Source of the DNA: a virus | Taxonomy: Duplodnaviria; Caudoviricetes | Direction: 5' to 3' (one strand) | Virus record (IMG/VR): IMGVR_UViG_3300035498_000371 | Coordinates: 64,001 to 128,000 of that record | DNA: 64,000 nucleotides | Shown here: piece by piece, positions 1 to 64,000 of the stretch | Numbering within the stretch: the first letter of the stretch is position 1 | How the letters are laid out: each line of letters starts with the position of its first letter | Made by a program: the position numbers and the translations under genes | Notes under the pieces: model-generated | Databases searched by the model: none | The model's input: the letters and a program-made list of their open reading frames with translations, nothing else | What the model was told of the DNA's origin: nothing

Positions 1-73
1 GTACCATTAGCTCAGTTGGTAGAGCACATGACTTTTAATCATGGTGTCGAGGGTTCAACTCCCTCATGGTACA
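1..73 (+). tRNA. tRNA-Lys (anticodon UUU), CCA not encoded
   Basis: Full cloverleaf: GTACCAT/ATGGTAC acceptor stem, GCTC/GAGC D-stem, CATGA-CTTTTAA-TCATG anticodon arm, GAGGG-TTCAACT-CCCTC T-arm. Confidence 0.95.
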
Positions 74-110
74 TTAAGACTACTATTTTTGTTGCCGTAT
101 TTCAAATCCA

Positions 111-134
111 GCCCAGTGGTTAATTCCACTGGGC
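111..134 (+). terminator. Intrinsic terminator-like hairpin after tRNA
   Basis: GCCCAGTGG-ttaatt-CCACTGGGC stem followed by a T-rich stretch. Confidence 0.6.
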
Positions 135-172
135 GCTCCTTTCGGTTTCATTTTGGGAATTATTGAGCCCGA

Positions 173-212
173 AACAATTTAATATATAAAAGATTTTCCA
201 TTATATATTATA
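173..212 (+). promoter_or_regulatory. Tandem late-type (AACA-N6-TA, 173-184) and early-type (TATATTATA, 204-212) promoter motifs upstream of RNAP beta'-C
   Basis: Both motifs recur upstream of many genes in this window. Confidence 0.55.
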
Positions 213-256
213 AAGGAGAATAGTAAAGGCAAATAAGTATAAAGGAGACGATTACT

Positions 257-2440
257 ATGGCAGAAGAACTTACAATCGTAACGGAACCGTTACAAAATTT
301 TAAGAATTATTTTGTCTATGCAGATAATGTAAAGACAGGTAAACAAATCACAGTTAATGTCCCAACGGATATAACTGCTACTAATGTGGATGACCACATT
401 ATTGCTATCTCTAATATATTGAAAGATGGTATTGAAACTCCATATGTACACGATACGAAGATTACAATCTCATGGGGAGGAGATCTTTGGTGTGAATTAT
501 CGTTTATCGATTATTGGTTTTCTTTATTTATGTGGAGTATGGTATTAAAAACAGGGGGAGAAATTAGACCTAAGCATATCTTCTGGGGTACTGAATTGAA
601 GAGGAAGAATATTAAGACATTCATTGATAGATTCGTACTGACGATTGAGAATAAAATCAATATTGGTAATTATGAACTCAATAATATCATTGCTGATGGT
701 ACATGGAATTTCTCTAATATAGAACCATTCTCATTTTATCTGGCAAATACTATTAATAATGAGGATGATATTGAGTTAATGAAGAAATGCCCAGAGTATT
801 ATGATTATCTTCATATGTCTTTCGCCAACGTTCCATTTAGTGATGTAAAAGATATTGGCCAGGAGATAACCAATAAGACTATAGATATTATTAAGGATTC
901 TAAGAAATATCTTGGGTATGAGCATGGATTAACGAATTCATTCAGAGCATCTGAAGCTATCAACCCAAGACAGTATAAGGAGTCAAGAATCAATATTGGT
1001 ACCAAGTCTATTTATGATAAAGTATTTCCATACGTTATTGATCAGTCGTTTAGTAATGGTGGTGTAAATAGACCATTGTATTATTATATTGAATCTAGCA
1101 CGGCAAGAACAGCGCAGATCATGTCAAAGACAAATGTCGGAGATTCTGGTGATTTTGCTAGATTGCTTGGATTGAATAATACAGATACAATTCTTAATCC
1201 TGTAGCAGCATACAAGTGCATGTCTCGCCATTTTGTTAAATATGAGATTAAGAGCCCTAAGCATTTAAGTATGATTAAGAATCGTTATTATAGATTCAAT
1301 ATCTTAGGAATGGAATATCTTATCAATGATAAAGACGATTCATTAATCGGCAAGACAGTATATCTTAGATCTCCAATGACATGCGCTAGCTTATCAAGCG
1401 GTCATGGAATCTGTAGTCGTTGCTATGGAGATCTTTATTATACCAATAAAGATATTAACGTTGGTAAGATTGCTGCAGAAATTCTTTCATCAATCTTAAC
1501 TCAGACTCTTCTTTCTGCAAAACATCTTTTGGAAACAAAGATTATTAAGACTAAGTGGAATAAAGAGTTTGAAGAGCTTTTTGATATAGACATAAACTGT
1601 ATCTCTCTTATACAGGATATTGAGGATACGATTCCAGACTTGAGGAAGTATACACTTGTTATTGATCCAGATAATGTAAATCTGGTAAATGATGAAGAAG
1701 ATACGGTTAAGTATGATGATGACGGAAATATGATTCAGGAAGATTCTATCATGTATAACGAGTACATCACATATTTCTATATCAAATCTCCAAATGGAGT
1801 AATAACGAAGTTTGGTTCGGAGCAGGATGAGCCACTTTATATCTCCAAAGATCTTAATAGTATTATTAGGAAGCGTGGAAATGCAACTAATGATGATGCT
1901 AAGGTTAATATCCCAATGAATCTGCTAGTTGATTCTCAATTGTTCTATATTAAAATCAATAATAATGAGATCTCTAAGACTATGAATGATATTATCAACG
2001 TCATCAATAAGTCTGAGGTTACTGGTAATATGACTAAAGATGAAGCTCTTCAGTCTATTGTCGATCTTGTTATCGAAGGTGGTTTGGATATAGATTCGGT
2101 TCATCTTGAAGTAATCTTAGCTAACCAGATAGTTGACGCTAAAGATATCTTAAAGAAACCTAACTGGAACGATCCTGCAACACAGTACAAGATGTTTACG
2201 CTTAATCAGGCGTTAACGAATAATCCATCTGTAATTATATCATTGCTGTATAAAGATCTTAATAAGACTTTGTACAACCCTCTTACGTTTACTAAGAATG
2301 CGCCTAGCTTTTTCGATCTGTTCTTCTCAGAGCAGCCTCAGGTTTATATGTCTGATGAGATATTAGTAGATGCAGAAGATATAAATATTAGAGACCGTAG
2401 CAAGACTATAGAGATGGTTAAGATAGTCGATAAGAAATAA
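257..2440 (+). CDS. Phage multisubunit RNA polymerase beta' subunit, C-terminal half (probably non-virion RNAP)
   Basis: Bridge-helix-like SKTNVGDSGDFARLL; Zn site RSPMTC...GICSRCYG; trigger-loop-like VGKIAAEILSSILTQTLLSAKH; followed by SF2 helicase as in phiKZ gp74-gp75; early-type promoter. Confidence 0.9.
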   Translation: MAEELTIVTEPLQNFKNYFVYADNVKTGKQITVNVPTDITATNVDDHIIAISNILKDGIETPYVHDTKITISWGGDLWCELSFIDYWFSLFMWSMVLKTGGEIRPKHIFWGTELKRKNIKTFIDRFVLTIENKINIGNYELNNIIADGTWNFSNIEPFSFYLANTINNEDDIELMKKCPEYYDYLHMSFANVPFSDVKDIGQEITNKTIDIIKDSKKYLGYEHGLTNSFRASEAINPRQYKESRINIGTKSIYDKVFPYVIDQSFSNGGVNRPLYYYIESSTARTAQIMSKTNVGDSGDFARLLGLNNTDTILNPVAAYKCMSRHFVKYEIKSPKHLSMIKNRYYRFNILGMEYLINDKDDSLIGKTVYLRSPMTCASLSSGHGICSRCYGDLYYTNKDINVGKIAAEILSSILTQTLLSAKHLLETKIIKTKWNKEFEELFDIDINCISLIQDIEDTIPDLRKYTLVIDPDNVNLVNDEEDTVKYDDDGNMIQEDSIMYNEYITYFYIKSPNGVITKFGSEQDEPLYISKDLNSIIRKRGNATNDDAKVNIPMNLLVDSQLFYIKINNNEISKTMNDIINVINKSEVTGNMTKDEALQSIVDLVIEGGLDIDSVHLEVILANQIVDAKDILKKPNWNDPATQYKMFTLNQALTNNPSVIISLLYKDLNKTLYNPLTFTKNAPSFFDLFFSEQPQVYMSDEILVDAEDINIRDRSKTIEMVKIVDKK

Positions 2441-2538
2441 TACCAATAAGTATCGAGGTAGGGTTGTTCCCTACCTCGTTATTTTTTATTGAATTGCGAA
2501 CTTTATAGTAATGCTATAATTTAGAGAGGTGAAGTATA

Positions 2539-4065
2539 ATGCAAAATAAAGTTGTATTAAAGCATTCTAGGATAGAAATAAATAATTACGTTTTAGGAGA
2601 TGCTCCTAGGCTGGAATATCTTTTCTCTATGAATGATCCTATAAGACACGCTAGATATTATAAAGGCATAGAATATGATGAAGCTAATAAGAAGCTTATA
2701 TTACCAAGAGGATTTGATATTAGTTATCTTGAGAGTATATTCGGTATGTCGGCTATAGTCGATAAGAATCCAGATCCCTATGTAAATACAGAACAGATTC
2801 CCATCAAATATTTAACCAGAGATGAGCGCCAGTTAGAAATATTGAAGTTTATTATAGGCGTTGATAATTATGCTTATACAGCAACCAAATCACAATTATC
2901 AGTAAACTCTGCTACAGGTTCTGGTAAGACATTCGTTACTGTAGCATCAATATGTTTTACTGGAGCTAGAGCTATTCTTATAACTAATTCATTGGACTGG
3001 TTAAATCAATGGAAGTATAAGATATTTGAGTATACCCCATTACAGGAGAAAGATATCTATACTATCAGTAGTAAATCTGTTGGCTCTATAAATAAGCTTT
3101 TATATGATGATCCATTAAAGTACCAGATATTTCTTATATCTCATTCTTCTATTAAATCATATGGAGATAGATATGGTTGGGATAAAGTTGAAGAGTTCTT
3201 TAAGCATTTAAGATGCTCTTTAAAGATATTCGATGAGGCTCATTTATATTTTGATAATATGATGAAGATAGATTATCATTCCAATACGAGAAAGACTTTG
3301 TATTTAACAGCAACGCCAGCAAGATCAGATAGAAATGAGAACGATATTTATCAACTTTACTTTAAGAATATCCCTTCAATATCTTTATTTGATGAGAATA
3401 AAGACCCTCATGTAAATTACTTTGCAATTCATTTTAATTCTCATCCATCACCAGCAGATATTGTAAAGTGTAAAAATAGTTATGGGTTTGATAGAAACAA
3501 ATACGTTGGTTATGTAACTTCCAGACCAATGTTTTTAAATCTCGTTACTGTAATAATAGATATGTGTATGAATATAGATGGTAAATGTTTAATTTATATC
3601 GGCACCAACAAGGGTATTATGGACGTTTATAAACACATAATTTCTGTATTTCCATTTCTTGAAGGGTTTGTGGGGGTTTACTCTAGTATCTCTGATAAAG
3701 ATACTAAAGATCTTAATTTGCGTACTAAATTTATCTTATCTACAACTAAATCATGTGGAGCAGCATCAGATATTCCTGATTTAGCCTGTACAATAAATTT
3801 AGCAGAACCATTCAAATCTTCTGTATTGGCTCAGCAAACTCTTGGTCGTTGTAGAAAAGATAATACATTGTATATTGATGTAGTAGATGAAGGTTTCTAT
3901 TTTACTAAGAAGTATTATCAAGCTAAGAAACCTATATTCTCTAGGTATGCTAAGTCTTGTAAAGAGGCTTTTATGTCCGATATTGAACTAGAAGATAGAG
4001 TTGCTAAAGTATTGGAGAAATACCAACAAAAAGAAGTCATGTGTATGAGGGTGTATAAAAAGTAA
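2539..4065 (+). CDS. Superfamily 2 (DEAH) helicase, UvsW/phiKZ gp75-like
   Basis: Motif I SATGSGKT, II DEAH, III TAT, VI QQTLGRCR. Confidence 0.9.
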   Translation: MQNKVVLKHSRIEINNYVLGDAPRLEYLFSMNDPIRHARYYKGIEYDEANKKLILPRGFDISYLESIFGMSAIVDKNPDPYVNTEQIPIKYLTRDERQLEILKFIIGVDNYAYTATKSQLSVNSATGSGKTFVTVASICFTGARAILITNSLDWLNQWKYKIFEYTPLQEKDIYTISSKSVGSINKLLYDDPLKYQIFLISHSSIKSYGDRYGWDKVEEFFKHLRCSLKIFDEAHLYFDNMMKIDYHSNTRKTLYLTATPARSDRNENDIYQLYFKNIPSISLFDENKDPHVNYFAIHFNSHPSPADIVKCKNSYGFDRNKYVGYVTSRPMFLNLVTVIIDMCMNIDGKCLIYIGTNKGIMDVYKHIISVFPFLEGFVGVYSSISDKDTKDLNLRTKFILSTTKSCGAASDIPDLACTINLAEPFKSSVLAQQTLGRCRKDNTLYIDVVDEGFYFTKKYYQAKKPIFSRYAKSCKEAFMSDIELEDRVAKVLEKYQQKEVMCMRVYKK

Positions 4066-4156
4066 AAGTCGCATTTTCAACTGCATAATATATTTGTAAG
4101 TAGTATGCGTAGAAGAACGTATTAAATCAAATTTTATATTATGGAGGTAGAAAATT

Positions 4157-5215
4157 ATGACACTTAACATGACAAAATTGTACAATAACGAAAAGGGATA
4201 TGGATATGATCCCGAACATCCTGTAGAGAGTATGCTTAATAAAGCTGTATCAGCATCTATTAACGTACTGTCTCCAATGGGAGAATTCTATGGAACCGAG
4301 TATGAAGATGACGCCGCATCAATAATGCCGAACCTTTACAACAAGGATGGCTCTATTGATTATGGTATCGCTGCAGATCTTGTTGCGCTTGCGCAGGTTG
4401 CAAATTATTCGGAGTATATGTCTTTCGCATTGTTGTACAAGGCTTTAAAGCCAAGTGACAGAAGAAGGTTCGAGGAGATCGGTAAGAAGGTAATTACTGA
4501 TAACAAGGCCAAGGAAGATGGTGAGTCTGATAAGAAAGCTGAGAAGGTTAAGACTGAGGAAAAGAAGGAATCTGCAAAGCAGGAAACTGTAGCAGCTCCT
4601 GAACAGGAAAAGAAGCCGCAGGAAAACAAGAAGTCTCAGAATAAGCCTGTAGTTCAGCAGCAGCCAGCACAGGCAGCTAATCAGGTCGGATTCAATATCA
4701 ACAATTTCTTGAATCATAATCAGAACAATCAGCAGCCTAACCAGCAGGTGCCAATCAAGCCGTTTGTTCCACCAGTAATTGGACAGCCTCAGGCACAGAT
4801 GCAGCAGCAGGCTGTAGTTCAGCCACAGCAGAATCAGCTGCCTGTACAGTATGATCCTAGACCTGATTTAAATGCTCAGCAGAAAGTTGAACAGCTCAAG
4901 AAGAATTACAAGTTCATCGAGGGCAAGCATAATAGCATCGGCGTAAGTCAGCTTAATGCATTATTGATGTTGCTTAATAACGGAGAGCTTAAGAGCGCAG
5001 TTAAGAAGAACAATGCAAAATGCAGAGCAAACAATATCTTTATGACTGAAGTTGAGATGCCGGACCAGTATAAGAATGACTTCGACTTTGCATTTCATAT
5101 TACAACCAAGGACCCGAAGCATCCGATACTGGTATTATTCAACAGCAACCAGTTTTATGATAGCAAGGGTGGGTGGTTAACGAAACTTAAGATTGAAGTA
5201 GCGCATAACCACTGA
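4157..5215 (+). CDS. Hypothetical early protein with K/E-rich and Q/P/N-rich low-complexity linker
   Basis: GGAGG SD, early-type promoter near 4085, biased codon usage. Confidence 0.8.
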   Translation: MTLNMTKLYNNEKGYGYDPEHPVESMLNKAVSASINVLSPMGEFYGTEYEDDAASIMPNLYNKDGSIDYGIAADLVALAQVANYSEYMSFALLYKALKPSDRRRFEEIGKKVITDNKAKEDGESDKKAEKVKTEEKKESAKQETVAAPEQEKKPQENKKSQNKPVVQQQPAQAANQVGFNINNFLNHNQNNQQPNQQVPIKPFVPPVIGQPQAQMQQQAVVQPQQNQLPVQYDPRPDLNAQQKVEQLKKNYKFIEGKHNSIGVSQLNALLMLLNNGELKSAVKKNNAKCRANNIFMTEVEMPDQYKNDFDFAFHITTKDPKHPILVLFNSNQFYDSKGGWLTKLKIEVAHNH

Positions 5216-5356
5216 CCATTTTTGGCATACTACTACTTTCAAAGGGATGGGCAAGCACCAGGCTTGCCCTATACTCCCCTTGTAATTATTTTTTGTTTTA
5301 TAAGCTGGACAACTTCTATATAAATCCTATAAAAGAAGGTGATTAAAATTAATGAA

Positions 5357-6070
5357 ATGGTAACAATCGTTCATAACGATTATGAAAAAATATCTGATAC
5401 GGTATTTTGGTTATCCAAAGAATGGATAATGAAATTTGTCGTTCAGTTGAATAAATATAGTGAAAAGAATGGAAGAGAAAACTTCTATAAAGAATTTGGA
5501 TACCAGAAGAAAGGCAATTTCTGTGTATCTATAAATAGAGATTTTAATTATTATTTTTTAATAGAATCAGTACAACGAGATTCTAATGGTTTTAAATATA
5601 GTTTAATGATAACTCAGCAAGATATTTATTTTCTTCAGTTTAAATTATCCAAGGCGGTAGAATGGTTTACAGGAGATTCATCTATATTTGCCAAAAAGGG
5701 TGAGGATATAATAATTCCATCTAAAGTTTATACTGAGAGAGTAGATCTTATAACTAATACATATATTGAGTTAGAACCATCAGTTATAAGATTTGATAAT
5801 GGAAATCAAATAATTGGAGTTAGATTCTATTTAGGAAATGATACTGTTAATTTCTTTATGGATGTGAATAGATTCTTATCATTCAATTATTTTATATCAA
5901 CCTTTAATATGTATTTGGCTGCACAGGGCTTATTATCATATTTAGGAAGACCTCAGAATGGAACAAACCATATCAATATGAGCGCATTAAACTCATCCAA
6001 TCAAAATAGTAATTATAATAGTAATCAGACAAGCAGTTTCTTTGATAGAGTAAATGCAAAGAAGAATTAA
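5357..6070 (+). CDS. Hypothetical protein
   Basis: Long ORF; late-type motif AACT-N6-TA at 5311-5322; ATG at 5357 preferred over GTG at 5339. Confidence 0.7.
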   Translation: MVTIVHNDYEKISDTVFWLSKEWIMKFVVQLNKYSEKNGRENFYKEFGYQKKGNFCVSINRDFNYYFLIESVQRDSNGFKYSLMITQQDIYFLQFKLSKAVEWFTGDSSIFAKKGEDIIIPSKVYTERVDLITNTYIELEPSVIRFDNGNQIIGVRFYLGNDTVNFFMDVNRFLSFNYFISTFNMYLAAQGLLSYLGRPQNGTNHINMSALNSSNQNSNYNSNQTSSFFDRVNAKKN

Positions 6071-6081
6071 ATGGAGGAAAT

Positions 6082-6330
6082 ATGAAAGAAATACATTTAT
6101 TTGAATTTGACGATAATATATGTAAGAAGATTGATGAATCTGGATGTTTGGATGAGAAAGAGCTAAGAATTGTAGAGCTGGCATTAAAAATATTTAGTGC
6201 TCATGATATTGCTCTTAATCAATGTCTTGGACTGGAAGATGGTTCTAAAGATGCTAAGTTTGATTTCGGATTCAAATATTCTATAGCGGCGCAACATGAA
6301 AAATATGTAAAAGATAAGCAGGAAGGTTAA
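6082..6330 (+). CDS. Hypothetical protein
   Basis: GGAGG SD; ends in bidirectional hairpin shared with the convergent gene. Confidence 0.7.
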   Translation: MKEIHLFEFDDNICKKIDESGCLDEKELRIVELALKIFSAHDIALNQCLGLEDGSKDAKFDFGFKYSIAAQHEKYVKDKQEG

Positions 6331-6344
6331 TACCTTCCTGCTAT

Positions 6345-7097
6345 TTATACTGTCATAATAAGTATTTGATTTTCATTCGCTGTAGTGGTATGAGCCTCAT
6401 CAAGAGATCTTATGATATCTTCTCTTTTACTAGCCCAGTTCTGTATGGTTTCAAGCTTAAGACTAATAGTCATATAAGTAGTCTCTGTATCATCAAAATG
6501 TTTAAGCTGTTCATACAAGAACGCAGCCACATCTGCAGTGCAGAGATCTTCAAATACATTCATCATTGTAGGAGATATAGTCATAAGATTTATTGGATGC
6601 TCTATAAGAACCCATAAAGGAAATGATCTAAATCTTGTTACCATAGAACCATTGACTGTAACAAGTTTAATCTTATTAGGTGGTATGAAATCAATATAGA
6701 TTCCCATATTGAAAAGAGACATATAATCTGCTGATACTTGTGTAAGAGCGACTTCATCGGCTCCATATGTAGATAAGAAATTGTATCTATCATATCCGTT
6801 ATTACATCTGTAAGCATTCCAGTCTACATCTTCAGCCCCTAAGATAACGCTTCCTGTAGGAAGATCTTTATCAATGAAGAAGTAACCATCCTTTTCACAA
6901 GTATTATCAATTACAGCCATAACTCTATACGGAAAAAATCTACTAAATACAGGAATACTATCATCTTGAATGATAGTAGGCCAATAATCCTTTCCTATAG
7001 AATCAGGAAGATTAAGCATCATTGTTCCTAATCTACGTTCTATTTTGCCAAGTAGTTTAGACATCCTATTTGCGTGAACTACAGAATCTTTATACAT
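6345..7097 (-). CDS. Hypothetical late protein, possibly virion neck/head-completion
   Basis: AGGAGG SD and late motif AACA-CTCTAG-TA on minus strand (7119-7130); function is inference only. Confidence 0.65.
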   Translation of the reverse strand: MYKDSVVHANRMSKLLGKIERRLGTMMLNLPDSIGKDYWPTIIQDDSIPVFSRFFPYRVMAVIDNTCEKDGYFFIDKDLPTGSVILGAEDVDWNAYRCNNGYDRYNFLSTYGADEVALTQVSADYMSLFNMGIYIDFIPPNKIKLVTVNGSMVTRFRSFPLWVLIEHPINLMTISPTMMNVFEDLCTADVAAFLYEQLKHFDDTETTYMTISLKLETIQNWASKREDIIRSLDEAHTTTANENQILIMTV

Positions 7098-7187
7098 AGA
7101 GAAGCACCTCCTTATTTTTACTAGAGTGTTGAATCTTGATAATATCGCATTTGATTATATATTATAATTTTGGAGGTGATAAGGAAA

Positions 7188-7955
7188 ATGATTCAATATG
7201 TAAATATACCAAAAACAGAATCATTTATTTATAAAGTCTTCCAATATTATAATGGAAGAATTAATACTTGCAACTTGGCAAGATTAGAAATAAATTGGGT
7301 TGGATTATATGATAGAGCTGAAGCAGGGTTATCTAGAAATCCTAATTTAGTTATTATTAACCCGCATGTTGTAGCGAGATATACAGACGATGAGTTTACG
7401 TTCTATTTTGTAATATTAGAAACGATAATTCACGAATTATATCATCAGGATCAGATGATCGATTATATAAAAATGGCATCAGATCCAAATTATGTAATTT
7501 TGATAGAATCTGCTGTAGAGATTCAGACCAATATTTATATAGCAAATCATATAAATGAAATTCTATATAATTTTGGTATTGATGCTAGCAGATATGGATT
7601 GGAAATATACAGAGAAAATATTTCCTTATTTGAGTATGGGTACCACTATAAGCGTAGAACGTGGTTTGATCATATACTCATAGCATTACGGGAGGTGATT
7701 TATTATTTTGATACATTTACCGACGTATCAGAAGATCTTAAAAAAATATTGGATACTGGAGTCGGTGATTTTAAAATATCCATAAATGGAATCTTCATGG
7801 ATATTTGTAAAAATGGAGTATGGGTAAACATTCAAACTCTGAATGATTTCCTATATGAAACATTCTTTAGCCATACAGTAAGAACAATCGCCGTTACATA
7901 CGGAAGAGATGGATGGTTAGAGATAAATGCGGAACTGAAAAATAAAATGTGCTAG
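7188..7955 (+). CDS. HExxH (zincin-like) protein, paralog 1
   Basis: IIHELYHQDQ plus downstream E; YYNGRINT motif shared with next gene. Confidence 0.7.
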   Translation: MIQYVNIPKTESFIYKVFQYYNGRINTCNLARLEINWVGLYDRAEAGLSRNPNLVIINPHVVARYTDDEFTFYFVILETIIHELYHQDQMIDYIKMASDPNYVILIESAVEIQTNIYIANHINEILYNFGIDASRYGLEIYRENISLFEYGYHYKRRTWFDHILIALREVIYYFDTFTDVSEDLKKILDTGVGDFKISINGIFMDICKNGVWVNIQTLNDFLYETFFSHTVRTIAVTYGRDGWLEINAELKNKMC

Positions 7956-7972
7956 ATTGGAGGAATTATGAT

Positions 7973-8827
7973 ATGATTCAACTTGATAGACTTGAAGTTG
8001 AAAATTTTATAAATAAAGTATTTTTCTATTATAATGGTAGAATAAATACGTTCAATTACAATTGCAGATTATCTATAAATTGGATACAATTTCCATTATT
8101 ACATCAAGACGCAGATTTTATGCAGCCAAATCATGTAATAATATATCCAATTGTTATAGATAGATGGGCTTGCGTTAATTGTCATAAGGCAGAAATGTCT
8201 CAAGACAGATATATGGATTGGGAAACAGTCTTCAAATTTTATATTGTAGAGAGTGTGATCCATGAATTGTATCATGCAGACCAAGTGCTAATTTATGGCA
8301 GGTATAATAAAGAAACTTCAGAAATCCCTGTCGAGAGAGAAACTGCTTTATATATGGCTAATCATAAGAATGAAATATGCAAACTATTCAATATTGGAGC
8401 AGATTTTGATAAACTGATGGAGATAAATATGAATAAATTAATACCAGTTTATTATCCGTATCGTCGTAGAGATATAGCTTCACACGCAGCGACTATAATG
8501 GGAGATATATTATACGGGTATGATATATTTGTAGATGAAATGATAAGAGCATTGAATTTTTGTACAGATACAAATGCTGGAACTATTGTACTACGGATAG
8601 ATGGTATTGAATTTATTATAACACACGACGGATTATGGTATGATATTAACGATCTAAATAATTTTGTTAATGATAAATTCTACTGCAAGGGAAGAAGCGG
8701 AATTGTAAAATTTCGCAAAATCAAATTCGAAGATAAATGGGTGCTAGAAATTCATGAGTTAGAATTAAGAGATGAAATGTGCACCCTTGTAGATTATAGC
8801 CAAGATGATTATGATTATAATAATTAA
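7973..8827 (+). CDS. HExxH (zincin-like) protein, paralog 2
   Basis: VIHELYHADQ; colinear similarity to 7188..7955. Confidence 0.7.
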   Translation: MIQLDRLEVENFINKVFFYYNGRINTFNYNCRLSINWIQFPLLHQDADFMQPNHVIIYPIVIDRWACVNCHKAEMSQDRYMDWETVFKFYIVESVIHELYHADQVLIYGRYNKETSEIPVERETALYMANHKNEICKLFNIGADFDKLMEINMNKLIPVYYPYRRRDIASHAATIMGDILYGYDIFVDEMIRALNFCTDTNAGTIVLRIDGIEFIITHDGLWYDINDLNNFVNDKFYCKGRSGIVKFRKIKFEDKWVLEIHELELRDEMCTLVDYSQDDYDYNN

Positions 8828-8838
8828 GGAGGTTGAAC

Positions 8839-9057
8839 ATGAATACTGAAGTAAAAGAAGTTTTAGATAGAATAATCAATACTAAAATTGATTTAAAATG
8901 TACTGATGGACCTATAGAATTGAAGGTAGATATTCCAGAGGCTAGAAAGCAGATGTGTACAATCGTTAAGAGCAAGAAACAGAAGTTTAACGACACTGTT
9001 GATGCTATAGCGTATGGTATAAAGGCATTATACAATAATATTAAGGAGGACGAGTAG
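8839..9057 (+). CDS. Hypothetical protein
   Basis: AAGGAGG SD. Confidence 0.65.
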   Translation: MNTEVKEVLDRIINTKIDLKCTDGPIELKVDIPEARKQMCTIVKSKKQKFNDTVDAIAYGIKALYNNIKEDE

Positions 9058-9411
9058 ATGTTATTACCTATTATCCCTGGACAGTACGATCCAGTAGTCG
9101 AGACAGTAAAGTGGCTTATTTCCCACGATGAGGATGGCACTCCTAGGTTTGATTATAAGTTTGGCGATGTTGGTGAGGGCCTTCATAAAGAAGATTGTAA
9201 AACCTTATCGCAGTTTAGAGAGGATAATGGATTATCAAAAGCTCCTATAATAGATAGAGAACTTTTGAATCTGCTTGGTATTGCTGAATACAATGATTCA
9301 TATGATGATATTGAATATGAGGATTATGAGCCATTTGTTCTTGGCACACCATGGCAGTTAATACTCTCTATAATAATACTTATATTTGCAGTAATTCTAT
9401 TTGTATTCTAA
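9058..9411 (+). CDS. Hypothetical protein with C-terminal transmembrane anchor
   Basis: SD AAGGAGG; C-terminal LILSIIILIFAVILFVF. Confidence 0.7.
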   Translation: MLLPIIPGQYDPVVETVKWLISHDEDGTPRFDYKFGDVGEGLHKEDCKTLSQFREDNGLSKAPIIDRELLNLLGIAEYNDSYDDIEYEDYEPFVLGTPWQLILSIIILIFAVILFVF

Positions 9412-9478
9412 TTTCAAACACAATATTTAGCCAGTAGGGAAATCCCTACTGGCATTTCTTGTGTTTACTTTATTTTTT

Positions 9479-10309
9479 TTACATTTTGAATGCATAATCC
9501 ATAATGATATTATTTACATGCTTCTCAAGATTTACTGTAATCTTATCGCCGTATCTTGAAGTCATAAGAAGAGTGTTCTCGTTAAGCAATGTAACAGAAT
9601 CATAGATACCATCAAAAGTTTCTACAATCTTAGTTACATTTGCAGATTCTCTCTGAAGCCTATTAATTACATCCATAGCTGCGCCTTCAGTAATCTTGAT
9701 GATAGTACCAGGATCATTTTCAGGAACAACGATGCTATTCTCTGATAATACTTTGCCATCAAGAGCAGCCTCAGATACAATCCTATCTGTGTATGCAACT
9801 TTATGTGAAGGATAAATAACACTATCCCATGTAATAATCTTAATACCCTTAACATAAGCTTTACCGTTTACATTTTCGATAGTACCAAGAGCTCTTAATG
9901 AGAATGCAGGTAAGCAACCTTCTCTAAGATCCTGATCGAAGTACTCTCCATAGTTATTATTCGTTCCCTTAAACTGAGCTTTAACCAGATTACCCTCTGT
10001 CCATACTTTTAAGAATCTAACGCATACTAATTTAGGATCTATCGTTTGCTGACGAACCAAATCATCAGATAACGGATGTCCGTACTCGCCACAGAACTGT
10101 TTAGCGTTTATAAGCTCTTTCATTCTATCGCCATTAATCTCTGGTTCAAGATCTGCTTTAGCATAAATACGTCTGTTTCTGTTTTCTTTATCCATATCCT
10201 GAAGCGTTCCTTCAGCTATAACACGTTTAGTGGAACCATCTGTAATTATGGTATCCTCAACGGTTGTAGCGCCTTCAAGAATGATGTTTCCAATCACCTT
10301 ATTAGACAT
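9479..10309 (-). CDS. Prohead core protein protease (T4 gp21/phiKZ gp175-like)
   Basis: NRNRRIY, GEYGHP (catalytic His), FSLRALG (catalytic Ser), ITWDSVIYPS; start moved to ATG 10309 behind AAGGAGG SD. Confidence 0.9.
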   Translation of the reverse strand: MSNKVIGNIILEGATTVEDTIITDGSTKRVIAEGTLQDMDKENRNRRIYAKADLEPEINGDRMKELINAKQFCGEYGHPLSDDLVRQQTIDPKLVCVRFLKVWTEGNLVKAQFKGTNNNYGEYFDQDLREGCLPAFSLRALGTIENVNGKAYVKGIKIITWDSVIYPSHKVAYTDRIVSEAALDGKVLSENSIVVPENDPGTIIKITEGAAMDVINRLQRESANVTKIVETFDGIYDSVTLLNENTLLMTSRYGDKITVNLEKHVNNIIMDYAFKM

Positions 10310-10338
10310 ATTCTCAACCTCCTTAAAATAAAATTTCT

Positions 10339-10387
10339 TACTCTTATGTTTCCCAGAGTATAGCCCAAATCTGTTAACTTTATAGTA
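10339..10387. promoter_or_regulatory. Back-to-back divergent late-type promoters (protease on minus, head operon on plus)
   Basis: Minus AACA-TAAGAG-TA (10339-10350); plus AACT-TTATAG-TA (10376-10387). Confidence 0.65.
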
Positions 10388-10414
10388 ATAATTTAATAAA
10401 GGAGGCTTAGAATC

Positions 10415-13009
10415 ATGATAAAAGTCGCAGTAGAAGACGTTAATCACAGAAAGTCTACAAGACGTACGAAGTTCAGTAGAGCTAATGTGACAAATAATGC
10501 TTTCCCAAGGCTTTATACTGAAAATGGAGTATTCTGTCAGAATAATACCATTGATGCTATACAGCATTGGGATAGAATAGCCGAAGATACTAACGTTGCT
10601 TATGATAAAGCTTTAGATGCATTTTGCGAGCTATGCTTAAATGCAAATCAATCCGTTATATCTACTCAGTGTTCTTTTTTAGTAGAGAACGTTGATAAAG
10701 TAAGAGATGCTAATAGTCTTATGAATTCTATTAAATATAGAAATTCAAGATTAAAGACTAAGATTGCTACTAAGATTAATAATAAAATTTCTGGAGTGAA
10801 CGATACTATACAGAATTCTATTAGTAATCTATCTCAAACTCTTCATAAAGCCGGTACAGGTTCAACTGCAGGAGTTGCTAAATCTACTCAAGTTTCTGAA
10901 AGTTTTATTGATGAATGTTTCGATAAGATTTATACTAAAGCCAGACAAGCTAAAGAATGCGATCGCATTCTTGAAAATTATTCAAAAATAGCAAGAAGTT
11001 TTAATGTGAATGAGATTGTTAGATGCATCTCTAATAAGAATGACATCTATCAGGCTGTTGTAGATATAACAGAATGCGTGGACCAATTCAATATTGGATT
11101 TAAATCCAAATATAATGCAGCTCTTGAAACTTCATTATATGCTCTCAATACTAATCACATTTATTGTGATAAGAGTAAGATCATTGAAGCCGTAACTGAC
11201 TATTTTATCTTTAATTATGGTTTAACTGAATCACAGATTGGAGATATTAGAAAGTTAAGCACTTCATCTGTATTATATGAAAGCTCTGATTTCGATGATT
11301 CTGATTATCTATGGCAGACTTCTGTAACTGATGATAACACGAGTATGGATTATATAGAACCAGATGAGTATAGCGATGGCTTAGCAATGGTTTCTGAATC
11401 ATTAAAGAAGACTCTTAATGATAAGAAGAATGAACTTAAGCATGAATATAAAGATGCTAAGAAAGACGTTAGAGCCGTGAATAAAATGGTTAAGAAAAAT
11501 GCTAGACATGGAAATCCAGAAGAGCAGCGTGATGAAGAAATTAAAGCAATGGTTGATGATTTCCGTAAGCAATGTACTAAAAATAAAGATGATAAAGATA
11601 GAAAATCTGCAGTGGTACAGCTAAAGGCTCTTATTACTAAGATCTTTACAAGATCTCCAGCACAGATTATCTATGAATTACCATCTATCTTTGGTATTAT
11701 TAGAGGGTCGTTTATTGTAACGATATTCTCTGTAAATCCTATATTGGGAATTATTACATTGATTACCGATCAGTGTATTAAAATGACCCTTACAAGAAAG
11801 CAGATGGAGAAAGTCATTAAAGCATATGAGAATGAGATCTCTTCTTGCAATAATCGCTTAGATAAAGTCAAAGATAGTGATGAGAAAGATCGCTTAACTA
11901 AGTATAGAGATAAACTCAAAGAAGATCTCGAAAAGCTTAGAGAATATGACAGAAGTAATTATACAGAAGAAGAAAATGATGAGCGTAACGCTTATGATTA
12001 TGATGATGATTTCGATGGTGATGATGACTTCGACTTTGATGACGACGATGAATGGGGAGATTTAGACTTCGATGAAGGAGCTATTCGTACAATGGCAGCT
12101 ATAGTCGTTACAGAACAGCTTATGACTAGCATATCTGAAACATTAATCGACGATGATATTGACGGTATAGTTTGTGATAACATATTCAAGCTTCCTAACG
12201 AAGATCTAGATACAGCAGCAGATTTTGCTATCACCGTTCCAGTGCTTCATGAAAGAGATAGATTATGCGAAGCAATGATTCAACAAAAAGATCTTATTTA
12301 TACTCATGAAAATATGACAGTAGAGGATAGAAAGAGAATCGATTGCCTTAATGAGAATATTTATAAGATTAGAAATGCTGGCGGTACTACTGCCCCTACA
12401 ACGTTGAAAGAATCTATTTGTTATCTTAAAGCCATTCAAGAAATCTTAAATATTGAGGGGCAAGAAGAATACGTAACAGAGATGGATTTTTCTAATACAT
12501 TAAAGCTTGCTGTAGATAATATGAAAAGATCTGCTGTTAAATTAAGTGATAAAGAGAAGAAAATATCAAGTGATATTGACGTTACTGTAAATCAGTTCTC
12601 TAAATCATTACAGACAGCAATGATGAATGGCAATAGAGAAGCAGTCATTAAAGGAAAAGTAATACCTTCAGCATCTAAATGTATAAAGCTTGCTTTAGTT
12701 ACAGGAGCAGCATGGGCTATCAATCCAGCCATAGCTGTAATTGGCGCTCTTGGAACATTCGCCTGTATGAAGAAGATGCAAAAGAAGGAAAGACAGCTTG
12801 TAATAGATGATATTGAGATCGAACTTAAGATGTGCGAGAGATATATCCAGCAGGCTGAAAATGAAAATGATCTTAAGAAAGTCAGGGAACTTGAGAAAAC
12901 TCAGAGAACTCTCGAAAGACAGCTACAGAGAATTAGATATAAGATGAATGTAGAATATGGAGAGAGCACTCCAAGCTCTACTTATAGACCTGGCGGGGAT
13001 AGAGATTAA
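10415..13009 (+). CDS. Large putative inner-head/virion protein with two hydrophobic hairpin plus coiled-coil repeats
   Basis: Late promoter, head-operon position, many [ILVF]xE[SAG] motifs, acidic linker. Confidence 0.7.
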   Translation: MIKVAVEDVNHRKSTRRTKFSRANVTNNAFPRLYTENGVFCQNNTIDAIQHWDRIAEDTNVAYDKALDAFCELCLNANQSVISTQCSFLVENVDKVRDANSLMNSIKYRNSRLKTKIATKINNKISGVNDTIQNSISNLSQTLHKAGTGSTAGVAKSTQVSESFIDECFDKIYTKARQAKECDRILENYSKIARSFNVNEIVRCISNKNDIYQAVVDITECVDQFNIGFKSKYNAALETSLYALNTNHIYCDKSKIIEAVTDYFIFNYGLTESQIGDIRKLSTSSVLYESSDFDDSDYLWQTSVTDDNTSMDYIEPDEYSDGLAMVSESLKKTLNDKKNELKHEYKDAKKDVRAVNKMVKKNARHGNPEEQRDEEIKAMVDDFRKQCTKNKDDKDRKSAVVQLKALITKIFTRSPAQIIYELPSIFGIIRGSFIVTIFSVNPILGIITLITDQCIKMTLTRKQMEKVIKAYENEISSCNNRLDKVKDSDEKDRLTKYRDKLKEDLEKLREYDRSNYTEEENDERNAYDYDDDFDGDDDFDFDDDDEWGDLDFDEGAIRTMAAIVVTEQLMTSISETLIDDDIDGIVCDNIFKLPNEDLDTAADFAITVPVLHERDRLCEAMIQQKDLIYTHENMTVEDRKRIDCLNENIYKIRNAGGTTAPTTLKESICYLKAIQEILNIEGQEEYVTEMDFSNTLKLAVDNMKRSAVKLSDKEKKISSDIDVTVNQFSKSLQTAMMNGNREAVIKGKVIPSASKCIKLALVTGAAWAINPAIAVIGALGTFACMKKMQKKERQLVIDDIEIELKMCERYIQQAENENDLKKVRELEKTQRTLERQLQRIRYKMNVEYGESTPSSTYRPGGDRD

Positions 13010-13034
13010 TAAAAACGTGAAAGGAGAATGAGTC

Positions 13035-14168
13035 ATGATTTTTAATATTAATTCAAATCCTGGATTCGTTCATGAGTTGGAAATAAATGGTCAGAAAGTC
13101 GACGAAGACGATAATAAAAATGACTATACTGCTAATGCAGATGATGACACTGGTGGAGATAATCCACCAGCTGAACCTGAGGATACAACAGAACCAGCAG
13201 ATGACGATAATACGGATGATGCTGGAGATGATATGACTGATTATACTGCTGAAGACTTCGATGATGGAGACGATGAAGGCGGCGACGATAGCACCACAGA
13301 TGAGCCAGCAGATAATGAAGAAGATCAACCTGATAATGCCGGTAATAATGATGAAGGCGGAGAAACTTCAACAGATTATACTACTGATGATACTGACTTA
13401 GACACTCCAGATGAAGATGAAGGCGACGAGCCAGATGATGCTGGAGGAGATGCAGAACCAACAGATGGGGATAGCCCAGATAATACTGAAGATGACGAGG
13501 ATGGGGATGCTCCAGAAGATGATATGACCGATTATACTGCTGAAGACTTCGATGATGGAGACGATGAAGGCGGTGATGAGGATGCTGGAGATGGAGAAGA
13601 TGTCACTACAGATGAACCAGATAATAGTGGGGCTACAGGTGATTCAAATTCAACAGATTATACTGCTGAAGGTGATGACGACGAAGGTGGAGATGAAGGA
13701 GATGCTGGAGACGACACCGGAGATGATGAAGGAGCCGATGATAATGCAGACGATTCTGGCGATGAAGACGCGACAACTGATGGGGAAGAGAATAGCTCAG
13801 ATCCAAAGAGTTTAGCAGATATGGAAAAGAATCTGTTCTCTGATCTTACTCCTCAACAGATGTCTATCAAAAATACTGAGCTTCTTCAGAACTATATAGA
13901 TCTTCATGCTACATTAGAAACTATAACAACGGATCTTGATAAGATAGAAAAAACTTTTGAGAATACAAGAGTTATTGATTTCATTCAAGATAAACTTACA
14001 GAGTTGAAGGATATTATAAACTACACTATAACCACTACATACATTACAAGAACGTATGTAGAGAACCTTTCAAACTATAAACAAGCACTTTTAACTTTAC
14101 AGCAAATCAATTCAATGCTTAAAGGATTAATACAAAAGCCGGCAAAACAAACAAATACCGAACAGTAA
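13035..14168 (+). CDS. Highly acidic scaffold-like head protein with TDYTAE repeats and C-terminal helical domain
   Basis: About 240 aa D/E/G-rich region directly upstream of the probable capsid gene. Confidence 0.65.
   Translation: MIFNINSNPGFVHELEINGQKVDEDDNKNDYTANADDDTGGDNPPAEPEDTTEPADDDNTDDAGDDMTDYTAEDFDDGDDEGGDDSTTDEPADNEEDQPDNAGNNDEGGETSTDYTTDDTDLDTPDEDEGDEPDDAGGDAEPTDGDSPDNTEDDEDGDAPEDDMTDYTAEDFDDGDDEGGDEDAGDGEDVTTDEPDNSGATGDSNSTDYTAEGDDDEGGDEGDAGDDTGDDEGADDNADDSGDEDATTDGEENSSDPKSLADMEKNLFSDLTPQQMSIKNTELLQNYIDLHATLETITTDLDKIEKTFENTRVIDFIQDKLTELKDIINYTITTTYITRTYVENLSNYKQALLTLQQINSMLKGLIQKPAKQTNTEQ
13226..13573 (+). repeat. 57-bp in-frame direct repeat (13226-13282 and 13517-13573, one mismatch) encoding DDMTDYTAEDFDDGDDEGG
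   Basis: Direct comparison of the two copies. Confidence 0.85.
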
Positions 14169-14173
14169 ATATT

Positions 14174-14185
14174 AACAATATAGTA
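14174..14185 (+). promoter_or_regulatory. Late-type promoter motif for the capsid gene
   Basis: AACA-ATATAG-TA. Confidence 0.65.
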
Positions 14186-14263
14186 AATACTTAGGATTGG
14201 ATACCCTAATTATTTATATAAATAATTAACTTATTCCAAAATATATTAAGGAGGTAATTTAAT

Positions 14264-16114
14264 ATGCCAGTTGTAGGTGAAAGACGAAATCCTAACATGG
14301 GAAATATGTCTAAAGATCCCATGTATGCATATGCTGCAGCCTTCATGGAAACACAGCAGAATATGCTTCGTGAAAATCGCATCGACTATGGTTTCGAGCC
14401 AGTAAGAGCATTGGCTATTCAGGGAAACCGTGATGCACTCAGAAAATTCTATGTTGAAAATTCGGTGGTAGGCGACCGAAACAGTATGACAACAGAGGAG
14501 TACGACGATCAGATCAAAATGATGGACGAGGCGTTCATCAATGATATGCAGGCCGTACAGGAAAATGGTAGTATTGGTATGGCTCAGTACAACCCGATGG
14601 TTGGTCTGTCTCTGCCTATGCATAAATACCTTATGTTAAACTGTGTATTCGCACAGGCTATTCCTCGTTTCGTTGCTAAGTCTAGTTCTTGGACTGAGAC
14701 AATGGAAACAAGATTCATGGTTACACCGGATGGAAAGAAGATTGATATCGCCAATCAGCAGAATCAGATCTATCCAGCATGGAAGAGCGCTAACAAACCT
14801 ATCGAGGTTGCTATCGCATTGCCAGAGGTTCAGACAGTGGATATTCTTAATGAGTATTTCCACGTAGATCGTAAGAGTCACAATCTTTCTGTTGCTACTC
14901 ATATCTCTGCAGTTGCAATTGAGGATGCTTATAAGAAAGGTGATACTGTTCTTACAATCGCCGATGGCGTTATTACAGAATCAGTTGCTACTGAGGATGG
15001 TACAGGACTTGTATGGAAACCTTGGTTAGCAGAGTTCACACCAGGATATGGTGAGTATAACCGTGTTATTACAAAACCAGTTGATATTGTTGTTACAGGT
15101 GCAGATGGAGAGGAAACAGCGTTCCATGATTCTATCTTTGCTATGCAGCAGGATAATATGTTTGAGATCAACTCAGGCGGTAAGATCAAAGCTGTTAAGA
15201 TGTATGCTCGTTATGACGCATCTTCAAGAATGCTTAAGACTCCGAGAGTAGAGTGGAGCGAGAGAACTACATTCGTTCAGATTCCTGAGAATGATGGTAT
15301 TACTGTACCTATCACTCCTGAGGAAGTAAAAGACATCGGCGCTAACTATGGTATCAATCAGGTTACCAAGTACATGAGCATGATCAAAGACATTCTTGAG
15401 AATGTTAAAGATGATGATATCCACAATGAGCTTGATGAGAGCTTTATGAGATTGGATGACGATCACAGATTGGCTAAGACAATCGATTTCGCTCCTCGTC
15501 AGGGATACTACAGTGATCACCTTGAGTGGTTACAGAGGACATTCATGAATACACTCGATCAGTATATTACTGGTCTGCTTACAGTTCTTCGTGATCCTAA
15601 TATGCAGATCTGCATTGTTGGTCGTCCAGGACTTATCAGACAGATTACACCTACAGAGTACAGCTACGCTACTCCTTCAAGTGTTGGTCCTATCGAGCTT
15701 GACTTTAAGAAGACTGTTGTTACTTCAGATAAGAGAGTATACAACTTCATCTCTTCTGATAAGTTATTCGGAAATGATAATCTCATTGTTCTCTTGATTC
15801 CTAAGAACACTGATCGTATCGTATATCGTTTATATGATTATCAGATGTACATCAGCAATGAGATCAGAGATGCTGAGAATCCGGCGCTTCCTGCATTAAC
15901 TGCATTCCAGCGTTACAAATTCTTCTCATATCAGCCTGTTCAGGGTCGTCTGTTCGTTGCTAATCCTAGCGGTCTTCGTGAGCATCTGCCTAACGTTGAT
16001 CCTATTGGACCTCAGTATACAAACAATGATCTTGGTAGCGTTTACACTCATTATGATGAGGCTACAGGCAAGAATGTTGCAACAGCAAATGAGCTTCCTG
16101 AAGTAGACGGTTAA
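14264..16114 (+). CDS. Probable major capsid protein precursor
   Basis: 616 aa; own late promoter, strong SD and terminator; high-expression codon bias; helical N-terminal propeptide ending near VQE-NG; sits in protease/scaffold cluster. Confidence 0.75.
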   Translation: MPVVGERRNPNMGNMSKDPMYAYAAAFMETQQNMLRENRIDYGFEPVRALAIQGNRDALRKFYVENSVVGDRNSMTTEEYDDQIKMMDEAFINDMQAVQENGSIGMAQYNPMVGLSLPMHKYLMLNCVFAQAIPRFVAKSSSWTETMETRFMVTPDGKKIDIANQQNQIYPAWKSANKPIEVAIALPEVQTVDILNEYFHVDRKSHNLSVATHISAVAIEDAYKKGDTVLTIADGVITESVATEDGTGLVWKPWLAEFTPGYGEYNRVITKPVDIVVTGADGEETAFHDSIFAMQQDNMFEINSGGKIKAVKMYARYDASSRMLKTPRVEWSERTTFVQIPENDGITVPITPEEVKDIGANYGINQVTKYMSMIKDILENVKDDDIHNELDESFMRLDDDHRLAKTIDFAPRQGYYSDHLEWLQRTFMNTLDQYITGLLTVLRDPNMQICIVGRPGLIRQITPTEYSYATPSSVGPIELDFKKTVVTSDKRVYNFISSDKLFGNDNLIVLLIPKNTDRIVYRLYDYQMYISNEIRDAENPALPALTAFQRYKFFSYQPVQGRLFVANPSGLREHLPNVDPIGPQYTNNDLGSVYTHYDEATGKNVATANELPEVDG

Positions 16115-16140
16115 TTAATGTAAATGATCAAGATATACAG

Positions 16141-16160
16141 GGGTAGCAGAAATGCTACCC
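16141..16160 (+). terminator. Intrinsic terminator after capsid gene
   Basis: GGGTAGCA-gaaa-TGCTACCC plus T-rich tail. Confidence 0.75.
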
Positions 16161-16226
16161 TTGTAATTTTGTCTTATTCATTCACGTCGGAACAAATAAA
16201 TAAAAATAGATAGAGGAGGTGTTTGT

Positions 16227-16388
16227 ATGGCTACTATAAATCCATATGCTAGACCATACCCTACTAATGATTTGGGATCGGTATATACACATTATAATCC
16301 TAAAACTGGTAAGAATGAACCAACTCCAAATGTATTACCAAACAATAATCCAAAGGAGGATAACAAGGATGGAAAAGACACCAAGTAA
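16227..16388 (+). CDS. 53-aa protein homologous to the capsid protein C-terminal arm (missing from ORF track)
   Basis: MATINPYARPYPTNDLGSVYTHYNPKTGKNEPTPNVLP...; GAGGAGGT SD; late motif AACA-AATAAA-TA at 16191-16202. Confidence 0.8.
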   Translation: MATINPYARPYPTNDLGSVYTHYNPKTGKNEPTPNVLPNNNPKEDNKDGKDTK

Positions 16389-17511
16389 TTATAACTTTTC
16401 TAATATGGAAAAGTTGTTATTTGCTATTGATGAAGATCATTCCAGTTCTACTTTATCTAAACTGAAGAATGAGCTGAATAAGTTTTTCAATAAAGCAAAA
16501 TGTAAAGAAGTTTTATATACTATGAACACCGATAAGATGTTTTTCGGTATGAGAGTTTATCCTATGATTAATGGAGATGAGGCTCTTGAAATTCTGGGAG
16601 ATGGAAAGACTAAACCATTTGAGTACTACTACGTAGAGCTTGATTCTAAATTATTTGATCCTATGCTGGGGTTGGATGAGAAGGAGCTAACAGCCATATT
16701 ACTTCATGAGGTTGGTCATATTGTATATGATACTGGTACTATAGATGAAGTACGCAAAGCAGTTGATATGTATTTTGCTGGAACTGGAGATTATGCAGAT
16801 CCTAAAGTTTCTAAAGGATATAAAGAGCTTATTGGATATGCAATGAAAGACTCTGTTATGAAAGTAGGTTCTATATTCTCTAGATTCGGTAATGATGAAA
16901 TCATTGCAGATGCTTTTGTTACAGGCTGTGGCTATGGTCCTTATCTTGAGAGTGGTGTAAGAAAGATTATGAGGTCTGATACATATTTGAATAAAGATGT
17001 TGATGATAGATTAATCACTCTTAGTTGGGTATTAAGACTTCGTAGTGAGTTTGCTATAAGAAGATTACCAGCAATACATACTCTTAATAAAGCAAAACAC
17101 CTTACTGGTTCTCAGCTTGAGAAGAGAGAATTAGATTATGCTGTTAATTTGCTTAATCACATGGATGAACCAATGACTGAAGGGGCTATCGATGCTGTAA
17201 AGCAGAGATTCTCTAAGAAGTTCAATGACTTCAAGGTTAAGGGTATTAACGCTATTAAGAACGATGTATATGAGTTTAATGTTAGACTTCGTTGTGCAGA
17301 GTCTGAAGATGATCTTTTGTATATCATCAGAGCAATCAATAGAGATGTAACAATACTTCAGGATTATCTTACAGAAGACATTCCTGATAAGGAAAGAGAA
17401 GCAGTATTAGCAACCTTACAGGAGCTTTATGATGTAAGACAGAAAGCAGCAAAAGAAAAGAGTGTAAGAAATCTTAGCAGTAGTCTTATAAATGTCGTAT
17501 ATCCAGAGTAA
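16369..17511 (+). CDS. HExxH-containing putative virion protein
   Basis: AILLHEVGH plus EIIAD; start moved to 16369 behind AAGGAGG. Confidence 0.7.
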   Translation: MEKTPSNYNFSNMEKLLFAIDEDHSSSTLSKLKNELNKFFNKAKCKEVLYTMNTDKMFFGMRVYPMINGDEALEILGDGKTKPFEYYYVELDSKLFDPMLGLDEKELTAILLHEVGHIVYDTGTIDEVRKAVDMYFAGTGDYADPKVSKGYKELIGYAMKDSVMKVGSIFSRFGNDEIIADAFVTGCGYGPYLESGVRKIMRSDTYLNKDVDDRLITLSWVLRLRSEFAIRRLPAIHTLNKAKHLTGSQLEKRELDYAVNLLNHMDEPMTEGAIDAVKQRFSKKFNDFKVKGINAIKNDVYEFNVRLRCAESEDDLLYIIRAINRDVTILQDYLTEDIPDKEREAVLATLQELYDVRQKAAKEKSVRNLSSSLINVVYPE

Positions 17512-17642
17512 AATATATAAGGGGAAGCAGAAATGCTTCTCCTTTATATCTCTTTATAAAGCATTAAAATGTATATTTTTAACATTATATTTACATGAAA
17601 TTAATTATGTAGATACTATTTTTATTAAGGAGGAACAATTCC

Positions 17643-18434
17643 ATGGCGTTTAAAAACTATAACAACAACACAAACACACCTACAACCACTACTTATTCAC
17701 CGATCTCATTCTCTAACGGTGATTCTAAAGTGGAAGGCACAAGATTAAGCATAAGCTATTTCAATAAGCTTATGAAGATTTCCATTGCAAAGAAGACTTC
17801 TGGTGGCGGAAACAACGACTATGCTACATTCGATAACGATAATGCTGTTACCGTTTATGTATCTTATTCTAAGGCTAAGATTTTGCTGGATCTTCTTCGT
17901 ACAAGATTTACGCATGACGATGTTCATAATGTATGTGTAGAGTTAAAGAATGGATTACTTAAAGTATCCGATGGTGTCGAATTTGGTTCGACCATGCCAT
18001 GTATTAGCATCAGCTCTGCAGATGCTAACGGTAATGTAACAGAGACGATTTATCAGTGCAAAGATAACTTCTATACTGGCGCTTATAACTATAACAATGG
18101 TAAGTATTCCTCTGAATCATTTGATTTGTTTGAGTTGGATACTTTCGAGATGGTACTTGAAGAGTATTATCGTGCATCTTCTTATGCTATCGCTGCAACT
18201 GTAATGGAAGCAAATATGTATAAGCGTGAAGGTCAGTATAATCTTATTAGAGCAATTGCAGATAAGGTTGGAGCTTCAACTCAAGGAGGTGGAAATTCAG
18301 GAGGATATAATAGTAAAACATTCCTTGCTGGTAATGGAAACTCTGGAAATGGCGGAGGAATGAATGGCGTCGCTGCAGAATACGAAGCTAGTTCATTCGA
18401 TGATATTGCTAGTAGCATGAATCTTCCTGAATAG
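17643..18434 (+). CDS. Probable single-stranded DNA-binding protein
   Basis: Beta-rich core, Gly/Asn-rich linker, acidic tail (EYEASSFDDIASSMNLPE), high-expression codons; inference from architecture. Confidence 0.5.
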   Translation: MAFKNYNNNTNTPTTTTYSPISFSNGDSKVEGTRLSISYFNKLMKISIAKKTSGGGNNDYATFDNDNAVTVYVSYSKAKILLDLLRTRFTHDDVHNVCVELKNGLLKVSDGVEFGSTMPCISISSADANGNVTETIYQCKDNFYTGAYNYNNGKYSSESFDLFELDTFEMVLEEYYRASSYAIAATVMEANMYKREGQYNLIRAIADKVGASTQGGGNSGGYNSKTFLAGNGNSGNGGGMNGVAAEYEASSFDDIASSMNLPE

Positions 18435-18439
18435 GATAT

Positions 18440-19108
18440 ATGAAGAAAGATAATGTAATCCTTGCTAATTTCGATTTCTTGGTGGACTTAGACGTAGCAA
18501 TGTTTAAGTTCATCAAGAATCGTTATAAGAACTCCAAGTATGTAGATCAAAAAATCATTAATATGGAAGATGAGAATCTTATTAAGTATACTATGCTGAA
18601 TAGAAAGCATATAAATCCATTAGAAGTAATTATGCCTGAGGTAGACACCACAGATATGTATTATGAAATAATGAATGATCATTTTGACGAATTATTATCA
18701 TATGCTAAAGCATATGATACATTTGGTCTGCTTATTACGTTTCTCAACAATGCATCTTCGGTAGATATAGTAGTTCGTTGTAATAATGAGAAAGAAGAAA
18801 AGTTTATCAAAAAACTTAATCCAATACTTAATACAACTATAACTCCTAGATCAAATGTTAGGGTTAATGATTATTCTGTTATTTATGAGAAGTATTACGC
18901 TTATTTAATAGAGTATCCTAAACTTATAACTAAGCATATCTACATTGCGGCAGCAAAATTTAATATGGAAGAAGATAAAGATCTTCTTAATGTAGGATTA
19001 TCTACGTTATTTGGAGATATAAACGCAATCCATTTAATGGATTTGTATCAATATGTAAAATTCAGATTTAAGAAAACCGAGGAGGATGACGACGATGATT
19101 CAATCTAA
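18440..19108 (+). CDS. Hypothetical protein (possible degenerate HAD fold)
   Basis: N-terminal ILANFDFLVDLD resembles HAD motif I. Confidence 0.6.
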   Translation: MKKDNVILANFDFLVDLDVAMFKFIKNRYKNSKYVDQKIINMEDENLIKYTMLNRKHINPLEVIMPEVDTTDMYYEIMNDHFDELLSYAKAYDTFGLLITFLNNASSVDIVVRCNNEKEEKFIKKLNPILNTTITPRSNVRVNDYSVIYEKYYAYLIEYPKLITKHIYIAAAKFNMEEDKDLLNVGLSTLFGDINAIHLMDLYQYVKFRFKKTEEDDDDDSI

Positions 19109-20813
19109 TATTGTGTCTGAGGATAAAGTAAGAAGTGTCCAGCGCGATACTCTTAACGTAATATCTAATGCGCTTGTAAAATCATTTGGTCCTAATGGTT
19201 CCACTACAGGAATCATTAAAAATATGGACAAGAACGGAATTAATATTGCTGTAGAGCATACAAAAGATGGTTATACTATTATGAGCAATATTCAGTTCTT
19301 AAATCCTATTGAAAGATCAGTTCAGGATCTTCTTACTGATTTGACTCGCTATGTGGTTAAGGAAGTTGGAGATGGAACTACATCTGCTGTAGTATTATGT
19401 AATGCTGTATTTGAGCAGTTATGCAATAATGCAAGTATTGCAAATTGTCCAGCGGCAGATACAATCTATAAGTTTACTGAAGTTATATCTAAGGTAAAGG
19501 AAGAGATTAATAAGATGGGAAGAGAGTGCACTGTAGATGATATCTATGAGATAGCTCTCATATCTACAAATAACAATGAAGAAATTGCTGGTATTATAAG
19601 AGAAATCTATAAGAAGTACGATATGAATGTCTTCATTGATGTAGGCACCTCAAATCAGGTCTTTAATGTAGTTAAGGAATATGACGGAATGACTCTCGAT
19701 ACAGGATTTGCTAATGTATGCATGGTAAATGATGCTGAAAAGAATACTGCTTCTGTCAGAAATCCAAGAATCTACTGCTTTAATGACCCTATTGATACAC
19801 CAGAGATGCTCACATTACTTGATACAATCTTATACAGCAACATTATGCGCTGCTATGAGAGAGGTTCTGTGTATGAACCTGTACCTACAGTAATCTTCTG
19901 TAAGCAGATATCTCCAGATACAAGTTCTTATTTTGAGTCTGTAGTAAAATTGATGAGTGCTGTTCCTAATGTACCACTGCTTATTGTAAGTGATATTCAT
20001 CAGCACTACATTTATGAAGATATCGCTCAGATGTGTGGGGCAAAATTCATTAAGAAATATCTTAATCCAGATCTTCAGCAGAAAGATATCGATGCAGGAT
20101 TAGCACCAACTACAGAAACAATTCTTGAATTTTGTGGTTCGGCAGAGTTGGTTGTTGCCGATGAATACAAAACTAAGATTATCCGTCCTAAAGCAATGTA
20201 CAATGAGGATGGTACTTATTCAGATGCTTACAATACTCAGCTTAAATATCTTGAAGCTCAGATTAATAAAGCTACAAATGAAGATGCAGGGGTAATGGAA
20301 ATACAAAAAGCAAAGAGAAGGTATAACTCCTTTAAAGGAAATATGGTTGATCTGTTAATTGGTGGTATTGCACTATCAGACAGAAATAACCTTAAAGCAT
20401 CTGTAGATGATGCTGTGCTGAATTGTAGATCTGCGGCTATTAATGGTGTTGGTTATGGGGCTAACTATATGGCATTCTCAGTATTACATAAAATGAAAGA
20501 TGAATCCACTGCTGAAAATGGCAAGAATAATGTCTTCGTCGATATTTTATGTGATGCTTATGATAAGCTTGTTTCTATCTTATACAACAAGACTGGAGAG
20601 GCTGAAAAGAAAGAGCTTATAGACAAGCTTCTTGAAAATAAATGCCCTCTTAATATAAGAACCAATGAGTATGATCAGAAAGTTCTTTCATCTATCAAAA
20701 CAGATACAAGTATTCTTGACACTATTAACAGAATTCTGATGCTCATGTTTACGAGCAATCAGTATCTTGTACAGACACCAATGCACAATATCTATTCTGC
20801 AGATGAACGTTGA
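19095..20813 (+). CDS. Phage GroEL-like chaperonin
   Basis: SFGPNG, TKDGYT, VGDGTTSAV, GGxxxxD..KASVDDA, GVGYGA motifs; no GroES nearby. Confidence 0.93.
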   Translation: MIQSNIVSEDKVRSVQRDTLNVISNALVKSFGPNGSTTGIIKNMDKNGINIAVEHTKDGYTIMSNIQFLNPIERSVQDLLTDLTRYVVKEVGDGTTSAVVLCNAVFEQLCNNASIANCPAADTIYKFTEVISKVKEEINKMGRECTVDDIYEIALISTNNNEEIAGIIREIYKKYDMNVFIDVGTSNQVFNVVKEYDGMTLDTGFANVCMVNDAEKNTASVRNPRIYCFNDPIDTPEMLTLLDTILYSNIMRCYERGSVYEPVPTVIFCKQISPDTSSYFESVVKLMSAVPNVPLLIVSDIHQHYIYEDIAQMCGAKFIKKYLNPDLQQKDIDAGLAPTTETILEFCGSAELVVADEYKTKIIRPKAMYNEDGTYSDAYNTQLKYLEAQINKATNEDAGVMEIQKAKRRYNSFKGNMVDLLIGGIALSDRNNLKASVDDAVLNCRSAAINGVGYGANYMAFSVLHKMKDESTAENGKNNVFVDILCDAYDKLVSILYNKTGEAEKKELIDKLLENKCPLNIRTNEYDQKVLSSIKTDTSILDTINRILMLMFTSNQYLVQTPMHNIYSADER

Positions 20814-20879
20814 TATCAAAATATGGGGTTGGTTAGTTCCAACCCCAGATAAATTATACTATGGAAGGAAGTGAGATCC

Positions 20880-21680
20880 ATGGCTAAAGATGGTATAAGT
20901 TTTGATAAATACATTGATAACCCTTCTGGTGGAACCTCAGTAATAACTAACAGAAAGATGTATAAAGATTTATATACTTCAAAGTTTGACAAAATATTGC
21001 TGAGAGAAAATGGTAAAATAGATTTTAAAGTCTATAAGGATAATAAGAGCAAAGATGATTCATTCTATATCCATATTAAAGTTCCATCAGAGGTAATAGC
21101 GAAATTCTATTATGATGTAGTTATTCATCTTAGCACCGTTGAAACGACCAAAAAAGCTAGCACAAATCTAAGACAATATCAGGTCAAATTTTTCTCAAAT
21201 GACCCAGCATTCGTGTACACATTCGCACATGCCTTTAGCGAACATCATATCTTTGTAGAGGATCTTAAACCTCGTATGAGTAAAGTTGCGCTCAAATCAT
21301 TAGCGAAAACTAAGAATCCTACTAATCAAATCTTCTATGTAAAGTCATTATACTTTGCATATCTTACAATGGAAAAGTATAGCCTATTTAATAGAATAAA
21401 CCTTAATGGTCTGGCAGAACCATACGACAAGAAAATTCTATTGAATAATATCACAAACGCAGATATAAAGATTAAAGAGCGTCAAGATGCTCAAGAAAAA
21501 CTAGATAAGGAGGAAAGAGATAGAAAGCGTAAAGAAGCTGCAGAGAAAGATAGAAATAGAAATATTAATCATAAGACAAGCTCTAGCAAAATCTCAAAGA
21601 TTACAAATGTTTCTAAAACATCTAAAATCTCTAAGGTTTCAAATACTACCAGGAAAACGAAGATTGTAGGTAAGTCCTAA
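20880..21680 (+). CDS. Hypothetical protein with basic S/K-rich repetitive tail
   Basis: ORF between chaperonin and putative sigma-like gene; SKISKI/SKVS repeats. Confidence 0.7.
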   Translation: MAKDGISFDKYIDNPSGGTSVITNRKMYKDLYTSKFDKILLRENGKIDFKVYKDNKSKDDSFYIHIKVPSEVIAKFYYDVVIHLSTVETTKKASTNLRQYQVKFFSNDPAFVYTFAHAFSEHHIFVEDLKPRMSKVALKSLAKTKNPTNQIFYVKSLYFAYLTMEKYSLFNRINLNGLAEPYDKKILLNNITNADIKIKERQDAQEKLDKEERDRKRKEAAEKDRNRNINHKTSSSKISKITNVSKTSKISKVSNTTRKTKIVGKS

Positions 21681-21737
21681 AATCTATTTTCGTTGTATAT
21701 TATTATAAGGAAGAATAGTAAAAGGAGGCAGTTTATT

Positions 21738-24531
21738 ATGATAATGTGTCACGTAGTTGACAGGCAGAATATAATACCTGTCGATGAATGGGGTATGGAT
21801 AAGTATCCTATACTAGAGCAAGATGTAATATTTAAGAATATCAAAGGCGAGATAATTTTGCCAATAGCAGAATTCTTTGGTGCAGATACTGAGGAATCAA
21901 AGCAGTTGGATTATTTTGCTATGAACACTAAACGTTCATATAATTCTGATAAGACGAGAGAGCATATTTGCCAATATATGAATTACTTTGAAAAATTTTA
22001 TGACTACGATAAAGAATTATTAATGATTATCTATGACATAAAGTTTTCTATTGACTATATGAGAAACTATTCCGTAGACAATTTTATGGATGACATCAAT
22101 CGACTTATCATTAGAAACAGTTCCATTACTAGAAAAATAACCCACTTTGTTGACGATAACTATAATATGAAGTTATCCAACAATGGTGGCAGAACCCCTA
22201 ATCTTCAGTTCAATAATTCACACGCAAAGATATTATATGAGATATCTATGATGATGAATATGTACATACCGTTAGCTACGCACTATATGTATATGCATAT
22301 GGTAAAGCAGATAAAGCAATCTACAGACGTGCAGGACTTTATGTTGCAGCTATTTGATATGTGCATTGCGAAGTATGAGGAAGAACAGCAGATTTATATT
22401 TACGATAAGATTTATGAGACAGCATTGTCTGTTGTAAATAAGTCTAAGAATCCCGACAAAAAATTATGGGATAAGAACTTTATCAGAGGTAACAATCCGA
22501 CGACGCACACTAAAGATTCGGTAGTAGATGTAATCTTACAGATTATGCCGAAGTATACTTATGATAATAATATCATAAACTTCAATTACTTTTCTAATAG
22601 AAAGTCGTTACAGTATAAAATCACTGATATAGCATATGAGTTTTCATTTACACGTCTTTCATCATCTGAAAGAGATGCAGATCAGAACTCAGAGTACGAT
22701 CAAACTGGTCGCCATATAATGGTAACATTGTGTGGAAAAGCTTCTTAATTGCTGGGAAAGGCTAAAGCTCAGGAGCTCGTATATACGAGAATCGAAAGAT
22801 AGAAATAAAGTACTGAGATGGGTCATGGTGAAATAAAAGCTTTATATACAACGCTTCAGTATATAAAGTCCTAAAACCTGTATAATGTTTAATCAGCAGC
22901 GAAGTATTAATAATTATGATGATTGCATTTAGGAGGTGATTATATGATACTGCCTGAATGTAGATTGCAATATGAATACAGACGAAATATACCAATTGAA
23001 TTATTTCCTGAAATTAGAGATGTTTATATTGTAAGCAATTATGGATATATTTATAATTTAGAAACAGGAAATTATTTACCGCAAGCTACTTATTTTGATA
23101 ATAATGATTACGTTTCTGTGCATTTATCTAAGCGCAATGGTGGATTTTATAGCACGTCAATGCATAGAGTTATTTTAATGACTTTTAATTATATTGATGG
23201 TTGTGAAAATCTTGACGTTAATCATAAAGACGGAATAAAATATCATAATTGGCTTTGGAATCTTGAATGGACGACTCATAAAGAAAACATGAATCATGCA
23301 TTCTCAAATAATTTAATATCTTATGGCGAAGATAGAAATAATTCTGTATTAAATAACTATCAAATTCGTGAAATATGTAAGTTAATAGAAGCAGGATATT
23401 CGACTAAAGATATATGTGAAAAGCTAAAATATGATAATTGTAATTTGCGTAGAATAATATGTAATATTAAATCTGGTTTGAGTTGGAGCTTTATATCATC
23501 TGAATATGATTTCAGTAATGCATATAAAAATACTCCATTACTTAATAATGATCAAATACATTTCATTTGTTCATATTATCAGAATAATGGTAAAAACAGT
23601 ATAATAGCAAAAGATCTATTATCGCTTATTGGTATAGATATGAATCTAATGAACGATAAAGAAAAATTGTGCTATGAGACCTGTATATCAAGTATAAAAC
23701 ATAAGAAAAATTTTAAAGAAATTTGCAATCAGTATGATTATTAATAAACGTTCAACGACTATATATGTAGCGCCCAAGTGGGTCTGGCGCACTCAATAAG
23801 TCCAGGTAAGTCGAAATGGAAGCATATCCCTATGGGATAGTGATATAGTCTTCACTTATAGGTAACACCTATAGAAGTTCATAAGAGAACTGCGAGAACT
23901 AACGAATCTCGTGAAAATTTGGAAGTACGAAGCTAGGCTCAATAAAAGAGACGAGGCTCTGGCATTACAGAATAAAGTAGCAGCAGAACAGGCTGCTCTT
24001 AAGATAGAAGCCTTATATGGTCCATTCTCTGATGAAGAGGTAGAGCATTACAAGAAAGTGCTCACTCGTGATGGATCGCAAATAATAAATAAGCTAACCA
24101 ATCAGTTAGTAGGATATGCATTTTACAGAGAAATGGGTGATCCGATTACTTGGAAGAATATTCCTAGTTCTACTGATTATATTAAGCTTATGATTGCAGC
24201 GAAGAGAAAATACCTTGAGATGGGTATGGTGATATTGCCTCACATTATGTCATCCAAGGTAATAAGATTGTCATCAAGAAAGGTTGTTAGCAAAAATAAT
24301 GCTATCGAAATCAAGAATGCTGCTCTTTATGAAGAGTTTAGGATGAAATATAATAATCCGAAAATACAGCAAATTTGGTTTGAACTTCTCGGGACAATCA
24401 AATCTTCTTCGTTTGAAATAATTGATTGGGATAGTACAAATAACGCTCCATCGGCAATAGATGGAAAGCCACTTCCTATGGTAGATGATATGATTGACGA
24501 GGAAATGTTAGTCTTCGCTATCAGAATTTAA
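21738..24531 (+). CDS. Intron-split gene (exon1 21738-22700, exon2 23923-24531; about 523 aa), candidate sigma-like promoter-specificity subunit of non-virion RNAP (AR9 gp226/phiKZ gp68-like)
   Basis: In-frame join ...NSEYD|KYEARL...; early-type promoter; two genes from the chaperonin as AR9 gp226 is from gp228; function inferred from synteny and size only. Confidence 0.55.
22701..23922 (+). mobile_element. Group I intron with HNH endonuclease ORF
   Basis: P1 CGAU|C-AAACU-GGUCG with U.G at the splice site; P AATTGCTGGGAA, Q AATCAGCAG, R TTCAACGACTA, S GATATAGTC; terminal G at 23922. Confidence 0.9.
22944..23744 (+). CDS. Intron-encoded HNH homing endonuclease
   Basis: VSNYG...HRVILMTF...VNHKDGIKYHNWLWNLEWTTHKEN, followed by HTH-like repeats. 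Confidence 0.9.
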   Translation: MILPECRLQYEYRRNIPIELFPEIRDVYIVSNYGYIYNLETGNYLPQATYFDNNDYVSVHLSKRNGGFYSTSMHRVILMTFNYIDGCENLDVNHKDGIKYHNWLWNLEWTTHKENMNHAFSNNLISYGEDRNNSVLNNYQIREICKLIEAGYSTKDICEKLKYDNCNLRRIICNIKSGLSWSFISSEYDFSNAYKNTPLLNNDQIHFICSYYQNNGKNSIIAKDLLSLIGIDMNLMNDKEKLCYETCISSIKHKKNFKEICNQYDY

Positions 24532-24544
24532 GGGAGGGAATTGT

Positions 24545-24805
24545 ATGGAAAATTCAGAAGCAATGATTGCTGATAAATTACTTAGAATGCAGCTACATAA
24601 TGCTAGGAAAGCTAGGGGACTTAGCCAGCAAGATGTATCTAATCTGAGTGGTTTGTCAGTATCATGTATATCTAATATAGAATCGGGAGAGGATTCATCG
24701 CCAACTTTACGCAGTCTAATCAAGTATTGTTCTGCGCTAGGCATAGAGATGTATATTGGTATGGATACTGGAAAGTCTAAAGAAGACCAAACGGTAGCAA
24801 CATAG
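24545..24805 (+). CDS. XRE/Cro-family HTH protein
   Basis: RKARGLSQQDVSNLSGLSVSCISNIESG..SPTLRSL. Confidence 0.9.
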   Translation: MENSEAMIADKLLRMQLHNARKARGLSQQDVSNLSGLSVSCISNIESGEDSSPTLRSLIKYCSALGIEMYIGMDTGKSKEDQTVAT

Positions 24806-24945
24806 TTGTAAGTTGGCAAAACTTTTCTGATAATTGGTTATACAGATAATGTGGAGTGCTTAAATGCACTCCGCATTATTTACCAATTTTTATTTTTTAT
24901 TACACATCGAAATAATATATTATAATCATGAAAGGTGGTGAGATT

Positions 24946-26007
24946 ATGTACCATTTGCTTGGAAGAGATTTTATAAATATGATAAAAACAATATATCCAC
25001 AAGCTAAAACTGCAGCTGGAAGTACTGAAGTTATAGTAAGGTGCCCGTTTTGTGGAGATTCTAAAATACAATCTCATGCTCATATGTATATATCAGTTCC
25101 AGTAACTGTAAATGATCTATCGTTTTATGATTGTAAAAAATGCCCTGCTCATGGTGTAGTAGACGATGAATTCTTACGTAAGATTGGTTGTTTAGATACT
25201 AATGTTTTAGTAGCAATCTCTAAGCATAATTCTGATGTTATGAAATTACCAAAGTATAAGACTTTGAAAAGTATAGATATTTATCCATTGAAACAAACTG
25301 CTATAACTGATAATAAGTTTACTAGAATTAAGCTTGATTATATAAATAAGCGTATCGGTGCTAATTTCACTTTTGGGCATCTGATATCGTTGAAGATATT
25401 CTTAAATCTATATGATGTGGTTGGTCAGAATAGATTACAGCTTACAAGAGATCAAGAAATATGTAATCAGTTGAGTAACAGCTTCATTGGATTTATATCT
25501 TATGATAATTCATTTGCTACAATGAGAAGAGTGTTTAATAAGAACCTTATTAAGAGTATAGATAAAAGATATATCAATTATCATCTTGTAGAGAAGCTAG
25601 ATGATGGAAAGAATTTCTATGTTATCCCTACAAGTATAAACTTCTTAAATATGGAAAGAATAAAGATTCATATTACTGAAGGAGTATTTGATATATTATC
25701 TGTATTCTATAATATAAATGCTTGCAATACTAATCAGAATATTTATATTGCAAGTGGAGGAAAATCTTATAAGCAAGCGTTACAATTTGTATTGACTGAA
25801 TTTGGTATTATTAATTATGAGATTCATCTCTATCCAGATAATGATGTAGGCGATGATGAATTGAATAAATTGGTTTTATACAGTATTCAGATATTACCAA
25901 GTAATATTTATATTCATAGAAATATCATGGAAGGCGAAAAAGATTTCGGAGTTCCAATGGATAGAATAAAAGAATCTACAAGAATGATAGGTGATTTATA
26001 TGGATGA
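24946..26007 (+). CDS. DNA primase (Zn-ribbon plus TOPRIM)
   Basis: CPFCGD...CKKC; ITEGVFD; YPDND; KDFG. Confidence 0.8.
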   Translation: MYHLLGRDFINMIKTIYPQAKTAAGSTEVIVRCPFCGDSKIQSHAHMYISVPVTVNDLSFYDCKKCPAHGVVDDEFLRKIGCLDTNVLVAISKHNSDVMKLPKYKTLKSIDIYPLKQTAITDNKFTRIKLDYINKRIGANFTFGHLISLKIFLNLYDVVGQNRLQLTRDQEICNQLSNSFIGFISYDNSFATMRRVFNKNLIKSIDKRYINYHLVEKLDDGKNFYVIPTSINFLNMERIKIHITEGVFDILSVFYNINACNTNQNIYIASGGKSYKQALQFVLTEFGIINYEIHLYPDNDVGDDELNKLVLYSIQILPSNIYIHRNIMEGEKDFGVPMDRIKESTRMIGDLYG

Positions 26008-26371
26008 TAATATGAAAAAGAACCAAGAGTTCTATCAGATTATATCTAGAATAGATTTAGGTAACAAAACATTGCGTGATTATTTTGAAGAGTCCCACGA
26101 TCACTATTTTGGGGAGGCTGGAGCACCCACAGAATTAAGTGAGCGAAAAATTAAGCGAGACCTGGTCAACTCCATTCGACACAATAATTCTTTCGATTAT
26201 GACGCAGGAATACGTGAAGTTCATCGATTAGATAGAAAAAATCGTGCAGATAATTATAAGCTTTACAAGAATATAATTCTAGATAAAATCGCAACTAAAT
26301 ATCCTTTCTTATCTGCAGAATGTAGAAATCAGAAACTACGAGTCGACATGGTAAAGAAAGTAAGTAAATGA
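26000..26371 (+). CDS. Hypothetical protein
   Basis: Overlaps primase stop; followed by terminator hairpin. Confidence 0.7.
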   Translation: MDDNMKKNQEFYQIISRIDLGNKTLRDYFEESHDHYFGEAGAPTELSERKIKRDLVNSIRHNNSFDYDAGIREVHRLDRKNRADNYKLYKNIILDKIATKYPFLSAECRNQKLRVDMVKKVSK

Positions 26372-26458
26372 GGGTGATTTTATATCACCCTCTATAATTT
26401 TTTGTGATTGTATATAATAATTTTGTACTAGAAATATAAAATGGAGGTTTATAAATAC

Positions 26459-27094
26459 ATGGAAGAAAATAATAACAAATCAAGACAGATCTACAATTAC
26501 TTTACTAAATCATATAGGGAAAAGTTTGCTCACATTATTAATCATAATGATGTACGGCATACTTCATGTTATTGCTCAGAGTGTCATAATCATCTGGGAG
26601 ATTTTACTTACGAATCAACATATTTTGCTCATTTAGAGTCTAGAAATATTCCCACGGCAGTATTAGAAGACATAATGCCACCAGTCCCAGGGCCATATGT
26701 GTTTGAAGCAGAATGTAAGGTATGCGGTAAGACCACTACGCATTATACTGTAGATTATGGTTTAGGTCCAACTATACAAAAATTAAATAAATTGGGATTC
26801 GCAACAATATTCTGCTGTGAAGGGCATGATTATTCATTCAATACAGGATTTGATAGTCCGTATATAGCATTCATTAAAGATTATAGTGAGTATTTTAACA
26901 TGGATGATTTCTTACTTAGATATTGGACTATTGAATTCAATGAATATGATTATTCGCCATGTAAAATGATTCTTAGGATTTCCGATGAAGCACCGATGAG
27001 ATATGTAACCGACAATATATTTATTAAAGATCTTAATAAATATATTAATAAGGTATTAAGTAAGAAGGTTGGTGATAAAGAAAATGATGTTTGA
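26459..27094 (+). CDS. Hypothetical Zn-binding protein with TxxCCEGH motif
   Basis: CSEC, CKVC, LNKLGFATIFCCEGH...YIAF. Confidence 0.7.
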   Translation: MEENNNKSRQIYNYFTKSYREKFAHIINHNDVRHTSCYCSECHNHLGDFTYESTYFAHLESRNIPTAVLEDIMPPVPGPYVFEAECKVCGKTTTHYTVDYGLGPTIQKLNKLGFATIFCCEGHDYSFNTGFDSPYIAFIKDYSEYFNMDDFLLRYWTIEFNEYDYSPCKMILRISDEAPMRYVTDNIFIKDLNKYINKVLSKKVGDKENDV

Positions 27095-27608
27095 TATGTT
27101 TAGCGGGATGACTGCGCCATATAAAATTACAGCAGATAGAAGCAAGAGGCTTAAATTTAGGCTATATCTTGATACCAATTTTGTTATTATTAATGATAAT
27201 TATACGTGTTCAGCCACATTGTACGATAGAAACACTAATAAAATTATTGGTACAATTTATGATAGCTCAGATAAATACTCAAATAAGCATTTCAAGAGTT
27301 TTATGTATGAGCTTCTTGCAATAGAATCGGTTAATGTAGAATCTAAAGTAAGATTTGTACAAGCATTATTTATCTTAGATCCGTATTGCTATAGAAAAAC
27401 TAAATATGAATTATATGATTATTTGGTGAACGTCTTAAATGAATTATGCAGAGAAGCCATTTATACAGGGATTAATCCCTATGCCACATTTGATGAAGCA
27501 ATTATATTGAATAAAGCAGTAGAGGAATATTATAAGATGTCTAGGCATTGGCCTTGCGATGATTCAGATATGATGGATAATGATGCAATAGATCACAATT
27601 GTACATAA
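27084..27608 (+). CDS. Hypothetical protein
   Basis: ORF overlapping the previous stop. Confidence 0.65.
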   Translation: MMFDMFSGMTAPYKITADRSKRLKFRLYLDTNFVIINDNYTCSATLYDRNTNKIIGTIYDSSDKYSNKHFKSFMYELLAIESVNVESKVRFVQALFILDPYCYRKTKYELYDYLVNVLNELCREAIYTGINPYATFDEAIILNKAVEEYYKMSRHWPCDDSDMMDNDAIDHNCT

Positions 27609-27719
27609 ATTTTAGGGTGGTTTAATAGCCACCCTACCATATGTAATTCTACAATTTTTTATCGGTATATTATAGTCTTAGTAAGTAGTAGAAAAATTAA
27701 ATATGGGAGGTACGGTTTT

Positions 27720-28214
27720 ATGGCAGCAGTAGCACAATTAAAACAAGAACGTTTAAATGGTTGCATTATATGCAGGGAGAAGCAAGGTAATAGGTTTCAG
27801 AGAACCCAGTATAATTGCGGATATAGTATTATTAAAGATTCTGGAGTTATAATGGTGCGTGACGATGTAGAAAAGATTAACCGATATGAGTTATATGAGA
27901 GAAATATCGAATGTACTTACTTATTTATGATCGTCTATGGCGTAATAAGAAATTGCGCATTTAGCGCAGAAGAGAAACGTTGGTTCATTGAGGAGCTTGA
28001 TAAGATAGAGTTAAAAATTCCTGGATTTGTATCGGATTCAACAGGCGAATTATTAGCAGAAGCAATATCTACTATATTCGCTAAGAAGAATAGGATATCA
28101 ATAGAGGATTATAGGCTCTATAAATATTGCAAATCTTTGATCAGCGGGGTGTATAATAAACATCCACAGTACGACATTGAAGCAAAAATAAAAACTAAAG
28201 TGGAGGTATACTAA
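27720..28214 (+). CDS. Hypothetical early protein
   Basis: TATATTATA at 27666; GGGAGG SD. Confidence 0.7.
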   Translation: MAAVAQLKQERLNGCIICREKQGNRFQRTQYNCGYSIIKDSGVIMVRDDVEKINRYELYERNIECTYLFMIVYGVIRNCAFSAEEKRWFIEELDKIELKIPGFVSDSTGELLAEAISTIFAKKNRISIEDYRLYKYCKSLISGVYNKHPQYDIEAKIKTKVEVY

Positions 28215-28215
28215 A

Positions 28216-28482
28216 ATGAAATCAGTACTGGTAAACTGCGATGTCGATGAGGCTATCAATTTTATTTCCAAATTTATTCCAAATGAGAGAGACAGAATGG
28301 AAATTCTTGGAATACGTAATTACAGAATCCTGATGGGAGATATGTTTTACGATTTTGTGAATTCAAACACAAATAAGAATTTACATATGGATCGTCAGGA
28401 AAGTGTTAAGGGAGGCAAAGTAAGATTAATACTTCATACTCCTAATACCCATTACAGTTTCGTATGTGTTTGTGATCATTAG
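28216..28482 (+). CDS. Hypothetical protein
   Basis: GGAGG SD. Confidence 0.65.
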   Translation: MKSVLVNCDVDEAINFISKFIPNERDRMEILGIRNYRILMGDMFYDFVNSNTNKNLHMDRQESVKGGKVRLILHTPNTHYSFVCVCDH

Positions 28483-28597
28483 TACCATGCCGGAGTGGAG
28501 AAATCCACTCCGGTTATTTTATCGTATTATTTTTTCTCTATGCTGCTTATTTCGCAACATTTGAGTAAAATATGACTTCAGAAAGGAGGTAAGAATA

Positions 28598-29896
28598 GTG
28601 GCTGGAAGGTTTATAAACACGGATAGAGGTGGTGTATTAACACAGACTTCCATTACAAATAGTATAACTACTGCTGTAAAAAATATCCTTAATAATCCAT
28701 ATTATTTATATTCTGATAAGAGAGCATCAAAATGTACATATTTCAATATCAATACTACAATGACTACTCTAGATGAAGCAACTAGAGGAAACTATGGAGA
28801 AATATCTCCTGATAGTCCATTAAGATACAATAGAGTATATGATTTCTATATCTATGGAATATCAAAGATAGAACCTAATCTCGATGTCGGAGATTATGGT
28901 ATTGAAGGTGCTACTGTAACTGGAGATGCTATTATATTACCTTACACATTAATACCCTATCCAGGAGATTATTTTATCCTTGATCAGATAGATTCAGATA
29001 GACCATTAATGTTTAAGGTTACTGGAGTTGATCCTAGTTCATTAGATACTGGCGCTATAATGTATAAAGTTTCTTATGCTCTTGATTCATCTGATGGGAT
29101 GGAGAATATTGAACCTCAGGTTGTAAAGAATTTAAGATTCTTCATACAGAATATGGGAACAAATTTTGCTACATTCATGGAAGAAGACACATATGCTGAT
29201 GCCCAGAGTATGGAAGCTTATTCTACCATGCTTAAGGATTATTACATCTCATTATTCTATGATGCAAAAATCCAATCATTTTCTTATAATTATAGCAACA
29301 ATGGAACCATTGGAGGATCAATGCCCAATAAGTATGGCTATCATGAATTTATGGGGTTTAAAGTCTACGATCCTTACTTGATTGAATTCATGATTAGGAA
29401 TAAGATTATCAGTGGTTCTACAAATTATATATTTGTATCTCATCAGATGGTTATGCCTGTAACATTTCCTATAGATTATGATAGGACTTTCTTCTCTGCA
29501 TTAGAGAACCAAGATATTACTACTCATAAAGGAACCTATGTAGGAAACATGCTACGCTGTGATCAGGTTTTATCATTGCTCTATGCTTACCCGATAGATT
29601 ATTACTATATGGAATATAGGACTCTCGAAGCTGGATTATTTATGATTAATATTTTCGACGATCCAGAGTTTGCTGATATAATTAAAGCAAATGGCCAGAG
29701 ACCTAATGATCCAAACTGGGTGATGAAGAATATAATTATTAAATTCTTCAATAAGATAGATATAACTTTAGATGATCTTGCTGATTTATCTCATTTAGAT
29801 TATCTACAGACTAAAGAGCTATTTTATCTTATCCCAATGGTTATATTCTGTATAGATAAAACATTGGAAACAATGATGAGTAAAACATCTAGTTAA
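28598..29896 (+). CDS. Hypothetical late (probably virion structural) protein
   Basis: Late motif AACA-TTTGAG-TA (28556-28567); AAGGAGG SD; PYPGDYF motif. Confidence 0.7.
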   Translation: MAGRFINTDRGGVLTQTSITNSITTAVKNILNNPYYLYSDKRASKCTYFNINTTMTTLDEATRGNYGEISPDSPLRYNRVYDFYIYGISKIEPNLDVGDYGIEGATVTGDAIILPYTLIPYPGDYFILDQIDSDRPLMFKVTGVDPSSLDTGAIMYKVSYALDSSDGMENIEPQVVKNLRFFIQNMGTNFATFMEEDTYADAQSMEAYSTMLKDYYISLFYDAKIQSFSYNYSNNGTIGGSMPNKYGYHEFMGFKVYDPYLIEFMIRNKIISGSTNYIFVSHQMVMPVTFPIDYDRTFFSALENQDITTHKGTYVGNMLRCDQVLSLLYAYPIDYYYMEYRTLEAGLFMINIFDDPEFADIIKANGQRPNDPNWVMKNIIIKFFNKIDITLDDLADLSHLDYLQTKELFYLIPMVIFCIDKTLETMMSKTSS

Positions 29897-29910
29897 TGGA
29901 GGTGCAAAAT

Positions 29911-30123
29911 ATGATTATTTCTGAGAAGGCTAAAGTAAGAACGCCTATAGAAGATATGCTATTAAAAGAAATGGCAGACGAGGACACAATGGATACAGTA
30001 TTAGAATCGGATTATGCAGACGTGCTAGATGATGATTCTACTGATACTGGATTATTCGGCAATTCAAGCTCAGAAGATGATCTTGAAGACTTGCTGGGTG
30101 ATGACGATGATGACTTATTCTAA
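29911..30123 (+). CDS. Small acidic protein
   Basis: GGAGGT SD; D/E-rich. Confidence 0.7.
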   Translation: MIISEKAKVRTPIEDMLLKEMADEDTMDTVLESDYADVLDDDSTDTGLFGNSSSEDDLEDLLGDDDDDLF

Positions 30124-30138
30124 AAGGAGGTAAAATCC

Positions 30139-30399
30139 ATGGATGAATTATTGATGGAAGACGGAGCTGTTGGAGCATTCTTAGATTCTGAAGCTGATGA
30201 AATATCGGCTGCTGTTGATGATCTAATGTATGACAATGGTGATGATATCGATCAGATTGCAGAGATTACAGATGATGATGTAGAAAACTGCGACTATGAT
30301 CCAGAATCCGATTCCGAATATTATGAAGACGTAGACACTGATGATTATTCAGATGAGTTCGATGAAGATGACTATCTGGATGAAGATGATTTAATTTAA
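30139..30399 (+). CDS. Small highly acidic protein
   Basis: AAGGAGGT SD; D/E-rich. Confidence 0.75.
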   Translation: MDELLMEDGAVGAFLDSEADEISAAVDDLMYDNGDDIDQIAEITDDDVENCDYDPESDSEYYEDVDTDDYSDEFDEDDYLDEDDLI

Positions 30400-30430
30400 A
30401 TAAGATAAAATTTTAAGGAGGTAATTAAAA

Positions 30431-30994
30431 ATGAGTTCATATCCAAACGTAAAGAAGGTAAATATCTATCCCCAGAGACCAATTGTCTCTCTTAATCCGC
30501 CTATCAGGAGCACTGTACGTAGAGTGCTTAAATCTACTGATGAGATCAGAAAGTGCTTGATTGAGCGTGGTATTGTTGAAGAGGTATTAGACGATAACTC
30601 TGTTGTAAAGCTTGACTTTACAAATTATGATAAGGATAATCGTAAAGATCCTAAGGCTGCAGAAAAAGAAGCAGCAAAGAAAGCTGCTGAAGAAGCAGAG
30701 AAGGCTCGTAAGGAAGCTGAAGAAGCTGCTGCTAAGAAGGCTGCCGAGGAAGAAGCCGCTAGAAAAGCAGCAGAGGAAGAGGCAGCTCGTAAACTTGCTG
30801 AAGAGGAAGCAGCAAAGAAAGCCGCTGAAGAAGCTGCTGAAAAACAGGCCACAGAAGAATCAGTTAAGACTGCTGATATTGAGGACGATTCTAAGGTTCA
30901 GGCTAATAACAATAATAACCAGAACAATCATCAGAATCAGAACAATAATAACAAGTCTAATAACAACCAGCAGCAGAATAACAACAAGAAGTAA
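30431..30994 (+). CDS. Protein with (K/R)KAAEEEAA helical repeats and N/Q-rich tail
   Basis: AAGGAGG SD; repeats visible in translation. Confidence 0.75.
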
Positions 30995-31262
30995 TTCTGA
31001 GGAATTAAGATTATATATAATAAAAGTAAGAGAGAAGCGTAATTGCTTCTCTCGAATCTTTTGTTAGGAGGTGCTGTAATGGATGAAATAGGAATCGGTA
31101 GTGAAGAAGATGAACGTGAGTAAGGAAGGAGTATTAGAAAGAACTTATAAGAATAAAAATATTTAAGCAAAATTATTATTAATGGATATTTTTAATTTCT
31201 AAAAAAAGAATCCCGTTAGGCATAATAGCCTAACGGGAACATTCTTTGTATTTTATTTTTTA

Positions 31263-34152
31263 TTAGAATACTGGATTTGTAAGTTTGGTTCCTGGAAGAA
31301 CTAGTGTTAAGTTATACATTGCTTGAATAGCTTCCTTATCAGCAAGTCTTCCATTTTTTCCAGCCATTGTAATAAACTGAGCATTAGAGTTCATATATTT
31401 TAATAACTCTTGATTTGCCTCGATAGTCCATGCTACTTTAAGAGTAACCTGATCACCATCATAATCGGCTCCCATAAGTATGCAGTAAGGATTACATAAC
31501 TGGAGAGTATCTATAAACTTATTTGCAGTATTAGAACCAATATCATTCTGTCTTATCTTAGGGAACCACTGGTAGAATACTCCATTTATTACCATTGGTT
31601 CTGTTTTATTCATAGAAGATATATGCATTTTGGTATACAGTTGGTTGAAGTAAGAATCTCATTTTCTTCACATAGGTCGTTAATCTATGCAGTTCTCTTA
31701 TGAACTTCTTCGGTTTTTCTCCGAATGTTGAGACTATATCACTATCCTTATTAAAGGATACCACTCATTTCCATTTAAAGGGTTCTCACCTACCTACTTA
31801 GGCCGTACTCCTTATGCTGAATTTCACAGCCCTTCCGGGGATAGTCGTTGAGCATCAATATCTATATTGATTTGTAATATCATTATTTTGAAGTCTGAAG
31901 AACAATCTCCTCGCTATTCTTATAGATTTATCGCTTATTTCTATTCCAGCATTTAATAACGCGGCCTCTGTTATAAGTTTAGCTCTATTATAATAGCAAT
32001 TATAACTTAATATATTATCTTCATAAAACTTACAAATAGAATGCTTTTGTTCTGTAGATATAAATGATCCAACTCTAGTTCTCTTCATGGCATTAAGTTG
32101 GTCGTTTGTAAATAAATAAGACCAAGTTCTACCATTTCCAATATTAGGTATTAGTTGTTTTTCACAACCAATTATGGAAGATATTTGATCATCGTTATAC
32201 CCATTTATCATTAAATCATAAATCTTTAAAACATCTGATTCGTTTAGCTTAGCATTAATATTATTATCTCCAACGCTATTTCTTAAATTATGCTGAATAG
32301 CGTGCTCTATATTTTCTTTTGCGGTGCACCATTCTAGATTCCATAGCCAATTATGGTGTTTGTTGCAATCTTTATGGTTTACTTGCAATTCAGTATTATT
32401 AGGAACCCAATTAAATGTAAGCATAACTAATCTATGAACTTTTCTATATATTCTTGAACCGCTATTAGTCGTCAAACCAACTTGGAGATAGCCATTTTCT
32501 GTTTGTTGTGGAGTTATAAATGAATTAGAATATATACTAAAGATTCTGCCATAGTTACTTATATAATAAATCGGTTTTATATTATCTACAGTTATCAGCA
32601 TCCATTGCTCTACAAATTTTACCATTTCTACCATATTATTTACCTACCTTTAAAGAAAATTATATGATAGTTCAAATCAATATAAAATAAGATGCGCTGA
32701 TTGCACATTGTTACAATCCTTAGGACTTTGTATATCTACTTCAAAAATATGCAAAGCTTTTATTTCACCATAGATCATCTCGGTACTTTGTTTCTATCTT
32801 TCGATTCTCATGTATAATAATGAGCACCCGAGCTCTTAGCACTTCCCAGCTTTATTTAAAGTGATTTTTCAACACAGTGTTACCACTATGAAGCCACAAT
32901 TCTTTATGGGATATCTAGAGATAATAGCGACTTTATCTTCAGCAGCCGCACATGCTGCCATATAGAAAATGTCTACCCATGTCATATCTCTTTCCATTGT
33001 ATTACCATTTTCACGTATACCAGAAGCATATTGTTCTTTAGTTATATTATAACCCTTAAAGCGCAAGTTTACATCTTTACCTTCAGTATTAGGAATCTTT
33101 ATAGGTTTAAGACGATTAGAATAGCCGTGAATAAATTCATTTATTTCTTTATCAAACCTATCATCAGAGAATTCTAACTGAACGTTTCCTAAAGTAAGCT
33201 CTTGAAGTTTACCATTCTTATCTATATATGGATAAGTAGTCTTACCTCCAAACTCATTACTGAAGAATGATCTTAAGTAATTGATTATAAATGGGTACAT
33301 TGTAGCCAATGCTGCTGCTAATGGTATTGCCGAATAATCGAGATCGACCATTAAATCTTCTCTCTTATTTACATCTATATTAGGAGCAGATATGACAAGA
33401 CGAACAGAATTATCTACAGTACCAGACATAACAGAGCGCCTCATAGCACCAAACTTCTTAAAAATACCAGAGCCAGTATGCTCTCCTCCAGTAACAGTTT
33501 CTCCGATAGTAAACCAGTTATAGATTTCAAGCATTAAATCTTGTATTCTTCCTCTGGTACCACCGCCCATATCAAGACCATAATCGTTGCTCTCTGATAA
33601 TGCTCTTACGTTATTCATGAGATTTACGTAAAGCTTATTCACTTCGCCGACTCCGATACGACCACCATCTGTATTAACGTCTCTATAGAATGGTGGAATA
33701 ATGATAAATTTATCTGTGAATAATAAACCATTCTTTTTGCCATCATGAAGAGCTGCTAAGAGTTGATCTTTTTTAGTATTCTTGAAATTGATTTTATCAA
33801 TATTCCTAATCAAGAATTTAATTCCTGTTTGACCATTATCATCTGGAACAAGATAACCATTAGAATCGATCTTAAAGTTCTGTGTTTCATAAATGCATCC
33901 TCTAAGATTCTTATCGATTTTTAACCATATCTTATAATAATATGGCTGAATGAATTTCTCTTCAAGATCTATGTAAGCGCACTGACCAGAACGTTCTTCT
34001 TTGGTAATACCAAAGATTTCATTGCTTAAAAGACCATCTGCAGTCGGACCATTATTTGAATTAAATAAAGCCGAGTTTGTAATTTGTTTTAAATCATTAG
34101 CTTTAATTAATCGTTTCTGATCCAACTGCTTAATCTCAAATTGCTTAGCCAT
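31263..34152 (-). CDS. Intron-split RNAP beta' subunit N-terminal/catalytic half (exon1 34152-32906, exon2 31659-31263; about 547 aa), possibly virion RNAP
   Basis: GLLSNEIFG, IIPPFYRD, SGTVDNSVRLVISA, join SRYPI|DSYFNQ, catalytic GADYDGDQ; late-type promoter GACA-N6-TA (34174-34185). Confidence 0.9.
31660..32905 (-). mobile_element. Group I intron with HNH endonuclease ORF
   Basis: P1 CCAU|A...UGUGG with U.G; P AAAGCTGGGAA, Q AATCAGC, R CTCAACGACTA, S GATATAGTCT; 3' end shares GAAGTTCATAAGAGAACTGC with the other intron; terminal G. Confidence 0.9.
31855..32634 (-). CDS. Intron-encoded HNH homing endonuclease
   Basis: ISNYGRI...VHRLVMLTF...VNHKDCNKHHNWLWNLEWCTAKEN. Confidence 0.9.
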   Translation of the reverse strand: MVEMVKFVEQWMLITVDNIKPIYYISNYGRIFSIYSNSFITPQQTENGYLQVGLTTNSGSRIYRKVHRLVMLTFNWVPNNTELQVNHKDCNKHHNWLWNLEWCTAKENIEHAIQHNLRNSVGDNNINAKLNESDVLKIYDLMINGYNDDQISSIIGCEKQLIPNIGNGRTWSYLFTNDQLNAMKRTRVGSFISTEQKHSICKFYEDNILSYNCYYNRAKLITEAALLNAGIEISDKSIRIARRLFFRLQNNDITNQYRY

Positions 34153-34323
34153 TTGATAACCTCCTTTCGTAATTATTTGATTGTCATCTAATTACAAACT
34201 CATTTATCAGAATTAATAAACCTAATTACATCTAATTGATTGTATTTGTGCGAAAATTTATTTGCATAATATAGTTTTGTAGTAGTTAATAAAATCTATA
34301 AATTATTCTAGGAGGAATAAAGT

Positions 34324-35223
34324 ATGAAGGTAGAAATTAGTGTTAAGGAATTAATGAGGTTAGAAAAGGCTGTGCGCGCAGATGAGAGATTCCAGACAAG
34401 GCTGGACATGCTTCAGTCTGTATTAGGTTCTAGACCGGCGGATTTATCTTCTGGCATGGTAATTAGTGGAAGATACGGTAACAAAGATTTAGACTTTTCT
34501 ACAAAAGATAATAAATCTAATAAGTGCTGCGGATGTGGTCGCGAGGTTAGTGATGATTCTGATAAAGAATGTAACTGTAAGGAATCAGAAAACACTGTAG
34601 AAGAGAAGGCAACTGATGATTGCGAACCTGTAGGAAGCGTTGAGTTTGGCGATATGGTATTAGGACTCAATTCAAATACCAAAGTTGGTGATATTATTAC
34701 AGTAAACTTTGATAAAGCTCCTATGGAATGCTTAGTTATTTCAGCAGATCCTGGCTCTGTAGAGGTTATTACTTATGACCTGTTACCTGAATATATGCCG
34801 ATGAATGAAAGCAGTACTAACGAAGGTGGTTATAAAGGTTCTGATCTTTGTAAGAAGCTTAACAATGAAGAGTTCATCAACAGATTCGGAAGCAATACCA
34901 GAAAGTTACTTGCAACCTATCAGGATGGTTTGCTTATGCATCTTCCTACAGAAATGCAGATATTTGGCACAAACAAATATGGTAGCAAGGATGAAACTTA
35001 TACATCACAGCTTGAGGTTATGAAAAATCCAAGAAACAGAATCGCATTCTTAACAGATGAAGACGGTGATATTTGGACGCGTTGGTATTGGCTGGAGAAC
35101 AAGACAGACGACTATTCCACCAACTTCTGCTCCGTCAACGGCTATGGCATTGCCGTCTACGGCAACGCGTCCTGTGCTGGCGGCGTTCGCCTCCGCTTCC
35201 GCCTTAGAATCCATGAACAGTAA
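34324..35223 (+). CDS. DGR target-type protein with C-terminal CLec-like (DUF6273-like) domain
   Basis: NEGGYKGSDL, LPTEMQIFG, WYWL...FCSVNGYG...NASCAGGVRLRF. Confidence 0.8.
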   Translation: MKVEISVKELMRLEKAVRADERFQTRLDMLQSVLGSRPADLSSGMVISGRYGNKDLDFSTKDNKSNKCCGCGREVSDDSDKECNCKESENTVEEKATDDCEPVGSVEFGDMVLGLNSNTKVGDIITVNFDKAPMECLVISADPGSVEVITYDLLPEYMPMNESSTNEGGYKGSDLCKKLNNEEFINRFGSNTRKLLATYQDGLLMHLPTEMQIFGTNKYGSKDETYTSQLEVMKNPRNRIAFLTDEDGDIWTRWYWLENKTDDYSTNFCSVNGYGIAVYGNASCAGGVRLRFRLRIHEQ

Positions 35224-35253
35224 TCGCTCCGCCTTGTGCGGAAAGCGATTACT
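35080..35253 (+). other. DGR variable repeat (about 35080-35205) with GC-rich IMH-like end and downstream hairpin (35219-35253)
   Basis: Abrupt switch to GC-rich NNC/NNT codons at typical variable positions; GGCGGCGTTCGCCTCCGCTTCCGCC end; AGTAATCGCT-CCGC-cttgt-GCGG-aa-AGCGATTACT hairpin. Confidence 0.75.
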
Positions 35254-35384
35254 TGATCATTAATACTAAAACGAAGCGAAGTGCCATTAAAGAAAATTTC
35301 ATTAGAATATGCGGAGTGGTTAATTCCACTCCGTATTTCTTTTGATGAGATTTTATATTATTAAAAGAAAGAGAGGAAATTAAA

Positions 35385-36227
35385 ATGAGAATAGAATTAG
35401 ATATACCTAGTGAAGTACGTAATAAGGTAACTTTAACCGTCCATCCTGGATTGGATAGTTCGAATCCATATGATCAATACGGGTTAACTCCTTCATCGTT
35501 TGTCGGTTATGGACACCCATATCAGCCATATAAATATGATCCAGCTTCATTGGTTCCGACTGTTCCAAATAAAACACCAAATCCATCATATAATCTTGAT
35601 GCTTTTTTGGGAAACCGTCCAGATGATAAAATGCCTACTAAAATGCCGATGGCAAAAATTGTTTCATATGTTGGTAGATTAGTGAAGTTCGAATTTGATG
35701 GTAAACAAATATATGGTATAACAATATACTGTGATCATCATACTTCTACTATTATAACGTTAAATACAATAACAACAGCACCAATATATGGAGAGTCAAC
35801 AAGCACTATTATTGATAGATTGCGTTCAGATTTATTTGTTGATAAATTCTCTGATAAAATGAGGCAACTTATGCGTAATGGGTATGATGATACACCATTT
35901 GAATCGGTCGATTTACCAAAATACGGCGATATATATGGAGATAAATATCATCCATTAAGACCAACTCCAATGGCTGTCGAATGTCTTAGAATTGCTAAAT
36001 CGTTTGAAGGAGAAATTCAATCATACTGGCTTGCTGATTCCGATGAGGATGGAAAGGAATTTATGTGCGTCGAAGAAGATGGTAATCCATCGACAGATAT
36101 GGGCTCCAATGCACGAGGTATAAGAGTTAAATTTGAAATTGATTGCGATATAGTTGAAAAAGGTATGCTTGTTACAGATCCAACTGAGATTGAAAGCATT
36201 TTATGTACAGCTAAACCAATGAAGTAA
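35385..36227 (+). CDS. Diverged DUF6273-like paralog of the DGR target, lacking a recognisable VR
   Basis: LPKYGDIYG, SYWLAD...FMCVEEDG...SNARGIRVKF; ordinary AT-rich codons. Confidence 0.6.
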   Translation: MRIELDIPSEVRNKVTLTVHPGLDSSNPYDQYGLTPSSFVGYGHPYQPYKYDPASLVPTVPNKTPNPSYNLDAFLGNRPDDKMPTKMPMAKIVSYVGRLVKFEFDGKQIYGITIYCDHHTSTIITLNTITTAPIYGESTSTIIDRLRSDLFVDKFSDKMRQLMRNGYDDTPFESVDLPKYGDIYGDKYHPLRPTPMAVECLRIAKSFEGEIQSYWLADSDEDGKEFMCVEEDGNPSTDMGSNARGIRVKFEIDCDIVEKGMLVTDPTEIESILCTAKPMK

Positions 36228-36318
36228 TGAGTAAGGCGCTGGGTTTCCCAGCGCTTTATTTTTTTGATAATATATTATAGATTTGAAATTAAATCTAGAA
36301 AGGAGATTATTAAAAATA

Positions 36319-36834
36319 ATGGCTAAAGCTAAAGTACCATATAATTTTATCGCTGATAAATTAAATATAAAGCGAGAGTTATATAACCCCAATCCTAAAC
36401 AAACGATACGGTCTAAAGAAGATCGTCTTGATTGTTGTATAAGGGCTTTATGTAAAATTACTAATAAACCATGGAAAGAAATACACAGAGATATAGCAGA
36501 ATTGTGTATAGAACGTGGCAGAATGGAAGGTTCATTAAAAATATTTGAAGAGTATTTAAATAAAGCATTATTGTGGCAAGAAATGCCAGAGAAATATTAT
36601 TCTAAATATCAAAATATTGCTGAATTTATGTATAATGAACGTCGTGGCTCATTTATAATACGTTCAGCAGAACACGTTGCTCCATACATAAATGGAGTAT
36701 GGTACGATTCAAGATACTGTTTAGAATGCGCATCTTCATTTATGTATCATGAATCATTTTGCGTTTATGCTGCACAAGAGTATATATTACAATTAGAATA
36801 TAATGAAAAGAAAAAGACTACTAAAGGAGAATAA
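36319..36834 (+). CDS. Hypothetical protein, papain-like Cys/His pattern
   Basis: DCCIRAL...HVAPYINGVWYDS. Confidence 0.55.
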   Translation: MAKAKVPYNFIADKLNIKRELYNPNPKQTIRSKEDRLDCCIRALCKITNKPWKEIHRDIAELCIERGRMEGSLKIFEEYLNKALLWQEMPEKYYSKYQNIAEFMYNERRGSFIIRSAEHVAPYINGVWYDSRYCLECASSFMYHESFCVYAAQEYILQLEYNEKKKTTKGE

Positions 36835-36836
36835 TT

Positions 36837-38048
36837 ATGATTGAATTGGAAGGTAAATATAATTCATGTAAAGTATTTACAGATGATTGCGATACTGCTA
36901 CGATAGGGCAGTTAACAGCATTATTAGATCAAGAAAGTTCTAAAGGAAGTAAGATAAGAATTATGCCAGATTGCCATGCTGGTAAAGGTTCTGTAATTGG
37001 AACAACTATGACGCTCGATAAGTATGTAATACCAAATATCGTTGGAGTAGATATAGGTTGCGGTATGCTCGCTGTTAAACTAAAGAACAAATCAATAGAT
37101 TTACCAGCATTGGATAGTGTAATCCATAAATATGTGCCAAGCGGTTTTGATATTCATGATGAACCAATTGGAGATTCTGATATTGATCAAATATATGCTC
37201 CAGTAAATACAGATAGGGCATATAGAAGTTTAGGAACTCTTGGAGGAGGTAATCATTTTATTGAGGTTGATAAAGACTCTGAAGGATTCTTATGGCTAGT
37301 TATTCATACAGGTTCACGCCATTTAGGTATAGAAGTATGTGATTATTATCAGAATCTTGCATATGAAAATCTCAAAGCTAAGGCTGCAGGTGGAACTTAT
37401 AAAGAGTTATCTGATAAGTTAATAGCTCAGTACAAATCTGAAGGAAGAGAGAAAGAACTCTCTAAAGCATTAGCTGGACTGAAATCAGAATACAAATCTA
37501 ATATAGATATTCCTCAGGCTCTTGCTTATCTTGAAGGTGATAGCATGGAAGCTTACATTCATGATATGAAGTTAGCTCAGGAGCACGCAAGTATTAACCG
37601 TGCTATTATTGCTAAGACTATATTGAAGAAGGCTAAGCTTAAAGAAATTGAACGTTTTGAAACTATTCATAATTATATTGATTGTAATAATATGATTCTT
37701 CGTAAAGGTTCAATATCAGCTCAGGATGAAGAAAGAGTGATAATACCAATGAATATGAGAGATGGTTCTCTTATATGTATAGGTAAAGGAAATCCTGATT
37801 GGAATTATTCGGCGCCTCATGGAGCCGGTAGATTAATGTCTCGTAATGCTGCAAGAGATTCTATTTCAATGAGCGACTTCAAAGAGAGTATGAAAGGCAT
37901 TTATTCTACAAGTGTTAATAAGAGCACAATCGATGAAAGTCCTCAGGCTTATAAACCAATGGATGAAATTATTTCCAATATGGGAGACGCGGTAGAGATT
38001 GTTGATATTATAAAACCAATCTATAACTTTAAGGCTGGAGAAGAATAG
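36837..38048 (+). CDS. rtcB: RtcB-family RNA ligase
   Basis: MPDCHAGKG, GVDIGCGM, GTLGGGNHFIE, HTGSR, HNY, RKG, HGAGR, DESPQAYK. Confidence 0.95.
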   Translation: MIELEGKYNSCKVFTDDCDTATIGQLTALLDQESSKGSKIRIMPDCHAGKGSVIGTTMTLDKYVIPNIVGVDIGCGMLAVKLKNKSIDLPALDSVIHKYVPSGFDIHDEPIGDSDIDQIYAPVNTDRAYRSLGTLGGGNHFIEVDKDSEGFLWLVIHTGSRHLGIEVCDYYQNLAYENLKAKAAGGTYKELSDKLIAQYKSEGREKELSKALAGLKSEYKSNIDIPQALAYLEGDSMEAYIHDMKLAQEHASINRAIIAKTILKKAKLKEIERFETIHNYIDCNNMILRKGSISAQDEERVIIPMNMRDGSLICIGKGNPDWNYSAPHGAGRLMSRNAARDSISMSDFKESMKGIYSTSVNKSTIDESPQAYKPMDEIISNMGDAVEIVDIIKPIYNFKAGEE

Positions 38049-38062
38049 AGAAGGAGGTTAGT

Positions 38063-38659
38063 ATGATAGTTCAAATAAGTTCAGGTCAAGGGCCTGCAGA
38101 ATGCGAACTCGCTGTAGTAAAGTTATATAATGCTTTATCAAAAGAGTTCAATGATTTATCTTTAGTACAAAAACATGAAGCCCGCACCAAAGGTTGCTGC
38201 ACTTCAATATTGTTTACTACAGATAATGATCTTTCATTTCTTGAAGGAACGGTTCAATGGATTTGTCAAAGTCCATTTAAACCGCACCACAAACGCAAGA
38301 ATTGGTACGTTGACGTTAGCATAATACCGCAAATGGAAGAAATCTCAACAGAGCAAGATATCCGCTTTGAAAGATTTCACTGTGGCGGCAATGGAGGTCA
38401 AAACGTTAATAAAGTAGAAACAGGAGTAAGACTTACTCATATTCCAACAGGAATTGTAGTAACGTCTACTTCAGAGAGAAGTCAATTACAAAACCGTAAA
38501 GATGCATTAAACAAATTAAATGCAATATTAGCAGCTAAGGCTGTTGATAATAAAGCTAAGCAAACAAATGATGCTTGGAGAGAACACACTAAAATAGTTC
38601 GTGGAAATCCAGTAAGGGTTTACAAAGGCGAAGAATTTAAACTAATGGAGGTAAAGTAA
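38063..38659 (+). CDS. prfH: Peptide chain release factor H-like protein (PrfH)
   Basis: ISSGQGPAEC N-terminus, GTVQWICQSP..HHKRKNW, GGNGGQNVNKVETGVR, ERSQLQN; adjacent to rtcB. Confidence 0.88.
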   Translation: MIVQISSGQGPAECELAVVKLYNALSKEFNDLSLVQKHEARTKGCCTSILFTTDNDLSFLEGTVQWICQSPFKPHHKRKNWYVDVSIIPQMEEISTEQDIRFERFHCGGNGGQNVNKVETGVRLTHIPTGIVVTSTSERSQLQNRKDALNKLNAILAAKAVDNKAKQTNDAWREHTKIVRGNPVRVYKGEEFKLMEVK

Positions 38660-39040
38660 ATGAATACTCAAATGTGTACTGTTTGTAATAAGGAAACTAA
38701 TATAGTTTATACATATCCATCTAATGATGGATCTCGCTTAGTTACAATATGCTCTAATTGCGGAGCAGAGATTGAAGCTACAGAAGAGGTAGAACTCAAT
38801 GAAGAGCAAGCAGATAGAGTAGATGAAGTTTATAATGCAGTTTATGATATGTGTAAGATATTAACAGAGAATGATAATTTAGAGTGGAATATGGCATATT
38901 TAGGTGAAATAGCAGAGTTTGCTTGTAATACTCTATTAACCACTGGAGCTACAGATAAGATTAGATTTCCAGCTGTGGTTGAAGCAGACAATTATGGTTC
39001 TCAGTGTATTGAGGAATATTATACGGCAGAGCAGAATTAA
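38660..39040 (+). CDS. Zn-ribbon hypothetical protein
   Basis: CTVC...CSNCG. Confidence 0.7.
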   Translation: MNTQMCTVCNKETNIVYTYPSNDGSRLVTICSNCGAEIEATEEVELNEEQADRVDEVYNAVYDMCKILTENDNLEWNMAYLGEIAEFACNTLLTTGATDKIRFPAVVEADNYGSQCIEEYYTAEQN

Positions 39041-39093
39041 AGCAAAAGAATATCGGGAAGCCCATAATGGCTTCCCGATTATCTACAGTATTT

Positions 39094-39396
39094 TTATTTT
39101 TTGATTGTTATACATAATAAATCTCCATTAAGGTATATCTCTGGTGTGAATCTCTTGTTGTAAATTACCAGTGAGCCACACTCGGAACGTAGTCTTTCTA
39201 CAAGTTTTTCTTTGTTTTCATTTCCAAGTGTAACCGAGTATATAATGGAGGCTTTATCGAATGTAATGCTGTTTAGAGATATAAAGTTTACACCTCTAAG
39301 CATATCATATACCAGCATATGTTGTTCAAAGTAATCCTTGAATATTGAAGCTATTTGATCTGCTGGTATATCTTTCACAAAATCAACTGTATTCAT
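39094..39396 (-). CDS. Hypothetical protein
   Basis: GAGGAGG SD; last gene of minus-strand late operon. Confidence 0.7.
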   Translation of the reverse strand: MNTVDFVKDIPADQIASIFKDYFEQHMLVYDMLRGVNFISLNSITFDKASIIYSVTLGNENKEKLVERLRSECGSLVIYNKRFTPEIYLNGDLLCITIKK

Positions 39397-39570
39397 TTAT
39401 ACCATCGCCTCCTCTAGCTCATCTTCTAATACTTCTCCTTCACGACGCTCTTGACCCTCTTTGGTTTTCTCGCGTTGCTCAGCTATTAAGTAGAGTTGAT
39501 TTATATAGGATAGAGGAAGATGCATCATATCTAAGAATGATGACCTTCCTCTATAGTAAGTACAAAGCAT
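39397..39570 (-). CDS. 57-aa ORF missing from ORF track (MLCTYYRGRSSFLDMMHLPLSYINQLY...), tail-chaperone 'T'-like segment
   Basis: Fills the gap between two minus-strand genes; its stop abuts the next ATG; frame is open upstream to 39627. Confidence 0.65.
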   Translation of the reverse strand: MLCTYYRGRSSFLDMMHLPLSYINQLYLIAEQREKTKEGQERREGEVLEDELEEAMV

Positions 39571-39581
39571 TTCTATCTTTC

Positions 39582-41282
39582 CTATAAACTCTTGACCTGG
39601 GCCAACTGAGCTCGTGTAAAAAGCAAATTAAGTACAGAATCGATAGGTTGCTCAGGAATCTCACCGCCACACTCAGTACATGTAGCAACAGGATATACAT
39701 AAGTAACCTTAGGATCTTCTATAATATTTGCAAGTTTACCGACAAGAATATTGTACTGGTCAGTTGTAAGCGTCTTAAGAATCTGTACATAAGCTTTAAG
39801 CTTAGAGAGTACGGTTTTGTTAATATTATTAGGATATTCTTTAACTGCCATAGGAATAAGCTGTTTAGATTCTCTATCGATCTTATAGAAACCTTCAACG
39901 TAAGCCATGGTATTAAGAATATCAGAATGCTTCTCTGTTATATCAGGTCTTAATGTAGAGAACTGAATAAATGTACTATACAATGTTGCCGGTCTGAATG
40001 TAAGTACATAGTCATCAGAAATCTGTAAAGGAGTAGCCTGAATAGTACTTGCAGGTGTAGTAGAATCCATTGTTCTGATATTATCGCACTCTGATTTAAC
40101 ATCGTCATTATCGTACTTAACCATTGAGTAGATATCTGTATCGATAAGAGATGTTTTCTTACAAGAATCAATCTCATGAGTTCTTGCAATAAGGTTAGAA
40201 TCAGAGTAGCAAGATAAATACTGACCGAAATACAGAGACTCAATATCCTCTGTTCTGATCATTTTAGTCCATGCTTCGAATGTAGGTTTGTTTGCATCAA
40301 CAATGTGATTGTAAACAAATCTTAATGAAGCAATTACGCCATTAACGCCATTACTGTTACGAATGGTCTTACGAAGTGCATCAAGCTCTGGTCCATCACA
40401 CTCCTCGAATGTAACATTTCTCTTGCTATAATACAGAGGCCAATCTGCTCTCTTCTTATTAGAAACAGGAGCATTCTCAAGAATGCGGCTAGCAGAAATT
40501 GGTTTCTGACTGATCTTATATTCAGCAAAGTTAATAGGATTCTTTGTAGCAACAATAGAACCCATATTAGCCTTGAATTTCTCACGAAGCTCTTCAGGAG
40601 TTTCCTCCTCATCATCTGTAACGTCGTATTCGCTATCAGAGTTGTCGATCTCATTTAAAAGATCATCAAACTCGCTAAGGTCTGAATCATTATCCTTCTT
40701 GGGAGCCGGTTTCTTAACAACAGGCTTCTGCTGTTTAGGCTGCTCTACTGGAGCTTCCATTTTTGGTGCATCTGGAACACTCATTACTGCTCTCTCTGTT
40801 TCATGCTTTTCTTCTGCTGTCTGCTCTTCAGAATCTTCATCAGCAAGATCCTTATCAATCTCATTCTCGATATCATCAAGATTTGAGAAATCATTCTTCT
40901 GTACAGACTGCCGAACTTCTTCATCAGCGCCTGCATCTTTCTCCATCTGCTCTTCTTCTACTGCGTTTGCTACAGCCTCTACCATAGCATCTGCGTTTTT
41001 CTTTTTCTGCTCAATTACAGCATCCATAGATGAGAACGCGTCTCCAACAATTTCAGGAGTAATGCCATCTTCTCTCTGAGCTTTAGCCTGAGCCTGCTCT
41101 GGATGTGCTGCCTCGATATCTCTATTTAATTCAGCCATAGAGATTGGCTTCATTCCTCCGCCATTTGCGTTTGCTGTTGTTGGTCTCTGAGGTGGTGCCG
41201 ATACTACCGGTGTAGAGTTGTTTTTGGTCGTTGTTTTGGACACATTTCTACTTAATTCGTCCAAGGTCATTTCTTTAGCCAT
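39582..41282 (-). CDS. Putative baseplate-hub/tail assembly chaperone with disordered acidic N-terminus
   Basis: C-terminal CTECG...NLLF as in T4 gp26/gp51-type assembly factors; follows gp25-like gene; inference. Confidence 0.55.
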   Translation of the reverse strand: MAKEMTLDELSRNVSKTTTKNNSTPVVSAPPQRPTTANANGGGMKPISMAELNRDIEAAHPEQAQAKAQREDGITPEIVGDAFSSMDAVIEQKKKNADAMVEAVANAVEEEQMEKDAGADEEVRQSVQKNDFSNLDDIENEIDKDLADEDSEEQTAEEKHETERAVMSVPDAPKMEAPVEQPKQQKPVVKKPAPKKDNDSDLSEFDDLLNEIDNSDSEYDVTDDEEETPEELREKFKANMGSIVATKNPINFAEYKISQKPISASRILENAPVSNKKRADWPLYYSKRNVTFEECDGPELDALRKTIRNSNGVNGVIASLRFVYNHIVDANKPTFEAWTKMIRTEDIESLYFGQYLSCYSDSNLIARTHEIDSCKKTSLIDTDIYSMVKYDNDDVKSECDNIRTMDSTTPASTIQATPLQISDDYVLTFRPATLYSTFIQFSTLRPDITEKHSDILNTMAYVEGFYKIDRESKQLIPMAVKEYPNNINKTVLSKLKAYVQILKTLTTDQYNILVGKLANIIEDPKVTYVYPVATCTECGGEIPEQPIDSVLNLLFTRAQLAQVKSL

Positions 41283-41295
41283 AATTTAATTCCTC

Positions 41296-41685
41296 CTAAT
41301 TTAATAATTGGTCTAAGATATAAGTTGCTCCTGCACTCATATTATCATTATCTTGATCATACTCTAGGGTATAAGCTCCATCACCAGTGTTTATAATGAT
41401 TCCAAGAGAATGATTCTTCAATACGCCTACAGTGATATCTATAGGCTCTAATTCTGGCAAAAAATGTTCAATCTGATATTTAATATCAGATTTCAGATCT
41501 TGAAGCATATTCTCATCATTATTGTAACGGTATTTGGATCTTATTCCAACTCCCATAGTTGGATGAGATTGGAATTTGCCTGGTTCTAGATAGATTATAT
41601 ATATAATATGAATGTAAGCAGCATCAGAACTTTCAAATACCTTTGGCATTTTGAAAGCATTTTCAGATAATACATGAGCTTGCAT
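41296..41685 (-). CDS. Baseplate wedge gp25-like protein
   Basis: LEPGKFQSHPTMGVGI...IKYQIEHFLP; SD AAGGAGGT; late motif at 41706-41717. Confidence 0.65.
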   Translation of the reverse strand: MQAHVLSENAFKMPKVFESSDAAYIHIIYIIYLEPGKFQSHPTMGVGIRSKYRYNNDENMLQDLKSDIKYQIEHFLPELEPIDITVGVLKNHSLGIIINTGDGAYTLEYDQDNDNMSAGATYILDQLLN

Positions 41686-41824
41686 GATTATACCTCCTTC
41701 ATCATTATTTAAAAGTTGTAGTAGTAAAAATTTACATGAAGGCAAATTGCGATTAAATCATATATTATAAAAATGATCATAATTTAGAATCAGAACAAAA
41801 ATTAAATTAAGGAGGTATAAAATT

Positions 41825-42439
41825 ATGATATTTAATTACATTACAGAGGAAGCTAAATTTATAACAGAGCAGGAAATACTTGATTGTATTTCTGAAGAAA
41901 GTGACGATGGCGCTATAGTTATCAATTCAATAATTATTGATGAAAAGCTAGTACTTGAAACTGTAAATTCTGGCGAAGTAAATATGCCAGTAAAGCGCAA
42001 TAATAGTAGGGTAATAATGATAGGTAATCAGACAGATCAACATGGTCCTAGAATGAAAGTATCTGCTTATGCTGGTAAAATTAGTAAAAGATCTAGCGAC
42101 GAAGATGACGGCAAGGGCTATATTAGTATATTTATGAGAAAGGAGCATGGTAAAGATGGTCTGCCTGTATTAGATCATAAGGGAAATATTAAAGATATCG
42201 ATATGAAGCAATCAGAGCTAAAATTATATTATGATTTCTTTGTTGATAATTATAATTTAATTAGGCTAGCGCGTGATAACGATAATAGTACGCTTTGTGA
42301 TAAAGCTCTAGTTAAAGATGCCAAATTACGTAAAGACGGAGTTAAGATTGAACGAGGCCGAAATGGAGATTTATATGTGTATGATAAGAATGGCAATATA
42401 GATTATAAAGAAAATTTGAAAGGTGAAGAAATATCATGA
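41825..42439 (+). CDS. Hypothetical protein with N-terminal repeated [IV]xE motifs and HGPRMKV motif
   Basis: ITEE, ITEQ, ISEE, IDEK, VLET; strong SD. Confidence 0.7.
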   Translation: MIFNYITEEAKFITEQEILDCISEESDDGAIVINSIIIDEKLVLETVNSGEVNMPVKRNNSRVIMIGNQTDQHGPRMKVSAYAGKISKRSSDEDDGKGYISIFMRKEHGKDGLPVLDHKGNIKDIDMKQSELKLYYDFFVDNYNLIRLARDNDNSTLCDKALVKDAKLRKDGVKIERGRNGDLYVYDKNGNIDYKENLKGEEIS

Positions 42440-42870
42440 TGATATATCAAATAAAATTAGAGTGCTTAAGTAAACATGATAGTTTTGTAACTACTCATTC
42501 ACCAATGTTATTGCCAAATAGCATGATAGAAATGAGAAATAATATGCAATACCCTACAAAAGAAGCATTTGATTATGCTATAGGGGATTATATTAATGCA
42601 AAAGATGATATAATAAAAGCGGCAAAAAATGAAAATTGGAAAATGAGATTTCTTCCCAGAAATAAAATGCACGCTTTTATGCTGCTATATTTATTTTCCG
42701 AAGATAAAAATGGTAAAGTTCTAGTATATTATTACGATTACGATACAAAAACAATGCTTGAACTTTATACAATAAATACCGATTGGTTTACAAGTCCTAC
42801 TAAAGATGCTGAAGACTACCCATGCCTAAGTTATTTATTGGAGTCTGTTTACGGTATAAAAATTAAATAA
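42436..42870 (+). CDS. Hypothetical protein
   Basis: ATGA overlap with previous gene. Confidence 0.7.
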   Translation: MMIYQIKLECLSKHDSFVTTHSPMLLPNSMIEMRNNMQYPTKEAFDYAIGDYINAKDDIIKAAKNENWKMRFLPRNKMHAFMLLYLFSEDKNGKVLVYYYDYDTKTMLELYTINTDWFTSPTKDAEDYPCLSYLLESVYGIKIK

Positions 42871-42966
42871 AAAGAATAGAGCATGGTTATTATAACCATG
42901 CTCTTACTATATTTATTTTTGCCCAAGACATCAAAGTAATTTATTAATAAAGGAGGTAGTTCGAAT

Positions 42967-45900
42967 ATGTCTACTAAGAAATATAAATGCCCATATTGCA
43001 ATGCTAGATTAGAGAGATCGGCATTAATTAAGCATGTAGATAAATTCCATCAGGAGTTAATTCCTGATGGGTTTACCTCAACTAGAATTGTTTATAATTC
43101 AGTTAATAAGACTGATGGTGGCAAATGTAGAGTATGTGGTAAACCTACAGAGTGGAGAGAAGATACCGGTAGATATAACGTTCTTTGTAAAGATCCAAAA
43201 TGCAAGCAGAAGATGAGGGATGATTATAAAAAGAATATGCTTCGTGTTAGAGGTACTTATAATATTCTTAATGATCCAGAGCAACAGGAAAAGATGCTTG
43301 CTAATAGATCCATCTCAGGAGAATATCAATTCTCAGATGGTGGTAAGGTAGGTTATACGGGAACTTACGAAAAGAAATGCTTAGAGTTCATGGATGTTGT
43401 TATGCAGATTAAATCAGACGATATTATGTCTCCAGGACCATCCATGGAATACACTTATAATGGCGCTAAGCATATTTATATTCCAGACTTCTATTATGTA
43501 CCATATAATTTAATTATCGAAGTTAAGGATGGTGGAGATAATCCTAATACTAAATTATCTCCAGGAATGAAGTCTTCAAGAGAACGTACTATAGAGAAAG
43601 AGCGTATGATTACTGATAAAGGAATCTATAATTATATCAGGTTAACCAATAACAACTTTCAGCAATTAATAGAAGTATTTATGGATATTAAATATGCTCT
43701 TATTGAAGGTGATCCTAGAAAGACTGTTAAGGTTAATGAATCATCAGATATTGATTTTTTTGAAGAATATGAATCTTTATCTGAGAATGGAATTATTACC
43801 ACTAAAGATTTGGAATATAATTTAGATCAATGGAAAATTGGTGGTAAGAATATTCTATTTATTACAGGCTTATCTGGTTCTGGTAAATCTACTAAGGCTG
43901 CTAAGTTGGCTAAAGAGAATAATGCTATTAATATAGAGATTGATCTCTTTGAGCATAACGATATTGTATTCGATAAGAATACAAATAATGATGATGGTAA
44001 TATTATTGTAAAAGAATACTTTGAAAAGAAATATGGGGGTGCTAGAAAGATGCCTCAGGGCGATCCTAAGTTGCCGCATATGCTTTATGATTTCATTAAA
44101 TATTGTATAAATTATGCTTCAAAGCATAAGGATCGTTTATTCATCATGGAAGGCATTCAGTTAGCAGATTTAGAGATGGCAGAAGAGCTTAAGAATTATC
44201 CTGTTATTATAGTAAATACCAGTATTATAAAATCAATGTATAGGGCAGCTAAGCGTGAAGGTATTAAGGATTATTTTAATTCTTTTAAATCATTCTCTGA
44301 TTTCTTAGGTTGGTTCAAATGGTATTTGCAGATGGATAAAAACAATAAGAAGTTTGCTAAAGATTTGAAAGAATCTACGTTTAATGAATCAACAACTCTT
44401 AAGAACTGTAAAAGATTAAATAATTATGGCGGTAATTTATATTTTATATCTCAAGAAGAATTAAACGGGAAAATATTATCTCCAAGAATACCGGATAATT
44501 ATTTTACAAAAAATAATTATGAAGATAACACTATCAAAAGAGTATGCTTTGCTCCATCTATAGATAAATGCTTAATGGGTTTATCTCAGAATCTTAAAGG
44601 AGAAGAACTTTATGTATATGAACCAGATGGGGAATATGAAATTTACAAACCAGATAAAAATCTTGTTCCCGATTCATCAATAACAGGAGAGTTATGGATA
44701 TTGAAACCTGTTAAATTGAAGAAGCTTGCCAAGATCAAAGTAATAGGTGATGCTGGAGAAGATGGAATACCTTTCTATTATGGCGATAATAAAGCTGAGT
44801 TATATAAATGGAATTATAAAATAATAGATGAATCTACGATTCCTGAAAAATGTAAGAAGTGCGGAGGAGATATCAAGGTTTATCTTAGAGGAGAACCAGT
44901 ATATCTTTGCTCCGATTGCGGGGAATATTATGGCACGGTTCCATTTAAAGAAGACGCTATATTAAAGTCTAAGAATGAACCGTTCTTTTTCTATCATCTA
45001 TTACCAAAAGGCGCTAGCATAACTAATGGTATTACAAGTTTGGAATATCAATATAATCATAATATGAATGATTTCCTGAAGAACTCCAATAAATACAGAA
45101 CCAGATTATGCGGCGGTTGGAATATTTACCCTGGCAGAAATCCAAACTCTTTATCTTCTGAAGAAATACATGAGGGTATAAATCAATTCAGGCATTCAAA
45201 TGGTGGTTGTAATAGAATTTATTTATTCAGATATGCCCCATATGAAAATCTTGGTTCTCAAATGAAGAAAATATTGGCGGGCAAAGATATTTATAGAGTT
45301 GATGTGAGTAAGCTTTTAAAAGATGGTATAATAATCGATATTGATTATGGTTATATAGATTCTAATACAGATAATGATAAATTAAGCGAGGATTGGTATA
45401 GAAATATATCCTATGATGATTATTTCAAAAACTACACAGAAGATAATCCTGATCGCCTGTTATTCAGTTATATGAACCATATAAGCGTTACTCCTAAGAA
45501 TGGGGTTATTCCTAAGAAATATTTAACGAAAATTGATAAGTCTAATTCATTATCTTTACAAGAAACTGATACTATATTAGAGCAATCAAACCCAGATAAT
45601 CTTGTTTTTATTGATATTAATAGAGACAAGAACACTACAGTTAAATATCTTAAGCAGAGGAATAGCAAGTATACAAATTATCTTGATAATTACATTGGAG
45701 AAATCATTGTAGATCAGGATAAAGATAAGCTTGCAGGCCAAGTATTTATTGGTAAGAAAGGAACGAAGGATGAAGGTTTCATTACAGGATTAGAAGTCTA
45801 TAAGCCTTATAAGAATAAAGGTTTAGGAAGTAAGTTGTTAGATGATGCTGTTAAGAAATATAATGGTATTGATCTTACAGTTTATAAGGATAATGATATA

Positions 45901-46257
45901 GCTATAAGAATGTATAAGAAATATGGATTCGTTATATTAGGTCCTGGAAATACCAAGAATAATGATTATTACATGAAGCTTAAGAGTAAGGTTTCTAAAT
46001 CAGACAAGAAATCAATCAAAGAATCTTCTGGAATGACTGCGGATCAGGTAGATAGATTTTATACCCTATTAAAGCAAAGATTAGACGAAGATGAGGAATT
46101 TGAGAAGTATGAATCTGCATTAACGCCATATAACAAAGATACAGATGGACCAAATGAGTTTCCTAAAGAAAAGTCTAACTTTAGTGCAGATGATCTTAGT
46201 AATACAGAGATCGATGATTTAAGTTTTGATGATTTAGACGACGATGAAGAGGACTAA
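42967..46257 (+). CDS. Polyvalent multidomain protein: C2H2/Zn finger, PD-(D/E)xK nuclease-like, P-loop kinase, two ART-like/unknown modules, Zn ribbon, GNAT acetyltransferase, acidic tail
   Basis: CPYC...H...H; YIPDF..NLIIEVKD; ITGLSGSGKST; RVCFAPSIDKCL; CKKC..CSDC; LEVYKPYKNKGLGSKLL...NDIAIRMYKKYGF; late motif GACA-TCAAAG-TA at 42927. Confidence 0.8.
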   Translation: MSTKKYKCPYCNARLERSALIKHVDKFHQELIPDGFTSTRIVYNSVNKTDGGKCRVCGKPTEWREDTGRYNVLCKDPKCKQKMRDDYKKNMLRVRGTYNILNDPEQQEKMLANRSISGEYQFSDGGKVGYTGTYEKKCLEFMDVVMQIKSDDIMSPGPSMEYTYNGAKHIYIPDFYYVPYNLIIEVKDGGDNPNTKLSPGMKSSRERTIEKERMITDKGIYNYIRLTNNNFQQLIEVFMDIKYALIEGDPRKTVKVNESSDIDFFEEYESLSENGIITTKDLEYNLDQWKIGGKNILFITGLSGSGKSTKAAKLAKENNAINIEIDLFEHNDIVFDKNTNNDDGNIIVKEYFEKKYGGARKMPQGDPKLPHMLYDFIKYCINYASKHKDRLFIMEGIQLADLEMAEELKNYPVIIVNTSIIKSMYRAAKREGIKDYFNSFKSFSDFLGWFKWYLQMDKNNKKFAKDLKESTFNESTTLKNCKRLNNYGGNLYFISQEELNGKILSPRIPDNYFTKNNYEDNTIKRVCFAPSIDKCLMGLSQNLKGEELYVYEPDGEYEIYKPDKNLVPDSSITGELWILKPVKLKKLAKIKVIGDAGEDGIPFYYGDNKAELYKWNYKIIDESTIPEKCKKCGGDIKVYLRGEPVYLCSDCGEYYGTVPFKEDAILKSKNEPFFFYHLLPKGASITNGITSLEYQYNHNMNDFLKNSNKYRTRLCGGWNIYPGRNPNSLSSEEIHEGINQFRHSNGGCNRIYLFRYAPYENLGSQMKKILAGKDIYRVDVSKLLKDGIIIDIDYGYIDSNTDNDKLSEDWYRNISYDDYFKNYTEDNPDRLLFSYMNHISVTPKNGVIPKKYLTKIDKSNSLSLQETDTILEQSNPDNLVFIDINRDKNTTVKYLKQRNSKYTNYLDNYIGEIIVDQDKDKLAGQVFIGKKGTKDEGFITGLEVYKPYKNKGLGSKLLDDAVKKYNGIDLTVYKDNDIAIRMYKKYGFVILGPGNTKNNDYYMKLKSKVSKSDKKSIKESSGMTADQVDRFYTLLKQRLDEDEEFEKYESALTPYNKDTDGPNEFPKEKSNFSADDLSNTEIDDLSFDDLDDDEED

Positions 46258-46360
46258 ATTAACGGGCAGGATTATACCTGCCCGTCATCCTTTTATTTTT
46301 TAGTAATATAATATAGATTTGAGTAGTAGTATTAAAATATAATTTATGGAGGTGATTAAT

Positions 46361-46792
46361 ATGAACAGACGTTTAATTAAGCAGAAAGTTATCGAGGCAA
46401 TCAATCTTAGAGACGATCTTATTCAAGAGATGAAGAATTGTGGAATTCGTTCTGATTTTTCTGATAAGCCGTATCATAATGCCATTCGAGGACAGATAGC
46501 TGAGAATGCAGCGTTAGTTATCGAATACTATTACGGGCTACCAGCAAAAATATATACTCCTATAGGATATATATCAATCACAGGTGGTTATCACAGAGAA
46601 ACTATTCCTGGAGGATACGACAAAATTACCAAAATACTTGAAGAAAAATATGGATTTAAACTTGCACGCCCGGCAGAAAAATCAACTATAGGCGAGCTTG
46701 GTCCATGGTATTCTAAAGATGGAACTATGGTAATGGCTGAAGAGGAATTAGACAGCGATACCGCTAGGGAAATATTTGCATCATTAACTTAA
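46361..46792 (+). CDS. Hypothetical early protein
   Basis: TATAATATA promoter motif, GGAGGTG SD, terminator. Confidence 0.7.
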   Translation: MNRRLIKQKVIEAINLRDDLIQEMKNCGIRSDFSDKPYHNAIRGQIAENAALVIEYYYGLPAKIYTPIGYISITGGYHRETIPGGYDKITKILEEKYGFKLARPAEKSTIGELGPWYSKDGTMVMAEEELDSDTAREIFASLT

Positions 46793-46852
46793 TACTTATG
46801 GGAAGCCTATATAGGCTTCCCTACAATTTTTGAAAATGGAGGTTAAAGAATT

Positions 46853-47548
46853 ATGTTTTTACCAATTAATGTTTTAGAAGATCCAATGAAATTAGTAGAT
46901 ATGTTTTGCAATAAGCAAGTGTTTAGAATACGAGTTTATGATATTCCAAATAATACAATTATAGACTACGCAAATGCTCAGCCAATGCACACTCCGTATA
47001 TACGTACAGCGCGAATATTTGAAGATAAACCTTCAACAGCAAAACTCAGCGTAGATTATAAGAGCGATATAAATAAATATATTCGTGATTGTTATAGTGC
47101 TGTAAGTTTGTTAGATATGGCTGTACAGATTATGTTTGAGTATAATGAACCTGTAGTAGAAAAAAGACGATTATATGCTGATGATAATATAAAAGCGCCG
47201 GATACGGGTAAACTAAGCACCGCATATTATCAAGATCTTTTTAGAAAGAGAACCGAAATACTTGGTTGCGTAAGATACACATGGAGGGATATAGTCAAAA
47301 TCAACGGTAAGGTATATTGTGAAGAATTTCCAATATCAGGTAAGAAAGATGCTGAAGATATTTATCAGATAGATGATTTCATCGAAGCAGTTGCTAAAAA
47401 GCATGGAGTTGATACAGATGATGTAGAAACTCTTACAATGAATAATAATCTTGATATCGGAGATATAAAAGATTTAGAATACGGGATAGAAAAATGCGGA
47501 TGCTATATTAATGGTATAGCGGAATGGTTGCTTCCTGTAAAAATGTAA
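46853..47548 (+). CDS. Hypothetical protein
   Basis: GGAGG SD. Confidence 0.7.
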   Translation: MFLPINVLEDPMKLVDMFCNKQVFRIRVYDIPNNTIIDYANAQPMHTPYIRTARIFEDKPSTAKLSVDYKSDINKYIRDCYSAVSLLDMAVQIMFEYNEPVVEKRRLYADDNIKAPDTGKLSTAYYQDLFRKRTEILGCVRYTWRDIVKINGKVYCEEFPISGKKDAEDIYQIDDFIEAVAKKHGVDTDDVETLTMNNNLDIGDIKDLEYGIEKCGCYINGIAEWLLPVKM

Positions 47549-47610
47549 CTTTTCGGTGGTATAATATACCAGTGTAGTAGTAGAAGAAAACTTATATGGA
47601 GGTAAAAGAT

Positions 47611-48210
47611 ATGAAAGTTACTATTTTAAATGATGTTGAGGTTGAGCTTAATACGCATTCAGAGCTTGGTATTTTATATTGGTTCCTTGTTAGTAGGTAT
47701 GGAACCATGTACAAGCAGATCATGATCAATGATATTTATATTACCAGAGTAGAGACAGATCCAGATGCTGAAATTAGCAAATGTTCTATCTTCCGTCGTG
47801 ATGTTGACGAGAATGGTGATGAAGTATTACATGATGTTGAAATTGAATACAAGGCTTCGGAAGTAGCAGAAGAACTTAACAACCAGACAAAAGATGCTAA
47901 TCTTGATTATAATAAGGCCGGAGAATATTCAGCACTTGATTTCAAGGGTAGTTTACTTACCACATTGAATATCGGAGATCGTAGCGTGACAGCTAAGTTT
48001 CCTGCGCGAGTATTTACTCAGGCAGATGCGAAAGATTCAGATAAGCTTTACGTTGATTTGAATTGTTGTCCTGATATTGTAGCATGTGGAGCAGACGAAG
48101 CAGCAGAAGACGTATTCAATTATAGATTACGCTTCAAGCAGCTTGAACGTGATATCATTTATGAGTTGGATCTTGTAGATCCGATTTACTCAGTAGCAAT
48201 GGAAGTATAA
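47611..48210 (+). CDS. Hypothetical early protein
   Basis: TATAATATA promoter motif, GGAGGT SD. Confidence 0.7.
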   Translation: MKVTILNDVEVELNTHSELGILYWFLVSRYGTMYKQIMINDIYITRVETDPDAEISKCSIFRRDVDENGDEVLHDVEIEYKASEVAEELNNQTKDANLDYNKAGEYSALDFKGSLLTTLNIGDRSVTAKFPARVFTQADAKDSDKLYVDLNCCPDIVACGADEAAEDVFNYRLRFKQLERDIIYELDLVDPIYSVAMEV

Positions 48211-48271
48211 GTCTATAGGGTGGTTATTAAACCACCCTAAATTTTAATTAATGAAAGTGAGGAATAAAATT

Positions 48272-48715
48272 ATGTTTAACGAGAAAAGAGAAGTATTTGA
48301 TGATATAATGGAAAGGCTTGATGATTTAGCAGCAGGTCAGAGACCTAATCTGCTTAAGCGTTATCTTACAGATGACAATCGCGAGTTAAAGTTTGGTGAC
48401 TATCCTGTAATAGATGAGATCATCAATAATTCACTTGTAGATTGGACTATAGGAGAACAAATAAAAATTGACTTTAAGAAAAAGCTTACATTAAAGGGAT
48501 TCGTAGAAGTTGTCAGCATATCATCTTTGGATGCAGAAAATGGTTACAGGAAAACAGCAACTTATGACAAGAAAGAGTGGAAGTATTTTAGGAATCAAGT
48601 TGAAAAGCTTAGATCAAAACATCACAAAGAAGTTTGCAGAGAAGCATCTGAAAGAAACAAACTAATCATTACAGACCTTGCAAATTATAAAGATATCTTC
48701 GAAGCTGTAATGTAA
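48272..48715 (+). CDS. Hypothetical protein
   Basis: GAGG SD, terminator downstream. Confidence 0.7.
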   Translation: MFNEKREVFDDIMERLDDLAAGQRPNLLKRYLTDDNRELKFGDYPVIDEIINNSLVDWTIGEQIKIDFKKKLTLKGFVEVVSISSLDAENGYRKTATYDKKEWKYFRNQVEKLRSKHHKEVCREASERNKLIITDLANYKDIFEAVM

Positions 48716-48861
48716 ATACAACTGAATATTGAGAATAGATTAGCAGGATAGCAGAAATGCTATCCTGTATTTTCTATTAATATTTTTATTTTTTATATTC
48801 TGAACCTATAAACACGTAAATAAATTATGCACGTTAAAATTATTTTTAGGAGGTATTATTT

Positions 48862-49353
48862 ATGAAAGATTATGATGATGGAAGATGCTGCAAGGTTCTT
48901 ATCAAACCAATATGTTTTGATGCAAGAAATGTCATAGCTACCCAAGTAACACAAATTGGCGAAGAGCATGTTAATAATAGCATGGATGATGGGCGTGTTG
49001 TTGGGCTTGGAAGTGGTCAAAACGAGCTTGAAATTAAAACCTACGGAGATATTATTCCAGGTATCACTTTATCCACCGATAATATATTTAGATATCGTTG
49101 GAAAGACTGTAACGCAACCGATAATGATAATAGCTATGTACTGGAGCTATCATCAAATGATGATAATCAGTTTAAGCATATGATGAACTTTGTTCACAGC
49201 CAGTTTGATAGGCATAAATTTGTTAAAGACGGTAGAATTAAGATAGAGGACTGCGGGGAACGTAAAGCAAAGATTTCTATATCGTATGCTCTTAAAGGTG
49301 TTGTACCATTTTTTGTATTTATAGATGTGGATGATTTTGTTAAAAACAGGTAA
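48862..49353 (+). CDS. Hypothetical protein
   Basis: Late motif AACA-CGTAAA-TA (48811-48822), AGGAGGT SD. Confidence 0.7.
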   Translation: MKDYDDGRCCKVLIKPICFDARNVIATQVTQIGEEHVNNSMDDGRVVGLGSGQNELEIKTYGDIIPGITLSTDNIFRYRWKDCNATDNDNSYVLELSSNDDNQFKHMMNFVHSQFDRHKFVKDGRIKIEDCGERKAKISISYALKGVVPFFVFIDVDDFVKNR

Positions 49354-49486
49354 TAACAATATAAGCGGCTAGGGATTTCCCTAGCCGTTATTATTTTTTA
49401 AATCATTCCTAAACTTTTAATTAACGATATATTATAGAGTTAAATACATAACGTATTTGAATGAAATTTTTAAGGAGGAAATAATA

Positions 49487-49921
49487 ATGGCTCATGATAA
49501 TCCTGTTGTAATAGGAATAATAAATTTTGAAGAAGATTTAAACGAAGCAGAAATAGGCGGAAATGATAGGTTTAGACCGTCTAAAATAGGAGTATGCAAA
49601 GTGGAAGTTTATGCAAATGAAGGGCAGAAGCCACATTTTCATTTATATAAATTAAATGGAAATGATGAGTTTGAAACTTGCATTTGTATTTATTCAAATA
49701 ATTATTTTTCTCATGGAGGAAAATATACTTCTAAAATGAATAATAAACAGTGTAAAGAATTAAATACGTGGCTTAATAAGCCAAATAAGAAAGATCCAAC
49801 TATAACAAATTGGCAAGCTGCTGTAAACCAATGGGAAATGGGTAATGGTGGCAAAAACTTTAAAGATAAAACCAATAATCAACCAGATTATGATAAAATG
49901 AATAGTTTTAGCGATAAGTAA
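49487..49921 (+). CDS. DUF4160-like PHFH protein, paralog 1
   Basis: KVEVYANEGQKPHFH...CICI..N.YF.H...TNW...W. Confidence 0.6.
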   Translation: MAHDNPVVIGIINFEEDLNEAEIGGNDRFRPSKIGVCKVEVYANEGQKPHFHLYKLNGNDEFETCICIYSNNYFSHGGKYTSKMNNKQCKELNTWLNKPNKKDPTITNWQAAVNQWEMGNGGKNFKDKTNNQPDYDKMNSFSDK

Positions 49922-49936
49922 TACGGAGGTATAATT

Positions 49937-50338
49937 ATGGTAGAAGGTCATGGAAGAGATGAAATGCTTGCTGGCGAATTACAGTTTAAAAGCATTGGTC
50001 TTGCTAAAATATGGGTATTTGGAGATGAGGGAGATATTGAACCTCATTTTCATATAATGAATGATGAAGGAATAAATATTGCTGTATGTATTTTTAGAAA
50101 TGAATGTTTATTGCAGCATTCAACTATGCTTAAAGCATTATATGCTAGCGATTATGAAATATTAAATAAGTGGTTAAATGAAAACGTATCGTATTTACCA
50201 TTCAAGGTCAATATGACTAATTGGAAGAACATAGCTTTTACGTGGGATTGCTGTAATGGTGGAAATACCGATATTGATAAACCACAGCCGCAATATTTAA
50301 TAAATATGCTATTACTGCCAGAAGATGGCATTAATTAA
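49937..50338 (+). CDS. DUF4160-like PHFH protein, paralog 2
   Basis: KIWVFGDEGDIEPHFHI...AVCIF. Confidence 0.6.
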   Translation: MVEGHGRDEMLAGELQFKSIGLAKIWVFGDEGDIEPHFHIMNDEGINIAVCIFRNECLLQHSTMLKALYASDYEILNKWLNENVSYLPFKVNMTNWKNIAFTWDCCNGGNTDIDKPQPQYLINMLLLPEDGIN

Positions 50339-50359
50339 AAATCTTAAAAGGAGTTATTT

Positions 50360-50734
50360 ATGTTGGTGCAGCATGGAAGAGACGAAAAATTTGTTGGAGA
50401 ATTTAATTTCGAAAACATAGGATTTGCTAAAATATGGGTTTATGGAGATGAAGAAAATCTTCCTCCGCATTTTCATATTATAAACGAATCAACAGATTTA
50501 GCTGTATGCATTTTTGATAATGCGTATTTACCAGAACATTCTAAATATACAGAAATGCTAACTGATAAAGATTGTGAAATGCTGAATAAATGGTTTGCGG
50601 AAAATATATCAGATTTACCATTTAAGATTGATAACTGGAATGCAACTGCAGGATTATGGGAATCTAGTAATGGCTTATCTGGTAGAGAACGCAAGCAAAC
50701 TTATTATTCAGTAGATGGTTTGACACCAAAATAA
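50360..50734 (+). CDS. DUF4160-like PHFH protein, paralog 3
   Basis: KIWVYGDEENLPPHFHI...AVCIF; close to paralog 2 at the DNA level. Confidence 0.6.
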   Translation: MLVQHGRDEKFVGEFNFENIGFAKIWVYGDEENLPPHFHIINESTDLAVCIFDNAYLPEHSKYTEMLTDKDCEMLNKWFAENISDLPFKIDNWNATAGLWESSNGLSGRERKQTYYSVDGLTPK

Positions 50735-50760
50735 TTAAAATCTTAAAAGGAGGTTGTTAT

Positions 50761-51210
50761 ATGAACAACAAATATTTCATCAAAATAGTAACACTTAACG
50801 AAGAGCTTTGCGATAAAGCATTACCTTCAGTAGAAAGAGAGGTGACGGATTTATTGCAGCTCAAAGGAAAGGCAGATATTACCGTAGAGGTAAAAAGATT
50901 AGAAAATAGCTTTATTATAGCCATGAATGAAAACATTGGAATGTATCCTACAATAAGTTTAGGACAGGAGCCTGGGATTCATACAGAAACTGAATTCGAT
51001 AAGGCTAACAACTTTGTTATTACAATTGATTGCGATAGCGAAGAAAATGCAAAGAAAGTCGCTACAAGAATTCATGAGAATTTTAGAGGAAATAGCGATT
51101 ATGTAGACTCAAAGATATTACTGAATTTTGACGGCACCAGTGTAACGATAGGAATTGGCGCTGAAACAGATTTTATACCGTTAATTAAATTTGTAGCAGA
51201 TAATCAATAA
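50761..51210 (+). CDS. Hypothetical protein
   Basis: AAGGAGGT SD. Confidence 0.7.
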   Translation: MNNKYFIKIVTLNEELCDKALPSVEREVTDLLQLKGKADITVEVKRLENSFIIAMNENIGMYPTISLGQEPGIHTETEFDKANNFVITIDCDSEENAKKVATRIHENFRGNSDYVDSKILLNFDGTSVTIGIGAETDFIPLIKFVADNQ

Positions 51211-51333
51211 ATGCATTGTTGTCGGTCAAAAATTTATTAGGCGGGGCTCCCCCGCCTTTAATTTTTTCTTCAATTAATTATTACTGAACAATTAAGTGGC
51301 GCTGTTTAATAATACTATTTGGAGGAAGGTTCT

Positions 51334-51507
51334 ATGAAGGATAAAGGATTCGCTAGATTTGGGTATGTATTGAGAGGAGTAACTAATAAAGATATAAGGA
51401 TATTAGACGAGCATGAGATTAGATATTCTTTAAGAGGGCACGGTAACGCATATTTTGATTATTTGGATGAAAGGAATAAAGCAGCGAGGCTTCTAAATAA
51501 ATCATGA
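51334..51507 (+). CDS. Small hypothetical protein
   Basis: GGAGG SD; late-like AACA-N6-TG at 51287. Confidence 0.55.
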   Translation: MKDKGFARFGYVLRGVTNKDIRILDEHEIRYSLRGHGNAYFDYLDERNKAARLLNKS

Positions 51508-51587
51508 TGAATACTATTCCATTTTAATTATATAATATAATCTTGTATGAATAATACAAGAATATATTTTTAAGGAGGAATAATATA

Positions 51588-51887
51588 ATGGCAGTATGCG
51601 AATATTGCAACAACGAGATGTGTGTAGGGGCATCATGTAAACCTACATTGATTATCAATGGTTCAAGATATCAGAGGATAAGATACGGAGATCCTAATGA
51701 CCTACATCCAGATCTTGCTGATGAAACAAGTTGCCCTGATTGCGGTTGCTTAAAAGGAATGTATCATCATTGGATGTGCGACATGGAGCGTTGTCCAGTA
51801 TGCGGAAATCAATTACTTATGTGCGATTGTGATATCTTTACAGACGCAGGAGTTATGTGCACCAAGATCTATGACAAGAAATCCTAA
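51588..51887 (+). CDS. Cys-rich Zn-binding protein
   Basis: CEYC, CPDCGC..HH..CDMERCPVCG..CDC. Confidence 0.75.
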   Translation: MAVCEYCNNEMCVGASCKPTLIINGSRYQRIRYGDPNDLHPDLADETSCPDCGCLKGMYHHWMCDMERCPVCGNQLLMCDCDIFTDAGVMCTKIYDKKS

Positions 51888-51942
51888 TTTTAAAGAGCTG
51901 GAAATATTCCAGCTCTAAATTTATTTAAGGGAGGTAATTAAA

Positions 51943-52812
51943 ATGAAGCGTTATTTATTTTTGCTTTCATTATGCGTTCTTTTAGCAGGATGTGGAAAGC
52001 AACAGGAAATCACAAACGAGGATTACTACACTGAACTTGTAACAACAGAGAGTGAAACAACGACAGAAGAAATTACTACCGAAGATGAGACAGAAACAGA
52101 AGAAGATGGATGCAGTGAATCAGTAGAATCTAAAGATGAGTATGCTTATCTGGATGATAATTACGATTCTGAAGGTAATTATATTCCTGAAGGATATGCG
52201 ATGCTTGATGTAGAAGAAATTCTACAGAATCCAGAGTTACCTACAGGATGCGAATCTGTAGCTTTAACAGCTTTACTAAAATATTATGGATTCACAGATT
52301 TGGATAAGACTTACATAGCGGACAATTATCTTATCTATAGTTCTACAGGAGATTGTAAAGATGGATTTATTGGAGATCCTCATACAACTAAAGGAGCTGG
52401 ATGCTTCTCTAATGTAATGAGACAGGTTGCTGATAATTATTTATATGATCAGAACGCTAATCTTGCTGCATATGATTTATCTGGAGCTACGATAAATGAG
52501 TTACTTCAATCATTAGATTATGGAGATCCTGTATTGATATGGACAACTATTAATATGGTAGAACCATCTATAGATAAGAGCGATCTCATGGTGGGCGATT
52601 ATGAATTTTATCATAACGAGCACTGTGTTGTTCTTATGGGATATAATCTTGATGGCGAAAAGCTTTATATCATGGACCCACTTGAAGGTATTGTAGAGAG
52701 AGATTTAGACGATTTCTATGATATTTATAAGAAGATAGGAAAATATGCAGTAGTTATCTGGCAGGGTAAACCTGTACCATCATCTCAGAATGGATTCGGA
52801 TTGGAAGAATAG
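51943..52812 (+). CDS. Lipoprotein with C39-like cysteine peptidase domain
   Basis: Lipobox LLAG-C; T/E-rich linker; QNPELPTGCESVAL, HCVVLMGY, DP. Confidence 0.85.
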   Translation: MKRYLFLLSLCVLLAGCGKQQEITNEDYYTELVTTESETTTEEITTEDETETEEDGCSESVESKDEYAYLDDNYDSEGNYIPEGYAMLDVEEILQNPELPTGCESVALTALLKYYGFTDLDKTYIADNYLIYSSTGDCKDGFIGDPHTTKGAGCFSNVMRQVADNYLYDQNANLAAYDLSGATINELLQSLDYGDPVLIWTTINMVEPSIDKSDLMVGDYEFYHNEHCVVLMGYNLDGEKLYIMDPLEGIVERDLDDFYDIYKKIGKYAVVIWQGKPVPSSQNGFGLEE

Positions 52813-52821
52813 AGGTGTTAT

Positions 52822-53490
52822 ATGAGAAATAAAGAATATTTAGAGTATACGTATAATCATAGAAAGGCAGTTATATTTGTCACAAATAAGTTTATCTCTA
52901 AAGGACTTATCACAGGAGATACGGCTTCTGCGATGATTAAAAGGGCAAAGAAGCATGATTTAGATAAAGCATTTTTATATACGCTTATTGATAAACCATT
53001 GGCTTCAAGATACCATAAGTTAACATCTTCGCACCACATGCAGGCAAACAATATTACTGATAAATGGATGCTGGATTATATCGAAGCAATAATCGATTAT
53101 GAGTCTTCGTATTATACGAAAGATGATAAACCATTAAACGCTTATGATACTATAATGAATGCCGAGAAGTATAATCTTGGTTTAAGAAACTGTGAGGAAA
53201 TGCTAAGAATTCTCAAGTCATTTGGAATGGATCGTTCATATACAGTAGATAGAAATAATCAAGAGTGGCAAGATTATTACTACGGATATATGGATAAATG
53301 CCCACCCACAGAAGAGAATATCTTATCTGAGATTTATACATATTTATTTCAGAATTTGACTACGGTACATTGTACGAATATCATTCAGGAGCTTGATCTT
53401 AAAAATAAAGATACTATTACAGCATCAATCGTAGAGAATGCTGTAATAAATAAGATTAGGCTTATGGAAAATCTACACAAAGCTAATTAA
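52822..53490 (+). CDS. HD-domain-like protein
   Basis: H...HDLDK...H..SHH...D pattern. Confidence 0.6.
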   Translation: MRNKEYLEYTYNHRKAVIFVTNKFISKGLITGDTASAMIKRAKKHDLDKAFLYTLIDKPLASRYHKLTSSHHMQANNITDKWMLDYIEAIIDYESSYYTKDDKPLNAYDTIMNAEKYNLGLRNCEEMLRILKSFGMDRSYTVDRNNQEWQDYYYGYMDKCPPTEENILSEIYTYLFQNLTTVHCTNIIQELDLKNKDTITASIVENAVINKIRLMENLHKAN

Positions 53491-53553
53491 ATATATAAAG
53501 GCCAGGGTTAATTCCCTAGCCTTAAGATTTTTGTTTTTAAGGAGGGAAGTATT

Positions 53554-53910
53554 ATGATTAATGAAGGGACAGCTAGAAAAGCAGCAAGCTTATGTAGAGC
53601 AGAATATGAGGATTATTTAAATTCGTTATTAGAACGAATGAAGGAATCTAAGGTTAGTATAAATGAGAAGCAGTATAAGAATATTTATATGGCTATAAAA
53701 TGTGATATACGTAAACTAAATATGTTTGAAGGAGAGTTATACAATGAAGTATGCTCTTATAAAGAATGTGATGAAATAAAATTAGATGATATAGAACGTT
53801 ATGTTGCACGAGCCCTTAGTTTATATATCAAACCCAAAACGGCATATTGTATTGATTCATCTAATGGCATATATAAAATAATAGATGAAGGATGTGTAGA
53901 ACTTATTTAA
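53554..53910 (+). CDS. Hypothetical protein
   Basis: AAGGAGG SD. Confidence 0.7.
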   Translation: MINEGTARKAASLCRAEYEDYLNSLLERMKESKVSINEKQYKNIYMAIKCDIRKLNMFEGELYNEVCSYKECDEIKLDDIERYVARALSLYIKPKTAYCIDSSNGIYKIIDEGCVELI

Positions 53911-54011
53911 TAAGTTTATTCGGCTAGGGTTCTCCTAGCCGTATTATTTTTTGCCATTTATATGAGCTAGAACTTAAATGTAATTAAAATCATTTAGGAG
54001 GTGCTTATATT

Positions 54012-54551
54012 ATGGATAAAACTGTAATTATAATCAACGGTAAAGGCGGTTGTGGTAAAGATACTTTAGTGAACTTTGTTAAGACTCAGATTGAAGATAC
54101 TTGGAATGTAAGCTCTATCGATCCTGTAAAGAAGATTGCTGCTCAGTTTGGTTATGATGAGAATAATAAGACTGATGAATGGCGCAAAGCTCTTTCTTTA
54201 ATGAAAGAAGCATTTATTACAGTAGATTATAAAGAGGTCACGATGTATCTCTTTAATAAGTTTACTTCATTTATTAGTGGAGATTATGGAGATCTCATGT
54301 TTGTACATATCAGAGAACCAGAGAATATAAAGAAGTTTATCAATGGTACTAAAGATATTGATCCAGAGCATACTTGTAAAGTTTATACTGTTCTTATAAA
54401 GAGGAAGGACACCGATAATAAAGTCTATGGTAATTCATCGGATGACGATGTAGAAAACTATGATTATGATTATACGTTTACCAATGAGGCAGGAGAGAAT
54501 ATTGATAAATATAGATTTATGATATTCTTATGTGAAGAAATACTTAAGTGA
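54012..54551 (+). CDS. P-loop nucleotide (dNMP) kinase-like protein
   Basis: IINGKGGCGKDT; HIREPE; SSDDDV. Confidence 0.75.
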   Translation: MDKTVIIINGKGGCGKDTLVNFVKTQIEDTWNVSSIDPVKKIAAQFGYDENNKTDEWRKALSLMKEAFITVDYKEVTMYLFNKFTSFISGDYGDLMFVHIREPENIKKFINGTKDIDPEHTCKVYTVLIKRKDTDNKVYGNSSDDDVENYDYDYTFTNEAGENIDKYRFMIFLCEEILK

Positions 54552-54597
54552 AATTGCATACTATAATCTAAATAAATTAGATTGGAGGAATATATTT

Positions 54598-55329
54598 ATG
54601 GATAACAATGATAAGGTGGTAGTTACTATACCGATTCAAACGCTTTCCGAAAGTTTAAATAAGAGAACGTATGAAAGAGAACCGCTAGAGACACTATTTA
54701 ACAAAGCAAAAGAAACTTATAAATTTTATGGAGGAGTTCCTGTAGTTTATAAGGCAGAAGGCAATATGACAGCTGTTGTTGGCGTAATAAGCGATTTAGA
54801 TACTGAAACAATGCTTGGTAGATTCGGCATAAATAATGACAGCAAATATGGCAAATTTATTGCAGATAAGATCAGTAGAGGAGAACAGCTTTCATTTGAA
54901 ATATTAGCCATGGGCAAAGCAGTCATAGGAGAATCTGGATATGAAGGAATTGCTGTTGATAGAATTATGGCATTTAATATCAATGATAAAGATTTTACTA
55001 AACTTGGAAATGGTATTACTAAAGATTATGACCAAAGATCGGCAGAAATTCTTGAGCGCCTAGCTAATGAGCTTAGAAAATCTTGTCAAACTCAAAAATA
55101 TAACTTTAATGAATTTAAGGATTCTACAGGAGAATTATCTCAGCGAGTAGGCATTACGCTTAAGCGTTATGAAGATAATTGGAATGAGAATCATTCCTTG
55201 GATGAAAAAGTACATCTTGAAACTGTTACGGATGAAAAAGAAAGTACTGATAAGATTCTATCATATAATATCAAGGTATCAGGTCCTGGAGCTGATAAGT
55301 TTAGGCATGAAGTCTTTGAGGAGGATTAA
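54598..55329 (+). CDS. Hypothetical protein; C-terminal domain paralogous to next gene
   Basis: GGAGG SD before ATG 54598; GITLKRYEDNWNEN...SYNIKVSG...F. Confidence 0.7.
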   Translation: MDNNDKVVVTIPIQTLSESLNKRTYEREPLETLFNKAKETYKFYGGVPVVYKAEGNMTAVVGVISDLDTETMLGRFGINNDSKYGKFIADKISRGEQLSFEILAMGKAVIGESGYEGIAVDRIMAFNINDKDFTKLGNGITKDYDQRSAEILERLANELRKSCQTQKYNFNEFKDSTGELSQRVGITLKRYEDNWNENHSLDEKVHLETVTDEKESTDKILSYNIKVSGPGADKFRHEVFEED

Positions 55330-55331
55330 TT

Positions 55332-55628
55332 ATGCATGAATTTAATGAAAGTATAGTTCTAGATATGATGCGTGAATTAAATGATTATGCATTAATGAGA
55401 ATATTCAAGATGAAGCGTAATACTCGTATCCAGGATATTGGTAGTATATTATCTAAATATCAAGATAAATGGAACGATAATAATCCAAATGAGCAAGTTC
55501 GTCTTTTTCTTATAGGGCATGATGGATACTATAGTAATAAACCAATCATCTATAGTTTAAACATCAGTGGAGATGGAGAAAACAGATTTAAAGAATTACT
55601 ATTTGGGAAGATGTACCATTATAATTGA
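55332..55628 (+). CDS. Hypothetical protein (standalone copy of previous gene's C-terminal domain)
   Basis: GSILSKYQDKWNDN...YSLNISG...F. Confidence 0.7.
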   Translation: MHEFNESIVLDMMRELNDYALMRIFKMKRNTRIQDIGSILSKYQDKWNDNNPNEQVRLFLIGHDGYYSNKPIIYSLNISGDGENRFKELLFGKMYHYN

Positions 55629-55647
55629 TATAATTGGAGGTATGATT

Positions 55648-55842
55648 ATGCAAGATAATTCAAAGAAATTAATGTGTACAATTGTTTTACCAGACGGAGA
55701 TGAATATTGGAAAGATGAAGTTGGAGGATATCATTCTCCGCCAATAGGATGGAATCCACTAGGACGTAGTTGTGGAGAATGCTGTTCTATATCATGCATT
55801 GACTGCCCTGCAAAGGATTTGCATGAAGGAGAATATTTATAA
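55648..55842 (+). CDS. Small Cys-rich protein
   Basis: GGAGG SD; CGECCSISCIDC. Confidence 0.6.
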   Translation: MQDNSKKLMCTIVLPDGDEYWKDEVGGYHSPPIGWNPLGRSCGECCSISCIDCPAKDLHEGEYL

Positions 55843-55859
55843 AAGAAAGGATAGATCTT

Positions 55860-56153
55860 ATGAATGATATTAATAATTATGAGAAGATATTTCACCAAAT
55901 CATACAAGATAAAGATGCTCAACCACCAGAAAATTTAATAGATTCTGTTAATTATGCTCTGAATTTTATTGACACTGAATTGCGCATAGCTTTGATTGAT
56001 CGTTATGGATTAAATTCTCATAAGCCTCATACTTATAAACAGTTAGCCGAAGAGCATAATATAACTTTTGATGTTGCTAGAGGACGCTGTGAACGAGGAT
56101 TACGAATGATGAGAAAACCACAACCATATCATGTAGTAAAATATGGACGATAG
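55860..56153 (+). CDS. Standalone sigma-70 region 4-like HTH protein
   Basis: RYGL...HTYKQLAEEHNIT...RGRCERGLRMMRKP resembles RFGL...TLEEVG..F.VTRERIRQIE.KALRKLRHP. Confidence 0.75.
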   Translation: MNDINNYEKIFHQIIQDKDAQPPENLIDSVNYALNFIDTELRIALIDRYGLNSHKPHTYKQLAEEHNITFDVARGRCERGLRMMRKPQPYHVVKYGR

Positions 56154-56262
56154 AGGGAAACCTCTATCGTTTCTATTAAGCATTTTATTTTTTTAAATAT
56201 GGATTCGTTTATATATTATAATTATGCTTAAATAATCTTAGTAAAGAAAGGAAAATAAATTT

Positions 56263-56745
56263 ATGGCTATTAATTTTTATTTAACGTACAAAGATTCTAT
56301 GTTGTTGGAGGACGTGCTCAAGACAGAATTAGCAAAAGAGGTTGATGAGTACACTCTAAATAGAATCATTAACAACGACTACATTAATTTCATCAATAAT
56401 GTAGGTAGGAGGATATTATTAAATGGTGAAGATTATGCCGATTATTGCAGCGAAGAATCTTATCTTACTATAAGATATATGGGCAATGATTGCTATACAT
56501 TAATGGTAGAGCGTATTCCTAGTAAAAATGATGTAAAGAAAACTATGGTATTTGAAAATGTAAAAATTGCTACCAACACAAAATACCAATATCATTTGGT
56601 TATTCCTAAAAAAGATATAGTGTTAGAACAGGAAAATTGGTCTGAAGAGGAATGGAAAACAATACTTAAAGTTTTTAACGTTGATAGTGCAGGTGCAATA
56701 AAAGTTAGTTCATTTAAACTATTTGGCGCTTTGAAAGGAGAATAA
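56263..56745 (+). CDS. Hypothetical early protein
   Basis: TATATTATA at 56212. Confidence 0.7.
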   Translation: MAINFYLTYKDSMLLEDVLKTELAKEVDEYTLNRIINNDYINFINNVGRRILLNGEDYADYCSEESYLTIRYMGNDCYTLMVERIPSKNDVKKTMVFENVKIATNTKYQYHLVIPKKDIVLEQENWSEEEWKTILKVFNVDSAGAIKVSSFKLFGALKGE

Positions 56746-56752
56746 GTCGATT

Positions 56753-57157
56753 ATGATAATGAAAGGAAAATATGATTTTCTAAGTAATTTCTACCCATGT
56801 ACGTTACAGTACATGGGTATTACTTATCAAAATTCTGAAGCAGCATTTCAGGCACAAAAATGTCCTGAAAGAGCAATTGAATTTGCTAATCTTGATCCTA
56901 GTAGAGCTAAGCGTCTAGGAAGAAGAGTAAAGCTAAGGTCTGATTGGGAAGAAGTTAAAATACCAATTATGTATCAGATATTAGAGGCTAAGTTTTCCAA
57001 TCCTGAATTGATGAATAGATTACTTCAGGTTGAAGGAGAAATAGTTGAAGAAACTACGTGGGGCGATACATTCTGGGGAGTTTGTAAAAGTAAAGGAAAT
57101 AATATGCTTGGAAAACTTCTTATGGATATTCGTGATAGAAATAAAACAATGTGCTAG
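56753..57157 (+). CDS. NADAR (YbiA-like) protein
   Basis: FLSNFYP, SEAAFQAQK, AKRLGR..LRSDW, KF..L..L, DTFWG, GNNMLGKLLM. Confidence 0.9.
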   Translation: MIMKGKYDFLSNFYPCTLQYMGITYQNSEAAFQAQKCPERAIEFANLDPSRAKRLGRRVKLRSDWEEVKIPIMYQILEAKFSNPELMNRLLQVEGEIVEETTWGDTFWGVCKSKGNNMLGKLLMDIRDRNKTMC

Positions 57158-57172
57158 AGGAGGGAACGAAAT

Positions 57173-57958
57173 ATGACAACAAATTCACTGTGGAACAAAA
57201 TGAAAGACAAGCTTGCGAAGGATATTGAATTCTATCAGTCGCAAGTTGTTACACCTAACGCTAATGTTGACCATCCAGAAGTTAGGTTATCAGAATGCAA
57301 ATCTCAGTTACAATTTATGATTAATACTGAGTGTGCAAATGATGTAAGAATAACCAAAATTAAAGAAGATTATAAGAATTCTGATATCGTAATGAGTGAG
57401 TTATTAAGAAATTCTTATCATAGCGAGCTTACAACAGATGAGATTAAATATCTTTTACTATGGTCAGGGGATTATGACGATATTACAAACGTCGATGAAT
57501 ATGTTTCAAGCATAGCAGCACCAGAAATTATTGTTATTGATAGCGATTATAATAAAGCTAGTGATTTAACAACGTGTCTTGATTTTATAATGCATGGAAA
57601 TTATAAGCTTCATAAAATTAGAGCTTATACCAATGCAGTTCTTTATTTTATCGATAACGTTATTACCACTGGCAATGCTCGTAACTGTATACTAATAATG
57701 GATTTAGATTTCTTTACTCATGAAGGAGGAGATCTTAAACGAGGAATTGGTTACAAGATGCTTACTGAACTTGAAAGACATGACGCTAATATTAGAACTA
57801 TTATCACATCTTCTTATGAACCTGAGAAGAGCATGATTGATTATCCATTTGTGGTTGGTAATATTGTATTGGATGAATCTTCTAATTTTAGAGCCTATCC
57901 AGAGAGCAAACTCAGAGAATTAATCAACAAAGCTTTGGAGGATAGAAAGAATGAGTAA
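57173..57958 (+). CDS. Hypothetical protein with C-terminal receiver-like (CheY-fold) domain
   Basis: IIVIDSD...LIMDLDF...GYKML..L...IITSS. Confidence 0.55.
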   Translation: MTTNSLWNKMKDKLAKDIEFYQSQVVTPNANVDHPEVRLSECKSQLQFMINTECANDVRITKIKEDYKNSDIVMSELLRNSYHSELTTDEIKYLLLWSGDYDDITNVDEYVSSIAAPEIIVIDSDYNKASDLTTCLDFIMHGNYKLHKIRAYTNAVLYFIDNVITTGNARNCILIMDLDFFTHEGGDLKRGIGYKMLTELERHDANIRTIITSSYEPEKSMIDYPFVVGNIVLDESSNFRAYPESKLRELINKALEDRKNE

Positions 57959-58532
57959 AATAATAGCTATAAGTCAAAGAGATAAAGATAGATATGGTTG
58001 CCCAAATTGTGGATGCGACGTTTCAATATGCAATAATTTTTATGGTATGGGAGCATTACCTGTAACATGCGAAGAATGCCATACAAAATATGTAATATTG
58101 GCTGATGATTTAGATAAATCTCCGATTGGATTTGGAACTGCTGATGGGAAAACTTATTACCCAGAGGTTGTAGAGCATCCTCGTAAGGGAATTCCATGGC
58201 ATCCATATGAATGGCCAGACCCCAGACCAGACGGCGAAGGAGAATTCTGTAGACCTAGAGGTATAGGATATGACTTGGCATGTTTTGTCAAATCAAAGAA
58301 GGCTGGAGAAAGACTGCTTGATATGGTAAAAGAAGTTCTTGGAAATGAGGAACCAAAGAGTTGGCTAGATTACAGGCCAAGAGAACCAAAATGGATTCAG
58401 TTTAAGTTTCAAAAAGAAGAGTTTGATCTTGAGAAACTGGAGAAACAGCTTACTGATAATAATCGTATAGTAACAATAGGTATTCTTAATGATTGTGCTA
58501 TTAAGGAGGTGAGTAATAATGAAGAGAATTAG
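57951..58532 (+). CDS. Zn-finger hypothetical protein
   Basis: CPNCG...CEEC. Confidence 0.7.
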   Translation: MSKIIAISQRDKDRYGCPNCGCDVSICNNFYGMGALPVTCEECHTKYVILADDLDKSPIGFGTADGKTYYPEVVEHPRKGIPWHPYEWPDPRPDGEGEFCRPRGIGYDLACFVKSKKAGERLLDMVKEVLGNEEPKSWLDYRPREPKWIQFKFQKEEFDLEKLEKQLTDNNRIVTIGILNDCAIKEVSNNEEN

Positions 58533-59094
58533 AGCTATTGTTGCTGGAGGTAGAACGTTTAATAATTATCGAAAGATGTGCGAAATCTTAGATTCATATC
58601 TTAATCCTGAAGAAGATTATATAACGATAATCTCTGGTATGGCTAAAGGAGCAGATATCTTAGGAGAGCAGTATGCCATAGAGCATAATATAAATCTAAT
58701 TCAATGCCCAGCATTATGGGAGAAGAATGGTAAATATGCTGGGTATATGCGCAATAAGCAGATGGCAGATATTGCTACAGACGAACCAGATTGTGAAGCA
58801 ATATTATTTGCTTTCTGGAATGGTAAATCTAGAGGAACTAAAAACATGATAGATCTTGCCAATAAATACGGTATGAGGGTAATAATTACAAACTATATTG
58901 ATGATTCTCAATCTCTTAAGCATTTTGAACCTAAGAATCATAAGTACACATATGATTTTGTACTGTTTAAGATTGCTGAAGGAAGATTTAGCTATGGTAA
59001 GATCAAGAGCAGAAATGAAGATGGCACTTACGACATAGAGACGTATAACTATCTATTCACTAGTGTACCAGAAGAAGATTTATTTCCAGTGTAA
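58519..59094 (+). CDS. SLOG (YspA/DUF2493-like) protein
   Basis: IVAGGRTF, IISGMAKGAD, AGYMRNKQMA, AFWNGKSRGTKNMI. Confidence 0.85.
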   Translation: MKRIRAIVAGGRTFNNYRKMCEILDSYLNPEEDYITIISGMAKGADILGEQYAIEHNINLIQCPALWEKNGKYAGYMRNKQMADIATDEPDCEAILFAFWNGKSRGTKNMIDLANKYGMRVIITNYIDDSQSLKHFEPKNHKYTYDFVLFKIAEGRFSYGKIKSRNEDGTYDIETYNYLFTSVPEEDLFPV

Positions 59095-59108
59095 GAAAGG
59101 AGTATATT

Positions 59109-59396
59109 ATGAAAGAAGTAACAGTTCATTTAGAAGAGCATCTTGTAAAGACTTTTAAAGTTGAAGTAGATACTGATGATTCCGATGAAGCTATGGATAT
59201 AGCAGAACAAGCAGTATTAAGAGAATATGATGATGGTAATATCGTGCTCACAGCAGATGATTACAATAATACTACATTGATTCATGCAGAGATAGATGGA
59301 TTTGATACTGAATGGAGAGAAACATATCGGGTTAAAGATGATTCTTATACCAAAGAACAGCTTAAAGAGATGTGCAAGATACGAGAAGATAAATAA
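59109..59396 (+). CDS. DpnD/PcfM-like protein
   Basis: VHLEEHLVKTFKVEV...A...V..EYDDGNIVLTADD. Confidence 0.6.
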   Translation: MKEVTVHLEEHLVKTFKVEVDTDDSDEAMDIAEQAVLREYDDGNIVLTADDYNNTTLIHAEIDGFDTEWRETYRVKDDSYTKEQLKEMCKIREDK

Positions 59397-59498
59397 AAAA
59401 TATATACGGCTAGGCCATTGTGCCTAGCCAATTTATTATTTTTTTGCTTAATCTTACTCCTCGGACAATAAAATAATTAATGAAAGGAGGCTAAGTAT

Positions 59499-62288
59499 AT
59501 GGCTTTAGAAGATTTTAAGAACAATAACTCTCCATCAGATAAGAGAAAGTTGTTGGTTAGAATAGCAACTAATGTACTAAATATATATGGAATAGAGTAT
59601 AATATTGCCAGTGGAGATAGAGAAGACTTCATAGATGGTAAAGAGAATAAAAACTTTAATTCCATTTGTCTTTGCTTTAGTCTTGGTAAGAACGTTGGTA
59701 AGGCTTGTAAAGTGGTTAATAGAGAAATTAAGCAGTATGGTGGAAAGTTTAAGCATGATGAGCACGGTATTGGAATTCTCTATCTTAAAGATGATATCGG
59801 GGCAAATGAATTAGATCTACCAGATGTACAAGATGATATTCATTATATATTGGATAATACTCCTGATGATAGAATCTTTCTTACAACTGACTGGCATATC
59901 TTTGGTCATTACTACGGTAAAGGTAGAAATCCTGTCAATATACAGGAAATTGTTTCATGGTGTAAGAAGAATATTAAAGATGAAGATGTTCTTATAAACT
60001 GTGGAGATTTGACTCATAGATATGCTAATAAAGAGCATCAAGAAGAAGCAGCAAAGATTTATAGAAGTCTTCCTGGGATAAAAGTTCTTATTCTTGGTAA
60101 TCATGATATTGCTACCGGGGAAGATTTCTACACTAATTGCGGATTTGATTTTATATTCAAAAGATTGGTTCATAACGGCATAGTTTATAGCCATAGACCA
60201 GAGAATATCGAAGCCGATCCAGAATTATGGTTTAATATTCATGGGCATAAACACGATGTTCAGACTTATAACGTTACTAGTGGAGAAAATAGTGTAAACG
60301 TTTACCCAGCATTCTTCAATAATAAACCAACAACGCTGGATTATGTATTAAATCATAGAGATAAATTGACTAAAGATAACGTACAGGATTTCTGGTCTAA
60401 TTATACAGAGAGTGCATTAAATGAAACGAAGAGATCTGAACTTCCAGATTCTTCATTTGGTATTCCTGAAGATCGAAAGTTTCCATTAGATACAGAGCAG
60501 CATGTAAAATCTGCAATAAAATTATTTGGTCATGCTGAAGAATCCAAGAAGAAACAACTTGCACAAAGAATATCTACAGCCGCAAAAAGATATAATGTAA
60601 AGATCTCTGATACATGCCAGATTAATAAGTACTTAACAGAATCTGTTGAGCATATTATTCCTAAAGATATTGATACTCTTATCTTTGATATGGGTAAAGT
60701 ATTGGTTGGAGATACGACTAAAGATATGCTTACAGCATCTGATATGATTCCTAATGATGAAGTTGAAGGAATTTATAAATCTGTCGGTAAAATTCTCTTC
60801 ACAGATGAATCAGAGAATATGACTAAAGATGAAGCCATGCAGGAGTTCTACAATAAAGCTCCAGAGAAGTATAAGAAATATACTTCTACAATATTCCAGT
60901 GTATTGCTAATGGATTGAAGATTTATTCTTATACTTACGAGCTTCTTGATAAGCTTAAAGGAATGGGTTATAGAATCTATTACTTATCAAACTGGGAAAG
61001 ATGGACTTATGAGATAGAAGAAGATATATTTAAACCATTGCTTGATAAGTTCGATGGAGGATTATTCTCATTTTCTGAAGGCTGTAAAAAACCAGATGCA
61101 GAATTCTATATAAGATTGCTTGATAAGTATTCTTTACAAGCAGAGAGATGCGCTTTCTTTGATGATAAAGCAGAAAATCTTGCTGGAGCAGAATCTGTTG
61201 GTATAAAAGCCGTTCCATTTAATTATGAGAATACTTATAAGATGCTGGTAAGCGATATATCTGTAACTACAGAAGCTGCAGATGTGGCTTACGATAAGAA
61301 CACCATTCTTATCAATAAAGATAATGAATTAACTACGGTGGATATTAAGAATATTCCTCATTGGCACGTATGTGAATCAAGATACCCTGGAGAGATGAAT
61401 GAAGATTGTTATTATAAATCTCTTATTGAAGCAATAGAGAATTGCGGAATAATGGATAATATAGAAGATTCTAAACAAGCTTATGTGTTCATATGCAATG
61501 GTTTAAGACAGGATTGCGATGATTGTTTTCATCCAGTATGTGTTGGTATCATTAACGTAGATTCTAATAAACAATATGAATGGGTTATTCAGTATCCTGT
61601 AACGGTTGAGGGTGGTGTATACAAGAACGTTGTTTCTGCATCTGAATGGGCTATGGCTTCGATGAATCCTATAAAGCCAATTGCTAAACCATTCATATTA
61701 AAAATATCTCCTCAAGATGAGACTATAAGAACCAAGCAGTATTTATTCTCCCCAGATGTAATTGCTGATAAATATTTAGCAATATCTGAAGATGGTAAAT
61801 TATCTGTATTAAATCATAAAGACGTTGAGAATTTATATATTGAAGCCGAGTATAGATTCGTCGGTGATTCTCGTAGAATTAATAAGATTCGTGAGGCTTT
61901 AAAGAGTGGTAAGATTGTAGATAATACATTCTTCTATACTGCTCTTACTGGAAAACCATTACTTACAGAGGATCAGATTGATTTTGATTCTAATTTTGTT
62001 AAGATCGACTTCAGCAGAATGAGGAACAATATCTTATCCAATCTTGCTACAAATGAGTCTAAGTTTAATACTCTAATTGACAGTAATACTAATGGAGTAC
62101 TAATTACTGAAGGTTACAAATATGGATCTCTTAATGATAAATATGGGTTAAGGATTATGTATTCATTGGAAGGTTATTATGTAGAATCTTCTGTTCTTGG
62201 ATATAAGAGCCCATATTTTAATTCTGTTGATGAGATAACAATAGAAGTTGTAGAAACAATGCTAAATAAGAAACTGGAGGTGATGTAA
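59499..62288 (+). CDS. Polyvalent multidomain protein: calcineurin-like metallophosphoesterase, small LPDSSFG module, HAD phosphatase, C-terminal unknown domain
   Basis: TDWH, GD, GNHD, SH, HGHKH; RSELPDSSFGIPEDRKFPL; FDMGKVL, LSN, KKPD, FFDDKAEN; late motif GACA-ATAAAA-TA (59464-59475). Confidence 0.85.
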   Translation: MALEDFKNNNSPSDKRKLLVRIATNVLNIYGIEYNIASGDREDFIDGKENKNFNSICLCFSLGKNVGKACKVVNREIKQYGGKFKHDEHGIGILYLKDDIGANELDLPDVQDDIHYILDNTPDDRIFLTTDWHIFGHYYGKGRNPVNIQEIVSWCKKNIKDEDVLINCGDLTHRYANKEHQEEAAKIYRSLPGIKVLILGNHDIATGEDFYTNCGFDFIFKRLVHNGIVYSHRPENIEADPELWFNIHGHKHDVQTYNVTSGENSVNVYPAFFNNKPTTLDYVLNHRDKLTKDNVQDFWSNYTESALNETKRSELPDSSFGIPEDRKFPLDTEQHVKSAIKLFGHAEESKKKQLAQRISTAAKRYNVKISDTCQINKYLTESVEHIIPKDIDTLIFDMGKVLVGDTTKDMLTASDMIPNDEVEGIYKSVGKILFTDESENMTKDEAMQEFYNKAPEKYKKYTSTIFQCIANGLKIYSYTYELLDKLKGMGYRIYYLSNWERWTYEIEEDIFKPLLDKFDGGLFSFSEGCKKPDAEFYIRLLDKYSLQAERCAFFDDKAENLAGAESVGIKAVPFNYENTYKMLVSDISVTTEAADVAYDKNTILINKDNELTTVDIKNIPHWHVCESRYPGEMNEDCYYKSLIEAIENCGIMDNIEDSKQAYVFICNGLRQDCDDCFHPVCVGIINVDSNKQYEWVIQYPVTVEGGVYKNVVSASEWAMASMNPIKPIAKPFILKISPQDETIRTKQYLFSPDVIADKYLAISEDGKLSVLNHKDVENLYIEAEYRFVGDSRRINKIREALKSGKIVDNTFFYTALTGKPLLTEDQIDFDSNFVKIDFSRMRNNILSNLATNESKFNTLIDSNTNGVLITEGYKYGSLNDKYGLRIMYSLEGYYVESSVLGYKSPYFNSVDEITIEVVETMLNKKLEVM

Positions 62289-63775
62289 TGGATAAGAATA
62301 TTCAAGCAATGATAGAATCATTTAAAGAGTCTAATCCATCATCTTCTAAAGATATTAAATTTGTATTTGAAGGATATATTTGCCCTTACTTTACAATGGA
62401 TGAAGTTGCTCAACTTGAGGGCTATTATTCTGATAATGTAAACAAAGAGTATAGAGCTCTATATGAGCATATCGCTTGTCATGATACAAACTTTGGTAAA
62501 TCATGGGCTTCTAAAGTTGTAGAATTACAGAATCAGCTTAAAGTTGTTACAGAGCCAGAGCATATTGATCAGATTAAGCAGGAGCTTATAGATCTTGGTT
62601 GGAATCCTGAAATTGAGTATACTGCGGAGAATCAGATTAAAGCCAAGAAGAGATATGAAAATATATTAAACGAGAGGTACAATAGGTTTAATATTGTGGA
62701 TTGTACTAATATAAATATTTCTGATGTATTGGAAGAATCAAATGAATATGGAATTCTATATCCAATACATATTGTCTTGGTTAAAGGAGATCATCTTATA
62801 TCCAACGTTATTACTAAAGTAACAAATGGGGATTTCTCTCATTCTGGTTTGGCGTTGGATAATGATCTTAATAAGATTTACAGCTTTAACTTTGATAACA
62901 AATTCAATACTGGCGGTGGATTCTCTTTAGAGTCTATAAAAGAATATCCTAAAAATAATAGGCTTGCTGTTTACACAGTATTCGTTACTAAGCAGGCTTA
63001 CGACAAGGTATCAGAAAATCTTCAAAACTTCATGAATAATATAAAGAAGACTGGATATTCTATAGTAAATCTTGTTACGTTTCCATTTAAGAATATCAAG
63101 ATCAATATGAGTGACAATATGATTTGCTCTCAGTTTGTTGATTATATTCTTAATATAGCAAACGTTAATATAACAAAGGATGATGCTTCTAAGGTTTCTC
63201 CTAACGGATTATACTTTGCTATAAAATCAAATCCTAAAGCATATAAAGTCTTTGACGGTGAAGTAAAAGACTTTGATGCTAAGAAAATAAATAAGACTGT
63301 TAAGAAGATTTCTAAAACAGCTTCCCCAGCTAACGAAATACAGCAGTTGGAGCAAGCAATATTTGAAGCCAGAAAGATTCCAGTCGAAATTAATGCAGAT
63401 GGTGACGTATTACTCACAAATCCGTTTCCTGACTACTCTGCTGAATATTTCGCTTCTCATAAATTACTGCTTAATTATGAGAAGACTGGAAATATTGAAG
63501 GGATGAAATACGAGCTTGCTAGGCTCTATTATATGAATTATATTATAGAGAAGAAATTATATCATAATAAGAATCTTAAGAATAAGCAGGAGAACATCAA
63601 GACCAGAGCTAGAATTCTTAATGATTTCAATAAATATCTTAAATACGTTCTTTCTAAGGATAAGAATTTTAATTTCTCTGAGTATTATGAGGGTTCACCT
63701 TTCTATGCCCATACAATAGAAATTAAATCATCAACCATAGGCAAGATCAAAGATATTATAAGTTATATATTATAA
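62288..63775 (+). CDS. Putative virion protein with internal permuted NlpC/P60 (YiiX-like) domain
   Basis: GDFSHSGLAL (His before Cys), GYS, MICSQFV. Confidence 0.75.
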   Translation: MDKNIQAMIESFKESNPSSSKDIKFVFEGYICPYFTMDEVAQLEGYYSDNVNKEYRALYEHIACHDTNFGKSWASKVVELQNQLKVVTEPEHIDQIKQELIDLGWNPEIEYTAENQIKAKKRYENILNERYNRFNIVDCTNINISDVLEESNEYGILYPIHIVLVKGDHLISNVITKVTNGDFSHSGLALDNDLNKIYSFNFDNKFNTGGGFSLESIKEYPKNNRLAVYTVFVTKQAYDKVSENLQNFMNNIKKTGYSIVNLVTFPFKNIKINMSDNMICSQFVDYILNIANVNITKDDASKVSPNGLYFAIKSNPKAYKVFDGEVKDFDAKKINKTVKKISKTASPANEIQQLEQAIFEARKIPVEINADGDVLLTNPFPDYSAEYFASHKLLLNYEKTGNIEGMKYELARLYYMNYIIEKKLYHNKNLKNKQENIKTRARILNDFNKYLKYVLSKDKNFNFSEYYEGSPFYAHTIEIKSSTIGKIKDIISYIL

Positions 63776-63947
63776 AACAAACGAGGAGCCCCATAGTCTT
63801 TCGACTATGGGGTTGAACTCGCGGAAGAACGATAAGTGTTTTGAAAGTAGTCATTTATGACTTATGGCAGTTTATCTTTACTTATTATGTTATCAAATTA
63901 AATCTGTTGTACCATTTAAGTAAGGAAATTTAAGGAGGAATAAGCGA

Positions 63948-64000
63948 ATGAACGGAATTAAAGTGTATAAGTATGAAGGCGATGAATTACAGACTTATAG
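63948..64000 (+). CDS. Start of a CDS truncated by the window end
   Basis: AAGGAGG SD, then ATG AAC GGA ATT AAA... open to the window end. Confidence 0.6.
   Translation, partial: MNGIKVYKYEGDELQTY

Follow-up and report, generated by a model that had tools for sequence, protein, structure and literature searches.

A mini-gene resembling the capsid protein tail precedes the zincin gene in a lineage of S6/AR9-like jumbo phages

Why would a jumbo phage keep, close behind its capsid gene, a separate and much smaller gene that repeats part of the end of the capsid protein? The question was raised by a 64,000-nt stretch of DNA (the window) from the 238.8-kb genome of an uncultured S6/AR9-like jumbo phage. 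An earlier note had described a 53-aa ORF in it as an unannotated, free-standing copy of the capsid protein's C-terminal arm. According to that note, the arm is supplied in trans, perhaps to fill arm-binding sites at portal or penton vertices, or to tune assembly or capsid size. We recovered the ORF, the major capsid protein (MCP) gene, the terminator, the promoter and the Shine-Dalgarno (SD) sequence at the positions that the note had given them. The features of the capsid gene are:

14146 to 14185, plus strand: late-promoter motif AACA-N6-TA of the AR9 type ahead of the MCP gene, in two tandem copies (14146 and 14174)
14264 to 16114, plus strand: MCP gene, encoding a precursor of 616 aa with an S6/phiKZ-type HK97 fold, from sequence and fold matches
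15974 to 16111, plus strand: C-terminal MCP tail (residues 571-616), specific to this lineage by comparison with S6/SA1 and relatives
16016 to 16096, plus strand: 27-residue tail motif (Y585-L611), predicted short helix and beta-hairpin
16136 to 16175, plus strand: intrinsic terminator that ends the MCP transcript, with a 13-bp stem and a T tract

The ORF upstream of the mini-gene encodes the MCP, as the earlier note had supposed. It matched PHROG 20655 (major head protein) with E 1.6e-13 and ORF12 of jumbo phage S6 (PDB 7X30) with E 2e-12 in a sequence search and 1.5e-22 in a profile search. A Foldseek search with the MCP model returned 7X30 first (E 1e-16), followed by phiKp24, P1 and phiKZ; the TM-scores of these matches were low because the model was mediocre (pTM 0.41). 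The gene order, a divergent S77 prohead protease gene, two genes, the MCP gene and a HEXXH gene, is the same in Staphylococcus phage SA1. Residues 1-100 of the MCP, which end at an invariant Glu (E100), probably form a propeptide that would be cleaved off. The AACA-N6-TA motif matches the AR9 late-promoter consensus (PMC5312081), and the relatives have a hairpin at the position equivalent to the MCP terminator. Also before the MCP gene are an 864-aa protein (window 10415-13009) and a very acidic 377-aa repeat protein (window 13035-14168). Both have several hydrophobic-x-Glu motifs and are likely scaffold or core proteins.

The MCPs of S6 and SA1 end 5 residues past the position matching G570 of this MCP, and relatives at 37-40% identity (L015, L036 and L042) have no tail. 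As all these proteins stop near G570, residues 571-616 were added in one clade. Within that clade the tail motif was present in 120 of 120 close MCP homologues. AlphaFold2 modelled it as a short helix and a beta-hairpin with a pLDDT of about 68, and the tail sequence found no match in the PDB. In the MCPs of L007 (5880-6040), L033 and L026, the motif is followed by repeats rich in Gly and Thr that reach about 50 residues, and such long repeats (L007, L033) fit an exposed terminus.

We infer from the analogy with phiKZ and Goslar that the tail sits at the capsomer axis, on the outer surface. In phiKZ, each hexamer centre has a bundle of six helices made by the C-terminal arms, and in pentamers the arms shift to bind gp244 on the outside (PMC11297242). 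The arms of Goslar build a six-stranded barrel that is confined to hexons (PMC13742148). The capsid proteins of these phages (gp120 of phiKZ and gp41 of Goslar) belong to the same capsid family as the present MCP by fold, and their arms meet at the capsomer axis. By its position in the fold, the present tail should start where those arms do, although the arms and the tail are analogous in position and not homologous in sequence. The idea of an arm acting in trans is thus plausible, as the arms of this family at the capsomer axis differ between hexons and pentons (PMC11297242, PMC13742148).

The mini-gene follows the terminator and has signals of its own:

16191 to 16202, plus strand: late-promoter motif AACA-N6-TA, common to the mini-gene and the zincin gene
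16213 to 16220, plus strand: SD sequence GAGGAGGT of the mini-gene, with SD-like sequence in relatives too
16227 to 16388, plus strand: mini-gene, 53 aa, with a variable N-terminus, a copy of the motif and a low-complexity end
16257 to 16337, plus strand: motif copy inside the mini-gene (Y11-L37)
16369 to 17511, plus strand: gene of a zincin (M48-like) protease of 380 aa, whose start lies within the mini-gene, with HEXXH at 16705-16719

When the small ORF was searched against the whole genome by tblastn, it hit the MCP tail with E 4.7e-10 (20/38 identical), and the next best hit had E 0.22. A profile of the motif matched the genome at exactly two places, the MCP tail and the mini-gene. The copied stretch corresponds to about MCP residues 578-614, with a conserved core at 585-611. 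The duplication claimed in the earlier note was therefore real, but it did not take in the whole tail, whose conserved LREHLPN segment is absent from the copy. Codon comparison agreed that the 10-residue core is identical while six of its ten codons differ. Seven of 18 codons were shared between the two in this genome, and the longest identical run was 7 nt. A recent tandem duplication in this genome was rejected, since the silent sites are saturated. We saw no homology between the N-termini of the small ORFs and the MCP.

An automatic search found AACA/GACA-N6-TA before 19 of 21 small ORFs, and the other two were found by eye. The motif is short and AACA-N6-TA/G occurs 140 times in the genome; its position is nonetheless conserved in relatives. 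By this promoter motif, the mini-gene would be classed as an AR9-type late gene. Its codon adaptation was 0.60, compared with 0.75 for the MCP gene. Together with the terminator and the single promoter in place of two, this suggests that its product is a minority product.

We surveyed 29 distinct tail-bearing loci with a readable region before the zincin gene. A motif-bearing small ORF was found in 22 of them, on most branches of the tree and with MCP identities of 70-92%, so the expectation of a conserved small ORF in related phages was borne out. L010, L011, L022/23 and L032 have no mini-gene though the MCP tail is kept. The base of the MCP tree is star-like, which keeps gains and losses from being firmly ordered. 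A 35-position profile had 76 matches among 1.84 billion representatives. Free proteins made up about 70 of them, nearly all with lengths of 44-99 aa; besides these there were four MCP fragments and one low-complexity sequence from a plant, and none of the matches fused the motif to another known protein. The plant match aside, every occurrence of the motif in this set was in an MCP tail or a free small protein, and its role is therefore tied to the capsid. Pfam, PHROGs, INPHARED and the ESM Atlas gave no family name for the small protein. To this extent "unannotated" was apt; however, gene callers do predict the gene in relatives and the ESM Atlas contains the sequence. In the PDB, the same profile found no capsid accessory protein and one weak match (9NDY_H, E 0.004), a baseplate wedge of Felixounavirus Bas63 that we treated as chance. 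The literature searched, an incomplete set, had no description of such a mini-gene or of a capsid map of S6.

The mini-gene frame was open in 20 of 20 cores, and the other two frames had stops in 18 and 20 of the 20. Against the close relative L044, the mini-gene had 12 synonymous and three non-synonymous changes. Over all pairs, dN/dS was about 0.24 for the small ORFs and 0.09 for the tails, values that are rough because the silent sites are near saturation. Only the 27-residue motif was conserved among the small ORFs, and the flanks differed in length and sequence. Motif positions D5, N20, T23 and N25 were kept in 19 of 19 small ORFs, and the same positions are conserved in the tails. At motif position 3, by comparison, 68% of the small ORFs have Met and 120 of 120 tails have Asn. 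This signature of their own suggests that the small ORFs had one old origin and are not pure tail copies. Conserved RNA structure was rejected as the selected feature, given the variation at third positions and folding z-scores mostly near zero. Judged from the sequences, the mini-gene is a real protein-coding gene with an open frame, an SD sequence and purifying selection. Selection on the peptide, to which the earlier note had pointed, was thereby seen in the relatives also.

The gene downstream is a predicted zincin or M48-like protease, having HEXXH, a distal E-x-x-A-D and a zincin-like fold in its model. It matched phrog_2767 with E 4e-9; the match to Peptidase_M48 was weak and was seen in 12 of 24 members. 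Foldseek with its model found the AR9 "Zincin protease" (E 4e-4) and also phage peptidases, and fold searches of the PDB were uninformative. The 3′ end of the mini-gene overlaps the SD (16354-16359) and the ATG (16369) of the zincin gene, so that the two genes share 20 nt. In the relatives the mini-gene was always immediately before the zincin gene and mostly overlapped it, by 20 nt in 11 of 21 loci. It stays with the zincin gene and not with the MCP gene in L007, L008/9, L014 and L026, and in G001 it is 8 kb from the MCP gene. The mini-gene belongs to the zincin transcription unit. A programmed frameshift fusing the peptide to the zincin was rejected: the spacing varies from -26 to +35 nt, the frames differ and no fused protein was found.

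Such a constant neighbor might be a partner. The tail might recruit the zincin or be its substrate, and the co-translated free copy might bind the enzyme at about 1:1, like a propeptide in trans, keeping it inactive or unlocalised until proheads out-compete the copy. Besides the linkage, L010 has a zincin homologue without HEXXH (6063-6827) and also no mini-gene, and the slot before the zincin gene is occupied by both kinds of MCP fragment described here. A role in maturation has been suggested for a conserved but uncharacterised zincin of phiKZ-like phages (PMC7824862), a possible orthologue of the present one. However, the zincin is older than the motif: the tail-less L042, L015/G004 and probably SA1 have a zincin and no mini-gene. 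L011, L022 and L032 retain the zincin without the mini-gene, and no motif-zincin fusion was among the 76 profile matches. The common promoter suffices to explain the linkage, and in L056 the zincin gene has its own late-promoter motif (7158-7196) between the mini-gene and itself, and the two genes do not overlap. A complex prediction with the tail-less MCP (101-575), the zincin and the peptide scored 0.00, which carries no weight either way. We regard a partnership with the zincin as unlikely. If it is true that the peptide governs the zincin, it would be the first handle on a protease that is conserved in phiKZ-like phages and whose role is unknown.

The second kind of MCP fragment was found in L031 (2863-3039), L039 (616-792), L058 (6001-6180) and P0123-P0129, where the slot before the zincin gene holds a mini-gene of 58-59 aa. 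This is a copy of MCP residues 522-574 (34% identical, E 1e-10) with no DNA similarity left. It is under weaker constraint, with dN/dS of 0.2-0.6, in-frame insertions and one frameshifted copy. MCP residues 522-574 are core strands, and therefore their copy cannot be an arm. In L011, a close relative of these three loci, the mini-gene was apparently lost by a deletion between the two SD sequences. One long ancestral duplication may or may not have given both fragment types.

The siting at portal or penton vertices and the tuning of capsid size that the earlier note had suggested stay conjectural. The tail is lineage-specific and has no counterpart in S6 and in the relatives at 37-40% identity. 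The mini-gene has been lost in at least four loci and travels with the zincin gene rather than the MCP gene, and in one clade its slot carries the copy of a core segment, which cannot act as an arm.

Tail and mini-gene are also linked at the DNA level. In L004 the two are identical over 53 nt and in L051 over 41 nt, while the longest identical run between a tail and a mini-gene of different genomes was 23 nt (306 comparisons). These tracts show that the two exchange DNA by gene conversion. That swaps between tail and mini-gene are tolerated implies that the two are interchangeable in function. The likeness of the small ORFs was 0.59 to the tail of their own genome and 0.57 to other tails (permutation P = 0.03), a slight preference that is driven by the conversion tracts.

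The peptide itself might also matter little. Any open leader with a good SD sequence might tune zincin translation by coupling, and the likeness to the MCP would then be a leftover of origin, refreshed by gene conversion. The conserved overlap with the zincin start, the tolerated losses, the conversion tracts and the different MCP fragment that serves one clade under weaker constraint would all suit such a leader. However, most genomes, the present one included, retain the residues while divergence from the tail is complete at the silent sites. The small ORFs keep their own signature across about 70 clusters, and conservation covers the motif alone and not the flanks. A mere coupling leader is thus quite improbable.

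The capture of two different C-terminal MCP fragments as mini-genes, together with the patchy loss, might instead indicate a decoy. The free fragment would then titrate a host defence sensor, a host protease or a satellite that recognises the exposed C-terminal region of the MCP. Yet the motif has been conserved over a deep radiation and is not fast-changing, and the gene has a late promoter and a position inside the head module. Moreover, capsid epitopes in free form, T4 Gol for example, turn a defence on and not off. We therefore think a decoy decidedly improbable.

It could also be that the MCP itself releases the peptide. The head protease might cut at L-R-E573 and free an active peptide of about 43 residues, and the mini-gene would supply the same peptide independently of head maturation. 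A hydrophobic-R-E occurs there in 116 of 120 close homologues and resembles the N-terminal V-Q-E/V-R-E site, and the freed piece would equal the mini-protein in size and content. Against this, the Glu is missing in the deeper lineages L008/9, L010, L025, L026, L032 and L033, the protein of L036 ends at L-R, the ancestral terminus, and a tail on the outer surface would be beyond the reach of an internal protease. We hold such processing to be very unlikely.

Our best explanation, with a probability of about 0.45, is that a free tail, present in few copies, occupies the site of the MCP tail at the capsomer axes in the head or competes for it. Long ago, the 3′ end of the MCP gene would have been duplicated, and the copy would have come to lie past the MCP terminator, heading the late zincin transcription unit. 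Its product would be a mostly unstructured peptide of 45-65 residues in which the copied helix-hairpin motif is functional, and less of it than of the MCP would be made. Tails and mini-proteins are the only carriers of the motif, agree in their conserved residues and exchange sequence, and so the free copy most likely binds the tail's partner. That partner might be other tails, or a decoration protein docking on tails. The free copy could complete sites that geometry leaves short, such as five-membered pentons or portal-adjacent capsomers, which is possible but doubtful. It is also unlikely, if conceivable, that the copy transiently occupies the tail site during assembly and so times or limits tail engagement. 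In either case the mini-gene would be helpful, not essential, to the phage. The tracking with the zincin gene, the losses at L010, L011, L022/23 and L032, the clade with the MCP 522-574 copy, the weak matching to the own tail and the Met signature all count against the free-tail explanation.

By analogy, the mini-protein may work like a small accessory head protein. phiKZ gp244 and Goslar gp146 are small dedicated penton proteins, but unlike the mini-gene product they are not described as copies of the arm (PMC11297242, PMC13742148). The actinobacteriophage gp4 proteins (54 aa in Adjutor and 102 aa in Patience) are likewise tiny; they are disordered when free and fold on the capsid at a subset of sites (PMC11965321). 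They differ in that they are not reported to be derived from the MCP, bind split hexamers and come from unrelated phages (PMC11965321).

Minority variants of capsid-protein sequence are otherwise familiar from T4 gp24, from T7 10B and SPP1-type frameshift extensions and from the readthrough protein A1 of Q-beta. T4 gp24 is a full HK97-fold paralogue, and T7 10B and Q-beta A1 remain fused to the capsid protein. The mini-gene is different, being a 27-residue piece in a separate gene past the terminator with its own promoter. A paralogue of the gp24 type was rejected, as only about 37 columns align to the MCP. An extension by frameshift or readthrough, as in T7 10B or Q-beta A1, was rejected since the terminator, the promoter and the SD sequence intervene and the distance (0.1-8 kb) and the frame vary.

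The small proteins, about 70 clusters, form a family that so far has no name. They indicate how a minor head factor can come about: one arm of the capsid gene is copied, and the copy goes on to exchange DNA with its source. If it is true that the peptide fills vertex sites, it would be a new answer to the symmetry mismatch in very large capsids. One might speculate, with considerable doubt, that jumbo phages solve the hexon/penton (or portal) mismatch with a tail re-encoded as a free peptide, a "sixth arm" in trans that gene conversion keeps interchangeable. More broadly, the slot before the zincin gene would repeatedly capture capsid fragments as regulators of head maturation.

Several sequences depart from the common architecture. 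In the small ORF of L026 (4417-4758), the second half of the motif is missing, and a His/Tyr-rich extension after the first half takes the product to 113 aa. P0175 (171 aa) and P0169 (99 aa) have an N-terminal extension ahead of the motif, and they end like the genes that overlap the zincin start. In L027 (4768-4833), the MCP tail breaks off in mid-motif, after K-N-V, either by a real truncation or by an assembly error. The tail-less MCP of phage SA1 (L057:8330-8359), like that of S6, ends in NNNGSVYAR, whose faint likeness to NNDLGSVY of the motif is probably due to chance. In L030 (2255-2510), an insert of about 250 nt interrupts the MCP gene near its 3′ end, and its motifs recall a group I intron.

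Follow-up and report, generated by a model that had tools for sequence, protein, structure and literature searches.

The locus and its modules

The window, meaning the whole stretch of 64,000 nucleotides that was analysed, comes from the 239-kb genome of an uncultured jumbo phage. Positions 42967..46257 (+) encode a protein of 1096 residues, P0001, in a frame that is open throughout, and both this ORF and the six junction strings quoted in the sequence-only reading of the DNA were borne out, each string at the place given for it. Upstream, gene 42436..42870 is closed by what reads as a terminator-like hairpin with a T-run behind it (42878..42904, +), so that the polyprotein gene would form its own transcription unit. 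A promoter-like motif, GACATCAAAGTAA (42927..42939, +), stands 40 nt ahead of the ATG and is followed by a Shine-Dalgarno sequence, AAGGAGG (42950..42956, +). The motif fits the pattern RACW-N5-RTAA, which was derived post hoc and has 107 hits in the genome. For 51 of these hits an ORF on the same strand starts no more than 120 nt downstream, where 6.1 would be expected; the genes preceded by the pattern include the MCP gene and the 864-aa ORF adjoining the prohead protease gene, MCP and protease both being encoded within the window. The pattern resembles the late promoter of phage AR9, AACA-N6-TA/G (PMC5312081). The late-type promoter claimed from the sequence is thus upheld as a promoter-like element at -40 whose motif is enriched before ORFs, but its late type is by analogy only, and late expression of the polyprotein gene is, on that analogy, plausible. 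Several genes downstream, ORF 62288..63775 has a ClpP/crotonase-like domain.

P0001 comprises seven modules, with [ILVF]-x-E at every joint. The module limits were set blind to this motif, by the points at which BLAST matches to shuffled homologs end and by one DNA cassette breakpoint. All modules and junctions lie on the + strand, and a slash marks the predicted cut. Module N, a Zn finger with a PD-(D/E)xK nuclease (42967..43740, aa 1-258), has a conserved end within junction 1 (43732..43791, aa 256-275), which reads VNE/SS ... FFEE ... LSE/NG, with VNESS starting at residue 256 and LSENG at 271. Module K, a P-loop NTPase with the Walker A sequence GLSGSGKST (43741..44373, aa 259-469), is joined by the doubled site LKE/ST FNE/ST of junction 2 (44365..44394, aa 467-476; BLAST endpoint peak at residue 473) to module R, with the string RVCFAPS (44389..44832, aa 475-622), and this by IDE/ST of junction 3 (44824..44838, aa 620-624; peak at 623) to module Z, a 40-aa CxxC...CxxC zinc ribbon that is a mobile mini-module in homologs (44833..44952, aa 623-662). 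Junction 4, FKE/DA (44944..44958, aa 660-664), and junction 5, LQE/TD T ILE/QS (45556..45588, aa 864-874), frame module U (44953..45564, aa 663-866). Module G, a GNAT acetyltransferase (45583..46023, aa 873-1019), is followed by IKE/SS of junction 6 (46015..46029, aa 1017-1021; peak at 1016) and by an acidic tail with the stop codon (46024..46257, aa 1020-1096), where 17 of the last 40 residues are D or E. The BLAST endpoints of P0001 form seven peaks, of which three (497, 907 and 995) are motif-free and correspond to inner edges of conserved cores. Junction residues form the low-pLDDT ends of the otherwise confident R and U models: residues 474-483 at junction 2 and the final block, at 64, at junction 3 in the R model, and the last 20 residues of the U model, which drop from 79 to 54 at junction 5.

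Module N consists of a C2H2-like Zn finger, a second Cys4 ribbon and a PD-(D/E)xK core (P173-D174 ... E185-V-K187), and matches PHROG 15137 'endonuclease' at E 1e-42. In 43-45 homologs of this module, C8, C11, H23, H28, C54, C57, C74 and C79 are invariant or nearly so, as are D174, E185 and K187 of the nuclease motif. Over ~235 aa, it shares 35-38% identity with AR9 g233 and with Staphylococcus jumbo-phage proteins described as 'endonuclease fused to N-terminal Zn finger', and 30% with phiR1-37 g237; unlike P0001, these homologs stand alone, at 236-243 aa, and have neither cargo modules nor junction sites. A GenBank note on phiR1-37 g237 reads 'phage structural protein', which is the one pointer to packaging of P0001 but leaves head versus tail unspecified. 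Across ~130 sequences the module closes with [IV]-x-[IV]-[NH]-E, which hardly varies, and the next residue is S, A, N, G or T; and stand-alone N proteins of 254 aa (L012 and L013) end '...RINK*' exactly at the predicted P1 position.

The enzymatic activities of the modules are predicted throughout. Module K gives weak Pfam matches (AAA_22, AAA_18, AAA_33, APS_kinase), weak NCBIfam kinase matches and, by profile against the PDB, matches to shikimate, APS, adenylate and nicotinamide-riboside kinases that cover the Walker A region only; it is a predicted P-loop NTPase of the small-molecule or nucleotide kinase class. Modules R and U, which gave zero sequence-profile hits to the PDB, were modelled with AF2 (pLDDT 92 and 92.7). 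In VIA-wide comparisons nearly all top rows for R are ART folds (TreX Z 6.3, Tpt1 5.6, Scabin 5.4, Arr 5.4, with PltA 5.1, CARDS 5.0 and pertussis S1 5.0 further down), and its best Foldseek match is Arr (E 0.04). For U, DarT comes first (Z 7.0, 6.8, 6.6 and 6.1 over 148-158 residues), then Tpt1 and OspC3/CopC, and Foldseek returns DarT1 (E 0.014). With Z scores of 5-7, under the level of a secure fold match, R and U may be assigned tentatively to ADP-ribosyltransferase-like folds, U being DarT-like. The conserved residues R52, S67 and E102 of R (alignment numbering) and H14, Y47, R50 and H175 of U are candidates for an ART triad (R-S-E, H-Y-E or H-H-h). The sequence-only reading had listed these two modules but left them unassigned, as 'RVCFAPS' and 'second unknown'; comparison of the models now points to an ART-like fold for both. 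Module G is recognised by Pfam Acetyltransf_1 (E 5.7e-10 over 909-988; 39.9 bits against a cut-off of 20.7) and as RimI-like by NCBIfam (E 2e-9), and GNATs are the commonest cargo module, occurring in 28 of 43 homologs. Module Z varies in position among homologs, often being C-terminal, and has counterpart stretches in Lak megaphages, with 47-55% identity over 36-51 aa. The acidic tail is found in a subset of homologs only, there too after an NES or HES site.

Motif enrichment and module exchange

Of the 23 [ILVF]xE sites in P0001, 12 fall within 10 residues of a junction, in six windows that make up 11.5% of the chain (binomial P=2e-6), which agrees with the original observation that every junction carries the motif, often doubled. 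All six [ILVF]xE[ST] sites lie in these windows (P=2e-6), and the control motifs [ILVF]xD (1/26) and [ILVF]xK (4/35) are unenriched there. The total of h-x-E-S sites in P0001, five or 4.6 per 1000 aa, is just 2.4x the genome mean of 1.9; the signal is one of position rather than number. For the family, 83 non-redundant homologs from phage contigs of ~230-270 kb gave 466 boundaries by BLAST endpoints. Here h-x-E-S reaches 29.7 per 1000 aa at boundaries against 2.3 in interiors, hNES is enriched 46x, and the motif occurs at 248 of the 466 boundaries against 50.6 +/- 6.6 for random positions; with the N-module junction dropped and the set de-duplicated (261 windows), the densities are still 23.3 and 2.3. 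An unbiased scan of the 261 windows returned 'ES' as the top dipeptide and VNE, QES, NES, EST and INE among the top tripeptides. Linkers are therefore richer in the motif than domain interiors, as had been proposed, by 10-13x overall, and Asp, Lys and Gln at P1 are unenriched at the family boundaries (0.3-0.9x). The junction logo has I, L, V or Y at P3, N at P2, E at P1 and S (48%) at P1'. Both T4 and phiKZ had been invoked as models of recognition: the T4-like type fits, with I/L/V at P3, Asn favoured at P2 and Ser at P1', but the phiKZ type, [SAG]xE, stands at 1.0x at family boundaries. The P1' Ser codons (TCT, TCA, TCC, AGT, AGC) and the Glu codons (GAA, GAG) occur in gene-wide proportions, and this synonymous variation at junctions indicates selection on the peptide, not on the DNA.

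The joints are also where the modules part company. Permuted modules are seen in 438 homologs, which are 616-1765 aa long, and the proteins encoded at the locus measure between 254 and 1802 aa; besides permutation there is duplication, loss and replacement of modules. Module U is present in 104 representative clusters, either solo (~200 aa) or embedded in polyvalent proteins as long as 2467 aa; the solo proteins, at 192-216 aa, have the size of the predicted cleavage product, and in 49 other long proteins U is flanked by the motif upstream in 33/42 cases and downstream in 34/47. A second polyvalent family from the window shows 4.3x motif enrichment. One exchange involves a 95%-identical phage: the window and L047 share 95-96% DNA identity on both sides of a 624-nt stretch without similarity (44968..45591); identity (95.5%) stops at nt 44967, at the left edge formed by junction 4, and restarts at nt 45592, at the right edge formed by junction 5, and protein identity with P0002 stops 3-5 residues past FKE. 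The exchanged stretch is the U module alone, edged by the FKE and LQE/ILE motifs within a few residues. The linkers that bear the motif are thus evolutionary seams for module gain, loss and swap. A fixed domain architecture, which would have spoken against exchangeable cargo, was looked for, and homologs instead vary in the order, number and kind of their modules; constant termini around swapping internal modules had been expected, and of this the fixed N-terminus and the internal swaps hold, but the C-terminus and the acidic tail vary.

Such seams need not be cut. It is possible that P0001 works as an uncut multi-enzyme chain, packaged or not, whose h-x-E-S linkers are a structural or solubility element or hitchhikers of shuffling; N4 vRNAP, ArdC and TraC1 are delivered uncut (PMC5512222), and Ser, Glu and Asn are generally abundant in linkers. 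However, this is unlikely for several reasons: first, the enrichment at P1 of Glu and not of Asp, Lys or Gln is hard to square with linker composition, and a hydrophobic P3 is unusual in a flexible linker. Second, the doubled sites are like known multiply-cut propeptides (PMC10052503), and solo N and U modules start or stop at the predicted cut positions. Third, a seam at the DNA level is excluded by the synonymous variation.

The prohead protease and predicted processing

A prohead serine protease of the T4 gp21 family is encoded at 9479..10309 (-), with matches to Pfam Peptidase_S77 (PF03420; E 4e-11, 43.2 bits against a cut-off of 27), to Pfam S80 (E 1e-5) and to PHROG 207 and 3014. The longest ORF would reach 10567; the start at 10309 is preferred because it avoids overlap with the gene at 10415 and fits the lengths of homologs. 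From this start the protein opens MSNKVIGNIILE/GA, and its C-terminal part holds VSE/A, LSE/N and ITE/G, so that the protease with the motif at its own termini, as first described, is confirmed. In an alignment it shares GE-x-x-HP, S-x-R-x-LG and an N-terminal h-h-h-E leader with RB43 gp21 and with a PBS1-like homolog, the first two being invariant and presumably holding the catalytic His and Ser. The N-terminal ~100 aa of the MCP contain conserved h-x-E-[N/S/A/T] sites, of which the last, VQE/N, abuts the conserved core. All studied gp21 relatives cut after Glu; in T4, the sites of gp21 in Alt, an ART that is injected, are ITE-6 and LTE-619 (PMC5694885). By analogy with T4, and from the h-x-E sites in the MCP and at the protease ends, the 9479..10309 protease would be expected to cut after Glu in [I/L]-x-E. 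Pfam and PHROG searches found no peptidase module in P0001, and any cutter must therefore act in trans.

The best reading of the locus, and a fairly probable one, is that P0001 is a phage effector polyprotein with exchangeable cargo that is packaged, cut in trans and injected. The gene would be expressed late and the chain taken into the prohead, where the S77 protease (9479..10309, -) would cleave behind each junction Glu, in linkers that are short and exposed, to give about seven products, sized like the solo versions of the same modules; these would exit with the DNA and act on the nucleic acids and proteins of the next host. A constant lead nuclease and swappable cargo, with joints punctuated for a trans-acting protease, would amount to a chassis. 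Several observations count against this reading. First, P0001 has no T4-type N-terminal targeting leader, its first [ILVF]xE lying at residue 183 inside the nuclease fold, and without a cleavable leader the route into the prohead is unexplained. Second, in other phages polyvalent proteins without the N nuclease are headed by the same modules, so N is not a universal carrier. Third, the divergent neighbour of the stand-alone nuclease gene is annotated as baseplate wedge in AR9 and DC4, with 41296..41745, the neighbour in the window, as a possible counterpart, and a tail location would put the polyprotein beyond reach of the prohead protease.

The missing capsid-targeting leader is also compatible with the junctions being sites for another protease, be it a peptidase module embedded in the polyvalent family, a different protease of the phage or a host Glu-specific enzyme active in the cytoplasm or following injection, or with cutting at another time, the prohead protease being uninvolved. 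Some homologs contain possible alternative cutters, namely transglutaminase/DUF553, papain-fold Gln_amidase and Peptidase_S51 modules, processing of polyvalent proteins by embedded peptidases was proposed by Iyer et al. (PMC5512222), and 62288..63775 provides a ClpP/crotonase-like domain. Nevertheless, P0001 and most homologs keep the motif despite the absence of a peptidase module, and hydrophobic P3, Glu at P1 and a small P1' are of the gp21-family type, for which the window has a protease and by which the MCP N-terminal region and the protease ends are also marked. The involvement of another protease is therefore quite improbable.

Relation to known systems

The closest concept to a trans-cut effector polyprotein is that of the polyvalent proteins (Iyer et al. 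2017, PMC5512222), which combine 2-15 disparate domains per polypeptide, share a repertoire of ARTs, GNATs, kinases, nucleases, peptidases and NUDIX domains, and vary in architecture among relatives; their delivery with the DNA was predicted there, and the analogy to viral polyproteins already drawn. P0001 likewise joins disparate domains (a nuclease, a P-loop NTPase, two predicted ART-like folds, a Zn ribbon and a GNAT), and its architecture varies likewise, with permuted homologs, a solo or embedded U and a cassette swap at 95% identity. In that work, however, processing was assigned to embedded zincin-like or other peptidase domains, whereas P0001 is without a peptidase of its own. A text search of the main text of PMC5512222 found no inter-domain motif for a head-maturation protease, 'prohead protease' in the references only, and no use of 'linker'. 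The difference is a conserved site at each joint for a protease acting in trans.

It is very unlikely that P0001 instead stays out of the virion as a cluster of intracellular enzymes, serving for instance the nucleotide or DNA metabolism of a relative of uracil-DNA phages, fused just for co-expression and only fortuitously site-like at its joints: Staphylococcus phage DC4 does have a stand-alone nuclease gene and then a separate guanylate kinase gene, in the same order, and the nuclease is not listed in the shallow DC4 virion proteome (15 proteins), but module K resembles the DC4 gmk at the Walker A loop only, the family's cargo of ART-like folds, GNATs, NUDIX, phosphoesterases and peptidases is a typical polyvalent effector set (PMC5512222), the phiR1-37 homolog is annotated structural, and fast module turnover at 95% identity suits conflict genes, not housekeeping.

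Among injected effectors, the head-packaged proteins Alt and IPI-III of T4 are substrates of an S77 protease, with cleavage after [I/L]-x-E (PMC5694885); Alt is itself an ADP-ribosyltransferase, and the T4 internal-protein set is highly diverse and exchangeable (PMC3012670). In T4 each effector has one gene and loses a short N-terminal sequence that targets it to the capsid, whereas P0001 packs up to seven modules into one gene, with internal sites and no leader. The inner-body and ejection proteins of the jumbo phages phiKZ, 201phi2-1 and SPN3US meet a related S80 protease (gp175/gp245) that also cuts after Glu; many head proteins of such phages have several cleavage sites, and the ejected proteins add up to a large mass (PMC5694885, PMC10052503). 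Their motif is the [S/A/G]-x-E or A-x-E that is unenriched in the P0001 family, and the SPN3US gp245 cleavages identified, self-cleavage aside, all yield N-terminal propeptides (PMC10052503), whereas the sites in P0001 would separate unrelated enzyme domains. [quoted passage not shown]

Modules of P0001 and their variation among relatives

The ORF at 42967..46257 (+) has 1096 open codons and encodes a protein, here called P0001, whose polyvalent and modular nature is close to certain. Residues 1-258 (module N) match PHROG 15137, 'endonuclease' (E 1e-42), and share 30-38% identity with proteins that stand alone at 236-243 aa, namely AR9 g233, phiR1-37 g237 and a Staphylococcus phage protein annotated as 'endonuclease fused to N-terminal Zn finger domain'. 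Across the family there is little or no variation in the Cys/His ligands and in P173-D174...E185-x-K187. Residues 259-469 (module K) carry a Walker A loop, and the profile matches of this module to small-molecule kinases are restricted to the Walker A region. In Staphylococcus phage DC4 (L046:2309-2869) the nuclease stands alone and the very next gene encodes a guanylate kinase (gmk), which mirrors the nuclease and P-loop order of P0001; the similarity between gmk and module K is confined to the P-loop/Walker A loop. Modules R and U are accompanied by a zinc ribbon of 40 residues (module Z, 623-662), a GNAT (module G, 873-1019) and an acidic tail (1020-1096). No peptidase module was found in P0001, no paralogs of any module were found elsewhere in the genome, and comparison of the gene with 50,697 phage records by blastn gave zero matches.

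R (474-628) and U (664-872) were each folded singly from an alignment of homologous fragments, giving models with pLDDT of 92 and 92.7 respectively; a MAFFT alignment of P0001 with 122 homolog fragments was not used for folding due to misplaced fragments (8-18% identity where BLAST gave 50-60%). In a search independent of Foldseek, the best matches of R were nearly all chains of the ADP-ribosyltransferase superfamily (Z values: TreX 6.3, Tpt1 5.6, Scabin 5.4, Arr 5.4, PltA 5.1), an assignment with which Foldseek agreed weakly. U resembles DarT (Z 6.1-7.0 over ~150 residues), and Foldseek returned DarT1 (E 0.014). The profiles of both modules gave zero matches to PDB sequences. The two modules that the sequence-only reading had left unnamed are both tentatively called ART-like folds, the Z values being moderate, and are at most putative enzymes.

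A search of 5.8 billion proteins identified 438 relatives of 616-1765 aa, mostly on contigs of 230-270 kb, and in IMG/VR the gene ranges from 254 aa (module N alone) to 1802 aa. By BLAST against P0001, module N comes first in 118/120 homologs, while K, R, Z, U and G differ in order, copy number and combination; further modules in the homologs include NUDIX, metallophosphoesterase, transglutaminase-like, papain-fold deamidase, Peptidase_S51 and DUF5662. The expectation of a constant C-terminus was not borne out: this end is unconserved, and the acidic tail counts as a further optional module.

A glutamate motif at module boundaries

P0001 contains 23 [ILVF]-x-E sites and, because the motif is so frequent, its nearness to junctions alone proves nothing. 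Junction positions were set without the motif, from peaks of BLAST endpoints against shuffled homologs (265, 473, 623 and 1016) and from two DNA-cassette edges. Twelve of the 23 sites lie within 10 residues of these six junctions, which make up 11.5% of the chain (P=2e-6), and all six [ILVF]xE[ST] sites fall within the junction windows (P=2e-6), while the controls [ILVF]xD (1/26) and [ILVF]xK (4/35) show no excess. In number, the hydrophobic-x-E-S sites of P0001 exceed the genome mean by a factor of only 2.4. The junction residues fall within the low-confidence ends of both the R and U models. A T4-type N-terminal targeting leader is absent from P0001.

The same motif marks the boundaries of the family, as defined by 466 boundaries in 83 non-redundant homologs from all-against-all BLAST endpoints. 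There, [ILVFMY]xES occurs 29.7 times per 1000 residues in boundary windows versus 2.3 elsewhere and hNES (h, hydrophobic) is enriched 46x, with no enrichment of [ILVFMY]xDS (0.6x). The motif is present at 248/466 boundaries versus 50.6 +/- 6.6 for random positions, and the ratio is still 10x when the shared N-module junction and near-identical windows are removed (261 windows left). In an unbiased k-mer scan of the boundaries 'ES' and 'NE' rank first, and the top tripeptides include VNE, QES, NES, EST and INE. The junction logo has I/L/V/Y at P3, favours Asn at P2, and has Glu at P1 and Ser at P1' (48%). Module N ends in a near-invariant [IV]-x-[IV]-[NH]-E, exactly where the stand-alone 254-aa versions stop. 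A phiKZ-type [SAG]xE as the junction motif was rejected, as it shows no enrichment at the boundaries (1.0x).

It might be supposed that the motif is a DNA-level signal for shuffling or recombination. This is ruled out by its Ser and Glu codons, whose synonymous variation is as in the rest of the genes; it is the peptide that is conserved.

An exchange was found in a homolog, P0002, encoded at locus L047 of a closely related phage. The DNA of the two contigs is 94-96% identical over window 37367..46968 except in two places: a short interruption immediately before the gene (42830..42923), and window 44968..45591, in place of which the other contig has 771 nt of dissimilar sequence. Protein identity between P0001 and P0002 ends a few residues past FKE and resumes at SLSLQE. 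Taken together, the DNA and protein breakpoints indicate that exactly one module, U, gave way to an unrelated module, with a junction motif on either side. This supports, in the evolutionary sense, the earlier proposal of a chassis that accepts new cargo. The replacing module (L047:8003-8773; P0002 ~668-915) has no Pfam match and has a hydrophobic stretch of ~21 residues right after the FKE|S site (the bar marks the presumed cut), which looks, from its sequence, like a membrane or signal segment.

Among 1.84 billion representatives, U is also found by itself, in proteins of 192-216 aa, and as part of long proteins (up to 2467 aa) that mostly lack the N nuclease. An h-x-E-[STAGN] site flanks U upstream in 33/42 and downstream in 34/47 cases, where ~1 in 5 is expected.

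Predicted processing in the head

The presumed protease, ORF 9479..10309 (-), matches Peptidase_S77 above the Pfam threshold and S80 more weakly. Aligned with RB43 gp21 it keeps GE-x-x-HP, S-x-R-x-LG and the N-terminal h-h-h-E leader, and h-x-E-[A/N/G/T] sites follow one another in its C-terminal part. T4 gp21 recognises [I/L]-x-E and cleaves behind the Glu; one of its substrates is Alt, an injected ADP-ribosyltransferase, which is cut at ITE-6 and LTE-619. Cleavage after Glu is likewise described for the enzymes of phiKZ and SPN3US, which process propeptides at several sites (PMC5694885, PMC10052503). In the clade, residues 1 to ~100 of the major capsid protein (MCP) have conserved h-x-E-[N/S/A/T] sites, the last of which, VQE|N, is directly before the conserved core. 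Genome-wide there is no excess of N-terminal h-x-E leaders (24 ORFs versus 25 expected).

Between protease and MCP lies an 864-aa ORF (window 10415..13009, +) of no known family, possibly a scaffold or core protein, with more h-x-E-S sites than any other ORF of the genome (6, corresponding to 6.9 per 1000 aa, versus 1.9 genome-wide). Its motif positions are moderately conserved (6-7/10 sequences at the best sites) and for this reason were left out of the evidence. The tblastn matches of the 616-aa MCP at loci L028-L031 and L039 span 2111-2156 nt, while the ORF there ends at 616-621 codons. Outside the window, three ORFs (G000:C1 159686-160882, 160903-161940 and 164538-165995) start MIF/MVF-x-N-N... 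with h-x-E|[G/S] at residues 15-19; by appearance they are head proteins, paralogous to one another, whose leader can be cleaved off.

That P0001 is packaged, cut by the head protease and its products injected is, as a full chain of inference, considered reasonably probable. Association with the virion is suggested by analogy with phiR1-37 g237, noted in GenBank as 'structural protein'; the shallow virion proteome of Staphylococcus phage DC4 (15 proteins) does not list the nuclease homolog and is uninformative. Given that the neighbour of the polyprotein gene is annotated as baseplate wedge in relatives, a tail location is possible.

Closest in concept are the polyvalent proteins described by Iyer et al. 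(PMC5512222), which share with P0001 its domain repertoire, predicted delivery with the DNA and the polyprotein analogy. However, processing was there ascribed to embedded peptidases, whereas P0001 has predicted sites for a protease in trans. T4 Alt and the internal proteins are a precedent for processing of injected effectors by the head protease but, unlike P0001, with one protein per gene. What appears to be new, at the level of sequence, is a conserved site at every joint for a protease acting in trans and the coincidence of these sites with evolutionary cassette boundaries. Should cleavage of the joints take place in the head, one late gene would provide a whole set of separate, pre-made enzymes for the next infected cell, a set that changes module by module between near-identical phages. 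If true, this would explain how the first-minute weaponry of jumbo phages diversifies, and the polyprotein strategy, as RNA viruses have it, would apply to tailed dsDNA phages too. The hypothesis lends itself to direct testing: the presumed protease can be named, and the predicted cuts are placed to the exact residue, after E258, E469/E474, E622, E662, E866/E872 and E1019. The natural variants, which number in the hundreds, reveal the modules that would travel in this way, two uncharacterised ART-like families among them, and with the motif as a sequence rule metagenomic phage genomes could be screened for packaged effectors.

More tentatively, and with the odds somewhat against it, the h-x-E-S linker may serve a large group of jumbo phages as a general rule for plugging in modules, by which any domain placed between two linkers in a virion-targeted chain would enter the prohead, be freed by the head protease and be injected; these dsDNA phages would then have a true polyprotein strategy for a rapidly exchangeable anti-host arsenal, with the protease site as cassette boundary and the lead nuclease as carrier in this clade.

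Promoter context and a second polyvalent protein

The window covers bases 64001-128000 of a single 238,843-bp contig, has a G+C of 31-39% and includes genes for the MCP, the prohead protease and an RNA-polymerase beta-like subunit; its source is an uncultured jumbo phage, distant kin of AR9/PBS1, Staphylococcus and phiR1-37 jumbo phages. Between the preceding gene, which is closed by a terminator-like hairpin (42878..42904), and the polyprotein ORF come a promoter-like motif, GACATCAAAGTAA, at -40 and then a strong Shine-Dalgarno sequence. The genome contains RACW-N5-RTAA 107 times, and 51 of these hits lie within 120 nt upstream of a same-strand ORF versus 6 expected. The pattern is usually found 33-42 nt before a start codon; examples in the window are at 2499, 10376, 14174, 16191, 42927 and 59464, and the MCP gene and the ORF adjoining the protease are among those so preceded. 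It resembles the AR9 late promoter, AACA-N6-TA/G (PMC5312081). Since the pattern was derived post hoc, 'late' is an analogy and not a measurement, and late timing of the polyprotein gene is suggested in this sense.

The same pattern lies at -35 of a gene for a second polyvalent protein (window 59499..62288, +; 929 aa), whose modules include a phosphoesterase (118-302), DUF6582 (313-371) and a HAD hydrolase (391-572). YTE|SALNE|T (302-311) and LTE|S (379-383) stand exactly where two of these modules meet their neighbours. Members of its family (514-1590 aa) differ in the modules they carry (GNAT, NUDIX, DUF362, P-loop). The family shares the U module with the P0001 family (protein P0149) and shows a motif enrichment of 4.3x at boundaries; this family and the flanks of U support the junction enrichment as two replicates. 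The following 495-aa protein (window 62288..63775, +) begins with MDKNIQAMIE|SFKE|S, where the site is doubled within a short N-terminal leader similar to the capsid-targeting sequence of T4, and has LEE|S at 148, just ahead of a ClpP/crotonase-like domain (PHROG 1128, 158-323).

Follow-up and report, generated by a model that had tools for sequence, protein, structure and literature searches.

A conserved late gene pair encodes modular phage proteins with Glu-ended joints that may be head-protease sites

Introduction

Do the short glutamate-ended strings between the unrelated enzymes of two adjacent genes of an uncultured jumbo phage mark places where the protein chains are cut? The genes are ORF1 (59499..62288, + strand, 929 aa) and ORF2 (62288..63775, + strand, 495 aa) of the window, the 64,000-nucleotide stretch analysed here (positions 64,001 to 128,000 of virus record IMGVR_UViG_3300035498_000371). 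The best explanation is that the two genes form a conserved late pair, are co-transcribed and encode modular polyvalent proteins. The short Glu-ended joints look like cutting sites of the phage's head protease, which makes it probable that the enzymes are loaded into the capsid and separated by cutting. We put the full reading, in which both proteins are loaded into the capsid and processed by the head protease, at slightly better than even.

Organization of the locus

A hairpin with a T-rich tail (Table 1) is the terminator-like end of the gene at 59109..59396 and marks ORF1 and ORF2 as a separate unit. Ahead of ORF1, the GACA motif at 59464 equals the AR9 late promoter consensus, AACA-(6N)-TA/G (PMC5312081), with one mismatch. 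The AACA form has 29 matches in the genome, of which 26 are intergenic, and stands ahead of the capsid gene and of virion-protein genes; the GACA variant also precedes a 1096-aa polyprotein (42927) and a 4181-aa tape-measure-like gene. The motif is likewise found ahead of genes for a primase and for an RNA polymerase subunit, which counts against the full reading. One late-type promoter had been predicted before both genes, and the GACA-N6-TA motif is consistent with it. The start of ORF2 and the stop of ORF1 overlap by one base, and the pair is adjacent in five of five related genomes. The nearest neighbour genes (NADAR, SLOG and dNMP-kinase-like) are non-structural, a further point against the full reading. 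A late-type promoter would fit entry-stage enzymes only if these are packaged.

Table 1. Coordinates of the features in the window; arrows mark proposed cuts
Feature	Position	Strand	Residues	End	Remarks
Head maturation protease	9479..10312	-			phrog_207 5.3e-23, phrog_3014 7e-19
Major capsid protein	14264..16114	+			phrog_20655
Hairpin and T-rich tail	59408..59429	+			Stem of 8 pairs, 6 of them GC; present on both strands
Late-promoter-like motif	59464..59477	+			GACA-N6-TA(AT), 22 nt upstream of ORF1 ATG
ORF1 N-module	59499..59810	+	1-104	GANE104↓L	
ORF1 phosphoesterase	59811..60425	+	105-309	YTE304↓S, LNE309↓T	Calcineurin-type metallophosphoesterase
ORF1 DUF6582	60426..60641	+	310-381	YLTE381↓S	
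ORF1 HAD phosphatase	60642..61274	+	382-592	TTE592↓A	YihX/TIGR02247-like
ORF1 C1	61275..61646	+	593-716	SASE716↓W	Beta-rich
ORF1 C2	61647..62285	+	717-929		Family's constant C-terminal module
ORF2 leader	62288..62317	+	1-10	MIE10↓S	
ORF2 helical N domain	62318..62737	+	11-150	LEE150↓S	
ORF2 permuted NlpC/P60	62738..63337	+	151-350	ANE350↓I	YiiX-like
ORF2 spacer	63338..63367	+	351-360	IFE360↓A	Variable length in relatives
ORF2 C domain	63368..63772	+	361-495		Constant, core is a three-helix bundle

Module composition of ORF1 and ORF2

Both proteins are built of modules in the order of Table 1, from N-module to C2 in ORF1 and from leader to C domain in ORF2. The N-module is without known family and had no Pfam match; it is seen again in relatives, at times internally. 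In relatives it ends in LKE↓S/D, and ORF1 has lost the LKE↓S of the family at this joint. ORF1 residues 118-302 match phrog_547 (E 4.2e-15), the phosphoesterase segment alone scores 38.3 bits with PF00149 (cut-off 21.5), and the metallophosphoesterase residues D131-x-H133, G169-D170, G200-N-H-D203 and G249-H-x-H252 can be read in it. The module between the enzymes, first noted for its LPDSSFG string, is DUF6582 (PF20223, 36.1 bits against a cut-off of 27.3). The HAD module, with nucleophile D397, matches PF00702 (E 2.2e-11); its best NCBIfam matches are TIGR02247 (1.5e-12) and PRK09456 (7e-11), and it exceeds the cut-off of TIGR01509 (41.9 against 29.4 bits). Like YihX glucose-1-phosphatase and the TIGR02247 HAD-IA proteins, it has the nucleophile Asp and, on a reading of the sequence, Gly at Asp+2, the position of the second Asp in DxDxT-type phosphatases. 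It differs from them in scoring far under the equivalog cut-offs (42 versus 295 bits) and in being fused within a 929-residue phage protein. The original prediction that the injected enzymes could heal RNA ends found no support, the HAD module being closest to these two phosphatase groups; degradation of nucleotide signals by the candidate ORF1 enzymes is possible. Structure modelling gave C1 a pLDDT of 80-90, with a linker at model residues 121-136 below 50, and structure comparison of C1 gave no clear match. C2 weakly resembles a permuted papain fold (Z 6.2), and an invariant Cys or His is absent among its relatives.

The MIE↓S leader of ORF2 is nearly invariant in relatives (I9, F12), and the helical N domain holds an invariant GWNPE. 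In the hydrolase domain, H185, D191 and C280 are invariant and the fold resembles YiiX (Z 14.3), 3kw0 (Z 13.4) and TseH (Z 11.7) over 142-149 residues; Foldseek also matched it to 3kw0 (E 8.2e-4), with which the strings fsH and iCSqFV align. Searched against Pfam, this segment gave just unrelated sub-threshold models at E<=1. It shares fold and His-before-Cys order with the permuted papain-like hydrolases YiiX, 3kw0 and TseH, but is embedded between two other phage-protein domains. For the C domain, structure search gave generic helical matches only. The phosphoesterase, HAD and permuted NlpC/P60 identities that had been proposed from the sequence thus hold.

The likeness to TseH, a type VI peptidoglycan-hydrolase effector, raises the doubtful alternative that both are virion proteins other than head cargo, ORF2 a cell-wall hydrolase of the tail or baseplate and ORF1 an accessory protein, cleaved or not. 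ORF2 would suit this as a single-copy core gene, present in five of five related genomes and with 331 homologues, and the tape-measure-like gene 8 kb downstream carries lysin domains. However, ORF1 and ORF2 matched no tail or baseplate family, the motifs in their leader and linkers are like those in the proteins of a cluster holding head-annotated genes (see below), and the cargo of relatives (kinases, GNAT, phosphatases) consists of cytoplasm-directed enzymes.

Module shuffling was seen in the comparison of homologues for inserted or missing modules that had been suggested: 120 homologues fall into 18 architectures. C2 matches comprise 95 clusters at E<=1e-3, in proteins of 103-2523 aa; of the 54 with E<=1e-10, 53 have the match at the C-terminus (table read by eye). 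Distant ORF2-type proteins of 595-1178 aa keep the C domain at the C-terminus, with GNAT, P-loop kinase and other modules inserted and joints of the form xxE↓S/A/G/T; P-loop kinase and NUDIX modules are swapped in by relatives. The two genes had been called independent instances of one system. That they belong with the punctuated, module-swapping protein at 42967..46257 is supported by the same joints, module shuffling and the same one-mismatch promoter variant. In a collection of 50,697 records, no isolated phage had more than single modules of ORF1 or ORF2.

Conservation of the Glu joints

The joint motif is hydrophobic-x-Glu↓small, with a hydrophobic P3 and a small P1'. All strings originally named as cleavage-site punctuation are present in the translations: YTE304↓S and LNE309↓T from nt 60402, LTE381↓S from 60633 and TTE592↓A from 61266 in ORF1, and VLEE150↓S from about 62726 and ANE350↓I and IFE360↓A within 63329-63370 in ORF2. 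ORF1 joints were counted in 82 dereplicated relatives; the motif is present in 16.7% of random 18-residue windows. We found the E309-type motif ahead of DUF6582 in 70 of 75 junction zones and the E381-type motif ahead of HAD in 56 of 63, while Asp, Lys, Gln and Asn decoys reached at most 8% at these junctions. The joint between HAD and C1 (TTEAA) is at background level (7/47), and that between C1 and C2 has Trp at P1'. The motif persists where DUF6582 is N-terminal after a leader of 6-7 residues.

In 108 relatives of ORF2, E150, E350 and E360 are the sole 3 of 11 conserved Glu columns with hydrophobic P3 and small P1'; over eight residue types, 56 columns are conserved, four fit the pattern, and three of the four are these. 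E150 is kept in 97%, with hydrophobic P3 in 96% and small P1' in 88%; E360 is kept in all, with Ala at P1' in 100 of the 108. The only internal segments of the ORF2 model of at least 20 residues with pLDDT below 50 are 133-154 and 351-379, and the three sites lie in or adjoin them. VFEG, which had been included among the sites, lies in a variable stretch and is not conserved. Judged from these alignments, five sites (E309, E381, E150, E350 and E360) are kept above chance. What had been observed is thus confirmed in part: in ORF1 for YTESALNET and LTESV and not for TTEAA, in ORF2 for the leader and three internal sites and not for VFEG.

Both best-kept ORF1 joints flank DUF6582 (115 contexts compared) and could therefore be ends of that mobile module. 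This favours a rather unlikely reading in which ORF1 and ORF2 are uncleaved cytoplasmic multidomain enzymes, possibly remodelling nucleotide pools or metabolites, for example as a nucleotidase of an AR9/PBS1-like phage, and the Glu-small strings are domain ends or a linker preference. In its favour, the HAD module scores with pyrimidine nucleotidase models (YjjG 1.9e-6, pyrimidine 5'-nucleotidase 1.8e-5), relatives carry the kinase and NUDIX modules, and the dNMP-kinase-like gene lies 5 kb upstream. Conserved joint motifs were also not in excess genome-wide, with 80 in 123 orthogroups against 75 for Asp and 81 for Lys decoys. However, the hydrophobic P3 lies in the linker upstream of DUF6582 and persists whichever of many unrelated modules or N-terminal leaders comes before it; ORF2, which has no DUF6582, has the motif exactly at or within disordered linkers; and the variable-length spacer between the invariant E350 and E360 is hard to read as a domain end. 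The late-type promoter, as noted above, also speaks against entry enzymes that are not packaged.

The candidate protease and its possible head substrates

The presumed cutter of the joints is a head maturation protease of the T4 gp21/phiKZ gp175 type (Table 1). Its ORF as listed reaches 10567, and homologues begin about 84 codons later, aligning from residue 85-91. The capsid protein shares no more than about 21-22% identity with those of the Staphylococcus jumbo phages, the closest relatives that have a name. Its first 100 residues hold three conserved hydrophobic-x-Glu↓Asn sites (E37, E65 and E100), P1' being Asn and not a small residue. In a cluster at 158-166 kb of the genome, the joint motif is conserved in the first 20-100 residues of the proteins; against PHROGs, these gave one virion structural protein family, one weak internal head protein family and three unmatched.

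That another protease cuts the joints, either the papain-like domain of ORF2 acting on both proteins or a host enzyme, we regard as very improbable. The Cys-His hydrolase of ORF2 is intact, with H185 and C280 invariant, ORF2 always lies beside an ORF1-type gene, and internal peptidase domains have been proposed to process polyvalent proteins (PMC5512222). However, two distant ORF2-type proteins, L023 and L025, keep joints without the hydrolase domain, and the same motif occurs in the N-terminal regions of the cluster with head-annotated genes. Cutting after Glu is not known as a rule for YiiX-like enzymes. Such cutting is the rule of gp21/gp175-type proteases (PMC10052503, PMC9026906).

Under head-protease processing, each of the two proteins would carry exchangeable enzyme modules on a constant C-terminal module, with flexible linkers between modules, each bearing the joint motif. 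Once the precursors were inside the prohead, the protease would cut after the joint glutamates, liberating the modules, with loss of the ORF2 leader and the 351-360 spacer. When the phage next infects a cell, the freed parts would exit the capsid along with the DNA, ahead of any phage gene expression; the C-terminal modules may serve in loading. Packaging, cleavage, ejection, this loading role and all substrates are what we infer, and the interpretation originally offered is partly supported.

Comparison with known systems

In the polyvalent proteins that Iyer, Burroughs, Anand, de Souza and Aravind (2017, PMC5512222) described from phages and conjugative elements, one polypeptide likewise holds several unrelated enzyme domains, with architectures differing among relatives, and DNA-coupled delivery with proteolytic processing was proposed there, as here. 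NADAR and YAcAr SLOG are domain types of that literature that correspond to stand-alone upstream genes here (PMC9503650). For processing, a zincin-like metallopeptidase or a C-terminally fused assemblin-like peptidase was proposed (PMC5512222), and neither was found in ORF1 or ORF2; the joints here instead carry a Glu motif fitting a separately encoded head protease, and what stays constant is a C-terminal module without known family. In PMC5512222, 'Calcineurin' and 'NlpC' are absent and 'HAD' occurs three times, the ordinary word 'had' included.

Cleavage after Glu within short motifs is shared by the head proteases of T4 and of giant phages, the SPN3US enzyme acting at A-x-E with Ser preferred at P1' (PMC10052503, PMC9026906); P3 here is mostly Leu, Ile or Val, as in T4, as opposed to Ala in SPN3US. 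phiKZ, 201phi2-1 and SPN3US likewise belong to the giant phages, carry split multisubunit RNA polymerases and encode a gp21-like protease cutting after Glu; their substrates have several redundant sites per propeptide, and many proteins are ejected (PMC10052503, PMC9026906). Among 14 mapped SPN3US cuts, 13 take off N-terminal propeptides, as do all 13 cuts known in its substrates, and none separates enzymes (PMC10052503), which counts against the internal cuts proposed here.

T4 Alt and IPI-III provide a precedent for loading enzymes and effectors into the prohead, trimming after Glu and ejection (PMC9026906). T4 cargo proteins, however, have one function each and only terminal propeptides, of 7-65 residues at the N-terminus (PMC9026906), whereas several enzymes per chain and internal cuts are proposed here; the invariant part is an N-terminal tag in T4 cargo and C-terminal here. 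The first 10 residues of IPIII are enough for capsid targeting (PMC9026906), and the ORF2 leader, which ends in I-E↓S, is also 10 residues long.

Conserved Glu-ending joints in two adjacent putative polyproteins

Two adjacent genes, ORF1 (N-module, phosphoesterase, DUF6582, HAD, C1 and C2) and ORF2 (leader, helical N domain, permuted NlpC/P60 domain, spacer and C domain), carry the motif hydrophobic-x-Glu/small, in which the slash marks a candidate cut after Glu, P3 is the hydrophobic residue, and P1' is the residue after the slash. The strings named in the original prediction were found in their places in both translations: YTE304/S, LNE309/T, LTE381/S, and TTE592/A in ORF1, and MIE10/S, VLEE150/S, ANE350/I, and IFE360/A in ORF2.

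For the ORF2 family, 120 listed homologues were dereplicated to 108. In these relatives, 11 Glu columns are conserved at 85% or more, of which only E150, E350, and E360 pair a hydrophobic P3 (96%, 80%, and 98%, respectively) with a small P1' (88%, 72%, and 96%). D285, which lies in the catalytic core, is the sole other column to fit among 56 conserved ones covering eight residue types. The spacer between E350 and E360 is variable in length, and the leader, M1 to E10, ends in a nearly invariant I-E/S-F.

For the ORF1 family, 82 representatives were scored over the 18 residues that precede the start of each module. The motif is present in 70 of 75 zones before DUF6582 and 56 of 63 before HAD; the corresponding counts are 7 of 47 for C1 and 11 of 78 for C2, while 16.7% of random 18-residue windows contain it. 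At the junctions of DUF6582 and HAD, decoys built on Asp, Lys, Gln, or Asn score no higher than 8%, and the C2 start is nearly always hydrophobic-x-Glu-Trp (61/69). At the phosphoesterase start the first zone was misplaced (5/76), and a wider zone was used instead, which holds the motif in 28 of 42 cases as compared to 31% of random windows, a modest signal. The LKE/S that the family has at the joint of N-module and phosphoesterase is replaced in this ORF1, where GANE104/L remains. A motif Glu falls within the first 14 residues in 15 of the 82 relatives, and no leader is conserved. DUF6582 retains the hydrophobic P3 in front of it after many unrelated modules, and also when it is N-terminal behind a leader of 6–7 residues.

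These counts indicate that two of the three ORF1 sites, the three ORF2 sites, and the ORF2 leader are real conserved features, whereas TTEAA and VFEG, two of the seven strings that had been proposed, are not conserved. The joint linkers are low in pLDDT in the ORF2 model and in the model of the ORF1 C-terminal region. The Glu-ending motif is therefore found at exposed, conserved positions, as in substrates of T4 gp21/phiKZ gp175-type head proteases. A genome-wide screen of 123 orthogroups from six genomes gave 80 conserved motif columns versus 75 for Asp and 81 for Lys decoys; as there is no overall excess, the argument depends on where the motifs lie and not on how many there are. ORF1 aligned poorly in this screen because its relatives differ in architecture.

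Features of the window and of the adjoining genome (window positions above 64,000 lie beyond the window end)
Feature	Window position	Genome position	Strand	Details
Head maturation protease	9479..10567		minus	phrog_207 (5.3e-23), phrog_3014 (7e-19)
Major head (capsid) protein	14264..16114		+	nearest named relatives in Staphylococcus jumbo phages, ~21–22% identity
RtcB RNA ligase, then a gene whose product has an RF-1-type peptidyl-tRNA hydrolase domain	36837..38659			RtcB: phrog_1075 (4.3e-135)
Predicted lipoprotein	51943..52812			LPAM_1 signal, N-terminal, 18.4 bits (just below the cut-off of 20); Peptidase_C39_2 (1.2e-26)
Stand-alone NADAR	56753..57157			PF08719 (5.7e-23)
Stand-alone YAcAr SLOG	58519..59094			PF10686 (7.5e-12)
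Terminator-like hairpin	59408–59429			upstream of ORF1
GACA-N6-TA	59464			22 nt before the ORF1 ATG
ORF1	59499..62288			929 aa
ORF2	62288..63775			495 aa
4181-codon ORF, tape-measure-like	71658..84203	135658..148203		phrog_1272, phrog_58; endolysin domains near the C-terminus (phrog_7, 1.5e-30)
Motif-bearing late gene cluster	94464..101995, 120764..121357	158464..165995, 184764..185357

Domains of ORF1 and ORF2

On sequence evidence, the ORF1 phosphoesterase is assigned to the calcineurin-like metallophosphoesterases (PF00149). Residues 118–302 match phrog_547 (4.2e-15), the segment scanned alone reaches 38.3 bits with PF00149 (gathering score 21.5), and the translation contains the metal-binding motifs DxH (131–133), GD (169–170), GNHD (200–203), and GHxH (249–252). 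DUF6582 (PF20223) scored 36.1 bits and, in a second scan, 41.4 bits (gathering score 27.3); no mention of this domain was found in the literature searched. The HAD module is placed by its profile matches in subfamily IA of the HAD superfamily (PF00702, E 2.2e-11, 45 bits, cut-off 26.4; TIGR01509, 41.9 bits, cut-off 29.4) and is closest to TIGR02247 and YihX-type glucose-1-phosphatase. Its nucleophile, D397, is present in motif I, and Gly takes the place of the second Asp of DxDxT. The N-module (1–104) and the C-terminal region (593–929) are without a family match in the Pfam scan.

It had been suggested that the ORF1 enzymes could heal RNA ends. This idea found no support, since the HAD module resembles YihX and has Gly at Asp+2. 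Elsewhere in the window, the RtcB gene and the gene for the protein with the RF-1-type domain possibly form a tRNA or ribosome rescue pair, which bears on the idea of RNA repair.

The ORF1 stop and the ORF2 start overlap by one base. In the AlphaFold2 model of ORF2 (built on 26 homologues; mean pLDDT 75.5), stretches of pLDDT below 50 at 133–154 and 351–379 separate three ordered parts. The permuted NlpC/P60 domain that had been read from the sequence is borne out by the fold of the middle part, which resembles YiiX (Z 14.3, rmsd 2.6 Å over 142 aligned residues), 3kw0 (Z 13.4), and TseH (Z 11.7), and by its conserved residues: H185, D191, and C280 are invariant among homologues, with His before Cys as in permuted, YiiX-like NlpC/P60 proteins. 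Foldseek also returned 3kw0 (E 8.2e-4), as did a profile search (hmmsearch) of PDB sequences (E 0.0024), in which the His and Cys strings are aligned. No Pfam or NCBIfam model of the permuted NlpC/P60 family matched the domain at E≤1 or E≤0.1, and the label of phrog_1128, which matches ORF2 at 3.8e-16, is unrelated to NlpC/P60. Judging from the fold alone, the domain might cut the cell wall at entry. A three-helix bundle forms the core of the C domain, and fold searches with the N and C domains gave generic helical matches only.

Module shuffling and constant C-terminal ends

The comparison of homologues for inserted or missing modules agreed with the original prediction. Scored over six modules, the 120 listed ORF1 homologues show 18 architectures, with order changed and modules absent, and some carry additional inserts (GNAT, DUF362, P-loop kinase, NUDIX, transglutaminase-like). 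In distant ORF2-type proteins (595–1178 aa) the C domain stays at the end, preceded by GNAT, kinase, and other modules at xxE/S, A, G, or T joints, and some of these proteins are without the hydrolase. In all five related genomes, the one gene with C2 sits immediately upstream of the one ORF2 homologue, and nine pairs of ORF1 and ORF2 matches lie on equal-sized contigs shorter than 10 kb, which we took, as a proxy, to be the same contig.

C2 (residues 717–929) was searched alone against 1.84 billion representatives. The 95 clusters found (54 at E≤1e-10) contain proteins of 103 to 2,523 residues, and by our reading of the table the match reaches the C-terminus in 53 of those 54; stand-alone forms of about 205–225 residues occur. 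A Foldseek search of the PDB with the ORF1 C-terminal model returned nothing at E≤1e-3, while VIA-align gave Z values of at most 6.2 with top rows mostly of the permuted papain kind (3kw0, Z 6.2; PLAAT4, Z 5.9; YiiX, Z 5.8), a weak likeness that concerns C2. Because these values are below 8 and the homologues share neither a conserved Cys nor a conserved His, we did not file C2 as a member of the permuted papain fold. Without such residues, C2 may be an inactivated duplicate of the hydrolase domain in the adjacent ORF2, whose fold it weakly resembles. BFVD returned two uncharacterised phage proteins for the ORF1 C-terminal model, and the ESM Atlas had no usable match for ORF2 361–495 or ORF1 717–929. 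Nine ORF1 and ORF2 segments have no paralogues in the same genome.

A bolder proposal, which we regard as rather unlikely, is that C2 and the three-helix domain of ORF2 serve an entire clade of uncultured AR9-like jumbo phages as adaptors dedicated to capsid loading. An enzyme fused upstream via a hydrophobic-x-Glu/small joint would ride into the prohead, where the head protease would free it before injection, and the chains of cargo could be as long as about 2,300 residues. Such C-terminal adaptors would have a polarity opposite to the N-terminal targeting tag of T4 and to MuF fusions, and would amount to a natural plug-and-play protein-delivery system. A predicted complex of C2 with the ORF2 C domain received a score of 0.00 and a mark of 0.32, values that speak neither for nor against an interaction.

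The phage and its probable late expression

The source record, of which the window spans bases 64,001–128,000, has 238,843 bp and an estimated completeness of 76%; GC content is about 33%. The window codes for pieces of split multisubunit RNA polymerases, the head maturation protease, the major head protein, GroEL, and RtcB, among others. Compared with isolated phages, the ORF1/ORF2 region has no DNA-level match (megablast), and tblastn found single modules only, with no close relative of either protein (the ORF2 middle domain in 4 records of Fusobacterium phages, ORF1 modules in 13 records). From the RNA polymerase and head genes, the distant capsid relatives, and the lack of an isolated DNA match, it follows that ORF1 and ORF2 belong to an uncultured AR9/phiKZ-like jumbo phage. 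The predicted lipoprotein in the window also contains an acidic Thr/Glu-rich linker.

A motif of the form AACA-N5-RTAAW (AACA-N6-TA) is intergenic in 26 of its 29 matches in this genome, which is 91% coding, and usually lies 17–100 nt before start codons, for example at window 14174, 7117 (minus strand), 28556, and 16191. It stands before the gene for the capsid protein and before genes for virion proteins, and matches the late promoter consensus described for AR9, AACA-(6N)-TA/G (PMC5312081). The GACA form, which stands before ORF1, also precedes a 1096-aa polyprotein (42927), the tape-measure-like gene, and genes for a primase and a subunit of RNA polymerase. Sigma-70-type promoters are not enriched (23 found, 29.4 expected). 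By analogy with AR9, the match to its consensus suggests that ORF1 and ORF2 are expressed late.

Possible link to the head maturation protease

The phage encodes a gp21/gp175-type head protease, as would be needed if ORF1 and ORF2 were its substrates. The annotated protease gene begins about 84 codons beyond all homologues in related loci, and by this comparison its true start is probably near 10312. The head proteases of T4, phiKZ, 201phi2-1, and SPN3US are described as cutting after Glu in short motifs, with Ser preferred at P1' in SPN3US (PMC10052503, PMC9026906).

Similar motifs occur elsewhere in the genome. The capsid protein has three conserved hydrophobic-x-Glu/Asn sites in its first 100 residues, and they end at the point from which it is homologous to other capsid proteins. 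Conserved motifs also cluster in the N-terminal 20–100 residues of proteins of the late gene cluster at genome 158–166 kb. Several of these start with MIF or MVF and have early hydrophobic-x-Glu/Ser, Ala, or Gly copies, like propeptides with multiple cuts. One gene of the cluster matches a virion structural protein family (phrog_23545, 6.7e-27), another weakly matches an internal head protein family (phrog_6807, 4.7e-4), and three are without a PHROGs match.

The most economical interpretation is that ORF1 and ORF2 are substrates of the head protease: after loading into the prohead, both precursors would be cut by the protease at their conserved joints and the pieces ejected. One difference from known head-protease substrates should be mentioned. 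In SPN3US, 13 of the 14 mapped cuts reported remove N-terminal propeptides, whereas the cuts in ORF1 and ORF2 would be internal and separate enzymes. In T4, the leaders have 7–65 residues, and IPIII is reported to need no more than its first 10 residues for targeting (PMC10052503, PMC9026906). ORF2 has a conserved leader of 10 residues ending in I-E/S; ORF1 has no conserved one. If ORF1 and ORF2 are not such substrates, they would be ordinary phage enzymes of several domains, joined by linkers that are conserved.

Relation to polyvalent proteins

Polyvalent proteins were described by Iyer et al. (2017) as single polypeptides of phages or conjugative elements with at least two disparate activities, whose architectures vary combinatorially among relatives, which are proposed to travel in the virion and enter the cell together with the DNA, and to be processed by an internal peptidase of the zincin-like MPTase or assemblin-like kind (PMC5512222). 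In these terms, ORF1 and ORF2 are polyvalent proteins by domain content and architecture: ORF1 joins a phosphoesterase, DUF6582, and HAD, ORF2 joins a cysteine hydrolase to two further domains, the phage context is clear, and the relatives vary combinatorially in architecture. Packaging in the virion is hinted at indirectly by the late promoter motif and the head-type motifs. However, Pfam, PHROGs, and NCBIfam scans found no zincin-like MPTase or assemblin-like domain in either protein, and the papain-like domain of ORF2 is of another kind than these peptidases; instead, both proteins have Glu-motif joints and constant C-terminal modules.

If the substrate interpretation is true, giant phages of this clade load ready-made enzyme kits into the capsid as single chains that the head protease separates, which joins polyvalent effector proteins with Glu-specific head maturation. 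A joint rule linking the two was not stated in the literature searched, including the available text of PMC5512222. It would provide a simple sequence rule to find injected effectors in uncultured phages and specify candidate cut sites, and the C-terminal modules might serve as a means of bringing foreign proteins into capsids.

It is also observed that the stand-alone NADAR and YAcAr SLOG genes lie just upstream of ORF1; both domain types have been placed in virion-packaged or polyvalent phage proteins (PMC9503650).
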